A DNA stretch of 60,998 nt from Defluviitaleaceae bacterium (GTDB lineage: Bacteria > Bacillota > Clostridia > Lachnospirales > WRAA01), in contig WRAW01000003.1 of NCBI GenBank assembly GCA_009780015.1, forward strand, positions 1 to 60,998, given 5' to 3'. Each line of letters begins with the position of its first letter. Positions within the stretch are counted from its first letter, which is position 1. The notes beneath the pieces were generated by a model. That model did not search any database. It worked only from the letters and a program-made list of their open reading frames with translations, and was not told where the DNA came from. Positions 1 through 60,998 of this stretch are shown here, piece after piece. Made by a program: the position numbers and the translations under genes.

Positions 1-168
1 CAGTGTCGCCGTCGCCGTTTGACCCAGTGTCGCCGTCGCCGTTTGACCCAGTGTCGCCGTCGCCGTTTGACCCAGTGTCGCCGTCGCCGTTTGACCCAGT
101 GTCGCCGCCGCCGTTTGACCCAGTGTCGCCGTCGCCGTTTGACCCAGTGTCGCCGTCGCCGTTTGACC
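1..168. repeat. 24-bp tandem repeat, 7 copies, continues past the left edge
   Basis: CAGTGTCGCCGTCGCCGTTTGACC is repeated head to tail from 1, 25, 49, 73, 97, 121 and 145. Only copy 5 has a single T->C change. The period is 8 codons, so copy-number changes stay in frame. Confidence 0.95.
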
Positions 169-943
169 CAGTGTTATTGTCGGAGTGGACGTCTTCCAGC
201 CATGTTAGTATCGAGCCGCCGTGTTGCTGCACGTTACCCCAGAGGAAGTATATTCGGCTTGAGGTATTGGAAGCCGAAGTGTTGGCGATGCTTACTGTTC
301 CACGCGTTATGGTGATGATTCGGGAGATATTCTGCGCGACGGAGCCGGCCACTATGGCGGAGCCATGTGTCTGCCTTGTCGCGGTCGCCGTAACATTGAT
401 ACTGCCGGAGGTATCGAATAAAATGTTGCCGTTTGGGACGTTTATGCCGATAGTGTTTGGAGCGGGCGTGAGGGCTGTGAAGTGGGAGTCCCCGGCGACG
501 GTGAGGCCGTTTTGAGCCAGAACGACCTCCCTTGGCCCGCCGCTGCCTGATTTTGCGGCGCGGACTCTCGCGTCGCCGGTGATTGATATTCTGCCGTGAA
601 CCCGCATAGGGCTGCCGCCTTCGGATACAATGGACAGCGTGCCGCCGCTCCCTGAGATCGAGAGGTCGCCGTGGACATACAGGGCGTGTTCTCCGCCGGA
701 AGCTGTAATTGTCACGTCGCCGCTGTATTCCAGTACAACGTGTTGGGTGAAGCGGCTGAGCGAGATGTACGAGCCGCCGCCGGACAGCATGTCATGCCCG
801 TTTATAATCAATGAGGGGGCAGACGCTGCGTAGGCTCGAGTTGGGTAAATTCCGGCAAACAAGAATGATGAGGTTATTGATAAGATTACGCAAAGCAGTC
901 TGTGAAAAATACGGGCATATACTACATGATCTAACAGTTTCAC
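1..943 (-). CDS. secreted repeat protein, C-terminus cut by window edge (signal peptide, Gly/Ser-rich repeats, tandem SNGDGDTG octapeptides)
   Basis: Not in the ORF track because it runs off the window. Minus-strand GTG at 943-941 lies 6 nt after GGGAGGG (950-956). My hand translation of the first ~45 codons reads MKLLDHVVYARIFHRLLCVILSITSSFLFAGIYPTRAYA/ASAPS (signal peptide, AYA-A cleavage motif). A quicker reading of the rest found no stop down to position 2. The 24-nt repeats at 1-168 read SNGDGDTG in this frame. Confidence 0.6.
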   Translation of the reverse strand, partial: MKLLDHVVYARIFHRLLCVILSITSSFLFAGIYPTRAYAASAPSLIINGHDMLSGGGSYISLSRFTQHVVLEYSGDVTITASGGEHALYVHGDLSISGSGGTLSIVSEGGSPMRVHGRISITGDARVRAAKSGSGGPREVVLAQNGLTVAGDSHFTALTPAPNTIGINVPNGNILFDTSGSINVTATATRQTHGSAIVAGSVAQNISRIITITRGTVSIANTSASNTSSRIYFLWGNVQQHGGSILTWLEDVHSDNNTGSNGDGDTGSNGDGDTGSNGGGDTGSNGDGDTGSNGDGDTGSNGDGDTGSNGDGDT

Positions 944-986
944 AGCAATCCCTCCCGATAAACTTGTATCATTGGTGATGCATTAC

Positions 987-1052
987 AGATAGCGATCTAC
1001 AATCATTGCTTATCGCTATCTAAGTTTACTAGAAATAATATTGCTGTGTCAA
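987..1052 (-). promoter_or_regulatory. putative promoter (-35 TTGACA, 18-nt spacer, -10 TAAACT) followed by a 10-bp-stem palindrome
   Basis: On the minus strand, TTGACA is the reverse complement of 1047-1052 and TAAACT of 1023-1028. The palindrome AGATAGCGAT(987-996)/ATCGCTATCT(1012-1021) follows immediately. All of this lies upstream of the secreted-protein GTG at 943. Confidence 0.3.
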
Positions 1053-1089
1053 CAAAGTCAACTATGTTATACGTACAAGATAGTGTACA

Positions 1090-1875
1090 TCATATCCTTC
1101 TGTGGCCGCCGGACTTTCCGTTTTGTACCGCCAAGAGTTCGCTTACTATGGAGAAGGCGATTTGTACGGGGGTTCCGCCGCAGATATTAAGGCCGATTGG
1201 CATGTATATACGCTCTATGAGATCGGCGGGAACCCCTTCGGAGACGAGCCTTGCTCTGGCGTCGGCGACCTTGGCGCGGCTTCCCATCATGCCGATGTAG
1301 GAAGCCGGTTTGTCGACGACAAGGCGGAGAGCTTCATAGTCTACGGAGTGGCTGCGGTTGACAAGTACGATGAAGGGGGCGTCGTCAAATCTCAGAAGCT
1401 TTACGGCTTCGCGGGGTGAGTGAGCGATGAAGGTGTGCGGCACTGTGAACAGGCTCTTGAGTTCTTCGCGCTCGTCGACAATCGTGAGGTCAAAGGGGAG
1501 GAAGTTCGCAAGCGCGGCTATTTGTTGGGAAACATGTCCCGCGCCGAATATTATCAGGCGGCGGTTGGGAAGGAGAATATTGACAAAGCCCTGTACGCGT
1601 CCGCCACAGACCATTCCGAGAGCGCCGTCCGAGCCAAGGTCGTACTCAAAGTTGAAGCTTTCGCCGGTTTTGAAGGAGTCTTTGATGCGCGCCAGCACGT
1701 CATGTTCGAGCTTGCCGCCTCCGACAGTACCCGTTTGGGACCCGTCTTCGAGCACCGCCATCATCGCGCCGGAAACACCCGGAGCTGAGCCGCTCACATG
1801 GGTTATGGTGGCCAAGGCTACTTTTTTGCCGGCTTCCAGTCCGCTTGAGGCGGTTTTCATTACGTCAATGCTCAT
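1090..1875 (-). CDS. XdhC/CoxI-family molybdenum hydroxylase maturation (accessory) protein
   Basis: 261 aa. The N-terminus ...ATITHVSGSAPGVSGAMMAV...GTVGGG and the Rossmann-like IFGAGHVSQ are typical of XdhC/CoxI. AGGAGG sits 7 nt upstream of the ATG. The start overlaps the upstream gene by 11 nt. Confidence 0.8.
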   Translation of the reverse strand: MSIDVMKTASSGLEAGKKVALATITHVSGSAPGVSGAMMAVLEDGSQTGTVGGGKLEHDVLARIKDSFKTGESFNFEYDLGSDGALGMVCGGRVQGFVNILLPNRRLIIFGAGHVSQQIAALANFLPFDLTIVDEREELKSLFTVPHTFIAHSPREAVKLLRFDDAPFIVLVNRSHSVDYEALRLVVDKPASYIGMMGSRAKVADARARLVSEGVPADLIERIYMPIGLNICGGTPVQIAFSIVSELLAVQNGKSGGHRRI

Positions 1876-3250
1876 GCGAAGTCCTCCTGGTGTGTATTTC
1901 GCGCAGCAGCGCCTCGAGAACCGCGCCGCCGACGGCTCTCGACTTGTCCGAGATTGTCCGCCAGTTGTCGCGCTCAGCAGCGCGCGGGTCGATGTCCGCG
2001 ATTTTTTGACCTTTTCGCACGAACAGGCCGTCGCGGATCATTCCGCGGAGCAAGCCGCTTATTGGCGCAATCACGGGTACACTGCCTACATAGGCCAGGG
2101 TGGCGCCGAAGTCGACGGCTTCGCCGATGCCGCGGATGGCGCACAGCCTGCCCCCGGCGGGGCTGTGGATTACCCTAAGCGAAGCTACTCCGCCGACTTC
2201 GCCCGGTACGCCCGTATTGGGCGTCGGTGCGCCGGAATACAACAAGCGCCCCAGGTTGTGTCCGCGCATTGTTTCTACCGCGATGTCGACGTCCTCTCCG
2301 GCGGTGAAGCCAGGACCCAGACCTATAGTAACCGGTGCCATGCCGCGGTGCGTTCCGAGGTTGCGCTTGGCGATAATCGCGTCGACAAGGGCGACGGGGC
2401 CGATCTTGCTCACTGAATCGGCATATTCGTCGACCAGAACGGGAACGACGCCTTGCGCGAAGCAGCCCGGCAGTTCGGAAACTTCCGTTATCAGACGGGC
2501 GCGGATATCTTCGACCGTGACGGCTCCGTCGTACACGGCTTGCGACAGAGCCACGCTTCGGCGTATGGCGGTAGGGGCGGCGGACTCGAGGACTACGGGG
2601 TGAAAGCCGGTGTGTTGGAGCTTTTGGACGACGCCCGTCGCGATGTCGCCGCCGCCGCGCACGACTACGGTACGGGAACCGGCGATCAGCATATGTTCAT
2701 AGTCCTGGCGAGTGTCTATATCGAAGCCCTCCAAGGAGTCGCCGAAGTGGCAGTACACCGCGTCCTCCTGGGACGAGACCAGCGACTTACCGCCTTGGTC
2801 TCCGCTCAGAGTGAGAAGCTTTGCGTGGTAGCTCGATGGAAATATGACGGGGTTACCGCTCTTTCCGCCGAATGTCGGGATTATCACCTTGCCGGCGTGG
2901 CGGTTACGGCACTCGAGTAGGGTGCTGATACTTTGTCGCCGTAACAGCGGCTGGTCGCCCACGAAGAATATATAGTCATTTCCAGGTTTCGACGCGTTGA
3001 CGGCCGCTATTATGGAGGCGCTTTGGCCTGGGAAGCTTCCGTCGTTAAGTACGCCCGCGGCGCCGTAATGCGCGCCCATTCCGAGCAGTTCTTCGTCTCT
3101 GCTGACCAGCAGGGTTTCGCCAAACCCAAGGCCATCGAGCTTTTCCAGTATGTGATCCAGAAGCGGTCGCCCGTCAAAGCCCAGCTTCAACTTGTCTTCA
3201 CCTAAGCGCTCACTGCGCCCGGCTGCCAGTATTATGGCGGTGATGCTCAT
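1865..3250 (-). CDS. fusion of a MocA/YgfJ-like NTP transferase (molybdenum cofactor cytidylyltransferase-like) with a YqeB/EF2563-family SDMH maturation domain
   Basis: I moved the start to the internal ATG at 3250 (MSITAIILAAGRSERLG, the MobA/MocA LAAGxSxRxG motif). The C-terminal ~260 aa (VVVRGGGDIATGVVQKLQHTGF...DKSRAVGGAVLEALL) matches my memory of the YqeB-family model. The track ORF extends to 3340, but that extension has no homology signal. Confidence 0.8.
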   Translation of the reverse strand: MSITAIILAAGRSERLGEDKLKLGFDGRPLLDHILEKLDGLGFGETLLVSRDEELLGMGAHYGAAGVLNDGSFPGQSASIIAAVNASKPGNDYIFFVGDQPLLRRQSISTLLECRNRHAGKVIIPTFGGKSGNPVIFPSSYHAKLLTLSGDQGGKSLVSSQEDAVYCHFGDSLEGFDIDTRQDYEHMLIAGSRTVVVRGGGDIATGVVQKLQHTGFHPVVLESAAPTAIRRSVALSQAVYDGAVTVEDIRARLITEVSELPGCFAQGVVPVLVDEYADSVSKIGPVALVDAIIAKRNLGTHRGMAPVTIGLGPGFTAGEDVDIAVETMRGHNLGRLLYSGAPTPNTGVPGEVGGVASLRVIHSPAGGRLCAIRGIGEAVDFGATLAYVGSVPVIAPISGLLRGMIRDGLFVRKGQKIADIDPRAAERDNWRTISDKSRAVGGAVLEALLREIHTRRTSHEH

Positions 3251-3349
3251 ATGCTCAACCCTTTTCAAAATCAATATTATAGATGCTTGAACCGAAAACA
3301 GTCTTGCCTTTGCGGTCTTTTTGCTGCAATGCTGCGTCAACTCCTTCTA

Positions 3350-3409
3350 GCGTGCCTTTTGGGCACGCGTCGTCGTCGTTCCCTTGCCTTGCGACAAAAA
3401 TCTTCGCAA
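3350..3409. promoter_or_regulatory. two short palindromes in the divergent control region
   Basis: GCGTGCC-N5-GGCACGC at 3350-3368 and TTGCGA-N9-TCGCAA at 3389-3409. They lie between the divergently transcribed maturation operon (start 3250) and dpaL (start 3645). Confidence 0.3.
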
Positions 3410-3501
3410 ATTCAAGACCATTTTCGGATCAAGCAGCTATAACTGACAACTATAATATCGCGAATTGCGGCTTGATGCAATAAATTTGTTTCGTAAAACA
3501 C

Positions 3502-3530
3502 TTGACAAATATGTATGAGGAAATTACAAT
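3502..3530 (+). promoter_or_regulatory. near-consensus sigma-A promoter for the dpaL-ygeY-ygeW operon
   Basis: TTGACA (3502-3507), exactly 17 nt of spacer, then TACAAT (3525-3530). It sits about 110 nt upstream of the dpaL GTG. Confidence 0.55.
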
Positions 3531-3644
3531 AATAATATGTCATTGAAATAATAATTTTTCTACATTGCAAACAGTACTCCTTCTTATACGTCATAGAGTT
3601 GGCGCAAACAACACAAAATTTCTCGGAAAGAAGGCTGGCGCGGC

Positions 3645-4901
3645 GTGAGTATCCATAAAAAAACGGAACGGCCCGGTATCAAGTGGCAGGTCAACCATCT
3701 TCCCAAGAGCGATATTTTTGGCAGCATCGGATTTTTGAACATGGATGCCGTGGAACACGCCCAAAGGTTTCATTCGAGCTTCCCGGAGTACCGCCGGACG
3801 CCGCTTGCGGCTCTGCCGGCTTTTGTGAAAAGGATCGGCATAGGCGGCATGTATGTCAAGGACGAGTCCTACCGCTTCGGGCTGAACGCTTTCAAGGTTC
3901 TTGGCGGGTCTTACGCTATCGGGCGTTTTATAGCCGAAACGATAGGTATTCGCGAGGGCGAGCTTACATATCAATCCATCACATCCCCCGAAGTCAGGGC
4001 TAAACTTGGCAGTTTCGCCTTTTTTACGGCTACGGACGGCAACCATGGCCGCGGAGTCGCGTGGGCGGCGAAGACTCTCAGACAAAAGGCTGTCGTATAC
4101 ATGCCTGCCGGGTCTTCTTCGGCGCGTTTGCGGGCCATATTGAACGAAGGCGCCGATGCGTCAATAACCGACTTGAATTATGACGACGCGGTGCGCCTTG
4201 CCGCGAGTAGGTGTTCCGAGACTCCAAACAGCGTGGTTGTGCAGGATACCGCCTGGGAGGGATACACCGACATTCCCACGTGGATAATGCAGGGCTACGG
4301 CACAATGGCTTTGGAGGCTCAATCACAGCTTGAAGAGCTTGGCGCGGCTCCGCCGACACACGTGTTCGTACAGGCGGGCGTGGGGTCTATGGCGGCTTCG
4401 GTACAGGGCTTCTTCGCAACGGCGTACAAGGAAAATCCGCCTGCTGTCATAGTCGTCGAGTCAAATATGGCCGACTGCTTCTACAAGTCCGCGGTGGCCG
4501 GAGACGGCAAACCCCGTGTTGTCGGCGGCGATATGCAGACTCTTATGGCCGGGCTTGCGTGCGGCGAACCAAACATACTTGCCTTCGAGGCGCTGAGAAA
4601 CCATTGCGCGGCCTTTGTCTCATGCCCGGACTGGGTGGCGGTCAAGGGTATGCGCATACTTGGCAACCCGATGCCCGGCGACACACGCGTACTCTCCGGG
4701 GAATCAGGCGCGGTGACGATCGGTCTTGTATACGAGATCATGACAAACGACGATTGCAGAGCTCTGCGCCAAGCGCTGGGACTTGGCCCGAGTTCGCGAG
4801 TTCTATGCTTCAGCACGGAAGGGGACACCGACCCCGACAAATATCTCGAGGTTGTGTGGGACGGCGTGGATGACTCCGTATGGCTAAGGTCAGGCGAATA
4901 G
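3645..4901 (+). CDS. dpaL: diaminopropionate ammonia-lyase (PLP-dependent; YgeX/DpaL)
   Basis: 418 aa. ...YVKDESYRFGLNAFKVLGGSYA... (PLP-Lys context) and TATDGNHGRGVAWAA are characteristic. The genomic context matches the E. coli ygeW-ygeX-ygeY block. Confidence 0.9.
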   Translation: MSIHKKTERPGIKWQVNHLPKSDIFGSIGFLNMDAVEHAQRFHSSFPEYRRTPLAALPAFVKRIGIGGMYVKDESYRFGLNAFKVLGGSYAIGRFIAETIGIREGELTYQSITSPEVRAKLGSFAFFTATDGNHGRGVAWAAKTLRQKAVVYMPAGSSSARLRAILNEGADASITDLNYDDAVRLAASRCSETPNSVVVQDTAWEGYTDIPTWIMQGYGTMALEAQSQLEELGAAPPTHVFVQAGVGSMAASVQGFFATAYKENPPAVIVVESNMADCFYKSAVAGDGKPRVVGGDMQTLMAGLACGEPNILAFEALRNHCAAFVSCPDWVAVKGMRILGNPMPGDTRVLSGESGAVTIGLVYEIMTNDDCRALRQALGLGPSSRVLCFSTEGDTDPDKYLEVVWDGVDDSVWLRSGE

Positions 4902-4948
4902 TAAAATAGGTGCAATTCACAAATTAATATACAAGGAGACTGATACCC

Positions 4949-6139
4949 ATGGACTTCGCACAAGTAGTGACAAAAGCGGAAGGTTACAAGGCCGACATGT
5001 CCAAGTTTCTGCGCGACCTGATACGCTTCCCCGGCGAAAGCGCCGAAGAGGGCAAGGTTATAGCCCGCATAAAGGAAGAGATGGAAAAGCTCGGCTTCGA
5101 CAAAGTTGAGGTAGACCCGATGGGCAACGTACTTGGTTACATGGGAAGCGGCGGAACCCTGATCGCCTACGACGCGCATATTGACACCGTGGGCGTCGGC
5201 AATGCCTCGAACTGGACTTTTGACCCATACGAAGGCTATGAGAATGACGACGAGATCGGCGGACGGGGCGCGTCAGATCAGCTTGGCGGCATTGTGTCGG
5301 CTGTGTACGGCGCGAAAATAATGAAGGAATTGAACCTTTTGGGCGACTGCAAGGTGCTCGTTACCGGTACGGTTCAGGAGGAAGACTGCGACGGCCTGTG
5401 CTGGCAGTACATCATTGAAGAGGGCAAGGTACGACCCGAGTTCGTTGTGATAACCGAGCCGACTAACGGCAACATCGCGCGCGGGCAGCGCGGACGCATG
5501 GAGATCAGGGTGGACGTTAAGGGCGTGTCCTGTCACGGTTCCGCGCCGGAGCGCGGCGACAACGCTATCTACAAAATGGGCGAGATAATTCTCGATGTCA
5601 AGGAGAAAGCCAACCATCTGGGCAATGACGATTTCCTGGGCAAGGGCACGCTTACTATTTCCGAGATATTCTTCACGTCGCCGTCGCGCTGCGCCGTGGC
5701 CGACAGTTGCGCCATATCCATCGACCGCCGCCTCACCGACGGCGAGACATACCAAATGGCGCTGAAGGAGATCGAGGAGCTTCCATCTGTGAAAAAGTAC
5801 GGCGCCGTCGTCAGCATGTACAAGTACGACCGTCCGGCCTACACCGGCCTTGTGTACCCGACGGACTGCTACTTCCCCACGTGGGTCATCCCGACCGATC
5901 ACCTGGCGACCAAGGCCGTTCAAGCCGCTCACAACGAGATATATGGTGATGTAAAAGTCAGCAAGTGGACATTCTCCACCAACGGCGTGTCGATCATGGG
6001 ACGCTACGGAATTCCATGCGTAGGCTTCGGGCCCGGCAAGGAAGAAGAAGCCCACGCGCCAAACGAAAAGACCTGGAAGGCAGACCTTGTGAAATGCGCC
6101 GCCGTTTACGCGCTTGTGCCAACTATGTACAAGAAATAA
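4949..6139 (+). CDS. ygeY: YgeY-family selenium-metabolism-linked M20 hydrolase
   Basis: 396 aa with an M20 fold (AHIDTVGVG..., EEDCDG). The N-terminus [16 protein letters not shown] resembles YgeY. It is adjacent to dpaL and ygeW. Confidence 0.88.
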
Positions 6140-6161
6140 CTATTATAAAGGAGCAATGGAT

Positions 6162-7355
6162 ATGGCAGAAATTAAGAAAATGATCGGAGCTCTTGAGAAG
6201 CTTGACGCGAGAAACATGTACAACAATGATTTCCTGCTTACCTGGGAAAAGTCCGACGACGAGATCGCGGCGGTGTTCCAAGTCGCCGACATACTTAGAA
6301 AGATGCGGGAAGACAATATTTCACCCAAGATTTTCAAAAGCGGCCTTGGAATATCGCTTTTCCGCGATAACTCTACAAGGACGCGTTTCAGCTATGCCAG
6401 CGCGTGCAATCTGCTCGGTCTTGAGGTGCAGGACTTTGAAGAGGGCAAGTCTCAGATCGCCCACGGCGAGACCGTGCGCGAGACGGCGAACATGATCTCC
6501 TTCATGGCCGACGTTATCGGCATCCGCGACGATATGTACATCGGCAAGGGCAACGCGTTCATGCGCGAATTCGCCCAGTACGTACAGGAAGGCTTTGACG
6601 AGGGAATCCTCGAGCAGCGCCCGACCCTTGTCAACCTGCAGTGCGACATAGACCACCCGACCCAGAGCATGGCCGATATGCTGCACATAATCCACCACTT
6701 TGGCGGCGTTGAGAATCTAAAGGGCAAGAAAATAGCCATGACGTGGGCTTACTCGCCGTCTTACGGCAAGCCTCTGTCCGTGCCCCAAGGCGTTATAGGC
6801 CTTATGAGCCGCTTTGGAATGGAAGTCGCCCTGGCGCACCCGCAGGGTTACGACCTTATGGCCGAGACCGAGGAAGTCGCCAAGAAGAACGCCGCGGCCT
6901 CGGGGGGCAAGTTCACGAAGTCCCACTCCATGCAGGAAGCTTTTAAGGACGCCGACATAGTATACCCCAAGAGCTGGGCCCCCTTCGCCGCTATGGAAAA
7001 GAGAACCAACCTTTACGGCGACGGCGACCACGACGGCATTAAAGCGCTCGAAAAGGAGCTGCTGGCTCAAAACGCCGGCCACAAGGATTGGGAGTGCACC
7101 GAAGACATGATGAAGCTCTCAAAGAACGGCAGCGCTCTTTACATGCACTGCCTGCCTGCCGACATTTCAGGAGTAAGCTGCAAGGAAGGCGAGGTCGCGG
7201 CGTCCGTGTTCGACCGTTATCGTGTGCCGCTTTACAAGGAAGCCGGCTTCAAGCCGTACATTATCGCGGCCATGATATTCCTCAGCAAAACTAAGCGCCC
7301 TGAAAAGGTACTGAGCGAAATACTTAAAAAAGACAGGAAGCGCTGGACAAAATAG
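6162..7355 (+). CDS. ygeW: YgeW-type knotted carbamoyltransferase
   Basis: FLLTWEKSDDE...SGLGISLFRDNSTRTRFSYASACNLLGL closely resembles E. coli YgeW as I recall it. HCLPA motif (MHCLPADISG). I chose the start at 6162, 8 nt after AAAGGAG. The track ORF starts earlier, at 6114. Confidence 0.9.
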   Translation: MAEIKKMIGALEKLDARNMYNNDFLLTWEKSDDEIAAVFQVADILRKMREDNISPKIFKSGLGISLFRDNSTRTRFSYASACNLLGLEVQDFEEGKSQIAHGETVRETANMISFMADVIGIRDDMYIGKGNAFMREFAQYVQEGFDEGILEQRPTLVNLQCDIDHPTQSMADMLHIIHHFGGVENLKGKKIAMTWAYSPSYGKPLSVPQGVIGLMSRFGMEVALAHPQGYDLMAETEEVAKKNAAASGGKFTKSHSMQEAFKDADIVYPKSWAPFAAMEKRTNLYGDGDHDGIKALEKELLAQNAGHKDWECTEDMMKLSKNGSALYMHCLPADISGVSCKEGEVAASVFDRYRVPLYKEAGFKPYIIAAMIFLSKTKRPEKVLSEILKKDRKRWTK

Positions 7356-7373
7356 CGCAATAACAGGGGGTAT

Positions 7374-7406
7374 AGCCGAAAGCCGTGAAGCATGCGGTTT
7401 TCGGCT
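7374..7406 (+). terminator. hairpin downstream of ygeW (terminator-like, no clean U-tract)
   Basis: AGCCGAAA...TTTCGGCT outer stem extended by inner GC pairs, 19 nt after the stop codon. Confidence 0.4.
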
Positions 7407-7432
7407 AAGCTTAATTGTGATATAATACCGTT

Positions 7433-7604
7433 TTAAGAACCTGCGGTCAATAACCGAGATGCTGGCTAGAAGAGGCGATTTTTCGCCAATCTAGGAAGAG
7501 GCGACGCCGCGTACCCTTAGTGGTACGCAAGGAGGCGCTGACGACGAGTGGCGGAAAATCGGCCTTCTAGACGGCGTTGAGTGTTATTGACCGCTGGTTC
7601 TAAG
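7433..7604. repeat. family A long palindromic intergenic element, copy A1 (~172 bp)
   Basis: The outer stem AGAACCTGCGGTCAATAAC pairs with GTTATTGACCGCTGGTTCT. The core GGCGATTTTTCGCCAATCTAGGAAGAGGCGACGCCGCGTACCCTTAGTGGTACGCAAGGAGGCGCTGACGACGAGTGGCGGAAAATCGGCC is shared with the copies at 23.7, 23.8 and 46.8 kb. Confidence 0.85.
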
Positions 7605-7616
7605 ATATACTGTACA

Positions 7617-7713
7617 GCAATTCCGGCTGAGAAGGAACCCAAATTTTTCTGAAGCCCCGGCCTAAAGCCGCCGGGGTTCCGAAAAATTTGGGTTTGATTA
7701 GAACCGGAATTGC
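7617..7713. repeat. family B palindromic element, copy B1 (~97 bp)
   Basis: GCAATTCCGG...GGAACCCAAATTTTTCTGAAGCCCCGG / CCGGGGTTCCGAAAAATTTGGGTT...CCGGAATTGC. A second copy lies at 42265-42360. Confidence 0.85.
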
Positions 7714-7740
7714 TATACCGCGATAATTAAGGAGGAGAAT

Positions 7741-9078
7741 ATGCAGCTTATAGGACACGGACACCTTGTTACCAGGAACCCGGAAAAGCCCTTCATCAGC
7801 AACGGCTGCGTGGCTGTTGACGGCACTAGCGTCGCCGATTTCGGCACGACTTCCGAAATGAGGGCAAAGTACCCGGACGCCGATTTCTTCGACGTGGACG
7901 GCAAGGTGATAATGCCCGGCCTGATAAACTCACACATGCACATCTACAGCGCGTTCGCGCGCGGCATGAACCTCAAGAACTCGCCGGTCAACAAGAATTT
8001 CTCGATGATTTTGGAGAACCTGTGGTGGCGCGTCGACAAGGCGCTCAACCTGGACGACGTAAAATACAGCGCCTACGCGACCCTGATCGACTGCATCAAG
8101 TACGGTGTGACGACGGTGTTTGACCATCACGCCAGCCAGAACTATGTCGCAGGAAGTTTGTTCATAATCGCCGATGTCGCGAAGGAATTGGGAATCCGTA
8201 CGTCGCTGGCCTACGAGGTCACAGACCGCGACGGCGCGGACGCGTGCGCGAACGGCATCCGTGAAAACATCGAGTTTATCAAGCACGCGCAGGCGCAAAA
8301 CTGCGGCATGGTACAGGGTATGTTCGGGCTGCACGCTTCGCTGACCCTCTCGGAAAAGACGCTCGAGAAGTGCGTCGAGGCGATGGGCGGCCTGAACTCG
8401 GGCTTCCACATCCACACAGCCGAAGGCACGGCCGATGTGTTCGATTCCCTAGAGAAGTACGGCAAGCGCGTGGTCAACCGCCTTTTCGACGCCAAGATAC
8501 TGGGTGATAAGACCATCTGCGTACACTGCGTACACGTCTCGCCGGCCGAGATAGAACTGCTTGCGCAGACCGATACTATTGTCGTTCATAACCCGGAATC
8601 AAACATGGGCAACGCCGTGGGCTGCGGGCCGGTTTTAAAAATGCTTGGCGACGGCGTGACCCTGGGGCTTGGCACTGACGGATATACATCAGATATGTTC
8701 GAGTCTTTAAAGGTCGCAAACATAATCCACAAACACCACCTATGCGATCCCAGCGTGGCTTGGGGTGAGTCCCATCAGATGCTCTTCGACAACAACAAGA
8801 AGATCACCGAGCGCTTCTTTGACGGTCCTGTGGGAATAATTGCCAAGGGTGCGAAAGCGGATATTGCCGTGGTTGACTACGACCCGCTTACTCCGATGGA
8901 TGAGACCAACATAGGCGGCCACATACTCTTCGGCATGATGGGAAGAAGCGTCGACAGCACCATGATTAACGGGCGCTTTGTATACAAGAACCGCGAACTT
9001 CTCGTAGCGGACGAAAAGCAGATATTCGCCAAGTCCCGCGAACAAGCCGCGGATTTCTGGAAGCGCGTTAACGCATAG
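7741..9078 (+). CDS. ssnA: SsnA-type aminohydrolase (amidohydrolase superfamily)
   Basis: 445 aa. PGLINSHMHIYSAFARGM carries the HxH metal site. Size and neighbourhood (next to ygfK) match E. coli ssnA. AAGGAGG RBS. Confidence 0.88.
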   Translation: MQLIGHGHLVTRNPEKPFISNGCVAVDGTSVADFGTTSEMRAKYPDADFFDVDGKVIMPGLINSHMHIYSAFARGMNLKNSPVNKNFSMILENLWWRVDKALNLDDVKYSAYATLIDCIKYGVTTVFDHHASQNYVAGSLFIIADVAKELGIRTSLAYEVTDRDGADACANGIRENIEFIKHAQAQNCGMVQGMFGLHASLTLSEKTLEKCVEAMGGLNSGFHIHTAEGTADVFDSLEKYGKRVVNRLFDAKILGDKTICVHCVHVSPAEIELLAQTDTIVVHNPESNMGNAVGCGPVLKMLGDGVTLGLGTDGYTSDMFESLKVANIIHKHHLCDPSVAWGESHQMLFDNNKKITERFFDGPVGIIAKGAKADIAVVDYDPLTPMDETNIGGHILFGMMGRSVDSTMINGRFVYKNRELLVADEKQIFAKSREQAADFWKRVNA

Positions 9079-9087
9079 GAGGCAGGA

Positions 9088-9624
9088 ATGATTTACAGAA
9101 GCAATGAAACCGAGCTAAGCGCGGCTATGCGCGTCGCCGAATTAATAACTGCGGCCGCAAGGACGGCTCCCAAAGCCTGCGCGGTGGACGCTATTGAAAC
9201 GCTTGTGCTGGACGGGGAAGATAAGGACAAGCTGACCGCCGCCATGCGCGAGCTTGGCGCCGGCGGCAAGCAGTTCTTCATCCGCGACGCGGGCAATGTG
9301 GACGCCTGCCATTGCGTTGTGCTGGTCGGAGTCGGCGTTGCCCCGCGCAAATTGGACTGCTCCTTATGCGGAACGGAGAATTGCGCCGCTGCTGTGAGGG
9401 ACGGCATAGCTTGCGCCCTAGCCGTAACCGATCTTGGAATCGCGATAGGTTCTGCGGCGGCTACTGCGATGGATCACCGTATCGACAATCGCATACTGTT
9501 CACAGCCGGTATGGCGGCGCTCAAGCTGCGCATTTTCTCGGACAAGGTAAAGGTATGCTACGGTATCGGACTATCCGCGTCCGGCAAGAATATCTTTTTT
9601 GACCGCCCGGCGCTTAACCCTTGA
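9088..9624 (+). CDS. DUF2148-like ferredoxin-domain protein (COG4739-like)
   Basis: 178 aa. CSLCGTENC cysteine motif. ...AARTAPKA... and the C-terminal GIGLSASGKNIFFDR match my recollection of the DUF2148 family. It lies tightly between ssnA and the permease gene. Confidence 0.6.
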   Translation: MIYRSNETELSAAMRVAELITAAARTAPKACAVDAIETLVLDGEDKDKLTAAMRELGAGGKQFFIRDAGNVDACHCVVLVGVGVAPRKLDCSLCGTENCAAAVRDGIACALAVTDLGIAIGSAAATAMDHRIDNRILFTAGMAALKLRIFSDKVKVCYGIGLSASGKNIFFDRPALNP

Positions 9625-9635
9625 GGAGTGATTAT

Positions 9636-11081
9636 GTGAGCAATACAACAGGTGAACAAGTCGCGGCGGTCGATTTCGCGGCGATGGACTCGGAAACGGC
9701 CAAGCTGTACAGATTGGACGGCCGTCCGCCTTTCAGACTGGCATATCCGGTAGCGCTCCAGCACTTATTGGCCATGTTTACGAGCAACCTCGCGCCCATA
9801 CTCATTATTTCAAGTGTGGCTCAGGCGACGACGTCCCAGGTAATAATCATGATACAGGCCGCGATGTTTGCGGCGGGCGCCGCGACCCTCCTCAACTGTT
9901 ACCCCGTCAGGATTGGAAAGGTGCAGATAGGCGCCGGGCTGCCCATTGTAATGGGAACATCCATGACGTTTGTTCCCCCTGCTACGGCGGTCGCGCTGAT
10001 CGCTGTGGAAATGGGGCACCCCAACCCGATAGGCGTGGTTCTTGGCGGTCTTATAGTCGCGTCTGTTTCCGAAGTTGTTCTCGGCGCTCTCTATAAGTAT
10101 CTCAGGCCGTTCTTCCCGCCGCATGTCCTGGGAGCGATGCTTCTTTCTCTGGGTATATCGCTTCTTACCGTCGGGACTAACAACTTTGGGGGAGGCAGCC
10201 CGGCGGCCAACCCGTATTTTGGCTCGGCTCAGAACATGATGCTGGCCGGTTTCGTGTTTCTGCTGTATATGTTTTTGCAGCGCTTCGGAAAGGGAATTTT
10301 TAAGCTGGCGTCGGTGCTGTTCGCCCTGATAGCCGGATATGTAGCCGCTATTCTCATAGGTATTGTCGATTTCTATCCCGTTACGCAAGCCGCGATATTC
10401 GAGCTGCCGAGACCGCTTGCGCTCGGGCCGGTATTCTATCCGTGGGCGATTACAATGTTCCTGGCGGTGTACGTGGTTTCGGGCCTTGCGACAATCGGGT
10501 ACACCCACACCATTACGACCCAGTCGATGAACAGGCCGTCCACCAACAGGGAAACCTCCGGCGCGATTTACGCCGACGCGGTCAGCTCCGCGTTTGCCGG
10601 CCTGTTTAATTCGCTGCCGAACACCGAGTTCGGGCAGAACGCAAGCTTGGTCGCAAACACAAAGATCATTAGCAAGTGGGTAGTCGCGCTTTGTGCGTTT
10701 ACTTTGATAGCCGCAAGCGTGTTCCCGCCGATAGGAGCAGTATTCGCGACGGTTCCCCCGCCGGTGCTGGGCGGCGCGATCCTTGCCGTGTTTGCCTTCA
10801 TAATGACAAACGCTATCGCGATGATTGCCAAGACGGGCTTTTCGCAAAGGAAGCTGACCTCGCTGTGCATAATGTTCGCCGTGGGTCTTGGCTTTGCTCC
10901 CCCCGGGAACGCCGCGCTTATACAGAGCTTCCCGGCGCCGATGCACTTCATTTTCAGTGACAGAGTTCTGCTGATGTCTGTCGTCGCGGTGGTCGTCAAT
11001 ATTTTCTTTATGGAAAGGGAAGACTTCGAGAAGATTAAGAACCTGCTGAAAAACCCGGACACGGATTACGTCGATGAATAA
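9636..11081 (+). CDS. NCS2-family nucleobase (xanthine/uracil/urate-type) permease
   Basis: QHLLAMF signature, many TM segments, and ...EFGQNASLV... motif. I chose the GTG at 9636, 7 nt after GAGGAG. The track ORF starts at TTG 9621. Confidence 0.85.
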   Translation: MSNTTGEQVAAVDFAAMDSETAKLYRLDGRPPFRLAYPVALQHLLAMFTSNLAPILIISSVAQATTSQVIIMIQAAMFAAGAATLLNCYPVRIGKVQIGAGLPIVMGTSMTFVPPATAVALIAVEMGHPNPIGVVLGGLIVASVSEVVLGALYKYLRPFFPPHVLGAMLLSLGISLLTVGTNNFGGGSPAANPYFGSAQNMMLAGFVFLLYMFLQRFGKGIFKLASVLFALIAGYVAAILIGIVDFYPVTQAAIFELPRPLALGPVFYPWAITMFLAVYVVSGLATIGYTHTITTQSMNRPSTNRETSGAIYADAVSSAFAGLFNSLPNTEFGQNASLVANTKIISKWVVALCAFTLIAASVFPPIGAVFATVPPPVLGGAILAVFAFIMTNAIAMIAKTGFSQRKLTSLCIMFAVGLGFAPPGNAALIQSFPAPMHFIFSDRVLLMSVVAVVVNIFFMEREDFEKIKNLLKNPDTDYVDE

Positions 11082-11092
11082 ACTCAACGATA

Positions 11093-11130
11093 CCATGTAC
11101 AATACGGACATAGTACCGTATTGTACATGG
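11093..11130. promoter_or_regulatory. perfect 15-bp-stem hairpin between the permease gene and ygfK
   Basis: CCATGTACAATACGG (11093-11107), an 8-nt loop, then CCGTATTGTACATGG (11116-11130). No U-tract follows. Confidence 0.5.
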
Positions 11131-11162
11131 CGACATAACTAAATATATTTGGAGGAAATTAC

Positions 11163-14100
11163 ATGAGCGATCTGATGAGACAGATACCGTTCGGCCAACT
11201 GATCGAGTGGATATTTTCGGAGTACGAGAAACAAGGTACAATCTTCGGCATCCGCAAGGACAGGTTTTACCGCAATGAATGCGGCACACACATCGAAATG
11301 TTTGGCGAAAAGCTCCCGACTCCCATAGGGCCGGCGGCAGGGCCCAATTCCCAGCTTTGCCAGAACATCGTAGCGGCCTACCTGACGGGAAGCCGCTTTA
11401 TTGAACTGAAGACCGTGCAGAAAATGGACGGAGAAGACCTGCGCAAGTGTGTGCCACGGCCCTGCATCAACGCTCAGGACGAGGGCTACAACGTCGAGTG
11501 GTCTACCGAACTGACGGTTCCCGAAGCCTTCGACGAATACGTAAAGGCATGGGTAGCTCTGCACGTGGTCGGCCGCGAGCTTGGCATAAGCCAGGGCTGC
11601 GACTTCATATTCAACATGAGCGTGGGCTACGACCTGGAAGGCATAAAGTCCGAGAAGATCGACAGTTTTATCGAGGGTCTTAAAGATGCTTCGCAAAGCG
11701 ACACATTCAAGAACGCGATAGCGCACCTCAGCGCGAACCTGGGTCGGTTCAAGCACGTTGACCAAGCTTTTGTGGACGGAATTTCGCCAAACGCCTGCAC
11801 GTCCATTACCCTGTCGACCCTGCACGGCTGCCCGACCGACGAGATCGAGCGCATCGCAAAATACCTGCTTGACGAAAAGAAGATACATACCTATATCAAG
11901 TGCAATCCCACACTGCTTGGCTACGACTACGCGCGCAAGACCTTGGACTCAATGGGTTACGATTATCTTGTGTTTGACGACCATCACTTCCGGCATGATT
12001 TGCAGTACGGCGACGCCGTAGTGATGCTGCGCGGCCTGCAAGACTTCGCCGCAGATCGGGGTCTGGACTTCGGCGTCAAGATAACCAATACGTTCCCTGT
12101 CAAGATTGACAACAACGAGCTTCCCGGAGAACAGATGTACATGTCGGGTCGCGCGCTGTACCCGCTGTCTCTCAGCGTGGCGAGGAATTTGTCGAAGGAC
12201 TTCGGAGGCAAGCTGCCAATATCTTATTCCGGCGGCGCGGACGCGCTCAATATTGTTGAGCTGTACAAAGCCGGCATACGCCCGATTACGGTATGCACAA
12301 CCATTCTGAAACCCGGCGGCTACATTCGCATAAACCAACTGGCGCACGCGCTGGAGCCTCTTCTTGACGGCGGCTTCAAAGGAACCGATACCGCCGCCCT
12401 CGACAAGCTTGTGGACGAAATGTTCACAAACGAGCGTATGCTCAAGAAATCGCGCCCTGTGACCAGCCGCAAGACCGATTCAAAGCTGGGAGTGTTCGAC
12501 TGTTTCAAGGCTCCGTGCAAGGACGGCGGCTGTCCGATTGAGCAGCAGATTCCCGAATATCTCAGACTAGTGGCCGAAGGCAGGCACGACGAAGCTTTCG
12601 CTGTCATTGCCGTGGACAACGCGAACCCGGCAATCACCGGTACTATCTGTAACCACGAGTGCCAGAGCAAGTGTACGCGTCTTGACTATGAGACCCCCCT
12701 TGCGATCCGCGCAATAAAGCGCACGGCGGTCATGAACGCGCAAGACCGCTTCATAACGGCGGCCTCCGCGCCCGAACTCAGAACGCAGAGCCGCGTAGCC
12801 GTAATCGGTGCTGGGCCTGCGGGGATTTCCGCAGCGCTGTTCCTGCGCCGCAACGGTGTGGACGTCACCGTGTTTGAGAAGCGCGATAAGCCGTTCGGTA
12901 TAGTAAGCTACGTTATCCCCGAATTCAGGATATCCCGGGAAATGATCGTCAAGGACTTCGAGCTTGCGGTGAAGACGGGCGTTAAGTTTATATTCGGCGC
13001 TTCTGATAAAGTGGACGTGCTGGATCTTCAACAGCAGGGCGGATACGACTACGTCGTGCTTGCCACCGGCGCTTGGGGCAAGGGCGAACTCTCGCTGAAA
13101 GAAGGAGAGGACAGGCTTGTTGACGCGCTGGAGTTCCTGGAAGAGTCCAAGGTCAGGGACTGCAATCTGCAGCTTGGCAAGCGCGTCGCAGTAATAGGCG
13201 GAGGGGACGTCGCCATGGACTGCGCAAGAGCCGCAAAGCGCGCACCCGGTGTGGAGGAAGTTACAATCGTATACCGCAGAACCAAGGCGTTCATGCCGGC
13301 CGAGCCGGAAGAATTGGCCGAAGCCGAGGCCGACGACGTAAGCTTTGCCACGCTGTTGACGCCGCTTAGCTACGACGGAAAGATTCTGACCTGTGTGCAG
13401 ATGGAGCTTGGAGCGCGCGACGCGTCCGGCCGCAAGAGCGTCAAAAGCACGGGTATTACGGCGGAACTTGAATTCGACACGGTAATCTGCGCTGTGGGCG
13501 CGAAGGTAGATACGTCGGTATTCACGTCAAACGGTATAGCTCTCGACGAATGCGGCTGCGTAATGCACACAAAGAACCGCGAAACGAGTGTACCAAATGT
13601 CTATGTAGCGGGCGACGCAAAGAGCGGGCCTTCAACAATTGTGAAGGCTATTGCCGACGGCAAGGCTATCGCCAAGGGCATACTGTCCAAAATCGACCTG
13701 TCATGTGACTTTGAGAAAAAACAATTGCACACAGACCTTGATCTGTTGTATGATAAGAAGGGAACCTTGGTCGAACTGCTCGAAGACGCCGAGGAAGGTT
13801 ATCGCTGCCTGACTTGCGACCAGCTCTGCGAAATCTGCGCCGATGTCTGTCCAAACCGCGCGAACGTGGCCATTGAGGTTCCCGGAGCAGGAAAGGACAC
13901 TCACCAGATAATCCACATAGACGGAATGTGCAACGAATGCGGTAACTGCGGTATTTTCTGCCCGCACGACGGCAACCCGTACAAGGATAAACTCACAATT
14001 TTCTGGACAGAGCACGACTTTGACGACAGCGATAATATCGGATTTCTTCCGCTTGGCGAAAACCTCTACAAGGTACGCGACGAACATGGAAACGTACGGG

Positions 14101-14195
14101 AATATACAGGAGGCGACGGTACGGTAACAAAAGAGTTTGCGGCGGCTGTCGCGATTGTGCAGACGGAGTACCAGTGGCTGCAAGTTGGTATTTAG
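11163..14195 (+). CDS. ygfK: YgfK-type multidomain Fe-S/FAD oxidoreductase (annotated elsewhere as putative selenate reductase subunit)
   Basis: 1010 aa. N-terminal DPD/DHOD-like barrel. GltD-like dinucleotide motifs VAVIGAGPAGISAALFL and VIGGGDVAMDCA. Cys clusters CTCDQLCEICADVCP and CNECGNCGIFCP. Confidence 0.9.
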   Translation: MSDLMRQIPFGQLIEWIFSEYEKQGTIFGIRKDRFYRNECGTHIEMFGEKLPTPIGPAAGPNSQLCQNIVAAYLTGSRFIELKTVQKMDGEDLRKCVPRPCINAQDEGYNVEWSTELTVPEAFDEYVKAWVALHVVGRELGISQGCDFIFNMSVGYDLEGIKSEKIDSFIEGLKDASQSDTFKNAIAHLSANLGRFKHVDQAFVDGISPNACTSITLSTLHGCPTDEIERIAKYLLDEKKIHTYIKCNPTLLGYDYARKTLDSMGYDYLVFDDHHFRHDLQYGDAVVMLRGLQDFAADRGLDFGVKITNTFPVKIDNNELPGEQMYMSGRALYPLSLSVARNLSKDFGGKLPISYSGGADALNIVELYKAGIRPITVCTTILKPGGYIRINQLAHALEPLLDGGFKGTDTAALDKLVDEMFTNERMLKKSRPVTSRKTDSKLGVFDCFKAPCKDGGCPIEQQIPEYLRLVAEGRHDEAFAVIAVDNANPAITGTICNHECQSKCTRLDYETPLAIRAIKRTAVMNAQDRFITAASAPELRTQSRVAVIGAGPAGISAALFLRRNGVDVTVFEKRDKPFGIVSYVIPEFRISREMIVKDFELAVKTGVKFIFGASDKVDVLDLQQQGGYDYVVLATGAWGKGELSLKEGEDRLVDALEFLEESKVRDCNLQLGKRVAVIGGGDVAMDCARAAKRAPGVEEVTIVYRRTKAFMPAEPEELAEAEADDVSFATLLTPLSYDGKILTCVQMELGARDASGRKSVKSTGITAELEFDTVICAVGAKVDTSVFTSNGIALDECGCVMHTKNRETSVPNVYVAGDAKSGPSTIVKAIADGKAIAKGILSKIDLSCDFEKKQLHTDLDLLYDKKGTLVELLEDAEEGYRCLTCDQLCEICADVCPNRANVAIEVPGAGKDTHQIIHIDGMCNECGNCGIFCPHDGNPYKDKLTIFWTEHDFDDSDNIGFLPLGENLYKVRDEHGNVREYTGGDGTVTKEFAAAVAIVQTEYQWLQVGI

Positions 14196-14322
14196 AACCG
14201 TGTTTAGTACCCGAAATGTCGGCTAGAAGCGGAAAATCGTCCTCACGAAGTCCGGGTTTGACTTTGCGGGGTAAAGTTCGACCTTCCAGGCGGCGTTGAG
14301 CGATACTGAACACAGGTTCTTA
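14192..14322. repeat. family A element, copy A2 (diverged core), overlapping the ygfK stop codon
   Basis: TTAGAACCGTGTTTAGTACCCGAAATGTCGGCTAGAAG...GGCGGCGTTGAGCGATACTGAACACAGGTTCTTA. The TAG stop of ygfK (14193-14195) lies inside the left terminus. Confidence 0.7.
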
Positions 14323-14334
14323 GAGGTCAGGGAT

Positions 14335-14394
14335 TGAGAACTGTGTTCAATGACTGCCGATACGGCTTTCTGTGTTATTGGGCACAGGTTCTAA
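14335..14394. repeat. family A stem-only mini element (A2b)
   Basis: GAGAACTGTGTTCAATGAC...GTTATTGGGCACAGGTTCTAA. It has the family A terminal arms around a ~20-nt loop and no core. Confidence 0.6.
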
Positions 14395-14440
14395 GGAGAA
14401 ATCTTTGCCCGATGTGTAAAATGAGAGGAGGGTACGCGCG

Positions 14441-16747
14441 ATGAAGAACAAAGTTATCGGGGACAGCGTACCGCGTTGGGACGCGCGCGCCAAGGTGTGC
14501 GGCAGGGCGGATTATACTGCCGACATACCGGTAAAAAATGCTCTTCACGGCAAAATCGTGAGGGCGGGCATAGCACACGGCCGTGTGCTATGCCTGGACA
14601 TCGAAGATGCGTTGCGCGTTCCCGGCGTGGTCAAAATACTGACCCCCGCCGATTTGCCTAAGACTAAGTTTGCGACGGCCGGACATCCGTATTCGCTGGA
14701 GCCGGGCGGCGACGTATATGACAAGAACATACTGACGGACTACGTGAGGCTTTACGGGGATGAGATCGCGGCCGTCATAGCCGAGACGCCTCTGGCGGCA
14801 GCAGTTGCGGCCGAAAAGGTCGTTGCCAGGTATGAAGAACTGCCGTTCTACCTAACTACTGAGGAGGCAATGGCCGACGGCGCGGTCGAACTGCACGAGG
14901 GCGTTAAGAACAATATTCTGGCCGACACGACCGCAAGCGTGGGAGATGTGGAGCAAGGCTTTGCCCAGGCCGATCACATCTTTGAGAGCGAGTATCAGAC
15001 GCAGATCGTACAGCACTGCCATATGGAAAACCAGGCCGCCGTGGCCTATCAGGACGCGGACGGGCGCTGGACATGTATTTCGAGTACGCAAATTCCGCAC
15101 ATATGCCGGAGAATACTAGGCGAAGCGCTGGAGATGCCCTGGAGCAAGTTCCGCGTGATAAAACCGTTTATCGGCGGCGGCTTCGGCAACAAGCAGGACG
15201 TGATAATCGAACCGCTGGTCGTTGCCATGAGTATGGCTGTGGGCGGAAGAGCCGTCAGGCTTGAGCTTGAGGGCGAGGAAGTGCTGGCGTACACCAGGGT
15301 GCGCCATGCGATACGCTACAGGAGCAAGGTCGGCGTTACCAAGGACGGCAGAATTACCGCCTGGCAGATGGACGCCGTTTCTAAAACCGGCGCGTACGCC
15401 TCGCATGGGCATTCTATAGCCGCGAAGGGCGCGGGAATACTTTCTACGCTTTACGAAATTCCGAACATGATCTACCGTTCGCGTACGGTTCTCACCAATA
15501 CGGGCAACGCCGGAGCTATGCGCGGTTACGGCGTGCCTCAGATAACGTTCGCAATCGAGGCCATGACCGAGAAGATATGCTCCGCTCTGAACATGGACTC
15601 ATTTGAGTTCCGCCTGAAAAACTTCAAGAAGGAAGGCGCCCCGCACCCTCTGAACGGCATACCGATGGCTACAAACAAGGTCGCTGATTGTTTGACACAA
15701 GGTAAGGCCGCGTTTGGCTGGGACGGCAAGATGGCCGCGGCCCTTGGAGATAAAGGTGGGATTATCCGAAGGGGTCTGGGCGTTGCGGCGTTCTCGTACG
15801 CAACGGCAGTCTATCCATACAGCCTTGAGATCGCCGGCTGTCGGCTCACGATGAATCAGGACGGCACGGTCAAGATGATGGTGGGCGCCACTGAAATAGG
15901 CCAGGGATCCGATACGGGTTTGATCCAGATAGCCGCCGAGACTCTGGGCGTACCGGCAGAAATGGTCTACGCAGAGGCCGTTACCGACACGGATATCGCC
16001 CCATTCGACACAGGTTGCTATGCTTCGCGCCAGATATATGTCACGGGAATGGCGGTGGCAAAGGCCGCGCAGGAACTGAAAGACAAAATATGCCGCGCAG
16101 CCGAACAGTTTTACAAGATATCGTCCCAGGTACTTGACATTGAGGACGCATATATCATAAACACGACTACGGGGGACAGGGTGGCAAGCCTGGGTGATCT
16201 GGCTCTTTACACATATTATGACAAGGCCCGCGCGCGGACGCTTACCGCCGAAGTCTCGAACAACTGCCACAACAATTCGTATCCCATGGGCGTAACTTTT
16301 GCCGAGGTCGAGGTCGACACCCAAACAGGGGTTGTGACATTGCTAAGTATGCTAAACGCCCACGATTCGGGCGTGATTATAAATCCGCTGCTGGCCGAGG
16401 GGCAGGTCGAGGGCGGCATGGGAATGGGCGTGGGTTTTGCGCTGGGCGAGGACTTGTTCTACGACACTAAGACCGGAGCTCCGCTAAACAACAACCTTCT
16501 CGACTACAAGATTCCCACGGCGATGGATGTGCCGGAACTCGGAGTCCTATTTGTCCAGCCCGTAGACCCCTATGGCCCGTTCGGAGCTAAAGGGCTTGGC
16601 GAACCTCCTTTGTGCAGCCCCGCTGCGGCCATTCGTAATGCCGTCTGCCAAGCCCTGGGCTTCGAGATAGACTCGCTGCCGCTGACGCCGGGCAAGGTGT
16701 TCGCGGCCATAGCCGCACACCGGAGCGGAGGTGAAGCCAATGTATGA
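14441..16747 (+). CDS. xdhA: xanthine dehydrogenase-family molybdopterin-binding large subunit (XdhA-type)
   Basis: 768 aa. Aldehyde oxidase/xanthine dehydrogenase a/b hammerhead and Mo-binding signatures (...GGGFGNKQD..., ...AMRGYGVPQ..., ...GLGEPP...). GAGGAGGG RBS. Confidence 0.88.
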   Translation: MKNKVIGDSVPRWDARAKVCGRADYTADIPVKNALHGKIVRAGIAHGRVLCLDIEDALRVPGVVKILTPADLPKTKFATAGHPYSLEPGGDVYDKNILTDYVRLYGDEIAAVIAETPLAAAVAAEKVVARYEELPFYLTTEEAMADGAVELHEGVKNNILADTTASVGDVEQGFAQADHIFESEYQTQIVQHCHMENQAAVAYQDADGRWTCISSTQIPHICRRILGEALEMPWSKFRVIKPFIGGGFGNKQDVIIEPLVVAMSMAVGGRAVRLELEGEEVLAYTRVRHAIRYRSKVGVTKDGRITAWQMDAVSKTGAYASHGHSIAAKGAGILSTLYEIPNMIYRSRTVLTNTGNAGAMRGYGVPQITFAIEAMTEKICSALNMDSFEFRLKNFKKEGAPHPLNGIPMATNKVADCLTQGKAAFGWDGKMAAALGDKGGIIRRGLGVAAFSYATAVYPYSLEIAGCRLTMNQDGTVKMMVGATEIGQGSDTGLIQIAAETLGVPAEMVYAEAVTDTDIAPFDTGCYASRQIYVTGMAVAKAAQELKDKICRAAEQFYKISSQVLDIEDAYIINTTTGDRVASLGDLALYTYYDKARARTLTAEVSNNCHNNSYPMGVTFAEVEVDTQTGVVTLLSMLNAHDSGVIINPLLAEGQVEGGMGMGVGFALGEDLFYDTKTGAPLNNNLLDYKIPTAMDVPELGVLFVQPVDPYGPFGAKGLGEPPLCSPAAAIRNAVCQALGFEIDSLPLTPGKVFAAIAAHRSGGEANV

Positions 16748-17618
16748 TTTCAACAGTTACACGGAAGCGCACAGCATTGACGAAGCCGTCCGCGCGCTGG
16801 GCGGCAACCCCAATGCCCGCGTAATCGCCGGCGGGACGGACGTTCTGATAAAGCTGCGCTCAAGGGACGAGGCCTTTGTGGGCCGCGACCTTGAGGGGAT
16901 AACGCGCATACCGGGTTTGGCGGGCGTAAGCGTGGATACGCAGGGTGATATCACAATCGGCGCGGCCACAAGCTTTTCCCAGATTGAGAATGACGAGACT
17001 ATCACGCGCTGTCTTGCAAGTCTTGGGACGGCGGCCGGAAGTATCGGCGGCCCGCAGATACGCAACGTGGGAACAATTGGCGGAAACCTGGCCAACGGGG
17101 CGACATCCGCCGATACAGCCGCCGTGCTGCTGACTTACAACGCCTCGCTGGTGATACATGACTCCTCCGGCTCGCACGAGATGCCGGCCTGTGAGTTCCA
17201 CACGGGGCCTGGCAAGGTACGGCTCGAACAGGGCCAGCTTCTGACCGCCGTAAAGATAGCGCGTGCCGACTATGAGGGGTATCGCGGAAGCTACATCAAG
17301 TTTGCCGTAAGGCAGGCGATGGACATAGCGACGCTTGGCTGCGCTGTATTGGTCAAGATGGACGGAAATGTTATAGAGGACTTGCGCATAGCCTTCGGTG
17401 TGGCAGGCCCTACGCCGCTTCGCGCCGCCGCCGCGGAGCGCTTCGCCAAGGGCAAGGTTCCAAGCGGCAAGATTCTTGAGCAGTTAGGCAGGATATGCCT
17501 TGAAGATACAAAGGCTCGCGATTCGTGGCGCGCCGCGAAGGCTTTTCGTGAGCAGTTGATAACGGTGCTGCCGCAAAGGGCGATATCTCAAGCGCTGGGA
17601 GGTGACGGCAATGCGTAA
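16740..17618 (+). CDS. xdhB: FAD-binding subunit (CO dehydrogenase flavoprotein-like; XdhB-type)
   Basis: AGGTDVLIKL and GTIGGNLAN motifs. The ATG at 16740 is 9 nt after GGAG and overlaps the xdhA stop. Confidence 0.85.
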   Translation: MYDFNSYTEAHSIDEAVRALGGNPNARVIAGGTDVLIKLRSRDEAFVGRDLEGITRIPGLAGVSVDTQGDITIGAATSFSQIENDETITRCLASLGTAAGSIGGPQIRNVGTIGGNLANGATSADTAAVLLTYNASLVIHDSSGSHEMPACEFHTGPGKVRLEQGQLLTAVKIARADYEGYRGSYIKFAVRQAMDIATLGCAVLVKMDGNVIEDLRIAFGVAGPTPLRAAAAERFAKGKVPSGKILEQLGRICLEDTKARDSWRAAKAFREQLITVLPQRAISQALGGDGNA

Positions 17619-18087
17619 GGCAATAAATGTCGAGGTAAACGGCAAGGCTCACGAGATGTTTGTGGATGAGCGCTTATCCTTGCTTGAGCTTCTGCGCGAT
17701 GAACTGCAACTGACGGGCACAAAGCAAGGCTGCGGCGTCGGCGAGTGCGGCGCGTGCGCCGTGCTGGTGGACGGCAAGGCCGTCGATTCGTGCATATATC
17801 TCGCGGTATGGGCCGACAGTCGCAAGGTGACTACAATTGAAGGCATCGCGGCAACCGACGGAACGCTTTCGGACATACAGGAAAGCTTCGTGGAAAGCGG
17901 CGCGATACAGTGCGGTTTTTGTACGCCGGGGCTTGTGATCGCCGCCACCGCGTTGCTCGATCAACAGCCCGAGCCCAGCCGAGCCCAGATACGGAGGGGG
18001 CTTTCCGGCAATCTTTGCCGCTGTACGGGGTATTCCAAAATCATTGACGCGGTGGAAAACGTGGCGAAAACACGCAACGGAGGATAA
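17611..18087 (+). CDS. xdhC: [2Fe-2S] iron-sulfur subunit (E. coli XdhC-type small subunit)
   Basis: CGVGECGACAV, CGFCTPG and CRCTGY motifs. The ATG at 17611 follows GGGAGG and overlaps the xdhB stop. Confidence 0.88.
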   Translation: MRKAINVEVNGKAHEMFVDERLSLLELLRDELQLTGTKQGCGVGECGACAVLVDGKAVDSCIYLAVWADSRKVTTIEGIAATDGTLSDIQESFVESGAIQCGFCTPGLVIAATALLDQQPEPSRAQIRRGLSGNLCRCTGYSKIIDAVENVAKTRNGG

Positions 18088-18089
18088 CT

Positions 18090-20669
18090 GTGGCTATATT
18101 CACATTAAACGGCAAACCCATTCGCACGGATTGCAGCAGCAAGAACTTGCTGTACTTTCTGCGCGAAGACATGGGAATTACCTCTGTGAAGGATGGCTGC
18201 AGCTCAGGGGCGTGCGGCACGTGTACCGTGATTATGGACGGCAAGGCTTCCAGGGCGTGTCTTGTGAAGATGTCAGGCATAGAGGGCAGGAACATTGTGA
18301 CGCTGGAAGGGCTGTCTTCCCGTGAACAGGAGGTCTTTGCCCACGCGTTTGAGCGTACGGGCGCGGTGCAGTGCGGTTTCTGCATACCGGGCATGGTGCT
18401 GGCCGCCAAAGTGCTGATAGATGTACAACCCGACCCTTCGCCGGCTGAAATCAAGCAGGCCATACGCGGCAATATCTGCCGCTGCACGGGTTATGTAAAG
18501 ATCGAAGAGGCCATCGTGCTGGCGGCAAAGCTTCTGCGTGAGGGCGGCGAGATTCCGGTGCGGACGTACACCGGGTCGGTGGGTGAGGACTTTCCGCGCC
18601 TGGACGCCCGTGAAAAGACGCTGGGTATCGGTAAATATTCCGACGACCTGCACTTTGACGGCATGGTGTACGGCAAGGCAGTGCGCCTCCCGTATCCTCG
18701 CGCGTTCGTCAGGAAGATTGACACGTCGGCCTCGGAAGCTCACCCGGACTTCGTGGCCGTACTGACCGCCAAGGATATCCCCGGTGCGAAGAAGATCGGT
18801 CACATGCGCCACATCCAGGACTGGGACGTGTTGATATCCGAAGGCGAAGCCACGCGCTGCGTCGGCGACGGCGTCGCGCTGATAGCCGCCAGGAACTGGC
18901 AGGCTCTGGACGAGATAGCGGAGCTTGTAAAGGTGGAATACGACGAGCTGCCCGTGCTGTACAACCCCGAGCTTGCTCTTGCCTCTGACGCGCCCAAGCT
19001 TCACGAAAGCGGAAACATACTCCACTGCGAAAAGCTGCGCCGAGGCGATGCGGATGCTGCAATAGCAGAGGCTGCCCATGTTGTAACCCGGACGTACAAA
19101 ACCCCATTCACGGAACACGCGTTCATGGAGCCCGAATGTGCCGTAGCCCTGCCGGTTGAAGAGGACGGGGGCGGCATACGCCTGTATTCCGGCGGCCAGG
19201 GGATTTATGACGAGCAGCGCGAGGTTTCTTCAATGCTTGGGATACCGCCGGAGAAGGTGCATGCCACCGGAATGCTGATCGGCGGAGGGTTCGGAGGCAA
19301 GGAGGACATGAGCGTACAGCACCACGCGGCGCTGCTGGCATGGCATCTCAAGCGTCCAGCCAAGGTGCGCCTGACGCGGCAGGAAAGCCTGCTTGTTCAC
19401 CCCAAGCGCCACGCCATGACCATCGAAATGACGTCCGCCTGTGACAAGGACGGCAACATGCTGGCCGTCAAGGCGAAGATCGTGTCGGATTCAGGGGCGT
19501 ACGCGTCTGTGGGCGGGCCCGTGATCCAGCGCGCCTGCACACACGCCGCCGGCCCGTATCATTTCGAGAACGTAGACATCGAGGGTACGGCCGCATACAC
19601 AAACAACCCGCCCGCGGGGGCTTTTCGCGGCTTCGGCGTGACCCAGTCCATATTCGCGTCCGAAAGCAACATGAACCTGCTGGCCGAAATGGTTGGGATA
19701 TCGCCTTGGGAAATGCGCTACCGAAACGCCATACGTCCCGGCGAGGTTCTGCCGAACGGCCAGATAGCCGACAATTCAACCGCGCTGGCCGAGTGCCTGC
19801 TGGCCGTGAAGGACGCTTTCGAGAGCAGCCCGCGCGCCGGGATCGCTTCGTCGTTCAAGAACAGCGGCCTTGGCGTCGGCGTGCCGGATATAGGCCGATG
19901 CCTGATCTCCGTCGAGGAGGGCAAGGTACACGTCCGCTCCAGCGCCGCGTGCATAGGCCAGGGCATGGCTACGGTTATAATGCAGGTTGCCTGTCAGACC
20001 CTTGGGATCCCGCCTGACCGGATGGTCATCGAGCGCCCCGATACAAAGCGCACGCCCAACTCCGGCACAACGACGGCGTCGCGCCAGACCGTATTCACGG
20101 GCGAAGCCGTGCGCCAGGCGGCGCTCAAGCTCAAGGCGGCGCTGGAGGAGGCCGGGTCGCTTTCCGGGCTTAACGGGCGGGAGTTCGAGGGGGAATACTT
20201 TCCCTCCACCGACCCAATCGGCTCCGACAAGCCAAACCCCGTCAGCCATGTGGCCTACAGTTTCGGCGCGCAGGTTGTGATCTTGGACGAAGATGGGAAG
20301 CTCGAGAAGGTCGTAGCCGCTTACGACGTCGGCACGCCCATCAACCGGCGCAATGTGGAAGGCCAGATAGAGGGCGGCGTGACAATGGGCTTGGGCTATG
20401 CGTTGACTGAGGATTTCGTGGTTTCGGAAGGAATGGTTATGTCGAAGTACGGAACGCTCGGACTGTTCAGGGCTACCGATACGCCGCCCATAGAGGTAAT
20501 ATTGGTAGACAAGGAAGGCCGCGCGGAAGTCGCCTACGGCTCGAAAGGCGTAGGGGAACTGGCTACAATCCCAACCGCTCCGGCCACGTCGCTGGCGTAC
20601 TATAGATATGACGGCAAGTTTAGGACAAAGCTGCCGCTTGAGGGAACAAGCTACAGAAAAAATAATTAA
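18090..20669 (+). CDS. fused 2x[2Fe-2S] + molybdopterin hydroxylase without FAD domain (selenium-dependent molybdenum hydroxylase 1-like, XdhD-related)
   Basis: 859 aa. The N-terminus carries CSSGACGTCTV, CGFCIPGM and CRCTGY, followed by ~700 aa of Mo-binding domain (GGGFGGKED, FRGFGVTQ, GVGELA). GTG start 5 nt after GGAGGA. Confidence 0.85.
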   Translation: MAIFTLNGKPIRTDCSSKNLLYFLREDMGITSVKDGCSSGACGTCTVIMDGKASRACLVKMSGIEGRNIVTLEGLSSREQEVFAHAFERTGAVQCGFCIPGMVLAAKVLIDVQPDPSPAEIKQAIRGNICRCTGYVKIEEAIVLAAKLLREGGEIPVRTYTGSVGEDFPRLDAREKTLGIGKYSDDLHFDGMVYGKAVRLPYPRAFVRKIDTSASEAHPDFVAVLTAKDIPGAKKIGHMRHIQDWDVLISEGEATRCVGDGVALIAARNWQALDEIAELVKVEYDELPVLYNPELALASDAPKLHESGNILHCEKLRRGDADAAIAEAAHVVTRTYKTPFTEHAFMEPECAVALPVEEDGGGIRLYSGGQGIYDEQREVSSMLGIPPEKVHATGMLIGGGFGGKEDMSVQHHAALLAWHLKRPAKVRLTRQESLLVHPKRHAMTIEMTSACDKDGNMLAVKAKIVSDSGAYASVGGPVIQRACTHAAGPYHFENVDIEGTAAYTNNPPAGAFRGFGVTQSIFASESNMNLLAEMVGISPWEMRYRNAIRPGEVLPNGQIADNSTALAECLLAVKDAFESSPRAGIASSFKNSGLGVGVPDIGRCLISVEEGKVHVRSSAACIGQGMATVIMQVACQTLGIPPDRMVIERPDTKRTPNSGTTTASRQTVFTGEAVRQAALKLKAALEEAGSLSGLNGREFEGEYFPSTDPIGSDKPNPVSHVAYSFGAQVVILDEDGKLEKVVAAYDVGTPINRRNVEGQIEGGVTMGLGYALTEDFVVSEGMVMSKYGTLGLFRATDTPPIEVILVDKEGRAEVAYGSKGVGELATIPTAPATSLAYYRYDGKFRTKLPLEGTSYRKNN

Positions 20670-20685
20670 ACGGGAGGAAGTCGCA

Positions 20686-20940
20686 ATGCACGAGAGGCTT
20701 TGCCAAAGCTGCGCAATGCCGACGGCGGAAGACGAACTGCTTGGAACAAACGCGGATGGTACGAGAAACACAAAGTACTGCAAGTATTGCTATGAAAACG
20801 GGGGCTTCACATCTGACTGTACCATGGAGGGTATGGTTGAAATATGCGTCCCGCACATGGTTTCCTGCGGAATGGATGAGGAAACCGCAAGGAAGATGCT
20901 AGGCGACGCGCTTCCGGCGCTTGAACGCTGGGCAAGCTAG
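20686..20940 (+). CDS. small zinc-ribbon protein (CxxC...CxxC, Zn_ribbon_2-like)
   Basis: 84 aa: MHERLCQSCAMP...GTNADGTRNTKYCKYCYENGGF...LPALERW. GGGAGGAAG RBS 6 nt upstream. The paralogous N-terminal domain of the gene at 56033 is ~40% identical by eye. Confidence 0.7.
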   Translation: MHERLCQSCAMPTAEDELLGTNADGTRNTKYCKYCYENGGFTSDCTMEGMVEICVPHMVSCGMDEETARKMLGDALPALERWAS

Positions 20941-20942
20941 GC

Positions 20943-22328
20943 ATGGCGGACATGTTGATTAAGAACGGTACGGTCGTAACCGGATCGGATACGTTTGCCG
21001 GTGACGTGCTGATAGAAAATGGCGTGATAACGCGGATTGGCGTGAACCTGACCGCCGACGGCGTTCAGGTGGTCGATGCCTCGGGCAAGCTGGTGCTGCC
21101 TGGGGCGGTTGACGTGCATACGCACTTCGATCTTGACGTGGGAATTGCGACCGCCGTGGACGACTTCTATACGGGAACGGTTGCGGCGGCGTGCGGGGGT
21201 ACGACGACGATTGTCGACCATATGGCCTTCGGCCCTGCGGGATGCAATCTTGGCCATCAGGTAGCGCGCTATCACGAACTGGCAGGCGGCAAGGCCGTGA
21301 TCGACTACGGTTTTCACGGTGTAATCCAACATGTGAACGACGACATTCTGGCCGAGATGGAGCCCCTCGTCGGAGAAGGCATTACGAGCTACAAGCTCTA
21401 CATGACCTATGGCCACAAGCTGGAAGACGCCGACATACTGCGCGTAATGGCGCGGATAAAGGAACTTGGGTTGATTGTGTCGGCGCACCCTGAAAATGAC
21501 GGTACGATAGCCTATTTCAAGGGCGTATTCCACAAGGCCGGTCTTTTCGCGCCCGAATACCACGCCAAGAGCCGCCCGTTTCATTGCGAGTCGGAGGCTG
21601 TCAACAGGCTTCTGTTGTTTTCGGAAATGCTTGGCGATGTACCGCTGTACGTGGTACATTTGTCGAACAGCCTGGGGCTTGAATACTGCAAGCAAGCCAG
21701 ACAGCGCGGATTGCGCAGGGTATTTGTCGAGACATGCCCGCAATACCTGTTTCTTAATGAAGAACTTTACACCCGCGAAGACGGCCTGAAATACATAATG
21801 AGCCCCCCTCTGCGCGACAAATCTCACAGTGACGCGCTCTGGCGCGGCATAGAACTGGGTGACGTCCAGACGATCGGTACGGATCACTGTCCGTTCAACT
21901 TTGCCACCGACAAGCAGCGCGGCGCGGCCGACTTCGCTATGTGCCCAAACGGCGCGCCCGGCGTCGAGATGCGCCTCCCCCTTATGTATTCGGAGGGCGT
22001 GGCGGCCGGACGCATTTCCGTGAACCTGCTCGTCAGCCTTTGCGCTACAAACCCGGCTAAGCTATTCGGACTGTATCCGAGAAAGGGCGCCATCGCTCCG
22101 GGCAGCGACGGCGACGTTGTAATCCTGAATCCAAACGCCCGCCGGACGGTTTCAAAGAAGGATATGCACGAGAACGTGGACTACTCGCCATACGAAGGCT
22201 TTGAGCTTGCGGGAAGGATCGACGCTGTCGTCTCGCGCGGAGAATTGATCGTGAAGGATAACATATTCGTGGGTGAGAAAGGCCGTGGGAAGTTCATGCG
22301 CAGAAGCAAGCCCATTACGCAGATATGA
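20943..22328 (+). CDS. hyuA: D-hydantoinase/dihydropyrimidinase-family amidohydrolase (HyuA/YgeZ-like)
   Basis: 461 aa. DVHTHFDL metal site and SYKLYMTY (carboxylated-Lys context). Same neighbourhood as E. coli hyuA. Confidence 0.85.
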   Translation: MADMLIKNGTVVTGSDTFAGDVLIENGVITRIGVNLTADGVQVVDASGKLVLPGAVDVHTHFDLDVGIATAVDDFYTGTVAAACGGTTTIVDHMAFGPAGCNLGHQVARYHELAGGKAVIDYGFHGVIQHVNDDILAEMEPLVGEGITSYKLYMTYGHKLEDADILRVMARIKELGLIVSAHPENDGTIAYFKGVFHKAGLFAPEYHAKSRPFHCESEAVNRLLLFSEMLGDVPLYVVHLSNSLGLEYCKQARQRGLRRVFVETCPQYLFLNEELYTREDGLKYIMSPPLRDKSHSDALWRGIELGDVQTIGTDHCPFNFATDKQRGAADFAMCPNGAPGVEMRLPLMYSEGVAAGRISVNLLVSLCATNPAKLFGLYPRKGAIAPGSDGDVVILNPNARRTVSKKDMHENVDYSPYEGFELAGRIDAVVSRGELIVKDNIFVGEKGRGKFMRRSKPITQI

Positions 22329-22349
22329 TGCAATATAAGGAGATACGGG

Positions 22350-23522
22350 ATGAATAATTTCAGGTTTCACATACCAACCGAGCTGATTTTCGGTAAGGAT
22401 GCCCACCAGAATGTGGGCAAGGAAGTAAGGAAGCACACGAGCAAGAAAATACTCTTTGTGCGGCTTGCGAAATCCTCGCTGGAGAGGATCGGCATCTACG
22501 ACGATATCGTAAAATCGCTTAACGAACACGGCGTCGAGTATGTTGAACTGGACGGCATCGTACCAAACCCCAGGCTTTCCAAGGTTCGAGAGGGCGTCGA
22601 GATATGCAGGCGCGAGGGAATCGAATTCATATTGGCTGTTGGCGGGGGTTCCGTAGTTGATACGTCCAAGGCAATCGCGGTGGCTTCCTGTGTTGACTGC
22701 GACTACTGGGACATCGTCGAGAACAAGGAGCTTGCTATTGAGCGCGCGCTGGGGCTTGGAACAATCATTACGATCCCGGCTACCGGAACCGAGATGAACA
22801 CTTCCACGGTAATCACCCGCGACGAAGACAACTTGAAGCGCGGCCGCCCGACAATACACCCTACATTCAGCATACTGAACCCCGAGCTTGCGGCGTCACT
22901 GCCAAAGAGCCGCGTGGCGCAGAGCGTAGTGGACATGCTTGCACACGTAATGGAAAGGTACTTCACCAACACACCCGGCGTAGACCTGACCGACCGAATG
23001 ATGGAAGGCGTGATGAAGACTATCGTACGCCTGGGGAGCAAGTTCTATCACGAAGGCTACGACTACGACACTGTGTCTCAATTGATGTACGCAGCCACGG
23101 TCGCCCACAACTTTTCGCTTTGCGTAGGCCGTCAGAACGATTTTGCCACCCACAACATCGGCCACGAGCTAAGCGGTGAGTACGACCTCTCCCATGGAGA
23201 GTCGCTCTCGGTGATATATCCGGCCTGGATGCGCTATACGCGTGACCACAATCCGGCGAGAATGGCGCAGTTCTTCGTGAACGTGTTCGGCGTCGAGAAC
23301 AATTTCCTTGACGTGCATGACACAATAGACCGTGGAATCTCAGCCTTAGAACAGTTCTACACAAGCCTGAACATGCCTGTACGCATCTCTCAGACAAACA
23401 TAGTTGACTGCGATATTGAAAAGATGGCCGTAAAAGCCAGCGAAGGCGGCAAGCGTACCCTGGGCTTCTACGTCACGCTTGGGCATGACGACTTCGTAAA
23501 AATATACAAACTTGCCCTGTAG
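22350..23522 (+). CDS. iron-containing (group III) alcohol dehydrogenase
   Basis: 390 aa. AVGGGSVVDTSKAIA and downstream His-rich metal motifs (HNIGHELS). Last gene before a strong terminator. Confidence 0.85.
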   Translation: MNNFRFHIPTELIFGKDAHQNVGKEVRKHTSKKILFVRLAKSSLERIGIYDDIVKSLNEHGVEYVELDGIVPNPRLSKVREGVEICRREGIEFILAVGGGSVVDTSKAIAVASCVDCDYWDIVENKELAIERALGLGTIITIPATGTEMNTSTVITRDEDNLKRGRPTIHPTFSILNPELAASLPKSRVAQSVVDMLAHVMERYFTNTPGVDLTDRMMEGVMKTIVRLGSKFYHEGYDYDTVSQLMYAATVAHNFSLCVGRQNDFATHNIGHELSGEYDLSHGESLSVIYPAWMRYTRDHNPARMAQFFVNVFGVENNFLDVHDTIDRGISALEQFYTSLNMPVRISQTNIVDCDIEKMAVKASEGGKRTLGFYVTLGHDDFVKIYKLAL

Positions 23523-23537
23523 CGGCAATTATCGCGT

Positions 23538-23577
23538 AAATCCCCGCAAAATTCTGACGAGTATTGCGGGGATTTTG
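23538..23577 (+). terminator. rho-independent terminator ending the purine cluster
   Basis: AAATCCCCGCAA / TTGCGGGGATTT stem followed by a TTTT-containing tail, 16 nt after the ADH stop. Confidence 0.7.
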
Positions 23578-23650
23578 CGCGAGGAAATTAGGCGCGGCTA
23601 TTTACAACACGTGTGCCGGATGATAAACTTAATTAGGGCGTATTCCCACT

Positions 23651-23783
23651 AACAGTTACGTATCTTTGCGGCTTAATTTTCCGCCACTCTTCTTCAGCGA
23701 TACCTTGCGTACCGCTAGGGGTACGCGGCGGTATCACTTCCTCGATTGGCGAAAAATTAAGCTCGCAAATCTACGCAACTGTT
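23651..23783. repeat. family A core in inverted orientation with a different outer stem (A5)
   Basis: AACAGTTACGTATCTTTGCGGCTTAATTTTCCGCCACTC...GATTGGCGAAAAATTAAGCTCGCAAATCTACGCAACTGTT. The core is close to the reverse complement of the A1 core. Confidence 0.75.
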
Positions 23784-23950
23784 AGAACCTGTTTACCATC
23801 TTTATGCCGTTGGATTGATGAGCCCAGTTTTTCGCCATTCTAGGAGGAGATGACGCCGCGTACCTGTAAGGTACGCAAGGAATTGACGACGACGAAGGGT
23901 GGAAAACTGGCCGCCAAGACAATGGCGTAAAGATGGTAGACAGGTTCTTA
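23782..23950. repeat. family A element, copy A3
   Basis: TTAGAACCTGTTTACCATCTTTATGCC...core...GGCGTAAAGATGGTAGACAGGTTCTTA. Confidence 0.8.
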
Positions 23951-23992
23951 GTGGGAACACGCCCTAAAATACATACGTGAAAGAGGTGCAGT

Positions 23993-25783
23993 ATGACAGT
24001 TAGCGAAAGAATTTCCGCGCTGCGAGGGAAGATGGCGGAGCACGGCGTCGACGCATATGTGATCCCTTCGGCGGATTATCACCAGAGTGAATATGTGGGC
24101 GATCACTTTAAGGCGCGCGAGTTCGTCACAGGCTTCACGGGGTCTGTGGCAACGGCTGTGATTACGGCGGACGACGCTGCGCTGTGGGTCGACGGGCGCT
24201 ACTTCATCCAGGCCGAGCGTCAGCTTGCCGGAAGCGAAGTCAGGATGTTTAAGATGGGTGTGGATGGTTTCGACACAATCGTGGAGTATCTGGAAAAGGC
24301 TGTGCCTCAGGGCGGCAAGCTGGGCTTTGATGGACGAGTAGTGGCATACGAAGAAGGCAAAGAGTACGCCGAAAAGATGAAGGGTAAGGACGCAAGCGTC
24401 GAGTATTCGCTCGATCTGGTACATGAGATATGGAATGACCGTCCGGCGGCTCTCAGCAAGCCTGTATTCGTACTCGAGACACGGTACAGCGGCGAGACAG
24501 TTGCGTCCAAGCTTGCGCGTTTGCGCAAAAAAATGGTCGATGCGGGAGCGACTCATCATGTAGTTGCGACCTTGGATGATATAGCTTGGCTGTTGAACCT
24601 GCGCGGCGGCAGAGAAATCGCCAATACCCCTCTGTTTCTGTCATACTTTATGATGGACGCGGAGAAGGCCGCGCTGTATGCCGACGAAGGCAAGTTCAGC
24701 CCGGAAATAAAGGCGGCTCTTGAACGCGACGGCGTTCGCATAAAGCCATACAACGGTATATATGCCGATATCGCGGGGTTGGAACCCCAAAGTATTTTGA
24801 TGATCGACCCGGAGCTGGTAAATTACGCGCTGGTTGCGTCAACCAAGTGCCGTAAGGTAGAGAAAGCCAACCCGGCGGTAATGTTCAAGGCATGCAAGAA
24901 CGAGACGGAGCTTGAGAATATCCGCAAGGCTCATATCAAGGACAGCGTCGCGCAGACCAAGTTCATGCACTGGATCAAGACCAACGCCGGCAAGATAGAC
25001 ATAACCGAAATCAGCGCGGGCGAAAAGCTGGAGAGGCTGCGTGCCGAGCAGGACGGTTTCCTTTGGCCAAGCTTCGCGCCGATTGTAGCGTACAAGGAAC
25101 ATGCCGCGATGGCGCACTACCACGCCGAGCCCGAGACTAACAAGTCTATCCGCGCAGAGCACATGGTGCTGACCGACTCCGGCGGAAACTACATGGAGGG
25201 CGCGACCGACGTATCGCGCACATACGTACTGGGAGAGATCAGCCACGAGCTAAAGACGCATTTTACGGCGGTCGTGCGTGGAGTTATAAATCTTTCCACC
25301 GTCAGGTTCCTCAAGGGTGTGCACGGCTTCAACTTGGATGTGCTCGCACGCAGGCCGCTGTGGGACGTGGGCCTGGACTTCAAGCACGGAACGGGGCATG
25401 GTGTGGGCTATCTGACGACAATTCACGAAGCGCCGTGCAGAATACGCTGGCAAGTCCCGGCGAACAAGCCCATCCAGCCGCCGCTGGAAGAGGGCATGAT
25501 GCTCTCGAACGAACCGGCCGCGTACGTGGAAGGTTCCCACGGCATACGTATCGAGAATGAGATTGTCGTGCGCAAGGGCGAAGCAAATGACCAGGGCCAG
25601 TTTATGTACTTCGAGACGGTCACATTCACGCCGATAGACCTTGACGCCATACTGCCCGAAATGCTTACCCCGGCGGAAAAAGAATTCCTGAACGACTACC
25701 ACAAGAAGGTATATGAGCTGGTCGGCCCGCACATGGACGATACTCAGCGCGAATGGCTCAAGACATACACCAGGGAGATATAA
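23993..25783 (+). CDS. aminopeptidase P-family (M24B) Xaa-Pro aminopeptidase
   Basis: 596 aa. Creatinase-like N-domains (VDAYVIPSADYHQSEY) and M24 catalytic motifs (HGTGHGVG, SNEPAAY, IENE). Confidence 0.85.
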   Translation: MTVSERISALRGKMAEHGVDAYVIPSADYHQSEYVGDHFKAREFVTGFTGSVATAVITADDAALWVDGRYFIQAERQLAGSEVRMFKMGVDGFDTIVEYLEKAVPQGGKLGFDGRVVAYEEGKEYAEKMKGKDASVEYSLDLVHEIWNDRPAALSKPVFVLETRYSGETVASKLARLRKKMVDAGATHHVVATLDDIAWLLNLRGGREIANTPLFLSYFMMDAEKAALYADEGKFSPEIKAALERDGVRIKPYNGIYADIAGLEPQSILMIDPELVNYALVASTKCRKVEKANPAVMFKACKNETELENIRKAHIKDSVAQTKFMHWIKTNAGKIDITEISAGEKLERLRAEQDGFLWPSFAPIVAYKEHAAMAHYHAEPETNKSIRAEHMVLTDSGGNYMEGATDVSRTYVLGEISHELKTHFTAVVRGVINLSTVRFLKGVHGFNLDVLARRPLWDVGLDFKHGTGHGVGYLTTIHEAPCRIRWQVPANKPIQPPLEEGMMLSNEPAAYVEGSHGIRIENEIVVRKGEANDQGQFMYFETVTFTPIDLDAILPEMLTPAEKEFLNDYHKKVYELVGPHMDDTQREWLKTYTREI

Positions 25784-25786
25784 CGG

Positions 25787-26725
25787 ATGGTTAATTTGCT
25801 GGAAATGCGCGACCGTGTGCTGACGATTCCGGCGTTTGAAAAAAGAGCGGTCTTTGTAGGCAAGGAAATTCAGGAGGCGGAAGACGACGTAGCCGCGCTG
25901 CTCAGCAAGTACGAGAAGGAAAGCCGCGGTGTGGAGCGGCTGCAGAGGGATTCGCTTTCGTCCTTCCTGTTGCAGTTGGCCGGCAGATACGACGACAAGC
26001 TGGAAAAGAGACAGCGCGAGGAAATATACGCCAAGCTGGAGTATGACATGGCTGTTACGCATCTTGGCAATCTCATGCGGGAAAGAGACGGGCTTGCCGC
26101 CGAAATTTTGGCATTGCAAGCCGACGAGCGCGTTTACCTGCATGAGCTGAAAAACAGGCGGCTTGAGCTCGGATCCAAATTGATGGAGCCGGACGGCATA
26201 CGCTACGCCGAGCTGGAACAAAAACGAAGCGTCATCATAGCGAATATAACGGAGACAAAACACGCGCTGCGTGCTGCCGCCGCCGTCAAAGCGACTGCGG
26301 GGGAAGTGTTGAGCTCCCTTGAAAACGCAGAGGGATGGGCTACGTTTGAAGTCATTCTTGGCGGCGGGCTTATCTCGCATCTCTCGAAATATTCGCATAT
26401 AGACGAAGCCGAACGCAGCTTCCACACCCTGTCGTCCCAGTTACGCGAACTGAGACTGGAGCTTGGCGACGTGCACGGGCTCGCCATTCCCGGACTTACC
26501 GAAATATCATCATCTCAGCGCGCTATCGACTTTTGGTTTGACAACATCTTTACCAATTGGTCGGTGCGAAGCCAGATCAAGGACAATGTCGAGCAAATTC
26601 ACCAGCTGCAAGCCCAGATCGATAGTATCGAATCCGCTTTGAGGGCGGCGCTGAACTCAGAAGAAGCGGAACTCGCGGCGAACAAACGTCGTGAGGAAGA
26701 ACTTCTGTTAACCATATCTCACTAG
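25787..26725 (+). CDS. hypothetical coiled-coil protein
   Basis: 312 aa, heptad-rich and charged (E/R/L/K/Q). It starts 4 nt after the aminopeptidase stop. I recognise no family. Confidence 0.55.
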   Translation: MVNLLEMRDRVLTIPAFEKRAVFVGKEIQEAEDDVAALLSKYEKESRGVERLQRDSLSSFLLQLAGRYDDKLEKRQREEIYAKLEYDMAVTHLGNLMRERDGLAAEILALQADERVYLHELKNRRLELGSKLMEPDGIRYAELEQKRSVIIANITETKHALRAAAAVKATAGEVLSSLENAEGWATFEVILGGGLISHLSKYSHIDEAERSFHTLSSQLRELRLELGDVHGLAIPGLTEISSSQRAIDFWFDNIFTNWSVRSQIKDNVEQIHQLQAQIDSIESALRAALNSEEAELAANKRREEELLLTISH

Positions 26726-26730
26726 ATGCT

Positions 26731-26760
26731 AAAGGGGCTGTTGCAATGAACAGCCCCTTT
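26731..26760. terminator. bidirectional terminator between convergent genes
   Basis: AAAGGGGCTGTT, a GCAATG loop, then AACAGCCCCTTT. A perfect 12-bp stem with A/T-rich flanks on both sides. Confidence 0.75.
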
Positions 26761-26777
26761 ACTATTGTATGAAATAG

Positions 26778-28097
26778 CTAGACGTCCAGCTTTCCCCATT
26801 CCTTCAGGTATTGTTCCTTGGTCATAAGCGGGGTAAACTGTTCCTTTACATGCAAGGCGGACGACGCGCCGTCGTACAGCAGGTCGATTACGGTCATTGC
26901 GAGGCACTTGGCCGAAGCGATGTAGGCGATGTCCTTGTCGGATATCTCGACGTCGTTGCCGTGGAGCGTTCCCGACATTCCTGAAAAACCGCCGTGCAGC
27001 ATAGGCATCAAGTAAGATAAGTCTCCGGCGTCGGTCGATCCGGCCATTGGGCCGGCGCTGTACATCACGTTGTCTTCGCCCAGTATTTCGACCTGGTTTG
27101 CGTAGAGCAAATCCATCAACGGTTCACATGGGATCATTGGGAGGTAGCCGGGGAAGGTCTGGATATCGCAAGCGGCTCCGACGGCGTCGGCCCCGGCCTT
27201 GAATGCGCGGTCTACCTTGAACTCCGCGTCCAGTATGGCATCTATGTTGTTGCCGCGTATGTATGTCTCGATGCGCACGTCGTCGGGAATGACGTTTACC
27301 AGGTCGCCGCCCTTTGTGATGATGGGGTGTACGCGTATGCAGTCCTTGTCGCGGAATGTCTCGCGCTGGCAGGATACGGCCATTAGCCCGATGTTGGCGG
27401 CGTTAAGCGCGTTGACGCCGAGGTGGGGGGAGCCTCCGGCGTGCGCGGCCTTTCCGATATAGCGCACAAGCTTGCCCACGAAGCCGTTGGAGCCGTATCC
27501 GGCGCACGCGATCTTGCCTTCGACGCGGCCGCTGTCGTTGTGCTCCATTATTACCATGTCTACGGCGTCCAGTTCGCCAAGGTATACAAGCTCCTGCTTT
27601 CCGCCGAGGAACTTGATCTTTCCCTCGTCAATCAACTGCTTGCGGTATTCGATCTCGACATATTCTTCGGCCGGGACTGCGATAAGTTCCACGTCGCCGT
27701 CGAGGTGCTTCATAACGTCGGTTCCGGCCAGAGCATAGGCAACGCCGGCCAGAGCCGCTATCATGCAGTTGTGGCCGCAGGCGTGGGCGGCGCCGGTCGC
27801 CGGGTCGGAGCAGCGGTGGGTTGTGGACACAACGGCGTCAAGTTCGCCCATGACGGCGATCTTAGCCTTTGACGAAGCCCCCTTGAGCGAACCGATGACC
27901 CCGGTCAGAGCGACCTTGTCACGAACGGGTATACCAAGCCCCTCAAAGACAGCCTTCACCTTGTCGGCGGTCTTAAACTCCTTGTACCCAAGCTCCGGCT
28001 CCTCGAAAATAGAGTCGCCAATCGCGATTATTTTGCCGCGATGTTCGTCAATAGCCTTGATTGCAATTTCCTTGAGTTGCTGCTTAGAAAGCTGCAT
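26778..28097 (-). CDS. M20-family amidohydrolase (AbgB/aminoacylase-like)
   Basis: 439 aa. ...FEEPELGYKEFKTA... and the HACGHN metal motif. Confidence 0.85.
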   Translation of the reverse strand: MQLSKQQLKEIAIKAIDEHRGKIIAIGDSIFEEPELGYKEFKTADKVKAVFEGLGIPVRDKVALTGVIGSLKGASSKAKIAVMGELDAVVSTTHRCSDPATGAAHACGHNCMIAALAGVAYALAGTDVMKHLDGDVELIAVPAEEYVEIEYRKQLIDEGKIKFLGGKQELVYLGELDAVDMVIMEHNDSGRVEGKIACAGYGSNGFVGKLVRYIGKAAHAGGSPHLGVNALNAANIGLMAVSCQRETFRDKDCIRVHPIITKGGDLVNVIPDDVRIETYIRGNNIDAILDAEFKVDRAFKAGADAVGAACDIQTFPGYLPMIPCEPLMDLLYANQVEILGEDNVMYSAGPMAGSTDAGDLSYLMPMLHGGFSGMSGTLHGNDVEISDKDIAYIASAKCLAMTVIDLLYDGASSALHVKEQFTPLMTKEQYLKEWGKLDV

Positions 28098-28121
28098 ACC
28101 GGTTAAAACCCCTTTCGTGTA

Positions 28122-28727
28122 CTATGATATCGCCCAGAGATACAGCGACGCAACGCTGCCGTAGGGAGAGTAACGCTTTGCGTAGCGCAGGAAGCGATCC
28201 TTGGGAAGGTCGTCCAGTCCGTATAAATTCATCATGCCCCGGCGTATGGCCAGGTCGCCGTAGCTTACCACGTTTGGCCGTTCCAGCGAAAAGATCAGCA
28301 TCATTTCGGCCGTCCAAACGCCGACGCCCTTTATGGCGGTAAGCGTGCGAATCACTTCCGCGTCGCTCATTTGCGCCAAAGCGTCAAAGTCGACAGTTTT
28401 GTTTGTCGCGGCCTCAGCAATGTTCTTGATGTACTCGGCTTTGCGCATGGACATCCCGCAGCTTTGAATTTCTTCGCGCGTAAGGGCGCATAACTTTTTT
28501 GGAATTACTTCACAGCGCTCGCGCAGCCTGGCGCACACCGTATCCGCCGCCTTGGAGGATATTTGCTGGCCGATCACGCTGTCTACCAGCGCCGTGAAAA
28601 CATCCGGCTGAACCTCGCGCCGTATCAGACCCAGCCAGTCTATCACGGCTCCGAGCTTCTTGTCCTTCCCGCGCAAGTATTCCATCTCTTTCTGTCCATA
28701 CTCGAAGTAGCGTTTTTCCGTATTCAT
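28122..28727 (-). CDS. DNA-3-methyladenine glycosylase II (AlkA-like, HhH-GPD)
   Basis: 201 aa. HhH-GPD hallmark IKGVGVWTAEMMLIF plus ...YGDLAIRRG. GAGGTGA RBS. Confidence 0.85.
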   Translation of the reverse strand: MNTEKRYFEYGQKEMEYLRGKDKKLGAVIDWLGLIRREVQPDVFTALVDSVIGQQISSKAADTVCARLRERCEVIPKKLCALTREEIQSCGMSMRKAEYIKNIAEAATNKTVDFDALAQMSDAEVIRTLTAIKGVGVWTAEMMLIFSLERPNVVSYGDLAIRRGMMNLYGLDDLPKDRFLRYAKRYSPYGSVASLYLWAIS

Positions 28728-28790
28728 GCGCTTGTTATCACCTCATTGTATCATTGTACAATGCTGCGCGCTCTATTGTCAAAGAAATAG

Positions 28791-29207
28791 TTAGAAGCGC
28801 AAGTCATATTTTACGCTGTTTGCCCTTTTGAATCCTACGCTTTCATAGAGCTTATGCGCCGGATACGCGTCGTCCAGGCAGGTTAAGGAGATTGAGCCAT
28901 AGCCTTCCGCCTTCGCGTTTTCAATTATGTGTTCCATCAACTCTTTCGCTATGTTCTTATTGCGATGTTTAGGCTTTACCGCGACATTAAATATCATTAC
29001 ACAAGGCTGAAAGCCGAACGTAAACAATTCAACGGCATACTGCGTGGCGCTTCCTATAATTTCTTCCCCATCCTTAACGACAAATATTGTGTATGCTTGA
29101 TTTTCCCGATATTTCTTGTATTGATCCAAGTCATTGCTTGAGCCGAAGCACTCGTCGATTAATGCTTTGTACGATACTAAATCTTCATACTTCAATATTT
29201 CAACCAT
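28791..29207 (-). CDS. GNAT-family N-acetyltransferase
   Basis: 138 aa. Acetyl-CoA-binding-like segment VAVKPKHRNKNIAKELMEH and a typical C-terminal beta-bulge region. Confidence 0.75.
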   Translation of the reverse strand: MVEILKYEDLVSYKALIDECFGSSNDLDQYKKYRENQAYTIFVVKDGEEIIGSATQYAVELFTFGFQPCVMIFNVAVKPKHRNKNIAKELMEHIIENAKAEGYGSISLTCLDDAYPAHKLYESVGFKRANSVKYDLRF

Positions 29208-29319
29208 TATGATTTCACCCTTCCGTGAAAATTAATAACTTATAAGGCTGCCAAATGTAATTGAGCTTCCGCTTGCAAAGCATAGGCCTGTATAGTACAC
29301 TTAGCAAGAGGTGTTTGAA

Positions 29320-29610
29320 ATGTGGCGTCAAGTTCTGGATGCAGCAGGTTGGGGAGTTGTTACCGCATGGTGCATCATGGTGATATTGGCGATGGCGGGC
29401 AACCGCTATGTTGTAGATATACGCGATTTTGTGCCGCTGGATGAGTTGGTGGGCATAATGCTGACTGACAGTCCCCTTAACTTAGGAGATTCAGGCAGAA
29501 TTTATGTCTCTGTGGCTAGTGGGTTGGAAAAAGATGCGTTTGAAGGCATGGACTTATGGGCAGTATTCTGGTTGGCAGATCGTATGAAAGCGGCAACATT
29601 ATCAGCATGA
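29320..29610 (+). CDS. hypothetical small membrane-anchored protein
   Basis: ATG at 29320, 9 nt after AAGAGG. One N-terminal TM segment (GWGVVTAWCIMVILAMAG). The stop overlaps the next start (ATGA). Confidence 0.4.
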   Translation: MWRQVLDAAGWGVVTAWCIMVILAMAGNRYVVDIRDFVPLDELVGIMLTDSPLNLGDSGRIYVSVASGLEKDAFEGMDLWAVFWLADRMKAATLSA

Positions 29611-29906
29611 CACATTCAGGTAGGCTTCTTGTTCCGCAGCATAGGGAGTTGACTCTTTACTCCAAGCAAATTTTTCAGGATTCGGATGGAAGAGTATATG
29701 TTATCCATGGAGCTACAATTGACTTGACTACGCATGTAGTAATGTCCCGGATGTACTGGAGCGGCCGTCTAGTGGAAATAGAGTTGTCCGTCGATTCTGA
29801 GTATATCCAGGAGTCGGTGGAAACAAGTTCTGGGACATTAACTTTTGACATGCGCAGCATAATTTTTACAGCACATATGGAAATAATACCGAATAGCGAC
29901 GATTGA
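29607..29906 (+). CDS. hypothetical small soluble protein
   Basis: The ATG at 29607 overlaps the previous stop (ATGA coupling). 99 aa, no recognised family. It ends 26 nt before the lipid kinase gene. Confidence 0.4.
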   Translation: MTHSGRLLVPQHRELTLYSKQIFQDSDGRVYVIHGATIDLTTHVVMSRMYWSGRLVEIELSVDSEYIQESVETSSGTLTFDMRSIIFTAHMEIIPNSDD

Positions 29907-29931
29907 TAGCTGTTTGGCGAAAGGGATAAAT

Positions 29932-30864
29932 ATGTACCATATCATCGTAAACCCAGTTGCCGGGCATGGCCATGGCCTTGTGCGTCTGCCGTTTTTGGCA
30001 AGGCTGTTTGAGTCCGGGGGTGTACCATACGAAGTTTTGCAGACCACGGCGCCAATGGACGGCTACGAAAAGGCCAGGAACATATGCGCCGCAGGCAGCG
30101 ACGGCATAATCGGTATCGGCGGCGACGGCACCATCCAGGAGATTGTGGCCGGGATGGAGGCGGCATTTGCGGGGCAAGCCTGCGTAATACCCGTTCCCTT
30201 GGGAATTTTCCCGTGCGGCAGCGGAAACGACTTCGTGCTGACTGTGGAAGGCGGTAAGTCCGCAACCGTCCGCAAGTACGATAAACGAAAGGACGGACAA
30301 GCGGCCCAAGCCGTCTTTGAAGCGGTAATCAACGGGCGTACGCGCTCTGTAGACATAATGAAGGCAGATGGCATGGCCTTCCTGAACATAGGCAATATCG
30401 GGATCGATGCGCGCATCGTGCGCAACGCTCTGGGCTTCAAGAAACGCTTTGGCCGTTACGCATATCTTGCGGCGGCCTATAAAAGCATTGCAAGGCACGA
30501 GAACATACCGCTTACCATAAATATGGGCGATGAAGTTTTAGAGGGCAGCTACACCCTGGCAGCCGTGTGCAACGGGCAGTACTACGGCGGAGGAATGCAT
30601 ATTGCCCCATGCGCACGGCTTGACGACGGACTGATAACCGTATGCTTGGCAGAAGCCATGAGCCGCCTGGAAGCTATGGCGATTTTCCCACTCCTGCTTC
30701 TTAAACTGCACACATATCTGAGGAAGGTGCGCTTCGTGCAATGTGAAACCCTCACCGTCACGATGCCGCGTGCCGAAACACTTTGTCTGGACGGCAACCT
30801 GTACGAAAAGTCCGGCAGCATAACATTCGAGGTGCTGCCGAAAGCGCTTCGCATATTCGTGTAG
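29932..30864 (+). CDS. diacylglycerol kinase-family lipid kinase (YegS/BmrU-like)
   Basis: MYHIIVNPVAGHG... and the IGIGGDGTIQE (GGDGT) motif. ATG 5 nt after AAAGGGA. The track ORF starts at TTG 29914. Confidence 0.85.
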   Translation: MYHIIVNPVAGHGHGLVRLPFLARLFESGGVPYEVLQTTAPMDGYEKARNICAAGSDGIIGIGGDGTIQEIVAGMEAAFAGQACVIPVPLGIFPCGSGNDFVLTVEGGKSATVRKYDKRKDGQAAQAVFEAVINGRTRSVDIMKADGMAFLNIGNIGIDARIVRNALGFKKRFGRYAYLAAAYKSIARHENIPLTINMGDEVLEGSYTLAAVCNGQYYGGGMHIAPCARLDDGLITVCLAEAMSRLEAMAIFPLLLLKLHTYLRKVRFVQCETLTVTMPRAETLCLDGNLYEKSGSITFEVLPKALRIFV

Positions 30865-30904
30865 ATATGTCGGCGCACTGTAATTTCGTGTCAAATTCAG
30901 ATTC

Positions 30905-32758
30905 TTATTTCCTGCTGATCTTAAACTGGTCAACCAGCGACCTCAACACGCCGGCTTGATTGGAAAGGTCTTCGCTGACGGAGGCATTGCTTTTAACCGT
31001 GTTGGAATTGTCGGATGCTCCAAGATATATGGAGTCCATGCCATGCTGGATTCTGCTTATTTCTTCGGCCTGTTCACCGGACATGAGGGCTATGTTTGCC
31101 ATAACGTCCGTTACGTCGAACGTTATTTCGACAATGTTGCTCAACGCCTCTGTTGTTTGTACGGATTTTGCGACGCCCTCGTCTACCCGGCTTAATGATT
31201 TCGCAATCATTTCAGACGCGTCTTTTGCGGCTGTAGCGCTTCGTCCGGCTAAGTTGCGCACTTCATCCGCCACAACGGAAAAGCCCTTGCCGTGTTCCCC
31301 GGCTCTGGCGGCTTCCACGGAAGCGTTTAACGCCAGGAGATTTGTCTGGAAGGCTATGCCTTCTATGATGCTTGCGACTTTTACTATTTCCGCCGAGGAT
31401 TGCTTTATTTCTTCCATGACGTCGGACATATCCTTCATATGCCGGGTTCCGATGTTTGCTGCTTCCTGAACCTTAGTGGAAAGCCCGTTGGCAGACCTTG
31501 CGTCTTCGGCATTTTTCTGAGTCTTCTTCGTTAAGGCTTCAATCGCTCCCCTTACTCCTCTCATGGCTGTGGATTGTTCTTCAAAGCTGATCCTCAATTC
31601 ATTGGTGAACTGAGAAATTTTTTCAGCGTCCGACTCCAGCCGCATACTTTCCTCTTGGATGTTTTGCACAAGCTTGCTTACAGAGGCGACCATGGTTTGA
31701 ATAGATTCCTTGATGGGCGCGAAGTCGCCTAAGTATTCCTTTGTCATAGCAACGTCAAAGTCGTTATTCGCCATTCTTTGCAGCACCGCGACAATATCCT
31801 CTACATATGACTTCGTAGCGCCTACGGAGAAGGCCACCATGTCTCTAATCTGGGTAAAGCTGTCATAGGATGAGCGAGTGTCCTCGTCGTAAGCGGCCGG
31901 GGAGTAATCAAATCGTAATCCCCCCATACGCCTGTTTTCCAGGGCTTTGATGACAGATTTAGCCTCGTTGCTTTGATATCCGATAATTTTGTTAGTCACT
32001 TCTTTATAGTGGAGACTCTCAGTTATGTCAAGCGTTATATTTCCGTACGCCACAATTTCATGTTCAGAAAATATCGGCCAAACAAAATTTTCCTCAATTA
32101 TCAAACCTTGGCCAGTGAGAGTTTCAGTACGCATGAGAACCGGTTTTTTGATAGCCTGGATATCTTTAAAACATTCCTTGTACTTGTCATGCAATCCTTG
32201 AGAGTACATTTCAGCCATAGTCTTGCCTACATCTTGTTGAGTGTAACCATAGCTCAATATTGTCGGGTTGATATGCACGCACCGTATGTCCCGATCCAAT
32301 ACCTGCATGGGATGAGGCATATTGTCGTAACACATATGCATAGCTTCGGCCAGCTCGTTTGCGGCTATTATGGCTTTGTCAAAATCGCCGCCGTATTTCA
32401 ATTTTCCTCGAGCGGAAAGATGGCCCAGTACAACTTGACGACTCACATGACGTACCTCGTTCAAGGTATCGTTTACGGCTGACTGTAGTCCGGCAAGACC
32501 GGCTCTCATTAAGAAAAGGTCGCCTGACGTATTGGGCAGATTGATGTTTAAGCTGCCGCTTGATAAATCGTTAGCGGCTTGGCTTAATTGACGGATGGTT
32601 CTTCGCAGAGCGAAAGCGTATAAAATACCTGTTCCGGCCACAATCATGCTCATCGCAGTAAGGATTACATTGCTCCATAAAAGGGTAAGTATATTCAAGA
32701 CCATAAGTGCGGCCATTGACACGATTATAATCGATATCGCGTTAATACCATTTTTCAT
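30905..32758 (-). CDS. methyl-accepting chemotaxis protein with TM hairpin, HAMP and cytoplasmic PAS-like sensor
   Basis: 617 aa. Signalling-domain hairpin tip [30 protein letters not shown]. Two adjacent N-terminal TM segments with no periplasmic domain. Confidence 0.9.
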
Positions 32759-33020
32759 TAAAGGAACACCCCGCGTTTATAATTTTTAATGTGTCAACTT
32801 TATCACATACCATACAGTAAATCAACGAGAAAATTACACGGATAAATTGCCGTAAATATTTGATTCCTGTCAACAAGCACAATTAGTTGTAAAAGGCGAG
32901 GAGACTTTGCGGCAAACTGCGGACGAAAGCCGGGAACAGCCGCGTATTGCAACAAATTTTTCGTGATGCGTTGGCGTAGAATATAGGTTATCAAATCCTA
33001 TATTTGCCAAAGGTGATAAC

Positions 33021-35357
33021 ATGGAAAGAGTCGCGCACAAATCCGCCGGAAAGCTTGGAATTACACTCACGAAGAAGGACACCGCGCTGCTGCTGGTTGC
33101 GGTGATGGGTTTTTTTGTTGGGCGCTTCGTTGTCTTTGACATAATCAATCCTGTTGCGGTAGGGTTTGTGGCCAACTTTATGGGTGGAGGCGCGATATTT
33201 GTAGTTGTTGCGCTGCTGTCGGGAGTGGGCGCCGCGACCTTGGTAACCGGCAGTTTCATGTTAAAGTATATACTGGCGCTTTCCCTGCTTGTTGCGTGCC
33301 ACGCGTATTTCAGCAAGAGGAAGCTTGTTCCTAACATATATGTCAAGTCGGTGGTCGCTGCCGGTTGTTCGCTTGCCGGCGGGCTGCTGCTGGCGGCGCT
33401 TGAGGGTATGAGCGCCTTCTTCGCGCTGCTGGCCGTGCTGGAGTCTTCGATGACGCTGTTTGTAACGTACATATTGCAAAAGGGCGTGGGCGTGGTAACG
33501 GGCAAGAAACGCCGCAAGATACTGAGCGGCGAGGAAATAGCAAGCGTCGCGGTGCTGTTCGGCGCGGTCGTCGTGGGCATGGTTGATATATATGTCGGGA
33601 ATGTTGCGCTGCGGCTGTTTATGTCGACATTCGTAATACTTACGGCGGCTTACAAGGGAGGCGTGCAGCTTGGAGCCACGGCGGGCATGGTGCTTGGGCT
33701 GACGCTGTTTCTTGCAAATTTCCAGGACGCCACGCTGGCGCTTGTCATGAGCTTTGGCGGACTGGCGGCAGGGCTGCTGCGCGATAAAGGCAAGCTCTTT
33801 TCCCTGCTGGGAATGGTTGCGGGCGGTCTTGTGGTCATAGTGTATGTTGACGCGGCGTACCTGACGCCTACTTTATTGTATTCGGTGGGAAGCGGTGCGC
33901 TGCTGTTTCTTATGACGCCTGAGAGCTTCTATTTCAACCTGCACTCGTCGATAAACCCGGTTGTGGACAACTCGGAGGAATATATACGCCGGGTGCGCGG
34001 CATTGCTACGGAACGGCTCAACGCTTTTTCAGACGCCTTCGCAAAGCTTGCGCGCTCCTTCTCGAAGCTTTCGGAGAAGCGCGCGGCTCTTGGACACAGG
34101 GACATATCTACCCTAATAGACGACATATCGGCAAAGTCGTGCGAGTCGTGCTCTATGCGCCAATATTGCTGGCAGACCAACTTCTACGAGACGTATCAGA
34201 CAATATTTGGGATACTGGGTGCGTGTGAAAAAAAGGGCAGAATAGAGATTGATGATCTCCCCGTCAATTTCAGGAAAACATGCATAAACTTACAACACTT
34301 CATTGATACAAGCAACCGCCTGTTCGAGCTGTACAAGCTCAACCTGACATGGAAGAACAAAGTGATAGACTCGCGTGAACTTGTGTCGCAGCAGCTTGGC
34401 GGAGTGTCCCTGCTGATAAAAAGGCTTTCCCGTGACCTGGGGCTTGAGATGAACTTCCGCGAAGACTTGGAAGAAGCCGTAATCCGAGAACTTGGATATT
34501 CCCGGATCGAACCTGAACGCGTAGTCGTGATCGAGAACAAGCTTGGCAAGTTCGAGGTTAACGTGACGCATCGGCCGTGCCACGGCAAGAAACTTTGCCG
34601 CAAGGAGATAGCGCCGATTGTGAGCCGCGTGCTGGGACGTAAGCTTGTCAACCCCCAGGGCGAATGTATTACCGAGAAGGGACTGTGCAGCCTGTCTCTG
34701 CGCGAGGAACAAAGGTTTCGGATGGCTACGGGCGTCTCGAGGCTTGCCAAGTCCGGCAGCAAGGAGTCCGGCGACAGCTACAGCTTCATCAACCTGCGGG
34801 GAGCGCAGGCTCTGCTGGCTCTTTCCGACGGGATGGGCTCCGGCAAGCAGGCTCACGCTGAAAGCGCCGCGGCTGTAGAGCTGTTGGAAGATTTGATCGA
34901 GTCGGGCTTCGAGAAGGATATGGCTCTGCGCATGATAAACTCTGTGCTGGTACTCAAGTCCAGCGAGGAATCATTCAGCACTCTGGACATATGCTCATTG
35001 GATCTTTATACGGGAGAGGCCGAATTCTGCAAGATCGGCGCGGCTACGACGTACCTGCTGCGCGGCGGAAGCGTTTCGACAATACGTTCTACTTCACTGC
35101 CCATCGGAATCCTGAACAATGTGGAGCCGGAGACCCACGTGCGTCAGCTAAAATCCGGCGACGTGATAGTAATGGTCACGGACGGTGTGTGTGAATCCGA
35201 AGCATCGGTGGGATGGATAGCCGAGATACTGGCGTCCCTGTCAAGCCGCAGCCCCCAGGACATAGCCGACATCGTCATCAACGAAGCCGCCCGCCGTGCA
35301 GGGGACGTCATACGCGACGATATGACCGTACTATCTGCGCGGGTATGGGAGAAATAA
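33021..35357 (+). CDS. spoIIE: stage II sporulation protein E (PP2C phosphatase with polytopic membrane domain)
   Basis: 778 aa. About 10 N-terminal TM segments. C-terminal PP2C motifs (GDSYSF, ALSDGMGSG, VMVTDGV). Confidence 0.9.
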   Translation: MERVAHKSAGKLGITLTKKDTALLLVAVMGFFVGRFVVFDIINPVAVGFVANFMGGGAIFVVVALLSGVGAATLVTGSFMLKYILALSLLVACHAYFSKRKLVPNIYVKSVVAAGCSLAGGLLLAALEGMSAFFALLAVLESSMTLFVTYILQKGVGVVTGKKRRKILSGEEIASVAVLFGAVVVGMVDIYVGNVALRLFMSTFVILTAAYKGGVQLGATAGMVLGLTLFLANFQDATLALVMSFGGLAAGLLRDKGKLFSLLGMVAGGLVVIVYVDAAYLTPTLLYSVGSGALLFLMTPESFYFNLHSSINPVVDNSEEYIRRVRGIATERLNAFSDAFAKLARSFSKLSEKRAALGHRDISTLIDDISAKSCESCSMRQYCWQTNFYETYQTIFGILGACEKKGRIEIDDLPVNFRKTCINLQHFIDTSNRLFELYKLNLTWKNKVIDSRELVSQQLGGVSLLIKRLSRDLGLEMNFREDLEEAVIRELGYSRIEPERVVVIENKLGKFEVNVTHRPCHGKKLCRKEIAPIVSRVLGRKLVNPQGECITEKGLCSLSLREEQRFRMATGVSRLAKSGSKESGDSYSFINLRGAQALLALSDGMGSGKQAHAESAAAVELLEDLIESGFEKDMALRMINSVLVLKSSEESFSTLDICSLDLYTGEAEFCKIGAATTYLLRGGSVSTIRSTSLPIGILNNVEPETHVRQLKSGDVIVMVTDGVCESEASVGWIAEILASLSSRSPQDIADIVINEAARRAGDVIRDDMTVLSARVWEK

Positions 35358-35372
35358 GACTTGTAATCAAAT

Positions 35373-35404
35373 AGCCGTAGCTCTCGGATATGAGAGCTGC
35401 GGCT
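35373..35404 (+). terminator. terminator-like hairpin after spoIIE
   Basis: AGCCGTAGCTCTC / AGAGCTGCGGCT stem, with a T-rich stretch (TTTGTTTTGTTT) a few nt downstream. Confidence 0.55.
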
Positions 35405-35447
35405 GTACGGATTAGCTTTGTTTTGTTTACTACGGCGACATGGAGCA

Positions 35448-35518
35448 TTAGGGCGTGTTCCCACTACCAAAATCGCACTCGCAAAGATGTGCATTTTGTG
35501 TAGTGGGAACACGCCCTA
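35448..35518. repeat. family C element, copy C2 ('empty' 71-bp hairpin)
   Basis: TTAGGGCGTGTTCCCACTA, inner hairpin CAAAATCGCAC...GTGCATTTTG, then TAGTGGGAACACGCCCTA. It has the same termini as C1. Confidence 0.85.
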
Positions 35519-36376
35519 CATCATGTCACTGTAAGTTTCGATCACAACCTGACCCTCGAACACATACACAGTTTGCCCAAGTACCTCGCGGAAAAAGTCA
35601 ATAGGGACAAAGGTTGTGCCCTCCATAATAACCGGCGCGGTTGAAAGCTCTATCGGGGCCATTCTGCCGCGGTGCGCTTCAGTACTGCCGATCCAGATGT
35701 GTGTTGCGACGCCAAGCTGAATACTTTGCGAATCTTCATTCCACCTTACGTCGTAATCTAAAGCTTCCGCAACCGCTCTAAGAGGAATCATTATAAGACC
35801 TTGTTTCGTGCTGTGCAGAACCGCGGCCGGAGCGTCCTCGATGATCTCATTGTTGACCACTATTTCGCCGTTCAGAAAAATCGGCGTAAATCCAGCAGGC
35901 TCTAACGCTGAACTGGCAGACTCCGAATAGTCCAGCCCATCCCATTCAATCGGCTCAGGCAGCGGCAGCGCAATGCTTTCAAACAGGATTTCGACGCTTA
36001 TAGGAGACGTATTCCGCGGAAGGGTGTCGGTTGAAACCCCGAAAAGAACGCGGAGGTTCCTGCCTTCCAAAACTTCCGCAAGAGTACGCCCAAACAATAT
36101 TTCGCGCGCCATCCGCGTTACGCCTGTGCCGTAGTCGTCCAATGGAACGTAATCCTCGAAGTAAACGATTGTGCCATCGTGAATGTGAATAAGCAGTACG
36201 CCGTCTTCGCTTACCATTGCGAATCCGTCGCCCGGCGACTCCATATCCGAAAGAAAGAACCTCGCGGTCATGCTGTTTGCGTTTTCAGGAACATAATAGT
36301 CCAGCGCGAACACTCCAACCGTACCGAACGTTATAATAGCCGATATTAATAAAGCTATAAGAGTTTTTCTTTTCAT
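35516..36376 (-). CDS. secreted copper-amine-oxidase N-terminal (stalk) domain protein
   Basis: I moved the start to ATG 36376 (MKRKTLIALLISAIITFGTVGVFA signal or anchor, GAAGGAG 5 nt upstream). The C-terminal IPLRAVAEALDYDVRWNEDSQSIQL...TFVPIDFF is typical of the stalk domain. The track ORF extends to 36670. Confidence 0.7.
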   Translation of the reverse strand: MKRKTLIALLISAIITFGTVGVFALDYYVPENANSMTARFFLSDMESPGDGFAMVSEDGVLLIHIHDGTIVYFEDYVPLDDYGTGVTRMAREILFGRTLAEVLEGRNLRVLFGVSTDTLPRNTSPISVEILFESIALPLPEPIEWDGLDYSESASSALEPAGFTPIFLNGEIVVNNEIIEDAPAAVLHSTKQGLIMIPLRAVAEALDYDVRWNEDSQSIQLGVATHIWIGSTEAHRGRMAPIELSTAPVIMEGTTFVPIDFFREVLGQTVYVFEGQVVIETYSDMM

Positions 36377-36515
36377 GTTTGCTCCTTCTTTCTCGTAAAT
36401 TTGTTGTTTACTAGTAAAACGGATCAAGGATAAAAAAGTTCCAGCCTTCTGTAAAACTTTCTTTTTAGAATGCCGTATATTTACATAAGAAGAATAATGC
36501 AAAGGGGAAGTTAAC

Positions 36516-36722
36516 GTGGATATAATACTGTTGCCGTTTCGTATTACTTGGGGGCTTTTCAGCTTGCTGCTCAATCTTACCGGGCGAATTCTTGGTATAG
36601 TAATTGGCATAGTATTTATGGCAGTCGGGTTAATACTAACGGTTACGTTTATCGGATCGGTGCTTGGCATACCATTATTAATTTTGGGCCTGTTGCTTAT
36701 TATAAGATCGTTATTTAAATAG
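36516..36722 (+). CDS. hypothetical small two-TM membrane protein
   Basis: 68 aa, almost entirely hydrophobic (LGIVIGIVFMAVGLILTV..GIPLLILGLLLII). GTG start after AGGGGAAG. Confidence 0.4.
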   Translation: MDIILLPFRITWGLFSLLLNLTGRILGIVIGIVFMAVGLILTVTFIGSVLGIPLLILGLLLIIRSLFK

Positions 36723-36788
36723 CCGTATTGACACCTGTTTCGGGCTTCTGTGGGGGCAAAGCAATCTGCTTACAAGGCGCTTTAAATG

Positions 36789-36826
36789 GAAAACCGACCA
36801 CTCTGAACACAGAAAAGTCGGTTTTC
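36789..36826. terminator. bidirectional terminator-like hairpin
   Basis: GAAAACCGAC / GTCGGTTTTC 10-bp stem, between the small + strand ORF and the 3' end of dctM (-). Confidence 0.5.
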
Positions 36827-36845
36827 TATATTTGACGTGAAATGT

Positions 36846-38180
36846 TTACATCAAGCCGGGCAGGAACAGAACTACTTGGGGAAAGAAAATGCAAATTGCC
36901 AACACGACAAGGCTTACAAGGAAGAATGGGAAAGAGCCGCCAAACACTTCCTCCAAGGTTATGCTTTCCGTTCCCTCCATTCCCAGCGTTGCCGCTTTTA
37001 CGGCAAATACATTCATGCCAAAGGGCGGAGTAATCAGCCCCGTACCGGCTACGATAATCATGATGATGCCAAACCATACTAAGTCAAACCCCAGGTCTGT
37101 GACGATAGGAACCATTAACGGAATGGTCAGCAGCATGGTGGTTGTGGCATCCATCACAAAGCTTACAAGCAGCAAAACAAACATAAGCATTAAGACTATC
37201 GCGATAGGCGGCAAGTCAAAGCCGGATACAAAACTGCCGACAAAGTTGATAACACCGCCCATTGCCAGTGTTCTTGAATAAGTCTGAGCCGCAATCATCA
37301 GAATCATGATGCTTCCTGAAGTTGCCGCAACGGAAAGCATGACTTCCCAAATGCCGTTCAAAGTGAACTTGCCTTTCAATATTACGATAACAAACGCTCC
37401 GAAGGCGCCGACGCCTCCCGCCTCGGTCGGGGTGAAAAATCCAAACCAGATGCCGCCAAGGGATAGGAAGATCAATGCTACGATGGCCCAAGGCTTGAGG
37501 ACTATTTTCCAGAAATTCTTTTTTTCCTCCTCCGTTAGCGGCTCAACGGGCGGGACATAGGAAGGATGACGCCTTGTAATCAGCCAAACCGTTATAATGA
37601 ACGCCACAGTCATTATCAAGCCCGGAACAATACCGGCCAAAAAGAGGCTGCCTATGGAGGTGTTGGCCTGGGAGCCATAAACTATCATCAAAAGGCTGGG
37701 CGGGATCAGGAAGCCCATAGAAGCGGAACCTGCTATTACGCCGAGGGAGAATTTGCGGTCATATTTTAGCCTCTGCATCTGGGGCAGGGCGATTTTTGTG
37801 AATACTACGGCCGAAGCGACCGCAACCCCGGAAAAGGCTGAGAATAATGCGTTGGCCAGTATGGTTGCAACGCTTACGCCGCCGCGTACGCGTTTAAGAA
37901 TGAGGTTGGCCGCGTCGTACAGCTCCAGGCTTGCGCCGGACATGTTTGCAAGCAGCCCCATCAAAATATACATGGGGATAACCCCAAACATGTATTGCCT
38001 GATACTTACCCAAGACGCCTGATATAACACGGAAACCGCTACGTCAGGCCGGCCGGTTATTAGGTAGACGCCGACAAGGCTGACAACACATAGCGATACA
38101 GCTATATGTACACCAATGAATAGCAGAATCAGGAGCAGCGTGATTGTAATAAGTACAAGAATTTCAGGGTCAATCATCAT
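36846..38180 (-). CDS. dctM: TRAP transporter large permease (DctM family)
   Basis: 444 aa, polytopic, with typical DctM sequence texture. It overlaps dctQ by 4 nt. Confidence 0.88.
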   Translation of the reverse strand: MMIDPEILVLITITLLLILLFIGVHIAVSLCVVSLVGVYLITGRPDVAVSVLYQASWVSIRQYMFGVIPMYILMGLLANMSGASLELYDAANLILKRVRGGVSVATILANALFSAFSGVAVASAVVFTKIALPQMQRLKYDRKFSLGVIAGSASMGFLIPPSLLMIVYGSQANTSIGSLFLAGIVPGLIMTVAFIITVWLITRRHPSYVPPVEPLTEEEKKNFWKIVLKPWAIVALIFLSLGGIWFGFFTPTEAGGVGAFGAFVIVILKGKFTLNGIWEVMLSVAATSGSIMILMIAAQTYSRTLAMGGVINFVGSFVSGFDLPPIAIVLMLMFVLLLVSFVMDATTTMLLTIPLMVPIVTDLGFDLVWFGIIMIIVAGTGLITPPFGMNVFAVKAATLGMEGTESITLEEVFGGSFPFFLVSLVVLAICIFFPQVVLFLPGLM

Positions 38181-38740
38181 CTGTCTCCCTCCTTAGGCAT
38201 TTCATTTGCCGGCGTTTCGCTGCCGGTAGCTTCACTTTGTTTTATTACCAGGTTCAGGATGTGCTTAACCGCAAGGATAAAAAACTCAATAGCCATCAAA
38301 GCGGATCCAAATACTATCGCAAACCGCCCCGGCGAGGTCGGAATCCTCAATGTACCCGCCATTTCACCCTCGCTTATAGCCCATGCTCGCAGAAAGCTTG
38401 TCCAGCCGGCGTTCATGATAAGAAGAAAAACAAGCATACCCAGCAGGCATGCCAGCAAATCGGCAATGTTTTTCCCTTTGAATCCCATCCTGTCATACAG
38501 AACTGTTGAGCGTAAATGACGGCCCTTCATTAACACAAAAGGGATTTGCATGAAGCATAGTATGACGAGTACATTGCCAACTATCTCGGCGACACCCTGA
38601 ATAGGTGCGTTAAATAAAACCCTGGAAAGGACATCGAATGTGATTATCAACATTACCGCAAAAGTTATTAAAGCCGATAATGAGTTAATTAGAGTCAACA
38701 GATTGCTAAACCAATTGTCAAGTTTTCGGAAAATCAACAA
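38177..38740 (-). CDS. dctQ: TRAP transporter small permease (DctQ family)
   Basis: 187 aa, 4 TM segments. TTG start 7 nt after AAGGAGG. Confidence 0.8.
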   Translation of the reverse strand: MLIFRKLDNWFSNLLTLINSLSALITFAVMLIITFDVLSRVLFNAPIQGVAEIVGNVLVILCFMQIPFVLMKGRHLRSTVLYDRMGFKGKNIADLLACLLGMLVFLLIMNAGWTSFLRAWAISEGEMAGTLRIPTSPGRFAIVFGSALMAIEFFILAVKHILNLVIKQSEATGSETPANEMPKEGDR

Positions 38741-38868
38741 ATCGCTACCTCCTTTTTCGTGGGTGTCCTTCGCCTTGCCACACCATAGCCGACAGGCATA
38801 CGAATTTTAAGTATGCAAGGCGAAAGACATGATTGGCAGAAGGACAACCGGGTTATACCGGTGCCCCG

Positions 38869-40017
38869 CTACTCGTTAAGCCAATCGCGTACCCGGGGAA
38901 CTCCCTGAGCTTCCATCAGCTCAAGCCATCGTGTAACGAGCACTTCCCCAGGGTATCCTGCGGCGTCGAGAAGGGGCACAAGGTCGTCCCTTACGATATT
39001 GTTAAGGCTGGCTGCCCACGCAATCTGCTCTTCCAATGACAGTTCGCTGATTGTGGCTCCGGCATCCCTCAATATCTGCAAGCTTCCTTCATGCACGCCC
39101 ATTATGAACTCAACTGAATTCATGAGGTAGGCATCTCCGACTTCCCGCATGATTTGCTGTACTTCCGCTGGCAGACCATACCAGGAATCCATGTTGACGG
39201 TGATGGCGTTCAAAGGTAGCATTCCAAGTCCTGCATCCAAGTAATAAGGTGCAACTTCATACACCTGCAGGTCTATGGTTGATCGAGAAGGCAATATGAC
39301 GGCGTCCACAACGCCTAATTGAATGTTCGGATAGGCTTCCGGCAAGGTCGTCAGTACGCCGGCCGCGCCTGAACCTTCAATCCATGATATATTAACGCTT
39401 GCGGCTCCGATTCTTCTTCCGGCAACATCATCCAGCGAGTTGATTGGGAAATTGCTGAATACGCCGTATTGGTCACTAAAGCCAATTGCCATGTAGTACT
39501 GGTTAAATCTTTCAAAGCTGGTTTCAAATTCTGGAAACTCTTCTTTCATTTGCGCGTATGCAATAGCGCCCAAATCAGCGGTAGGAATTGCGAAAGGCAT
39601 CATAAACGTCATCGCTTGGAGAGGCATACGAGAAAATTCAAGCATCATTACGATGCTGCCGACGTCCACGAGGCCAGCTTGAACGCCCTCAAGCTCACCG
39701 CCAAGAGGTATAACCGTGCCGCCAAAACTCCTGACCCAATTTATTTCGTAATTTGTTTCGTTATATACACGTTCTTCAACAACTTCCAGGAAGAATCTTT
39801 CAAAAGCCTGTATCCAAGGAGCTGTTTCCGGGTTGCCGGAGCCAACGCGCAATGTTATGGTTTGTCTTTCCTGTGCGGTTCCTCCTTGTGCGGCTCCGCC
39901 CTGTGCGGTTCCTCCCTGCGCTTGCGCTCCTTGGTTGCCGCCATTGCCACAGGCGGAAAGTACAAGCATCAGCGCCAGCATAGACGCCAACAGTGAATTT
40001 ATTTTTATCTTCTTCAT
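38869..40017 (-). CDS. dctP: TRAP substrate-binding lipoprotein (DctP-like)
   Basis: I moved the start to ATG 40017 (MKKIKINSLLASMLALMLVLSAC lipobox). A Gly/Gln-rich linker is followed by an SBP fold. The track ORF starts at 40083. Confidence 0.8.
   Translation of the reverse strand: MKKIKINSLLASMLALMLVLSACGNGGNQGAQAQGGTAQGGAAQGGTAQERQTITLRVGSGNPETAPWIQAFERFFLEVVEERVYNETNYEINWVRSFGGTVIPLGGELEGVQAGLVDVGSIVMMLEFSRMPLQAMTFMMPFAIPTADLGAIAYAQMKEEFPEFETSFERFNQYYMAIGFSDQYGVFSNFPINSLDDVAGRRIGAASVNISWIEGSGAAGVLTTLPEAYPNIQLGVVDAVILPSRSTIDLQVYEVAPYYLDAGLGMLPLNAITVNMDSWYGLPAEVQQIMREVGDAYLMNSVEFIMGVHEGSLQILRDAGATISELSLEEQIAWAASLNNIVRDDLVPLLDAAGYPGEVLVTRWLELMEAQGVPRVRDWLNE
39871..39930. repeat. 15-bp tandem repeat x4 encoding the QGG(T/A)A linker of the lipoprotein
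   Basis: CTGTGCGGTTCCTCC / TTGTGCGGCTCCGCC / CTGTGCGGTTCCTCC / CTGCGCTTGCGCTCC on the + strand. On the coding strand this reads ...GAQAQGGTAQGGAAQGGTAQ.... Confidence 0.8.
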
Positions 40018-40482
40018 AGCGTTATCAACCTCTCTTTGTGTTATTTGATTTGGATACAGCCAATATTTCAACGTCCTTTGCATTTTACATTCCCGGCATT
40101 TCCTCAGAAATCTTTGTCACCAAGCGTTAATGTCGGCGTCCCGTGTAAAACGACGCAGATTCCGGCGGAAATAGCCTCTTGGCCTAAGCATAGGAGGTCG
40201 AGACCGGGTGCTAATCTGCGCTTGTAAAATTTGGAGATCGAATTTCTTCAAACCTGTGTCTGCGATACACGTCAGCATAAATTAGTGCAAATGCTTGTCC
40301 ATTTCTTTGCTACAATACTTTCCGCTACTCATTAATCACGCTCCCCCCGCGCTCATAGTGTGTAATATACTCGTATATACTAGCAAATTACATGCCAACA
40401 TTAAGAGTGTGCCATCCTTACCGCAAGCTTAACAACACTATTGTGGAATTTTTGATGCCAGGATTGCAGCATATTCCCAATA

Positions 40483-40590
40483 TATAGTAATATGACCTCG
40501 AAACAGTAACAAAGGAGGGGTGCGGGAAATCGGGAAATTTCCCGCTGCTTACCCCGACGCATGTTACTGATTGAGAGGCATATTACTATA
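40483..40590. repeat. family D ~108-bp imperfect palindrome in the 870-bp gene-free region
   Basis: TATAGTAATATGACCTC..CAGTAACA..GGGGTGCGGGAAAT / ATTTCCCGC..CCCC..TGTTACTG..GAGGCATATTACTATA. I saw only one copy in the window. Confidence 0.55.
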
Positions 40591-40886
40591 CTAGCTTTTG
40601 TCATAAATCTATAACACAATTTAACTACCATATGATATTATCCATAGTCTAATCACCTCTGGATTGATTATACTCAGGCATTCAACTTTTTTCATGTGTT
40701 CTATAAGAGATGCCAGCTGGCGCTGCTATTTTTAAGAAAGGATTATGTTCGATATATTGATTGATACAGCATGTGACAAAATGAGACAAAGATACATGTT
40801 TTTTGTTGATACACTTTTGGCGCTGTGTATTGACTCGACCGGTGCAGTAAGGTGTGCTATAATATAATTCAAAAGGAGAGATCGTT

Positions 40887-42068
40887 ATGGATGTCAAGAA
40901 ATTAGCTGAGAGTATGCAAGATAAGGTTGTCATGTGGAGAAGAGACCTTCACAAAATTCCCGAGATAGGAAATTATTTGCCTCAGACATCAAAATATGTG
41001 CAGGACCGCCTTACAGAAATGGGTATTCCCTTTGTAACAATGGTAAACGGGTCTGGCGTGCTCGCGACAATCACCGGTGAAAGCTTGGGGAAAACCATTG
41101 CTTTGCGTGCTGATATGGACGCGCTTCCACTTACTGAGGACGCACCGGTTGATTTTAAATCGATGAACGGGAAAATGCACGCTTGTGGACACGATGCCCA
41201 TACGGCAATACTGCTTGGCGCGGCAAAGGTGTTAAATGACCATAAGTCAGGTATAAAAGGAACCATAAAGCTGATATTTCAGCCTGGTGAGGAAGCTCCA
41301 GGCGGTGCGAAGCCGATGATCGCGGAAGGCTGTCTTAGAGATGTCGACGCAATTTTTGGGCAGCATATAGGTTGCTTGTTCGCAAATATCAAGGAATCGG
41401 GGAAAATCCTTGTTTCACATAACAGCGCAATGGCTTGCAGAGATGTGTTTAAGATCAAAATCATCGGTCGCGGCGGTCACGGCGCTTGGCCGGAAAACTG
41501 CATCGACCCGATAACGATTGCGGCACAGGTAATCAACGGTATTAATGTAATTAAGGCTCGCGAAATTGCCGCCCTTGCACCCTCTGTTATTTCTATTTGC
41601 ATGGTACACGGTGGAACCGCAAACAACATTATTCCTCAGGTAGTGGAGCTTGAAGGCTCTACCCGTGCTGTTGACCAGAAAACCCGCGAGAAGATCGCCG
41701 CGAGAATCGAGCAGGTACTCAAGAGCACTTGCGAGGCGTATGGCGCAGCATATGAATTCAAATTTAGCTGGGATTACGACATAACCGTAAACAACCCCGA
41801 GATGGCCGACTTAGTAATAAAATCGGTGAAGGACTTGGGAATGGGCAATGATCTTCTGATCCAGCCAAACCCGCTTATGGGATCGGAGGACATGTCTTTC
41901 TTTCTTAACGAAGTTCCCGGGGCCTACTATTTTTTAACCTCGGTAGTGCAGCAGGACGGTCAAGTATACGGACACCACAACACAAAATTTATGCTTGACG
42001 AAAGCGTATTTTCAAAAGGTGTGGCTGTCTTCTTACAAATTACGGCTAACTATTTGGGTTTTGAGTAG
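40887..42068 (+). CDS. M20D-family amidohydrolase (N-acyl-amino-acid / hippurate hydrolase-like)
   Basis: 393 aa. WRRDLHKIPE... and the HACGHDAHT motif. AAAGGAGAG RBS. Confidence 0.85.
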   Translation: MDVKKLAESMQDKVVMWRRDLHKIPEIGNYLPQTSKYVQDRLTEMGIPFVTMVNGSGVLATITGESLGKTIALRADMDALPLTEDAPVDFKSMNGKMHACGHDAHTAILLGAAKVLNDHKSGIKGTIKLIFQPGEEAPGGAKPMIAEGCLRDVDAIFGQHIGCLFANIKESGKILVSHNSAMACRDVFKIKIIGRGGHGAWPENCIDPITIAAQVINGINVIKAREIAALAPSVISICMVHGGTANNIIPQVVELEGSTRAVDQKTREKIAARIEQVLKSTCEAYGAAYEFKFSWDYDITVNNPEMADLVIKSVKDLGMGNDLLIQPNPLMGSEDMSFFLNEVPGAYYFLTSVVQQDGQVYGHHNTKFMLDESVFSKGVAVFLQITANYLGFE

Positions 42069-42264
42069 ACTCCGGCAGGAATGATAACGTCAAGAGCTTC
42101 TTGGATAGTTTTCAGCAGCGCAAAAAAGTTGCAATTCCATGTTTCGCAGGAATTTGAACTTTTTTTGTGTTCTTACTCAGCGTCAGTTAATGCGCAACGC
42201 TCCGAATTTTAATGGATATTGCAAATATCACCGTAATATGTGCCCGCGTAACCGCACAGTACAT

Positions 42265-42360
42265 CAATTCCGGTTGAGAAGGAACCGAAATTTTTCGGAA
42301 TGCCCGGATTGAAGCCGCCGGGATTCCGAAAAATTTGGGCTTGATTTGAACCAGAATTGC
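42265..42360. repeat. family B palindromic element, copy B2
   Basis: CAATTCCGGTTGAGAAGGAACCGAAATTTTTCGGAATGCCCGG...CCGGGATTCCGAAAAATTTGGGCTTGATTTGAACCAGAATTGC. It aligns along the full length of B1. Confidence 0.85.
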
Positions 42361-42562
42361 TATAATTGTCACAGAAAAATTACCGTTCGACAATTTTATT
42401 TACAGAGAAATAACGAAAAGTCTTTACAGAAGGGCATACGGCTTGCCGCTCTGTGTCTCACCACTATTTTAGAAACTCAATACAACCAACTGAAATTTTA
42501 GCTGTCTATATATGTGAGAGGAAGAAGCAGCGCAGATAAATTATATTTTAGGAGAGTGTGTA

Positions 42563-42796
42563 ATGATATTTGAAAAGATAAGAACCATCATCGCCGGGCA
42601 AATGAGCATTGCCGAGGACAAAGTTACCATGAACACGTCCTTCGCCGACGACTTGGGCGCGGATTCTCTCGACATATTTCAGATAATATCCGAACTTGAA
42701 GAAGAGTTCAATATGGAATTTTCTAACGACGCTGCCGAGAAAGTTAGGACTGTGGCCGATGCCGTGGAGTATATTAAGAATTACGCGGGGGAGTAG
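42563..42796 (+). CDS. acyl carrier protein (stand-alone, outside a fab cluster)
   Basis: 77 aa. The phosphopantetheine site is in LGADSLD. Typical 4-helix ACP length and acidity. AGGAGAG RBS. Confidence 0.85.
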   Translation: MIFEKIRTIIAGQMSIAEDKVTMNTSFADDLGADSLDIFQIISELEEEFNMEFSNDAAEKVRTVADAVEYIKNYAGE

Positions 42797-42861
42797 CGCA
42801 TTGAGAAGGTTGATTACAGAAAGCACAGAATATATGCCGGAGCGCCCGTATAGCCGTATGG

Positions 42862-43078
42862 GTCATTGACAGCGAAACATCCACATTAAGAGTACAATTA
42901 TTGGTGAAGTGCGAGATACAGTTAATTGACTCCGGTAAAGCCGCTGAAGAAATTGTAAACATTTATTGAGGAAGAAAAAAGGTCTATTTGTATTTTTGCC
43001 GCCATGGATACTTTGGAATATTTACGTAAAGGCGGTCGTTTATCCAGAACATCAGCCTTTGACGGAACTTTGAGGAGG
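42862..43078 (+). pseudogene. DegV-family (fatty-acid-binding) gene remnant, frameshifted and truncated at both ends
   Basis: Frame 1 reads VIDSETSTLRVQLLVKCEIQLIDSGKAAEEIVNIY then a stop. After a 1-nt shift near 42960 it reads IEEEKRSICIFAAMDTLEYLRKGGRLSRTSAFDGTL. VIDS... and TLEYLxKGGR(I/L)S are DegV hallmarks. Only ~70 of the ~280 expected residues remain. Confidence 0.5.
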
Positions 43079-43084
43079 TTATTT

Positions 43085-43825
43085 ATGCTACAAGGAACAA
43101 CGGCGCTAATAACGGGAGCGTCAAGAGGCATAGGGAAAGCGATAGCTCTTGATATGGCGCATAGCGGAGCCAATATTGCGCTCAACTATATTGGAAATTC
43201 TGAGGAAGCGGATGCTGTGCGTACATTGATTTTAAAAGAAAATGTCCGGTGTGAAACGTATGAGTGCGATATTTCGGATTTCAACGAGTCGAAAAGAATG
43301 TCTGGCGATGTACTTAAAGATTTTTCGCGCGTTGACATTTTAGTGAATAACGCCGGTATAGCCCGCGATAATCCACTTTTAGGAATTAACGAAAAGGATT
43401 ATGATGATGTTATGAATATTAATTTAAAGGGCGCTTTTAATATGATAAAACATCTTTATCCTAATTTTATGAAAAACCGCTCAGGCACAATCATCAATAT
43501 AGCAAGCGTCTGTGGTCTCAGGGGCTGGGAATGGCAGGCCAACTATGCCGCTTCAAAGGGCGGGCTTATCGCGCTGACAAAAACCGTGGCAAAAGAGCTT
43601 GCAGGACGCGGGGTTACCTGTAACGCTATTGCTCCTGGGCTTATTGAAACCGATATGACCGCTAAACTGACAGGAAGCAAGAAGGATAGCTTCGTAGCCT
43701 CGATTCCCCTTCAGAGGGCAGGGCGGCCCGGAGATGTGTCAAAGCTTGCCGTCTTTTTAGCAGGCGCCGGGGCGTCGTATATCACAGGTGAAGTAATTAA
43801 AGTTGACGGAGGCTTGTGTATTTAA
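43085..43825 (+). CDS. FabG-like 3-oxoacyl-ACP reductase (classical SDR)
   Basis: ATG at 43085, 6 nt after GAGGAGG. TGASRGIGKA cofactor motif and the catalytic S...YAASK. The track ORF (43004) includes DegV-remnant codons. Confidence 0.85.
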   Translation: MLQGTTALITGASRGIGKAIALDMAHSGANIALNYIGNSEEADAVRTLILKENVRCETYECDISDFNESKRMSGDVLKDFSRVDILVNNAGIARDNPLLGINEKDYDDVMNINLKGAFNMIKHLYPNFMKNRSGTIINIASVCGLRGWEWQANYAASKGGLIALTKTVAKELAGRGVTCNAIAPGLIETDMTAKLTGSKKDSFVASIPLQRAGRPGDVSKLAVFLAGAGASYITGEVIKVDGGLCI

Positions 43826-44751
43826 TGAAAATCGGAATCCCGAGAGCTTTACTATATTATTATCATGAAGATTTATGGCTGAACTTTTTTAAAAATCTAC
43901 ATATTGAGACAATTGTCAGCCCTGAAACCAACAAGGACATCATTAAAAAAGGCGTAAACAATTCTATAGACGAAGGATGCTTTTCGTCTAAGATATTTAT
44001 AGGTCATGTAGAGTATATGCTTGATAAATGCGACATGATTTTTGTGCCGCGTATAGAAAATTCGGCAATTCGCGAGGAATACTGCACAAGGATTTTCGGC
44101 TTGTATGATCTTGTCAGAAACACTTTTCCAAACGCCAAACTTTTACATGCGGATATAAATTATCTCTACCGCAAAAGGGAATCTAACGCTTTTTTAGAAA
44201 TAGGCCAGACTTTGGGCAAAACCAAGGAAGAGTCTTTAGAGGCGTATAAGAAAGCTATGCTAACAGCCAATAATTTAAAAGAGGACAAGATATTAAAACA
44301 GGAAGCGCTGCTAAATGGTGACGGCCTAAAAATCTTGATTTTCTCACATGCGTACAACACTTTTGACGCTAGTATAGGGAAGGTTGTGACGGATTTTTTT
44401 GCGGAGAACAATATTAAAATAGCATACGCAGACTTGGTGAACGAGAAGAAAGCACGGGCGCTAACTAAGGATGCTTATGGAAACAGGATATATTGGAAAA
44501 TAACTGCCGAGCTGATGGGTGGCGCAGAAACATACAAGGACCGTGTAGACGGGATTGTTCTTATTTCAACATTTCCCTGCGGGCCTGACTCTATATTCAA
44601 TGAGCTGATGATAAGGATAGTAAAAGATAAGCCTATTCTGTCGCTTGTCTTTGACGATCAGGATGCCGGTGCGGGGATTCAGACGCGCCTGGAGAGCTTT
44701 GTTGACATTATTACGGCTGCGGGAAGGGGTGAGGGTAATGGCGGTTATTGA
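43825..44751 (+). CDS. acyl-CoA dehydratase activase-related protein (DUF2229-type, BCR/HAD superfamily accessory or catalytic subunit)
   Basis: MKIGIPRALLYYY is the typical DUF2229 opening. Conserved Cys residues (DEGCF, EEYCT, TFPCGPDS). The ATG overlaps the fabG-like stop (TAATG). Confidence 0.65.
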   Translation: MKIGIPRALLYYYHEDLWLNFFKNLHIETIVSPETNKDIIKKGVNNSIDEGCFSSKIFIGHVEYMLDKCDMIFVPRIENSAIREEYCTRIFGLYDLVRNTFPNAKLLHADINYLYRKRESNAFLEIGQTLGKTKEESLEAYKKAMLTANNLKEDKILKQEALLNGDGLKILIFSHAYNTFDASIGKVVTDFFAENNIKIAYADLVNEKKARALTKDAYGNRIYWKITAELMGGAETYKDRVDGIVLISTFPCGPDSIFNELMIRIVKDKPILSLVFDDQDAGAGIQTRLESFVDIITAAGRGEGNGGY

Positions 44752-45805
44752 GAAAATAGCCTGTACCCCGACAATGGGGGATTATCATATACTAACTGAT
44801 ATGCTAATGGAAAGATGTTTGAATTATAAGACGATGCTTTGTCCCCCTATGACCAAGCGGACGCTTGAACTTGGAGCCAGACACAGTCCCGACATGATTT
44901 GCACGCCTTTCAAAATAACGCTGGGCAATTTTATAGAAGCCGCCGAGATGGGCGCAAACGTGTTTGTGATGCCCGGAGCAGGCTGTCGGCTGGGGTTTTA
45001 CGATATATTGCAGCAGCAAGTTTTGTCGGATTTGGGATATGAATGTGAAATGTTTCCTCTTTTTGACTATATCCCGTCTGTAAACAGGATGTTTAAGGCG
45101 TTTAATGACGCAAATCCAGACCTAACCCGGGAGGATTTTGACGCCGTCATGGATACCGTTGTTAGAATTGCGCTAGACATGGATGAGCTTGCTGATTTTA
45201 TGAGAAGGAATATTGCTTTTGAAGTGAGCAAGGGCGAGTATGAAAAGCATTATAAAGCATATTTGAATAGTGCTAAAACTGTGCAAAGCGCAGCCGAAGC
45301 GGAAAGTATCGGCGCAAAATATAAAGAAGACCAAAAAGCCATTAAGATAAACAAACCTGACAGGCCCATAAGGATCGGTGTAATCGGCGAAATATATGTT
45401 GTTGTAGAGTCGTTTTCAAATTGCAACTTAGAAAAATGGCTTGCCGAACATGGTGTAGAGATTATCCGTCCTTTTGACTTGTCGCGTATGGCAGTCGCGA
45501 TTTTTACAGTGGATGAGCAAATTGAAAAAAGCGGAGGCTATGTGGACTATAACATTGGCAGTACCGCAAATGACGCGGTAGCGCAGGCTTATGAAATGAT
45601 AACCGGCGGAATCGACGGAATAATTCATATAAAGCCTTCATCATGCTCCCCTGAAATAACCGCGATGACAATTTTGCAAAACATGTCGAGAGATCACGAC
45701 ATTCCCATCATGTATTTAACATTTGATACCGAGACAAGCGAAGCGGGGTTTCACACAAGGCTTGAGGCATTCCACGATATGATAGTTATGAAGGGGCTGA
45801 AGTAG
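44738..45805 (+). CDS. second acyl-CoA dehydratase activase-related / HgdB-like subunit
   Basis: 355 aa (MAVIEKIACTPTMGDY...). Cys motifs MICTPFK, GAGCRLG and KPSSCSPE. It overlaps the previous gene by 14 nt. Confidence 0.65.
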   Translation: MAVIEKIACTPTMGDYHILTDMLMERCLNYKTMLCPPMTKRTLELGARHSPDMICTPFKITLGNFIEAAEMGANVFVMPGAGCRLGFYDILQQQVLSDLGYECEMFPLFDYIPSVNRMFKAFNDANPDLTREDFDAVMDTVVRIALDMDELADFMRRNIAFEVSKGEYEKHYKAYLNSAKTVQSAAEAESIGAKYKEDQKAIKINKPDRPIRIGVIGEIYVVVESFSNCNLEKWLAEHGVEIIRPFDLSRMAVAIFTVDEQIEKSGGYVDYNIGSTANDAVAQAYEMITGGIDGIIHIKPSSCSPEITAMTILQNMSRDHDIPIMYLTFDTETSEAGFHTRLEAFHDMIVMKGLK

Positions 45806-45807
45806 GA

Positions 45808-46773
45808 ATGAAAAAAGCGTACTTAGGTGTTGACATAGGCTCTATCTCTACAAAAGGCATTGTAATTAACGAAAACAACGAGATATTGGCAGACAGCTAT
45901 TTATGGACTATGGGCAACCCAATTCATGCTGTTAAAAGTGTGTTGAATGAGATGTCCGATAAGCTTGATAAGAGCCATGTCGTGGTAAATGCAGGAACGA
46001 CCGGTTCGGCAAGAAAACTTATAGGCGCGGCTTTGGGGGCGCGCGTTGTCAAGAATGAAATAACAGCCCATGCGATAGGCACACTCTCCGTTATCCCCGA
46101 TGTGCGAACAATTATTGAAATAGGCGGACAGGATTCAAAAATAATTTTAATCAATAACGGAGTCGTTATGGATTATGCTATGAATACGCTTTGCGCCGCC
46201 GGCACGGGCTCGTTTTTGAGCAGCCAGGCAAAGCGCCTTGATTTAGAGCTTAACGATTTCGCCGAACTTGCCTTGACAAGTGCTAATCCCGCTAAAATTG
46301 CCGCAAGATGTACGGTTTTTGCTGAAAGCGACCTTGTGCATAAAGCGCAGATCGGTTATAGCAAGGCCGATATAGTGGCGGGACTTTGCCGAGCCATTGT
46401 TTTGAATTATCTGAACAATGTTGGGAAGGGAAAGCAGATTAAGTCTCCCGTGGTTTTTCAAGGCGGAGTCAGTAAAAATGCCGCGGTGGTAAAAGAGTTT
46501 GAAAATGAACTTCAAACGCCGGTTCATGTGGACCCAAACGGTCATCTAATGGGGGCTCTCGGCGCGGCTGTTTTATGTAAAGCCGAAAAGGAAGAAACAA
46601 TCTTTAACTTTAACATTACTGATATCAATTTTGAGACAAAAGGGATTGAATGTACTTACTGCCCCAATAACTGTGAAATAATCTGCGTTTTAAAAAATAA
46701 AGAACTGCTTGATTCTTGGGGAAACAAATGCGAAAGGGGCATGGCGAAAGTTAATTCACAAAAAGCAGTGTAA
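45808..46773 (+). CDS. BcrAD/BadFG-family ATPase (CoA-substrate-specific enzyme activase, HgdC-like) with Cys-rich C-terminal tail
   Basis: GVDIGSISTKG and EIGGQDSK ASKHA motifs. Cluster-ligand contexts LCAAGTGSFL and RCTVFAESD. Tail CTYCPNNCEIIC...GNKCERG. Confidence 0.85.
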   Translation: MKKAYLGVDIGSISTKGIVINENNEILADSYLWTMGNPIHAVKSVLNEMSDKLDKSHVVVNAGTTGSARKLIGAALGARVVKNEITAHAIGTLSVIPDVRTIIEIGGQDSKIILINNGVVMDYAMNTLCAAGTGSFLSSQAKRLDLELNDFAELALTSANPAKIAARCTVFAESDLVHKAQIGYSKADIVAGLCRAIVLNYLNNVGKGKQIKSPVVFQGGVSKNAAVVKEFENELQTPVHVDPNGHLMGALGAAVLCKAEKEETIFNFNITDINFETKGIECTYCPNNCEIICVLKNKELLDSWGNKCERGMAKVNSQKAV

Positions 46774-46785
46774 ATATGTTATGTG

Positions 46786-46955
46786 TAAGAACCTGTGTTC
46801 AATACCCGAAATGCTGGCCGGGAGAGGCGATTTTTCGCCAATCTAGTAAATGACGACGACGCGTACCCGAAGCGGTACGCTAGGAGGAGTTGACGACGAG
46901 TGGCGGAAAATTGACCTTCTGGACAGCGTTGAGCGGTATTGAACACAGGTTCTAA
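46786..46955. repeat. family A element, copy A4 (best-preserved palindrome), between convergent operons
   Basis: TAAGAACCTGTGTTCAATACCCGAAATGCTGGCC...core...GGACAGCGTTGAGCGGTATTGAACACAGGTTCTAA. Confidence 0.85.
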
Positions 46956-47027
46956 ATATAGCAAAAGAACCCACTTAAAGCATAAGGCCCCTGTAAGCGT
47001 TAAGTAAAACCGGCGCCTGCATTATGA

Positions 47028-49130
47028 TTACTTTTGCATAATACGCATACTGTTAAAGACAGCTAACAAAGATACGCCTACATCGGCAAAAACCGCTTCC
47101 CACAGTGAAGATACGCCTAATGTAGCCAAAAACAGGAACAAAAATTTGACCCCAAGCGAAACTACAATATTCTGCCAAACTACGCGTTTTGTAAAGCGGG
47201 CGATTTCTATTGCCTCTAACAATTTTCCCGGTTCATCAGTCATGAGCACAACATCAGCCGCTTCAATAGCCGCGTCCGAACCCAGGCCGCCCATTGCCAC
47301 ACCTACGTCCGCCATAGCCAGTACAGGCGCGTCATTAATACCGTCGCCCACAAAGGCAAGGGTCTTTTTAGGCTGCTTCTGTTTGATTAACATTTCGACT
47401 TTCTCTACTTTTTGTTGGGGCAGCAAGCCGGCGTGCATTTCGTCCAGTTTCAATTCATTTGCGATAATTTTGGCGATCTGCGGAGTGTCGCCTGTCAACA
47501 TCACCGTCTTCCTAACGCCCATATTTTTTAATGAATTTACAAGTCCATAACTGTCCGGCTTTATTTTATCCGCAATCACAATACAGCCGGCAAATACTCC
47601 ATCTATCGAAACGTACACTTTTGTACCGATGCTTGGAGATTCTGTAAATGTAACTCCCATTACGCCCATCAGCTTTTCGTTTCCGGCCAGAATCGTTCTG
47701 CCGTTTGCATTTACGCTGACGCCATGCCCCGCGATCTCTTCATAATGTGTTAAGCTGTCTTTATCGATTTGTCTGCCATATTCCTGTAGGATTGACACAG
47801 CGATTGGGTGGTTTGAGAAGGTTTCGGCGCAGGCTGTCGCTTCAAGCAACTCATTTTCATTGAATCCATTTGTTGGTTGTATAGCCGTGACTTTGAAAAT
47901 ACCTTGCGTAAGAGTGCCCGTCTTGTCGAACACCACCAAATCAAGATTCGCAAGGGCTTCTAAATAGTTGCCGCCTTTTACTAAAACTCCTTTTTTGGAC
48001 GCGCCGCCAATACCGCCCATAAAGCCAAGAGGAATAGATACCACTAACGCGCAGGGACAAGATATTACAAGAAATATCAAGGCGCGGCTGACCCAGTCAA
48101 TCCAATCGCCGCCAAAGAATAATGGCGGAATGATAGCAAGTAATACCGCAAAGCCTACAACCGCGGGGGTATAATACCGAGCGAATTTTGTAATAAATGT
48201 TTCAGTGGAAGCTTTTTTATTGGTCGCATTTTCTACAAGGTCGAGTATTTTTGATACTGTTGATTCACCAAATAATTGTGTTGCTTGTATAGTGAGCACG
48301 CCATTCTGATTTATACAGCCCGATAATACGGTGTCGGATACAGACGCTTTTCGCGGTACGGATTCCCCGGTCAGCGCTGTTGTGTCCAGCATGGCTTCGC
48401 CCTCAACTACAACGCCGTCTAATGGAATTTTTTCGCCGGGTTTTACTATAAACAAGTCGCCTATTTTCACGTTGTCAGGGGCAACTTTTATTACTTGTCC
48501 GTCTTTTTTCAAGTTGGCATAATCCGGGCGTATGTCCATGAGATCGCCAATCCTTTTTTTTGATTTTGCTACCGCTATTTCTTGAAAAAACTCGCCTATC
48601 TGATAAAAAAGCATAACGATTGCGGCTTCGTAATAATAGCCGATGGCGATTGCTCCAAGCGTCGCAAATCCCATAAGGAAATTTTCATCAAAAATTTGAC
48701 CCTTTGCGATATTTCTAACCATACGAATAAGAACCTTACCGCCAAGCGATAAATAACAAAAAGCAAATAAGCCGAGCGAAACATAAGCGCTGCCGCGAAC
48801 ATCAAAAACGTACTCAAAAAGAATGCCGGTGATAAACGCGACAGCCCCGGCAGTCAGCCATAAAATTTTATACTTACTTACTGTAGCGTCTATTATCTGT
48901 TTTGCTTCGTTATTTTCTAACACTTGTATGTCCGGCTCGTATGTATGCACAATGCTTTCAATAGCTTCGCGCATATTTTTGGATTCATAGTTGACTGTTT
49001 CGATCCGTAATTTTGATGTTGCGAGGTTTACAGATACGGATTTTATGTTTTCCATTTTCTTTACCGCTCTCTCAATTTTTGCGGCGCAACCAGCACAATC
49101 TAAGCCTTGTAAAATAAATTCCTTGGCCAT
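47028..49130 (-). CDS. cadA: heavy-metal (Cd/Zn/Co-type) translocating P1B-ATPase
   Basis: 700 aa. N-terminal HMA domain GLDCAGCAAKIE, the CPC motif (SCPCALVVS), DKTGTLT and GDGINDAP. Confidence 0.9.
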   Translation of the reverse strand: MAKEFILQGLDCAGCAAKIERAVKKMENIKSVSVNLATSKLRIETVNYESKNMREAIESIVHTYEPDIQVLENNEAKQIIDATVSKYKILWLTAGAVAFITGILFEYVFDVRGSAYVSLGLFAFCYLSLGGKVLIRMVRNIAKGQIFDENFLMGFATLGAIAIGYYYEAAIVMLFYQIGEFFQEIAVAKSKKRIGDLMDIRPDYANLKKDGQVIKVAPDNVKIGDLFIVKPGEKIPLDGVVVEGEAMLDTTALTGESVPRKASVSDTVLSGCINQNGVLTIQATQLFGESTVSKILDLVENATNKKASTETFITKFARYYTPAVVGFAVLLAIIPPLFFGGDWIDWVSRALIFLVISCPCALVVSIPLGFMGGIGGASKKGVLVKGGNYLEALANLDLVVFDKTGTLTQGIFKVTAIQPTNGFNENELLEATACAETFSNHPIAVSILQEYGRQIDKDSLTHYEEIAGHGVSVNANGRTILAGNEKLMGVMGVTFTESPSIGTKVYVSIDGVFAGCIVIADKIKPDSYGLVNSLKNMGVRKTVMLTGDTPQIAKIIANELKLDEMHAGLLPQQKVEKVEMLIKQKQPKKTLAFVGDGINDAPVLAMADVGVAMGGLGSDAAIEAADVVLMTDEPGKLLEAIEIARFTKRVVWQNIVVSLGVKFLFLFLATLGVSSLWEAVFADVGVSLLAVFNSMRIMQK

Positions 49131-49156
49131 AGAACACCCTCCTGTTCAACTATATA

Positions 49157-49230
49157 TTTGAACGAATATTCAATCACAATGCAAAAAACTTGTTGTCCCC
49201 TATAATGAATTAATTGAACACATATTCAAA
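49157..49230. promoter_or_regulatory. two ArsR/SmtB-type operator boxes upstream of cadA
   Basis: TTTGAACGAATATTCAA (49157-49173) and ATTGAACACATATTCAAA (49213-49230). They resemble the 12-2-12 TGAACA-N-TATTCA type operators of CzrA/CadC-like repressors. Confidence 0.6.
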
Positions 49231-49246
49231 TAATGGGATAAAAAAA

Positions 49247-49603
49247 TTACTCTGAAATATGCTCCAGGCCTTTATCAAAAATCTCTTTTGCATGACAATC
49301 TACAAGTGAATAATACACAACCTTACCTTGCTTATCAAACTTAACAAGGTTAGCAAGCCGCAATGACTTAAGTTGATGTGACACGGCTGATGTAGTCATA
49401 CCTAGTAGCGCCGCTAAATCGCAAACGCACATTTCCTCGCAGGAAAGCGCCCATAAAATTTTTAAACGGGTATTGTCGGCAAACATTTTATAAAGGTTCG
49501 CAAGGTCATAGAAGCTTTTGCCTTCGGGCATAGCGGCACGAACACGAGCCACAACTTCCTCATGGATAACATCAAAATCGCAAGATGATGATTTCTTTTT
49601 CAT
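49247..49603 (-). CDS. ArsR/SmtB-family metalloregulator (CadC-like, alpha3N CVC site)
   Basis: LKILWALSCEEMCVCDLAALLGMTTSAVSHQLKSL (wHTH with CVC). I chose the start at ATG 49603, 9 nt after AAAGGG. The track ORF starts at 49642. Confidence 0.8.
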   Translation of the reverse strand: MKKKSSSCDFDVIHEEVVARVRAAMPEGKSFYDLANLYKMFADNTRLKILWALSCEEMCVCDLAALLGMTTSAVSHQLKSLRLANLVKFDKQGKVVYYSLVDCHAKEIFDKGLEHISE

Positions 49604-49625
49604 TCCCGACATCCCTTTAAAAACA

Positions 49626-49643
49626 TTTGAATATTTGTTCAAA
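49626..49643. promoter_or_regulatory. third operator box, upstream of the repressor gene (autoregulation)
   Basis: TTTGAATATTTGTTCAAA. This is the same half-sites as the two boxes at 49157-49230 and a perfect inverted repeat TTTGAA/TTCAAA. Confidence 0.6.
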
Positions 49644-50144
49644 TATATTATATGCTAGAGCAAGCCGTTTGTCAATAGTTTTGCAGAAAGAAATTGACGA
49701 TATGTATGTGCTACAATGATATGAGCCAATAAATAAAGATGTTCTTGATTCAGAATGGTGGAATAAGCTTAAAGACGAAATGCAGAACGCGGAAGTCATA
49801 CGCGTATAAGATAGACTGTTGTGATTTGCCCGAAAAAAACAGCGCAGGCCAAAAAAAATTGTTGTTGAATTTGCATTAAGGTTTGTGATATAATAACTTG
49901 AGAATATATACCCAAAGCTAAGAAAAAAGATTTTCAAAGGTGTTGACAAAATTGCTGAACTGTGAACAATTTTTAGTAAGCAAGAAGATAGCTCCGTATT
50001 TTTGTCGTTTAATAAAACTGAATACCCTCTAAGATATAATAAGTGGTTGTTTCTTTGTATTTCCATGCAGAGGGCAGCCGCTTCTATACTTTTCTGATGG
50101 TAAAAGTACGGTGAGATTATTGAATAAGTTTCGGAGGTATTTTT

Positions 50145-52439
50145 ATGAAGAACTTAAAGATTTCAAAAAAGCTTGCAGTTTGTTTCCTAATTGTAGTTCT
50201 GTTGACGATTATTCCAACTGTGGTTTCTTTGGTTTCAATGAGCAGCTTAGCAAATGAAACCGTGCATAATCAAAATACCATTACAGAGCCTCTGGACTTA
50301 ATGGTAAGGTTTTCAATCTCTTATGGAAACGCGCGTTCTGCCCTGCGAGATTTGGGACACGCCGTAATATTGGAAGGCGATGTAGATAGATACATAGCCG
50401 CCTCCGAAGATGGGTTGAATTTGGCAATCCACCATTTGAGGGAGTATTATGAAATGCTTTCGGCTGATGCCAGGCGCAATCAACAAGAATATGAAGCTGT
50501 ACGGAGAACTTACTTCGCAATGGTTGAATATGCGGACATCTCTTTGAATCAGCTGCTTCCGGCAATGGGGTTTGGCGGGGAGCGTAACGTGCCGGAATCG
50601 TTCGGTATTCTTCATGGTGATTTGGCTCCTCTTGACGCTGCGATAAAAGATGATATTTACTTTTTGACATCACTCAACTCGAGCAAAGGTCACGAAAGCG
50701 CGGCACGGGCAATATCTAACTTGCAGACAAGTATTATAAGCAGCGTTGCTATTCTTATTGTCATCATAATTCTTGTGCTTCTCCTCGCTGTCTATGTTTC
50801 CGGTACAATAACCAAGCCAATCGGCAAAGTTGTTGCTGTAGTAAGTGATTTGGCTAAGGGCAACATGAATATGAACATTGATAGAGCGAACGTCTCAAAA
50901 GACGAGATTGGTATGTTGATCAACGATATTTACAGCCTTGTTGATGTCATAAAAAATATAGTGGATGATTTAGACAAAATGGAGCATGAGTTTAACGTAG
51001 CCGGGGACTTCGAGTATAGGGTTGACGTTAATAAATATCAAAACTCCTTTAGGGAAATGATTGAAAAGGTACACGCAATAATAGATGACCAAACGAAAGA
51101 TATTGTTGGGGTGCTGGGCGTTATAAATCAAATAGGCGATGGGGATTTTAATATTACCATTAACGATATGCCCGGGAAAAAAGCAGTAATGCCGCAGATG
51201 CTCCGCACCGTTACCGATAACCTGAAAGGCGTCAGCGCCGAGGTAAAAGAAATGATTGAAGCGGCAGTGGGCAAAGGCGATTTAAATTTCCGAATTGATG
51301 TGGATCAATATAGGGGTGATTGGCGCGAAATTATGATTGGGCTTAACGGTATTGTAAAAGCTGTGGATGAACCAATTAGAGTGCTTAAGACATCTCTCGA
51401 TGAAATGAAAGCCGGTAGTTTTGAATTAGCTAAACTAGATAAAAAGCTTGTTGAGATGGGACTTGAACCTGATGCAAAAAAGTATAGGGGTATATTTAAG
51501 GACAGTATACTTGCTATAGATGATTCTATGGTAGAAATATATTCCTATATAAATGAACTGGATGAAGTGCTGGCTCAAATATCAGGTGGTAACTTACGCA
51601 GTAAAATTGAGCGGGAATATGTGGGTGATTTTGCTACCATTAAAAATTCAATAAACAATATCAACAGCACGCTTTACAAAACCATGTCGGAAATCTCAGC
51701 GGCATCCGAACAAGTGCTGTCAGGAGCGCAGCAAATTTCCAACAATGCAGCCAATTTATCAAACGGCGCGCAGGAACAAGCGAACTCTGTACAAGAACTC
51801 AATAATACTATAGACATGATTAACCAACAGACCAAACAAAATGCGGACAACGCGTTGACCGCTAACGAGCTTTCCAATAAGTCCACCGCCAATGCCCAAG
51901 ATGGCAACAGCGCGATGAAGCAGATGGTGGAAGCAATGATGCAGATCAAGGAATCGTCCAACAATATATCTAAGATTGTAAAGACTATTCAAGACATAGC
52001 GTTTCAAACAAATCTGCTTGCGCTGAACGCTTCTGTCGAAGCGGCAAGGGCGGGCGAACATGGAAAAGGGTTTAGTGTTGTAGCTGATGAAGTGCGCAGC
52101 CTTGCGGGGCGAAGTCAAACAGCCGCTTCCGAAACAACCAGCCTTATCCAAGACTCTATCAGCCGTGTAGAATCCGGCTCAGCCATTGCGGAAACAACAG
52201 CCGACTCATTGAACGCCATTGTCGCAAGCGCCAATGAAGTATTGGAGATTATAAGCAGAATTTCAACCGCGTCAAAAGAGCAGGCGGAAGCGATTGCGAA
52301 TGTCAGCGACGGGCTTGCGCAAATATCAAAAGTGGTACAGAACAATTCGACTGTTTCAGAAGAAACGGCGGCGGCGTCGGAGGAATTAAGCTCACAAGCC
52401 GAAGTGCTGCGGAAGTTAGTAGCGTTTTTCAAATTATAA
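50145..52439 (+). CDS. methyl-accepting chemotaxis protein with periplasmic helical sensor and multiple HAMP repeats
   Basis: 764 aa. Two TM segments bracket ~170 aa. Repeated HAMP-like units ([38 protein letters not shown]). [30 protein letters not shown]. Confidence 0.9.
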
Positions 52440-52466
52440 TTAGTAATCTCATATCAAAACACTGCA

Positions 52467-52498
52467 CCCGAAGGGCATTACAAGCTCTTCGGGTTTTT
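52467..52498 (+). terminator. rho-independent terminator after the MCP gene
   Basis: CCCGAAG (52467-52473) pairs with CTTCGGG (52487-52493), followed by TTTTT. Confidence 0.75.
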
Positions 52499-53077
52499 AA
52501 ATTATTAGGAGGTTTATTGTGCTGAGAATTTGGCCTGAAGAACATGGAAACGAGACGGCTTCACATTTGCAGGAGGGCCGCCTCGTTTCCGAAAGGTGTC
52601 ATTCCGCTTCAGTTAGAGTGAATTCAATCTTTATTCCTTCACCGTATCCAGCTTAGCTAAGAGCACGGATTCAAGCCTTGCCACTGCTCCAACCAGCTTG
52701 GTTCCCGCCGTATTTTATGCAAACAAATCCTCTGTAGTTACACTTTCCAATATCATCAATCATGTTTATGTAATTCGAGCAATTGGGTAACGGAAGTCTT
52801 GCCAAAATTAGGAGCGTATTTAAACGTAATATTAAAATCTTGTGTATAGTTTGTTGCTGACGTTGAGCGTTCGTAATAGTTGCCCACGTCAGCCGCACTT
52901 ATAAAATAGCCAAGTACAGTGTGGAAATTGCTCTTGTAATTATACGTTATAGAGTAGTACAATGATATATTAATAGGCTGACGCTGATGGATTGTATGAC
53001 ATCACGGCAAGCAGCGGAAAAAATGGGGCGTTATTTTGCGCCGGTGTACAGCAATATTTGAGAGATGAAAGATACCC

Positions 53078-55120
53078 GTGTCACCACCGGGGATGGGTCG
53101 GTTACAGGTACAAGAAGAAATGGAACGAGGGCGAATCGTGAATCAAGCATTATCCCGAAAAATCAAAAAATATCCCCCATTTGCCGCCCTGCTCATTATA
53201 TTACTCGTGTCCTACTGGCTGTGGGTCAATTTGCCGGAAGATCATTATATTTCGGTATACAGCCATAACAGCATCTGGGATTTGAGGGAGTTTAACTTTG
53301 AAAATGCCGTCGCCAGCATCCACGGGCGAGTGGATTATATTCCGGCCCCCTTTCTTTCGCCGGAAAAATTTGCCGCCAGAGAAGATGAAATTTCCCGCAT
53401 CTACCCGGGCAGCCGAGAAAACCCGGCAACCGTCCGCATACGATTTGTCATGCCGGAAGATGTATACTATGTCATTACCCGCATCAGCACAGGGTACGCA
53501 GACCGGATGTATGTAAACGGCCGATGGATACATGACGTGGGGAACCCGGATGATTATGCCGATGCTACATTGTATTCCACTATTTTCACTTTTGCGGCGC
53601 GGCCTGTAAACGGTGTGATTGAAATTTTGCACCAGCAATCTAACTTCACTTACCATGTGCGCGGCGTATATCAAGGTGGTTCGTTGGACATTTATGAAGG
53701 GAATGATTACTGGCGAACTGCATATACCACCAACATCCTGCTCGGTCTTTATTTGGCTATTGCCATGATTTCTCTACTCATGTACCTGTTTTTGAACAAC
53801 TATCGCCCAGCTTTATACCTTGCCCTTTTGTGCATTGCGTGGTTTGTGTTTACAGGCGCCATGGGTTCCAGGGCGTTTATTACCATTGCTCCATGGTACT
53901 TGGATTCGCTGCGTATACGTTTGACATTCACCGTCACACCCGTAACAACCATCCTGGGCGTCGCCATCTTGCGCGATTTGTTTCCCAATATGCTGCATCG
54001 GTATTTTATACGCGGGGTAATCGCTGTTATGGCGGCATGGACTGTCTATTTTATTTTTGCCGACATTGCTTTTATATTGAGTGTTGCCCTATGGGTGTGC
54101 ATGGGCATGGCAGGCGCAGGCGCCATATATGTACTAATCATCGTGGCTTTGAACTTCCGCAGGTTGAACCACCCTCAGATCATGTTTGCTCTAGGGGAAG
54201 CGGTAATGATTTATGCTGCCGTGCGAGATATTGTATTCAACATTCCTATGGCTGTCGGCAGACAAGTCCTGCTGATTCCTCCGTTTGACGGGACGTTTTT
54301 TTTACGCATCGGTGTTATTATAGCTATATTTTGTCAATTTGCCGCTGTTTTTATGGCTGCTATGCGGGAAATGGAAAGAGCCAAAGAAGATGAACGGCGT
54401 CTTGCTGCCGACAATGCCGCCCTTGATAACTTATCCCGCATCAAAACCGAGTTTTTGACAAATTTAAGCCATGATATTAAAACCCCGCTGGCAGTTGTTT
54501 TAGGGGATATCCAAAGGATAGGCAGAGAGACCCGAAAACAAGGCTTGGAAAATGAAAGAATCAGCCAGTCCATCAGCCGAGCGCAGGAGGAAATTATGCG
54601 CATGGCTCGTTTGACTGAAAGAGCAATAAAAATGGCCGCCTTGCAGGAAAGCAACGAGAAAATGGATATGTTTGATATCGAATCTATTTTCGTAACAGGT
54701 GCGGAAGGGTATCGCAGCATTATCGAAAAACAGAGCAATACGCTAATCATTAACGCGGAAAATAATCTGCCTCAAATATACGGCAACGCTGACCAATTGA
54801 TAGGAGTACTGTCGAACTTATTAACCAATGCCAACAAACATACAAAGAATGGCGAGATCGTTGTAAATATAAAAATGGAGAAATCACCAGGAGAAGCAAA
54901 TGAGCGGTATATATCAGTCGCGGTCATGGATAATGGTGCAGGTATAGCGCCTGAAATTATGCCCCATGTTTTTGAGCGCGGCATGTCAGGCTCGGGCAGC
55001 ACAGGCATGGGCCTGGCTATATGCAAAAATATTGTTGAATCTCACGGCGGGAAAATAAGAATTGAAAGCGAGCCCGGCAAAGGTACGACGGTCACATTCA
55101 CGGTGCAATTATATAAATAA
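53078..55120 (+). CDS. sensor histidine kinase with extracellular 7TMR-DISMED2-like domain and 7 TM segments
   Basis: H-box LSHDIKTPL, N-box LLTNANKHT, G-box GSTGMGLAICK. The start is uncertain: GTG 53078 (track), ATG 53120, or GTG 53138 (6 nt after GAGGG). Confidence 0.85.
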   Translation: MSPPGMGRLQVQEEMERGRIVNQALSRKIKKYPPFAALLIILLVSYWLWVNLPEDHYISVYSHNSIWDLREFNFENAVASIHGRVDYIPAPFLSPEKFAAREDEISRIYPGSRENPATVRIRFVMPEDVYYVITRISTGYADRMYVNGRWIHDVGNPDDYADATLYSTIFTFAARPVNGVIEILHQQSNFTYHVRGVYQGGSLDIYEGNDYWRTAYTTNILLGLYLAIAMISLLMYLFLNNYRPALYLALLCIAWFVFTGAMGSRAFITIAPWYLDSLRIRLTFTVTPVTTILGVAILRDLFPNMLHRYFIRGVIAVMAAWTVYFIFADIAFILSVALWVCMGMAGAGAIYVLIIVALNFRRLNHPQIMFALGEAVMIYAAVRDIVFNIPMAVGRQVLLIPPFDGTFFLRIGVIIAIFCQFAAVFMAAMREMERAKEDERRLAADNAALDNLSRIKTEFLTNLSHDIKTPLAVVLGDIQRIGRETRKQGLENERISQSISRAQEEIMRMARLTERAIKMAALQESNEKMDMFDIESIFVTGAEGYRSIIEKQSNTLIINAENNLPQIYGNADQLIGVLSNLLTNANKHTKNGEIVVNIKMEKSPGEANERYISVAVMDNGAGIAPEIMPHVFERGMSGSGSTGMGLAICKNIVESHGGKIRIESEPGKGTTVTFTVQLYK

Positions 55121-55140
55121 AGAAAGGTTGGCTGGGAACG

Positions 55141-55878
55141 ATGTATGACATCCTTCTTGTTGAAGACAACGAGGCCATACAGCAAATCAATAAAGAACTG
55201 TTTGAGGGGGAAGGCGGCTACAATGTACGGCTTGCCATGAATATTGCCGAGGCAAGGGACAGCATTACAGAATCCGAACCCAGCCTTATCGTACTTGACA
55301 TAATGCTGCCGGACGGGAATGGGCTGGACTTTCTCAGGGAGATCAGGCGGCAAGGCTTGGATATTCCTATACTGCTGCTTACCGCCCTGGCGGAATCCGA
55401 CGACGAAGTAAGAGGCATAAGAGAGGGCGGAGATGATTATATTGCGAAGCCTTATGACAGCGAAGTTCTTTTGGTACGTATAGGTAATCTTTTAAACCGG
55501 CGACAAAAAGCTAATGAGCGGGTCAAGGAAGCTGTAACGCAGGTCAAAGCCGCCGCCGATATTGTGGAATACGGCCCGTTGACCATCAACAACATAACAC
55601 AGAGAGTAAGCCTTAATGGTGAAGATGTGAACCTGGGGCCTAAGGAATTTTTACTGCTCAATTATTTTCTCAAAAATACCGACAAGAAACTGACAGCGGA
55701 AGAGCTTTATGAGGCTGTGTGGGGTCTGGACGCCAACAGTTCTGTCGATGTAGTGAGGGTACGCATTAAAGACCTCCGAAAAAAATTGAAAATGGATGAC
55801 GAGGTTGCGGTTATCATAGAAACGGAAGAGCGGAAATATTATGTGTGCAGATTATGTGCTGGGGACGGTATATTGTAA
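55141..55878 (+). CDS. OmpR-family response regulator (receiver + winged helix)
   Basis: LLVEDNE, phospho-acceptor in LIVLDIMLPDGNG, LLTA, KPY. The C-terminal trans_reg_C-like region is ...LTAEELYEAVWG...VRVRIKDLRKKL. Confidence 0.9.
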   Translation: MYDILLVEDNEAIQQINKELFEGEGGYNVRLAMNIAEARDSITESEPSLIVLDIMLPDGNGLDFLREIRRQGLDIPILLLTALAESDDEVRGIREGGDDYIAKPYDSEVLLVRIGNLLNRRQKANERVKEAVTQVKAAADIVEYGPLTINNITQRVSLNGEDVNLGPKEFLLLNYFLKNTDKKLTAEELYEAVWGLDANSSVDVVRVRIKDLRKKLKMDDEVAVIIETEERKYYVCRLCAGDGIL

Positions 55879-56032
55879 AAGGGATTGATTAAAGCACTAC
55901 ATCAATATACCGCAACTTCATTATGATTAGGCGGCGAATAAAACTTTTGTAATATGACGTGCTGTTGTCATATTAATTATGGTATACTTGGGATACTGAA
56001 AGAAAAAATTAACTCGCAGGAGGAATTACAAA

Positions 56033-56581
56033 ATGGAAAACAACCAATTTTGCCAAAGATGTGGTATGCCTATGGAAAAGCCGGAGGATTTCGGAACTAA
56101 CGCTGACGGAAGCAAGAATAAGGACTATTGCTGCTATTGCTATGAAAATGGAGCTTTTTTCTATCCTGAAGCGACTATGGAGCAAGTAATTGAAGGCTGT
56201 ATACCTCATGTGGTTCCAGATGTTTTTGCGGATGAAGCTGCGGCAAGGGCGGCCATGAGCGAACATTTTCCCACTCTTAAATGTTGGAAGAAAACAGGAA
56301 TGATTATATCGTTCAGGCTGAAAGAGGGGGTATCTGCGGATGATTTCTTAGCGGCGTCTGATAAAATCCAAGAAAACTATATCTCCAAATGCAAAGGTTT
56401 CATAACCAGGCAACTTATGACAATTGACGGATTATGGACGGACTGGGTTATTTGGGAGACTTTACCCGATGCCGAAAATTCAATGAGAAAGTCCGAAGAA
56501 AACGATTCGGCTAAAGCGTTTACTGCGTTAATAGATGAAGTCATAGAGCATCAGCTTTATCCCCTTGAGAGAAGTTACTAG
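56033..56581 (+). CDS. zinc-ribbon domain fused to a ~95-aa alpha/beta (ABM/dimeric-barrel-like) domain
   Basis: The N-terminus MENNQFCQRCGMP...GTNADGSKNKDYCCYCYENGAF...FPTLKCW is paralogous to the 20686 gene. AGGAGGA RBS. Confidence 0.7.
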   Translation: MENNQFCQRCGMPMEKPEDFGTNADGSKNKDYCCYCYENGAFFYPEATMEQVIEGCIPHVVPDVFADEAAARAAMSEHFPTLKCWKKTGMIISFRLKEGVSADDFLAASDKIQENYISKCKGFITRQLMTIDGLWTDWVIWETLPDAENSMRKSEENDSAKAFTALIDEVIEHQLYPLERSY

Positions 56582-56647
56582 TATAGGTGGTAAGTGTATT
56601 CTCTGGTTATCTTGACGCCTAAAACATGAACATATGGTATTTTTAAC

Positions 56648-56682
56648 GGCTTCGGTAACGATTTTGTTATCGAAGCCTTTTT
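56648..56682 (+). terminator. rho-independent terminator
   Basis: GGCTTCG (56648-56654) pairs with CGAAGCC (56671-56677), followed by TTTTT. Confidence 0.6.
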
Positions 56683-56765
56683 GACGTTTGGGATTGCTAT
56701 AGTTATCTTGCTTGCGTGTGGGTTCACCGTCGGTATCGACTAAGCGAATCGAAAGAGGTGCTGCA

Positions 56766-57149
56766 ATGAATAATAACGGGATCATCTTGTTAGTAGATAA
56801 CGACCTATGCTTAAATAATGAAACACAAAATGAATTTTACAAACGGGATTACACGGTATTAACTGCAACATCCTATAGTGAGGCCCGTGCTATACTGAAG
56901 GAAGCTGACCCGGATGTTATCATAATGGAGGCAATTCTCCCGGATGGGGACGGATTTGACTTCTTTAAGGAAATCAGCGGTTGCACTACAGCAAGCATAG
57001 TGATCCTGACATCCAAATCTGATAGGAGCGATGTAATCAGGGGAATAAAAATGGGGTGCGAAGAGTATATCAAAAAACCTTTTCGCAAAGATGTGATGAT
57101 AGCACGGATAGAAGCCTTAATACAGTGGCGCAAAAGATGGCGCGCTTAG
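56766..57149 (+). CDS. stand-alone receiver domain with a substituted phospho-acceptor (pseudo-receiver or truncated regulator)
   Basis: ATG at 56766, 5 nt after AGAGGTG. VIIMEAILPDGDGFDF aligns with LIVLDIMLPDGNGLDF of the neighbouring regulator, so Glu replaces the acceptor Asp. The acidic pair reads VDND. The T (ILTSK) and K (KKPF) are retained. There is no output domain. Confidence 0.7.
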   Translation: MNNNGIILLVDNDLCLNNETQNEFYKRDYTVLTATSYSEARAILKEADPDVIIMEAILPDGDGFDFFKEISGCTTASIVILTSKSDRSDVIRGIKMGCEEYIKKPFRKDVMIARIEALIQWRKRWRA

Positions 57150-57329
57150 TTGATGATAAGGAAAGGTTTACGTTCCAAGCATAAGATGGAATGATATAAA
57201 ACGAAAACACAAAATTAAAAAATCAAAGAAATTCAAAACACTACCCTTGGGGAGTTCTATTTTTTGTCGAAATGGAGTTTAATAAGTATAAGTTGATGGG
57301 GGTAATTATCAGGATATCATTTAGTCCTA

Positions 57330-57465
57330 AGCGCTTCTATTGAGGACGCCGGAGCGGGTGAGCACGGCAAGGGGTTTTCCGTTGAAGCCGATTTTGTAAG
57401 CGAGAACCTTTTAAGTCATGCGGTTACGCTCATGACGTTGGTGGGGAGGTTTAAAATCAAAATAA
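57330..57465 (+). pseudogene. internally deleted MCP gene remnant
   Basis: It translates to [44 protein letters not shown]. Compare [30 protein letters not shown]...LVDQFKI in the intact MCPs. It has no start, no TM or HAMP region, and most of the signalling domain is missing. Confidence 0.6.
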
Positions 57466-57713
57466 TAAGCGAGGTATTACAACGTGGAATTTATAAAGGT
57501 TCTGGTAACAAATATGTTATCGAAGTCTTTTTGGGATCCGTGACTGTTATAATTAAATAGAATTGAATAATGGTTTACTCGCCAAGGAGATTGTCGGTAT
57601 GTGGATAGCATAAATAAAATGCACGACGACAGCCGGATGCTCCGGTGGGTGACCGCGGCTTATACCGGCTTGATACTGAACTGAGAACAACTTGAAAAGA
57701 GGTGGGATTTAAT

Positions 57714-58304
57714 ATGCTTGACCATATGACTAAACGAAAACCTCAAAATGATGCGGACGTCCGTACACAGATTGAGGCCTTGGCTGAAATGGCATCACAA
57801 GGTGATAAAAAAGCGCTTTGTGGTTTGATAGAAAAAATTTCAAAAAGCGTTCTATTTCAACTTACATATCTTCTAAATGATAAATCGAGCGTTGAGGACG
57901 TATCACAGAATGTACTGCTCCGCGTATGTGAAAACATCTGCGGTTTGCGCAAGCCTAAGGCATTTAAGGGGTGGCTTGCCCGTATTATAATCAACGAAAA
58001 TAACCGCTACTTGGCTAAGAACTTAAGGCTGGGCGGCTCATTGAACATTGACGATTATACGGATAGCATGGAAGATGGGCGCTCTCTTCCTCATGAACGC
58101 GTTGAAAACAATGAGCTACACAAGACAGTGATTGAAATTATATCGGGTTTGCCTGAGCGTCAGAGGGAAGCTGTTATTCTTCACTATTATAATGACCTGA
58201 GCGTAACGGAAGTTGCCAAACTCATGAATATTACGCCGCAGACCGTTTCAAAGAACTTGTCGATAGCAAGGGAAAAGCTGTATTCAATAATAATACGAAT
58301 ATGA
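57714..58304 (+). CDS. sigma-70 family (ECF-type) RNA polymerase sigma factor
   Basis: Region 2 (VEDVSQNVLLRVCENI...FKGWLARIIINE) and region 4 (LPERQREAVILHYYNDLSVTEVAKLMNITPQTVSKNLSIAREKL). ATG 7 nt after AGAGGTGGG. Confidence 0.8.
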   Translation: MLDHMTKRKPQNDADVRTQIEALAEMASQGDKKALCGLIEKISKSVLFQLTYLLNDKSSVEDVSQNVLLRVCENICGLRKPKAFKGWLARIIINENNRYLAKNLRLGGSLNIDDYTDSMEDGRSLPHERVENNELHKTVIEIISGLPERQREAVILHYYNDLSVTEVAKLMNITPQTVSKNLSIAREKLYSIIIRI

Positions 58305-58537
58305 CGATGGTTGTATAATTGTAGATATCGCTTGCCTTCCTAATTATTTCATAACTCAAAGAGTTATTTGTAAAACCAAATGCCGCTACTTCATTATAAT
58401 ATGTCGCTGCCATGGGACTTTTATCATATACAATCAAAATTTTTAATAACCTATCGTAAGAATAGGTCTGTACCTTGATTTTGACTTTCAATATGGCCAT
58501 TGCATAAATAAGTTGTGTATAATAATGCCGAAACTAA

Positions 58538-58566
58538 TTGAATTAGTTATAGAAGCATGATATAAT
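58538..58566 (+). promoter_or_regulatory. sigma-A-type promoter with extended -10
   Basis: TTGAAT (58538-58543), 17 nt of spacer ending in TGA, then TATAAT (58561-58566). About 150 nt upstream of the ATG at 58724. Confidence 0.45.
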
Positions 58567-58723
58567 GTAAGATAAGTATGGATATTGGGCTATATAATGG
58601 CAAGAGCTTACAGACCTGTCTTGATAGGTTTTATTTACGTACCAATCGCTGGAAGCAGCAAGGTCAGTTGATTACGATTAAAGCTTAATAGTCATAGAGT
58701 AATAAAACTAAGGAGGATTATTT

Positions 58724-58951
58724 ATGAGCGGCGATTCAGAAAAAAGGGCAGTATTAATGCACGTCAGAAAGTTCTTAGGCAAAGTTAAGATGGAGTACAA
58801 CACACAATTTCACGTTGTTTTATATACTTCCTTTGGAAAACTTGTTTGTGATATAGAACCATTTGCACAAGAAAGCTCGGCTCTTAGATTTACCGACGAT
58901 CCAACAGTGTTTACTTTGGACGCTTCAGCTATTTTTGATGGGAAAAGCTAG
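58724..58951 (+). CDS. hypothetical small protein (75 aa), reading frame continues past an in-frame TAG
   Basis: Strong RBS AAGGAGG 7 nt upstream. After the TAG at 58949-58951 the same frame stays open for 44 more codons, up to TAA at 59084-59086. Confidence 0.5.
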   Translation: MSGDSEKRAVLMHVRKFLGKVKMEYNTQFHVVLYTSFGKLVCDIEPFAQESSALRFTDDPTVFTLDASAIFDGKS

Positions 58952-59247
58952 TTGAATACAAATTTAATAAACATAAAAAACGTTATTGCCTATAATAATT
59001 CAGGTGAAGAATTTATGCGAACAGAGCAAATGATTCTATTCGCCGATCAAATACTTGGCTTTAGCCTTGTAAATAAGAAAATGTAAATAGTTGCGATTGT
59101 TGAAAAATATTTAAGAATTTTATTGTGATAATAAAACAAGCCCGTCTTAGTAATTGTATTTCATGACCTGCAATGATGTGTAGTAAATTAAACATACGAT
59201 GCTTGCTATCGGTTGTCGGCTTGCGATAGTGAAAAGAGGAGAAGTTT

Positions 59248-60081
59248 ATGAAAATACGTGAAGTAAAAAGAATTGTAAAGGGTCATCCAACGATAGACGG
59301 TGCAGGGGTTAAACTGATCCGTGTATTTAGTCCCAGCGATGTTTATGATATTGATCCGTTCCTAATGTTTGACGCTTTCGGCTCAGAAAATTCAGAGGAT
59401 TATATTAAAGGCTTCCCTATGCACCCGCATAGGGGGATCGAGACAATTACGTATCTTTTGGAGGGCAGGGTCGATCATATGGATAGTCTTGGGAACAGTG
59501 GTACACTGCTGGACGGAGACTTGCAGTGGATGACGGCGGGAAGTGGAATTCTGCACGAAGAAATGCCAAAGGAAACAAAGAGACTTGACGGATTGCAGTT
59601 TTGGCTAAACCTGCCTCAAAAGGATAAAATGGCGCCGCCTAACTATTTTCCAATCACTCCCGACATGGTGAAGGACATTGATATTGATAACGGCAGAATC
59701 AAACTGATTTCGGGGGAATATTTGGGAGTGAGCGGAGTCAGCCCAAAGTATGTTAAAGCAACTATGATGGATGTGAGCATAGATGCCGGCTCTCAATATG
59801 ATATACCAATCCCCCGTGAGCACAACACATTCGTGTATGTGTTGGAGGGGGCGGCTTGCTTTGGAGAGGAACGTACGCAAGTCGAAAAACATTCCGCCGC
59901 GATCTTCTCAGATGGTAACGTAATCCGTAGCTACACCTCAGAGTTAGGAGTGCGCTTTGTGTTGCTTGCCGGAAAGCCCCTTCAAGAACCCATTGCGTGG
60001 GGAGGGCCTATCGTTATGAATACCAATGAAGAAATTCAAACGGCGTTTAATGAGTTGGCGCAAGGCAATTTTATAAAGTAG
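59248..60081 (+). CDS. pirin-family protein (bicupin)
   Basis: 277 aa. The HPHRGIETITY metal-binding motif, with typical length and texture. Confidence 0.9.
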   Translation: MKIREVKRIVKGHPTIDGAGVKLIRVFSPSDVYDIDPFLMFDAFGSENSEDYIKGFPMHPHRGIETITYLLEGRVDHMDSLGNSGTLLDGDLQWMTAGSGILHEEMPKETKRLDGLQFWLNLPQKDKMAPPNYFPITPDMVKDIDIDNGRIKLISGEYLGVSGVSPKYVKATMMDVSIDAGSQYDIPIPREHNTFVYVLEGAACFGEERTQVEKHSAAIFSDGNVIRSYTSELGVRFVLLAGKPLQEPIAWGGPIVMNTNEEIQTAFNELAQGNFIK

Positions 60082-60181
60082 AATTGGAGCTTATCCAATA
60101 ATGGTAACGAAACAGATTTTTATTGGATAGGATCTAAATAATTTGGGCATCCCCAAAATAATAAAGAAAAGGTGGTTAATT

Positions 60182-60673
60182 ATGAAAATTACTTTCAAAG
60201 GGAATCCGCTTACTTTATCCGGGAGCACACTTAATATTGGTGACGTAATTAAAGATTTCACTGTGACTAAAAATGATTTAAGTCCACTTGCATTGGCAGA
60301 TACGAAAGGTGTAAGGATATTTTTGAGCGTTCCATCCCTGGACACGCCCGTTTGTGACATGGAAGTGCGCAAGTTTAACGAAAAGGCTGCAGATATCAGT
60401 GGTGTAACCATTTATGTAGTTTCTATGGACTTGCCTTTTGCACAGGCAAGATGGTGCGGCGGAGCCGGTATTAATAACTTGGTCGCTGTTTCCGATTATA
60501 AGAACGCCTCATTTGCTAAAGCCACAGGCACTTACATTGAGGAGCTTTCCCTTTTGACGCGCGCCGCCTTTGTAGTAAATGCCGAAGGTGTAGTCACTCA
60601 TGTTGAATATGTGGAAGAAGTAACATCAGAGCCTAATTATGAAGCAATTCTGGAAGCCGCAAAAAAAGCGTAA
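60182..60673 (+). CDS. tpx: thiol peroxidase (atypical 2-Cys peroxiredoxin, Tpx)
   Basis: MKITFKGNPLTLSG..., peroxidatic Cys in SVPSLDTPVCD, resolving Cys in ARWCG. ATG 60182 follows AAAGGTGG. Confidence 0.9.
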   Translation: MKITFKGNPLTLSGSTLNIGDVIKDFTVTKNDLSPLALADTKGVRIFLSVPSLDTPVCDMEVRKFNEKAADISGVTIYVVSMDLPFAQARWCGGAGINNLVAVSDYKNASFAKATGTYIEELSLLTRAAFVVNAEGVVTHVEYVEEVTSEPNYEAILEAAKKA

Positions 60674-60998
60674 AATTGGCTTTAAGCTTGATGCAGTTTA
60701 TGTATAAATCTTAGGATATTTATGTTCTTCGATGTTTTGGAAGCAACGACGTTCGGCGAATAAATGTCCGTAAAGATAGCGTTTGATAATTTTGCGACCA
60801 GTATGGCATAAGGCTTTGCGGGTGTATTATGTATCTCATGCTCCGGCCTATATCACCAGCAAAGCCATTGTGCCAAACCGCAAGTCATTATAGTAAATAG
60901 CCGTTTTCCTTGTTCGCTATTTGTAAAATTTTAAGAGATAATACAATTCGTGATATCCTCATGCGACAAGCCTATATCAAGGCGGCTACACTTCTCCA

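Follow-up and report, generated by a model that had tools for sequence, protein, structure and literature searches.

Hairpin-forming miniature elements with IS5-type ends and a shared structured core in termite-gut Defluviitaleaceae

The window (the whole 61-kb stretch of DNA analysed, 60,998 nucleotides) is part of a 90.9-kb contig from a termite-gut metagenome assembly. A purine-degradation cluster occupies positions 1-26700, with a G+C content of 0.56; in the right third (42000-60998), which encodes sensor kinases, a chemotaxis receptor and a cadA-like ATPase, the G+C content is 0.42. Seven copies or derivatives of one repeat were found in the 61 kb, all of them intergenic (Table 1). Copy A6 (G+C 0.51) lies at the start of the AT-rich part. 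Full copies are 167-172 bp long, and each forms one long hairpin (z-scores -9 to -13).

Table 1. Copies and derivatives of the repeat in the window. The limits of A1, A2, A3, A5 and A6 include the duplicated triplets; core positions are those of the core covariance model.
Copy	Type	Limits	Strand	Flanks	Core	Other features
A1	Full MITE, outer-stem type 1b	7434-7603	+	TAA at 7434-7436 and 7601-7603	7474-7564 (+)	Ends GAACCTGCGG...CCGCTGGTTC
A2	Core-less, type-1 ends	14192-14322	+	TTA..TTA		Inner hairpin module X2 (CACGAAG..loop..) remains
A3	Stem-only derivative, 60 bp	14335-14394	+	TGA..TAA		Ends GAACTGTG...CACAGGTTC
A4	Composite palindrome	23634-23966	-	TA-flanked	23671-23761 (-)	Family-C arms TAGGGCGTATTCCCAC...GTGGGAACACGCCCTA; interrupted by A5
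A5	Full MITE, outer-stem type 2-like	23782-23950	+	TTA at 23782-23784 and 23948-23950	23823-23912 (+)
A6	Full MITE, outer-stem type 1a	46786-46955	+	TAA..TAA	46826-46916 (+)
A7	Hairpin copy	~3276-3443	-		3314-3403 (-)	Fourth kind of outer stem (TATAGCTGCTTGATCCGAAAA...)

A reading of the sequence alone had listed six copies or derivatives; when the sequence was re-read, all six were found where they had been placed, to within one base. A7 is absent from that list. Its core was detected by local BLAST and by the covariance model (73.8 bits), and was not among the sequences used to build the model, which finds five sense cores in the window. The conserved core described in the sequence-only reading is borne out by the pattern TTTTCGCCA..GCGTACC..GGTACGC, which has four matches in the window against none expected from 100 shuffles. 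Repeat finding pairs 7434-7603 with 46786-46955 at 84% identity and links the core of both to 23676-23757, inverted. The stem substitutions quoted earlier (GCGGTCAATAAC/GTTATTGACCGC versus GTGTTCAATACC/GGTATTGAACAC, and the pair TTACCATCTTTATGCC/GGCGTAAAGATGGTA) are also correct. For the copy placed at 23651-23783, the inverted core stands and the limits do not, as this stretch is the centre of the larger palindrome A4.

A5 is nested in the right arm of A4, where it was inserted at a TTA; once A5 and one TTA are removed, the A4 fold is -108.5 kcal/mol. The family-C arms and the core of A4 recur together in locus L053. A7 folds at -82.3 kcal/mol in the sense direction versus -67.4 in antisense; its central hairpin is compensated (GCGTGCC/GGCACGC), and its backbone has relatives at L086 1973 and L041 5411. 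Coding potential of the core was considered and rejected; there is no start codon, and every frame contains stops.

The outer stems fall into subfamilies: type 1a (GAACCTGTGTTCAATACCCGAAATGC), type 1b (GAACCTGCGGTCAATAACCGA, as in A1), type 1c (...TTCATAGGTGGGGATGG) and type 2 (GAGCCTGTTTAGTATCTTTTTRCCGTTGG, as in relatives of A5). Every difference between these subfamilies is compensated on the opposite arm. Within the stem lies a core of about 85 nt, the outermost part of which is a 10-bp stem, UUUUUCGCCA/UGGCGGAAAA. Its two internal loops are conserved, rich in purines and related by the dyad. The first internal loop has AUCUAGGAAG (CUAGGARG) opposite GACGACGAG; the second loop mirrors the first, with GACGAC opposite UAGGAGGA; the terminal hairpin is GCGUACC/GGUACGC. 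The helix between the two loops is 3-8 bp long and is hypervariable yet complementary (AGU/ACU, GCGC/GCGC, GUG/CAC, AGCCCC/GGGGCU, GUGAUACC/GGUAUCGC and others). Each core arm has the form CTAGGARG-h-GACGACG, and one arm directly repeats the other about the dyad.

Two further hairpin modules are optional. X3 follows GGTACGCTAG in L009, L011, L026 and L038; X2 follows GGCGGAAAA in L026 and L053, in both cases beside an intact core. A2 is an X2-bearing copy that lost its core. The two modules are inserted at the same two core-region points in elements of different subfamilies; this placement implies either recombination between subfamilies or site-specific module insertion. Much smaller derivatives also occur. 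A 36-bp mini element at L078 4508-4549, flanked by TTA..TTA, is comparable to A3, and both keep the ends and the duplication.

According to the core model, the core recurs inside at least five different outer backbones. These are the GARCCTGT-ended backbone with its TWA duplication, a GGGTCTGT- (GGGTCTGTAAG-) ended backbone flanked by TTA..TTA (L066), a TAGGCCTGTCC-ended backbone (L026 4724), the TA-flanked family-C arms (A4 in the window, and L053) and a TATAGYTG-ended backbone (A7 in the window, L086 and L041). In some backbones the terminal hairpin has been replaced on both sides, giving GCGTGCC/GGCACGC or GCGAACC/GGTTCGC. Model scores are about 100 bits for sense versus about 30 for antisense, and there are roughly 85 sense matches across the fetched loci (424 kb). 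As the pattern used to find most copies requires parts of the core, the invariance of the core is partly by construction. A weak core-model match in an intergenic spacer of the window (38762-38849; 18.3 bits, E ~0.015) has a fold unlike that of the core and is probably due to chance.

All full copies carry the inverted ends GARCCTGTKT...AMACAGGYTC, one at each side. Immediately outside these ends, an identical triplet (TAA..TAA or TTA..TTA) flanks 26 of the 31 trimmed full copies. The form TAA..TTA, which is expected if the triplets are part of the palindrome, is found in only one of 27 informative copies; by simple arithmetic, with triplets at their observed frequencies, the chance of identity in 26 of 27 is about 3e-5. 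Since TAA and TTA are reverse complements, they represent a single target, TWA, which is used in both orientations. Around it the context is W-C/TWA/G-W: C is found at -1 in 11/25 and G at +1 in 12/25, while A or T occupies position -2 in 21/25 and +2 in 19/25. This agrees with an IS5-family derivative, from which a short duplication at an A/T-rich, CTAG-like target is expected. Copies without the core (A2 and the L078 mini element) are still duplicated.

Comparison with relatives (SsnA 83-90% identical) shows sites without the element. The spacer between ygeW and ssnA is 385 nt in the window; in the relatives it is 64 nt, 16 nt or the genes overlap, and the element is absent from this spacer in L094 and L096-L099. 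In L094 the spacer can be aligned on both sides and lacks both A1 and the adjoining family-B element. Because the spacers of the relatives are short or empty, the 385-nt spacer is the derived form, built by insertions. A blastn comparison of the window with the pattern-derived loci gave no base-exact empty site with a single TWA, and exact-protein look-ups for synteny led back to the source contig alone.

In many copies the left end directly adjoins the stop codon of the upstream gene (e.g. L021, L048, L086, L026, L060 and L082; 14192-14195 in the window). Insertion at a stop codon is harmless to the protein, as TWA includes TAA and the duplication restores the stop. At two other loci (L042 570-2662 and L078 4508-7718), AT-rich DNA of 2-3 kb with ordinary genes lies between two element ends; these segments could be composite mobile segments bounded by MITEs, or simply neighbouring insertions.

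The sequence-only reading saw no transposase in the window, and this holds: no IS5-type transposase is encoded there. A DUF4096-like tblastn match at 53108-53332 is weak, lies inside a histidine kinase gene and was discarded as spurious. Searches of the window, of a further 20 kb of its contig and of related loci totalling about 600 kb gave no full-length IS bearing these ends; 9 kb of leftward contig extension contain no further copy and no transposase. A search for paired ends 260-4000 bp apart, and for any 11-nt inverted repeat with TWA flanks, gave only a chance match in L090. Solo ends in L026 and L042 lie next to ordinary genes and no transposase.

A scan for unpaired ends identified L064, in which the contig stops 120 nt into the element; the termite-gut IS is known from this 120-nt contig end only. 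The element begins with TTA followed by GAGCCTGTTCCGAGTC, then a TATAAT box, a ribosome-binding site and an ATG (MRKPYPSDITREQFE). Across two termite-gut DNA runs, depth is 9.8 in the flank, about 365 in the interior and about 1176 over the first 30 nt. Because depth is higher there, the terminal 30 nt must be common to a larger population, which fits the MITEs. The 16-aa transposase fragment of L064 was extended to 25 aa by a loose-end consensus, and this N-terminus is 68-76% identical to annotated IS5-family transposases (856 plasmids). The best-matching IS is on the complete Bacillus thuringiensis plasmid p150790 (WP_094194459.1). It is about 850 bp long, has the ends GAACCTGTCTGGAATC...GATTCTAGACAGGTTC between two TAA triplets, and contains two ORFs that match NCBIfam transpos_IS5_3 and Pfam DUF4096 and DDE_Tnp_1.

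Joining the 25-aa fragment to the B. thuringiensis sequence gave a probe for metagenomic ISs; the probe is a search device and not a natural protein. The ISs found (L102/L103 and L106-L113) have the ends GAGCCTGTTTAGTATCTT(TT) on one or both sides, and these are identical over 18-20 nt to the ends of type-2 MITEs (e.g. L018 and the relatives of A5). All three IS copies with unique flanks (L107, L109 and L110) are flanked by TTA..TTA. Several short IS contigs (L102-L104 and L106) have non-identical flanking triplets, and in several a common right flank is attached to differing left flanks; the unequal triplets fit assembly chimeras of a repeat. For type-1 ends (GAACCTGTGTTCAAT) the match to known IS ends is limited to about 10-12 nt. 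The interior of the MITE, from about 22 nt inwards, is unrelated to that of the IS; the MITE is therefore not a simple internal deletion of the IS.

Target-site duplications, inverted ends identical to those of IS5-family elements, high copy number and empty orthologous sites together show that these elements are MITEs. It is very likely that they are non-coding, near-palindromic elements of about 170 bp moved in trans by an IS5-family DDE transposase of the two-ORF type (DUF4096 and DDE_Tnp_1). From the shared ends, we infer that an IS5-type transposase is the mobilising enzyme. There is good support for a new MITE family that belongs to the IS5 lineage, is abundant among termite-gut Defluviitaleaceae and takes its ends from an identified IS type. 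The family provides a bacterial MITE tied to an IS5-family partner by 20-nt identical ends and by the TWA duplication typical of the IS5/Harbinger lineage.

Under this MITE reading, the transposase would recognise the ends of about 20 bp (GARCCTGTKTW...) and cut the target with a 3-nt stagger at TWA, with a preference for W-C/TWA/G-W; repair would then leave TWA duplicated on both sides. The copies would depend, as parasites, on full-length ISs located elsewhere, in the genome or in the community. Between the ends, the body is not IS-derived; it is a long hairpin built around the ~85-nt core. Copies would be carried passively into host operon transcripts and may fold there into the hairpin.

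Several known systems resemble these elements in part. IS5-family ISs of the transpos_IS5_3 type share the GARCCTGT... ends (up to 20/20 nt in type-2 copies) and the 3-bp TAA/TTA duplication; in contrast, the MITE has no transposase. TWA duplication is a hallmark of PIF/Harbinger elements, the eukaryotic relatives of IS5 (PMC4482050). Tourist-like MITEs such as mPing, which belong with PIF/Harbinger, likewise have a 3-bp TWA duplication and short inverted ends, are non-coding, and reach high copy number in genic neighbourhoods (PMC4482050, PMC2836001); however, they are eukaryotic, are mobilised by two proteins, and do not form a hairpin over their whole length around a conserved core. Correia elements (NEMIS, in Neisseria), ERIC and RUP are also bacterial MITEs of 100-170 bp that are intergenic, co-transcribed and form long RNA hairpins (review: PMC10969869). 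The sequence-only reading had proposed an ERIC/Correia-type MITE; the MITE part of this proposal is upheld, but not membership of the ERIC/Correia group, as those elements have a TA duplication rather than the 3-bp TWA, have other ends and show no sequence relation. BOX of pneumococcus and the BIMEs of enterobacteria are modular in a similar way (here X2 and X3 occur at fixed points, and the core occurs across backbones), but defined inverted ends with duplications are missing from them, and no IS partner has been identified. REPINs (REP doublets, RAYT) also form hairpins and show compensatory changes; they differ in having neither a duplication nor DDE-type ends, and are thought to move as single-stranded DNA. 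Literature searches found no report of a bacterial MITE from this lineage that makes a TWA duplication.

True copies are confined to two termite-gut Defluviitaleaceae MAGs in a scan of 185,579 representative genomes (one genome per species); the other ten matches of that scan are due to chance. A metagenome scan returned at least 72 stretches; among the matches listed, almost all are from termite-gut samples and many copies sit at contig ends, as expected from a repeat that breaks assemblies. The repeat that interrupts termite-gut Defluviitaleaceae assemblies at many points is now named and explained. The summed depth of A6 is about 1400 versus about 14 in its flanks (DNA run X1), an excess of about 100-fold that is seen in the two DNA runs holding the window. 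Contigs from the DNA runs diverge exactly at 46786 and 46955, the limits of A6. A blastn search of a plasmid collection with A6 gave no match. The sequence-only reading had named confinement of the repeat to this locus, as a local duplication, among the outcomes that would refute it; the ~100-fold depth and the presence of copies on dozens of unrelated contigs argue against this.

The compensatory stem changes proposed from the window extend across the family. In an alignment of 28 full copies, 27 of 52 pairs have changed on both sides and 97.9% of cells are paired. None of 500 shuffles reached the observed pairing on any of five measures; when the partner is slid by 1-3 columns, paired cells drop to 36-47% and at most 10 pairs are double-changed. 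Neither of the outcomes that would have counted against the hairpin, uncompensated stem changes or a structure that is not conserved, is seen at this level of pairing. Covariation alone cannot separate RNA from DNA, because a DNA palindrome gives the same result.

The two strands are not equivalent in their pairing. In the 28-copy alignment, G·U is found in 98 cells versus A·C in 7. Counted as alignment columns, and not as independent events on a tree, G·U shared by at least two copies occurs in 14 columns and shared A·C in none, while singletons number 8 versus 7. The consensus fold has 52 pairs (-71.8 kcal/mol) in the sense direction versus 38 pairs (-44.9) for the reverse complement; when the reverse-complement alignment is folded independently, it has no shared G·U of its own. 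Single-sequence folds give -91 to -94 kcal/mol for sense versus -69 to -75 for antisense, and an arm alignment that scores every mismatch alike contains 119 G·U-type versus 38 A·C-type mismatches. The description of the repeat as a hairpin module under selection for pairing is thus supported, with pairing that is well above chance and strand-specific. Our reading is that mutations arising after insertion are strand-neutral, while inherited ones have been filtered for sense-strand pairing as a single strand. Strand-specific pairing would then reflect selection on a single-stranded form, most likely RNA, in the lineages that gave rise to the copies. That recent mutations are strand-symmetric and inherited ones are not suggests selection in the source copies beyond the transposase-binding ends. 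The leading candidates for what keeps the fold and core would be an RNA-level role or a role in transposition itself.

The hairpin might instead be maintained at the DNA level only. In this account, which we consider possible but rather improbable, intrastrand template switching copies changes from one arm to the other, the hairpin plays no part at the RNA level, and the core is just what the family has shared for longest. Conversion of this kind is visible: in L042 the left arm has become an exact complement of the right arm, in L051 the conversion ran the other way, and in L030 and L064 the outer loop has been replaced by a perfect helix. The deletion derivatives A2, A3 and the L078 mini element look like slippage across hairpins, and the copies show no bias in orientation relative to genes (12 sense and 13 antisense in tandem contexts). 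However, template switching gives Watson-Crick complements and not G·U, which is at odds with the excess of shared G·U columns over A·C and the near-equal singletons. In addition, the asymmetric internal loops remain unconverted and are conserved in sequence in at least five backbones.

A second account concerns the core specifically. The ~85-nt core may be a functional structured RNA or single-stranded DNA, a passenger of several unrelated MITE backbones that is selected for aiding spread or tolerance; we regard this as doubtful. Its possible roles would include a protein-binding site, a ribosome or CsrA-type decoy acting through the exposed AGGAGG loops, and a processing or stability signal. 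Its presence in five kinds of backbone favours such a function, as do loops that are conserved while stems covary (whole-hairpin replacements included), the strand difference in model score, and the occurrence of copies in metatranscriptome contigs. On the other hand, Rfam returned nothing at gathering score for the whole window and nothing at E=10 for A6, no internal consensus promoter was found, and no terminator-like site (GC-rich hairpin and U-tract) occurs in or beside A1 or A6. Core-less copies still carry duplications, and the apparent invariance owes something to the search pattern. The absence of orientation bias also makes a host-level RNA role awkward. It is accordingly only a tentative suggestion that the core is a strand-specific RNA or single-stranded DNA module, with two dyad-related, purine-rich loops (CUAGGAGG facing GACGACGA) on either side of a hypervariable self-complementary helix, acquired and kept by backbones with different ends and different transposases. 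If true, the core would actively promote spread of the element or its tolerance by the host, and would be a kind of passenger RNA motif not yet described for bacterial MITEs; MITEs could then carry and spread a structured RNA module through operons.

Copies are represented in RNA data. One metatranscriptome contains exact contigs of the purine cluster of this organism. Among them is a 265-nt contig matching 14165-14427, which starts in the last part of the ygfK-like gene, takes in A2 and A3, and ends close to xdhA without reaching it. Depth of the family in that metatranscriptome reaches 171, with local flanks at 0-4. The contigs are unstranded and may include DNA. At the edge of A1, an outward promoter-like site lies on the minus strand at 7450-7422, with TTGACC in the left end of A1, TATTAT in the flank and a 17-nt spacer (10/12 matches). 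From its motifs, this site is possibly a hybrid promoter created by the insertion.

It is very improbable that the repeat is a local duplication, or that it is a non-mobile regulatory hairpin which the host encodes at operon boundaries as a terminator, attenuator or mRNA stabiliser. Such a role would suit the intergenic position of the copies, several of them at an upstream stop codon, and the great stability of their folds (z-scores as above); however, there is no U-tract or terminator-like site and both orientations are equally frequent, while the duplications, IS-identical ends and empty sites argue for mobility, and the depth and the number of unrelated contigs argue against confinement to one locus. 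Least probable is a REP/REPIN-type element that a RAYT (IS200/IS605-like HUH) enzyme moves as single-stranded DNA. This would explain the strand-specific fold, and the long imperfect palindrome and the compensatory evolution would suit it, but target-site duplications and inverted repeats shared with a DDE-type IS are absent from REPINs, the two reverse-complement forms of the triplet are expected from a double-stranded element inserting either way, and none of the loci read showed a RAYT gene with these repeats on either side.

Other repeats occur close to these elements, and these genomes seem to hold many hairpin repeat families. Family B is a palindromic repeat of about 109 bp, found at 7609-7717 and 42256-42364 (87% identity) with ends GTAYAGCAATTCCGG...CCGGAATTGCTATAC; the first copy directly adjoins A1, no clear duplication was seen, and family B is missing from the orthologous spacer of L094 noted above. 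Family C, a palindrome of about 70 bp at 35449-35518 (TAGGGCGTGTTCCCAC...GTGGGAACACGCCCTA), has TA on both sides, and its arms are also found at 23634-23650 and 23951-23966; it has the look of a MITE from another group, one that duplicates TA. Further small palindromes, e.g. TAACCTGAAAATCGC...CGAACTCAGGTTAA, are found upstream of ssnA in a relative (L094 1-190). A 24-nt unit (CAGTGTCGCCGTCGCCGTTTGACC) is repeated in tandem about eight times in a coding region at the left edge of the window (1-198); the product of the gene over these repeats, on the opposite strand, matches Cu_amine_oxidN1.
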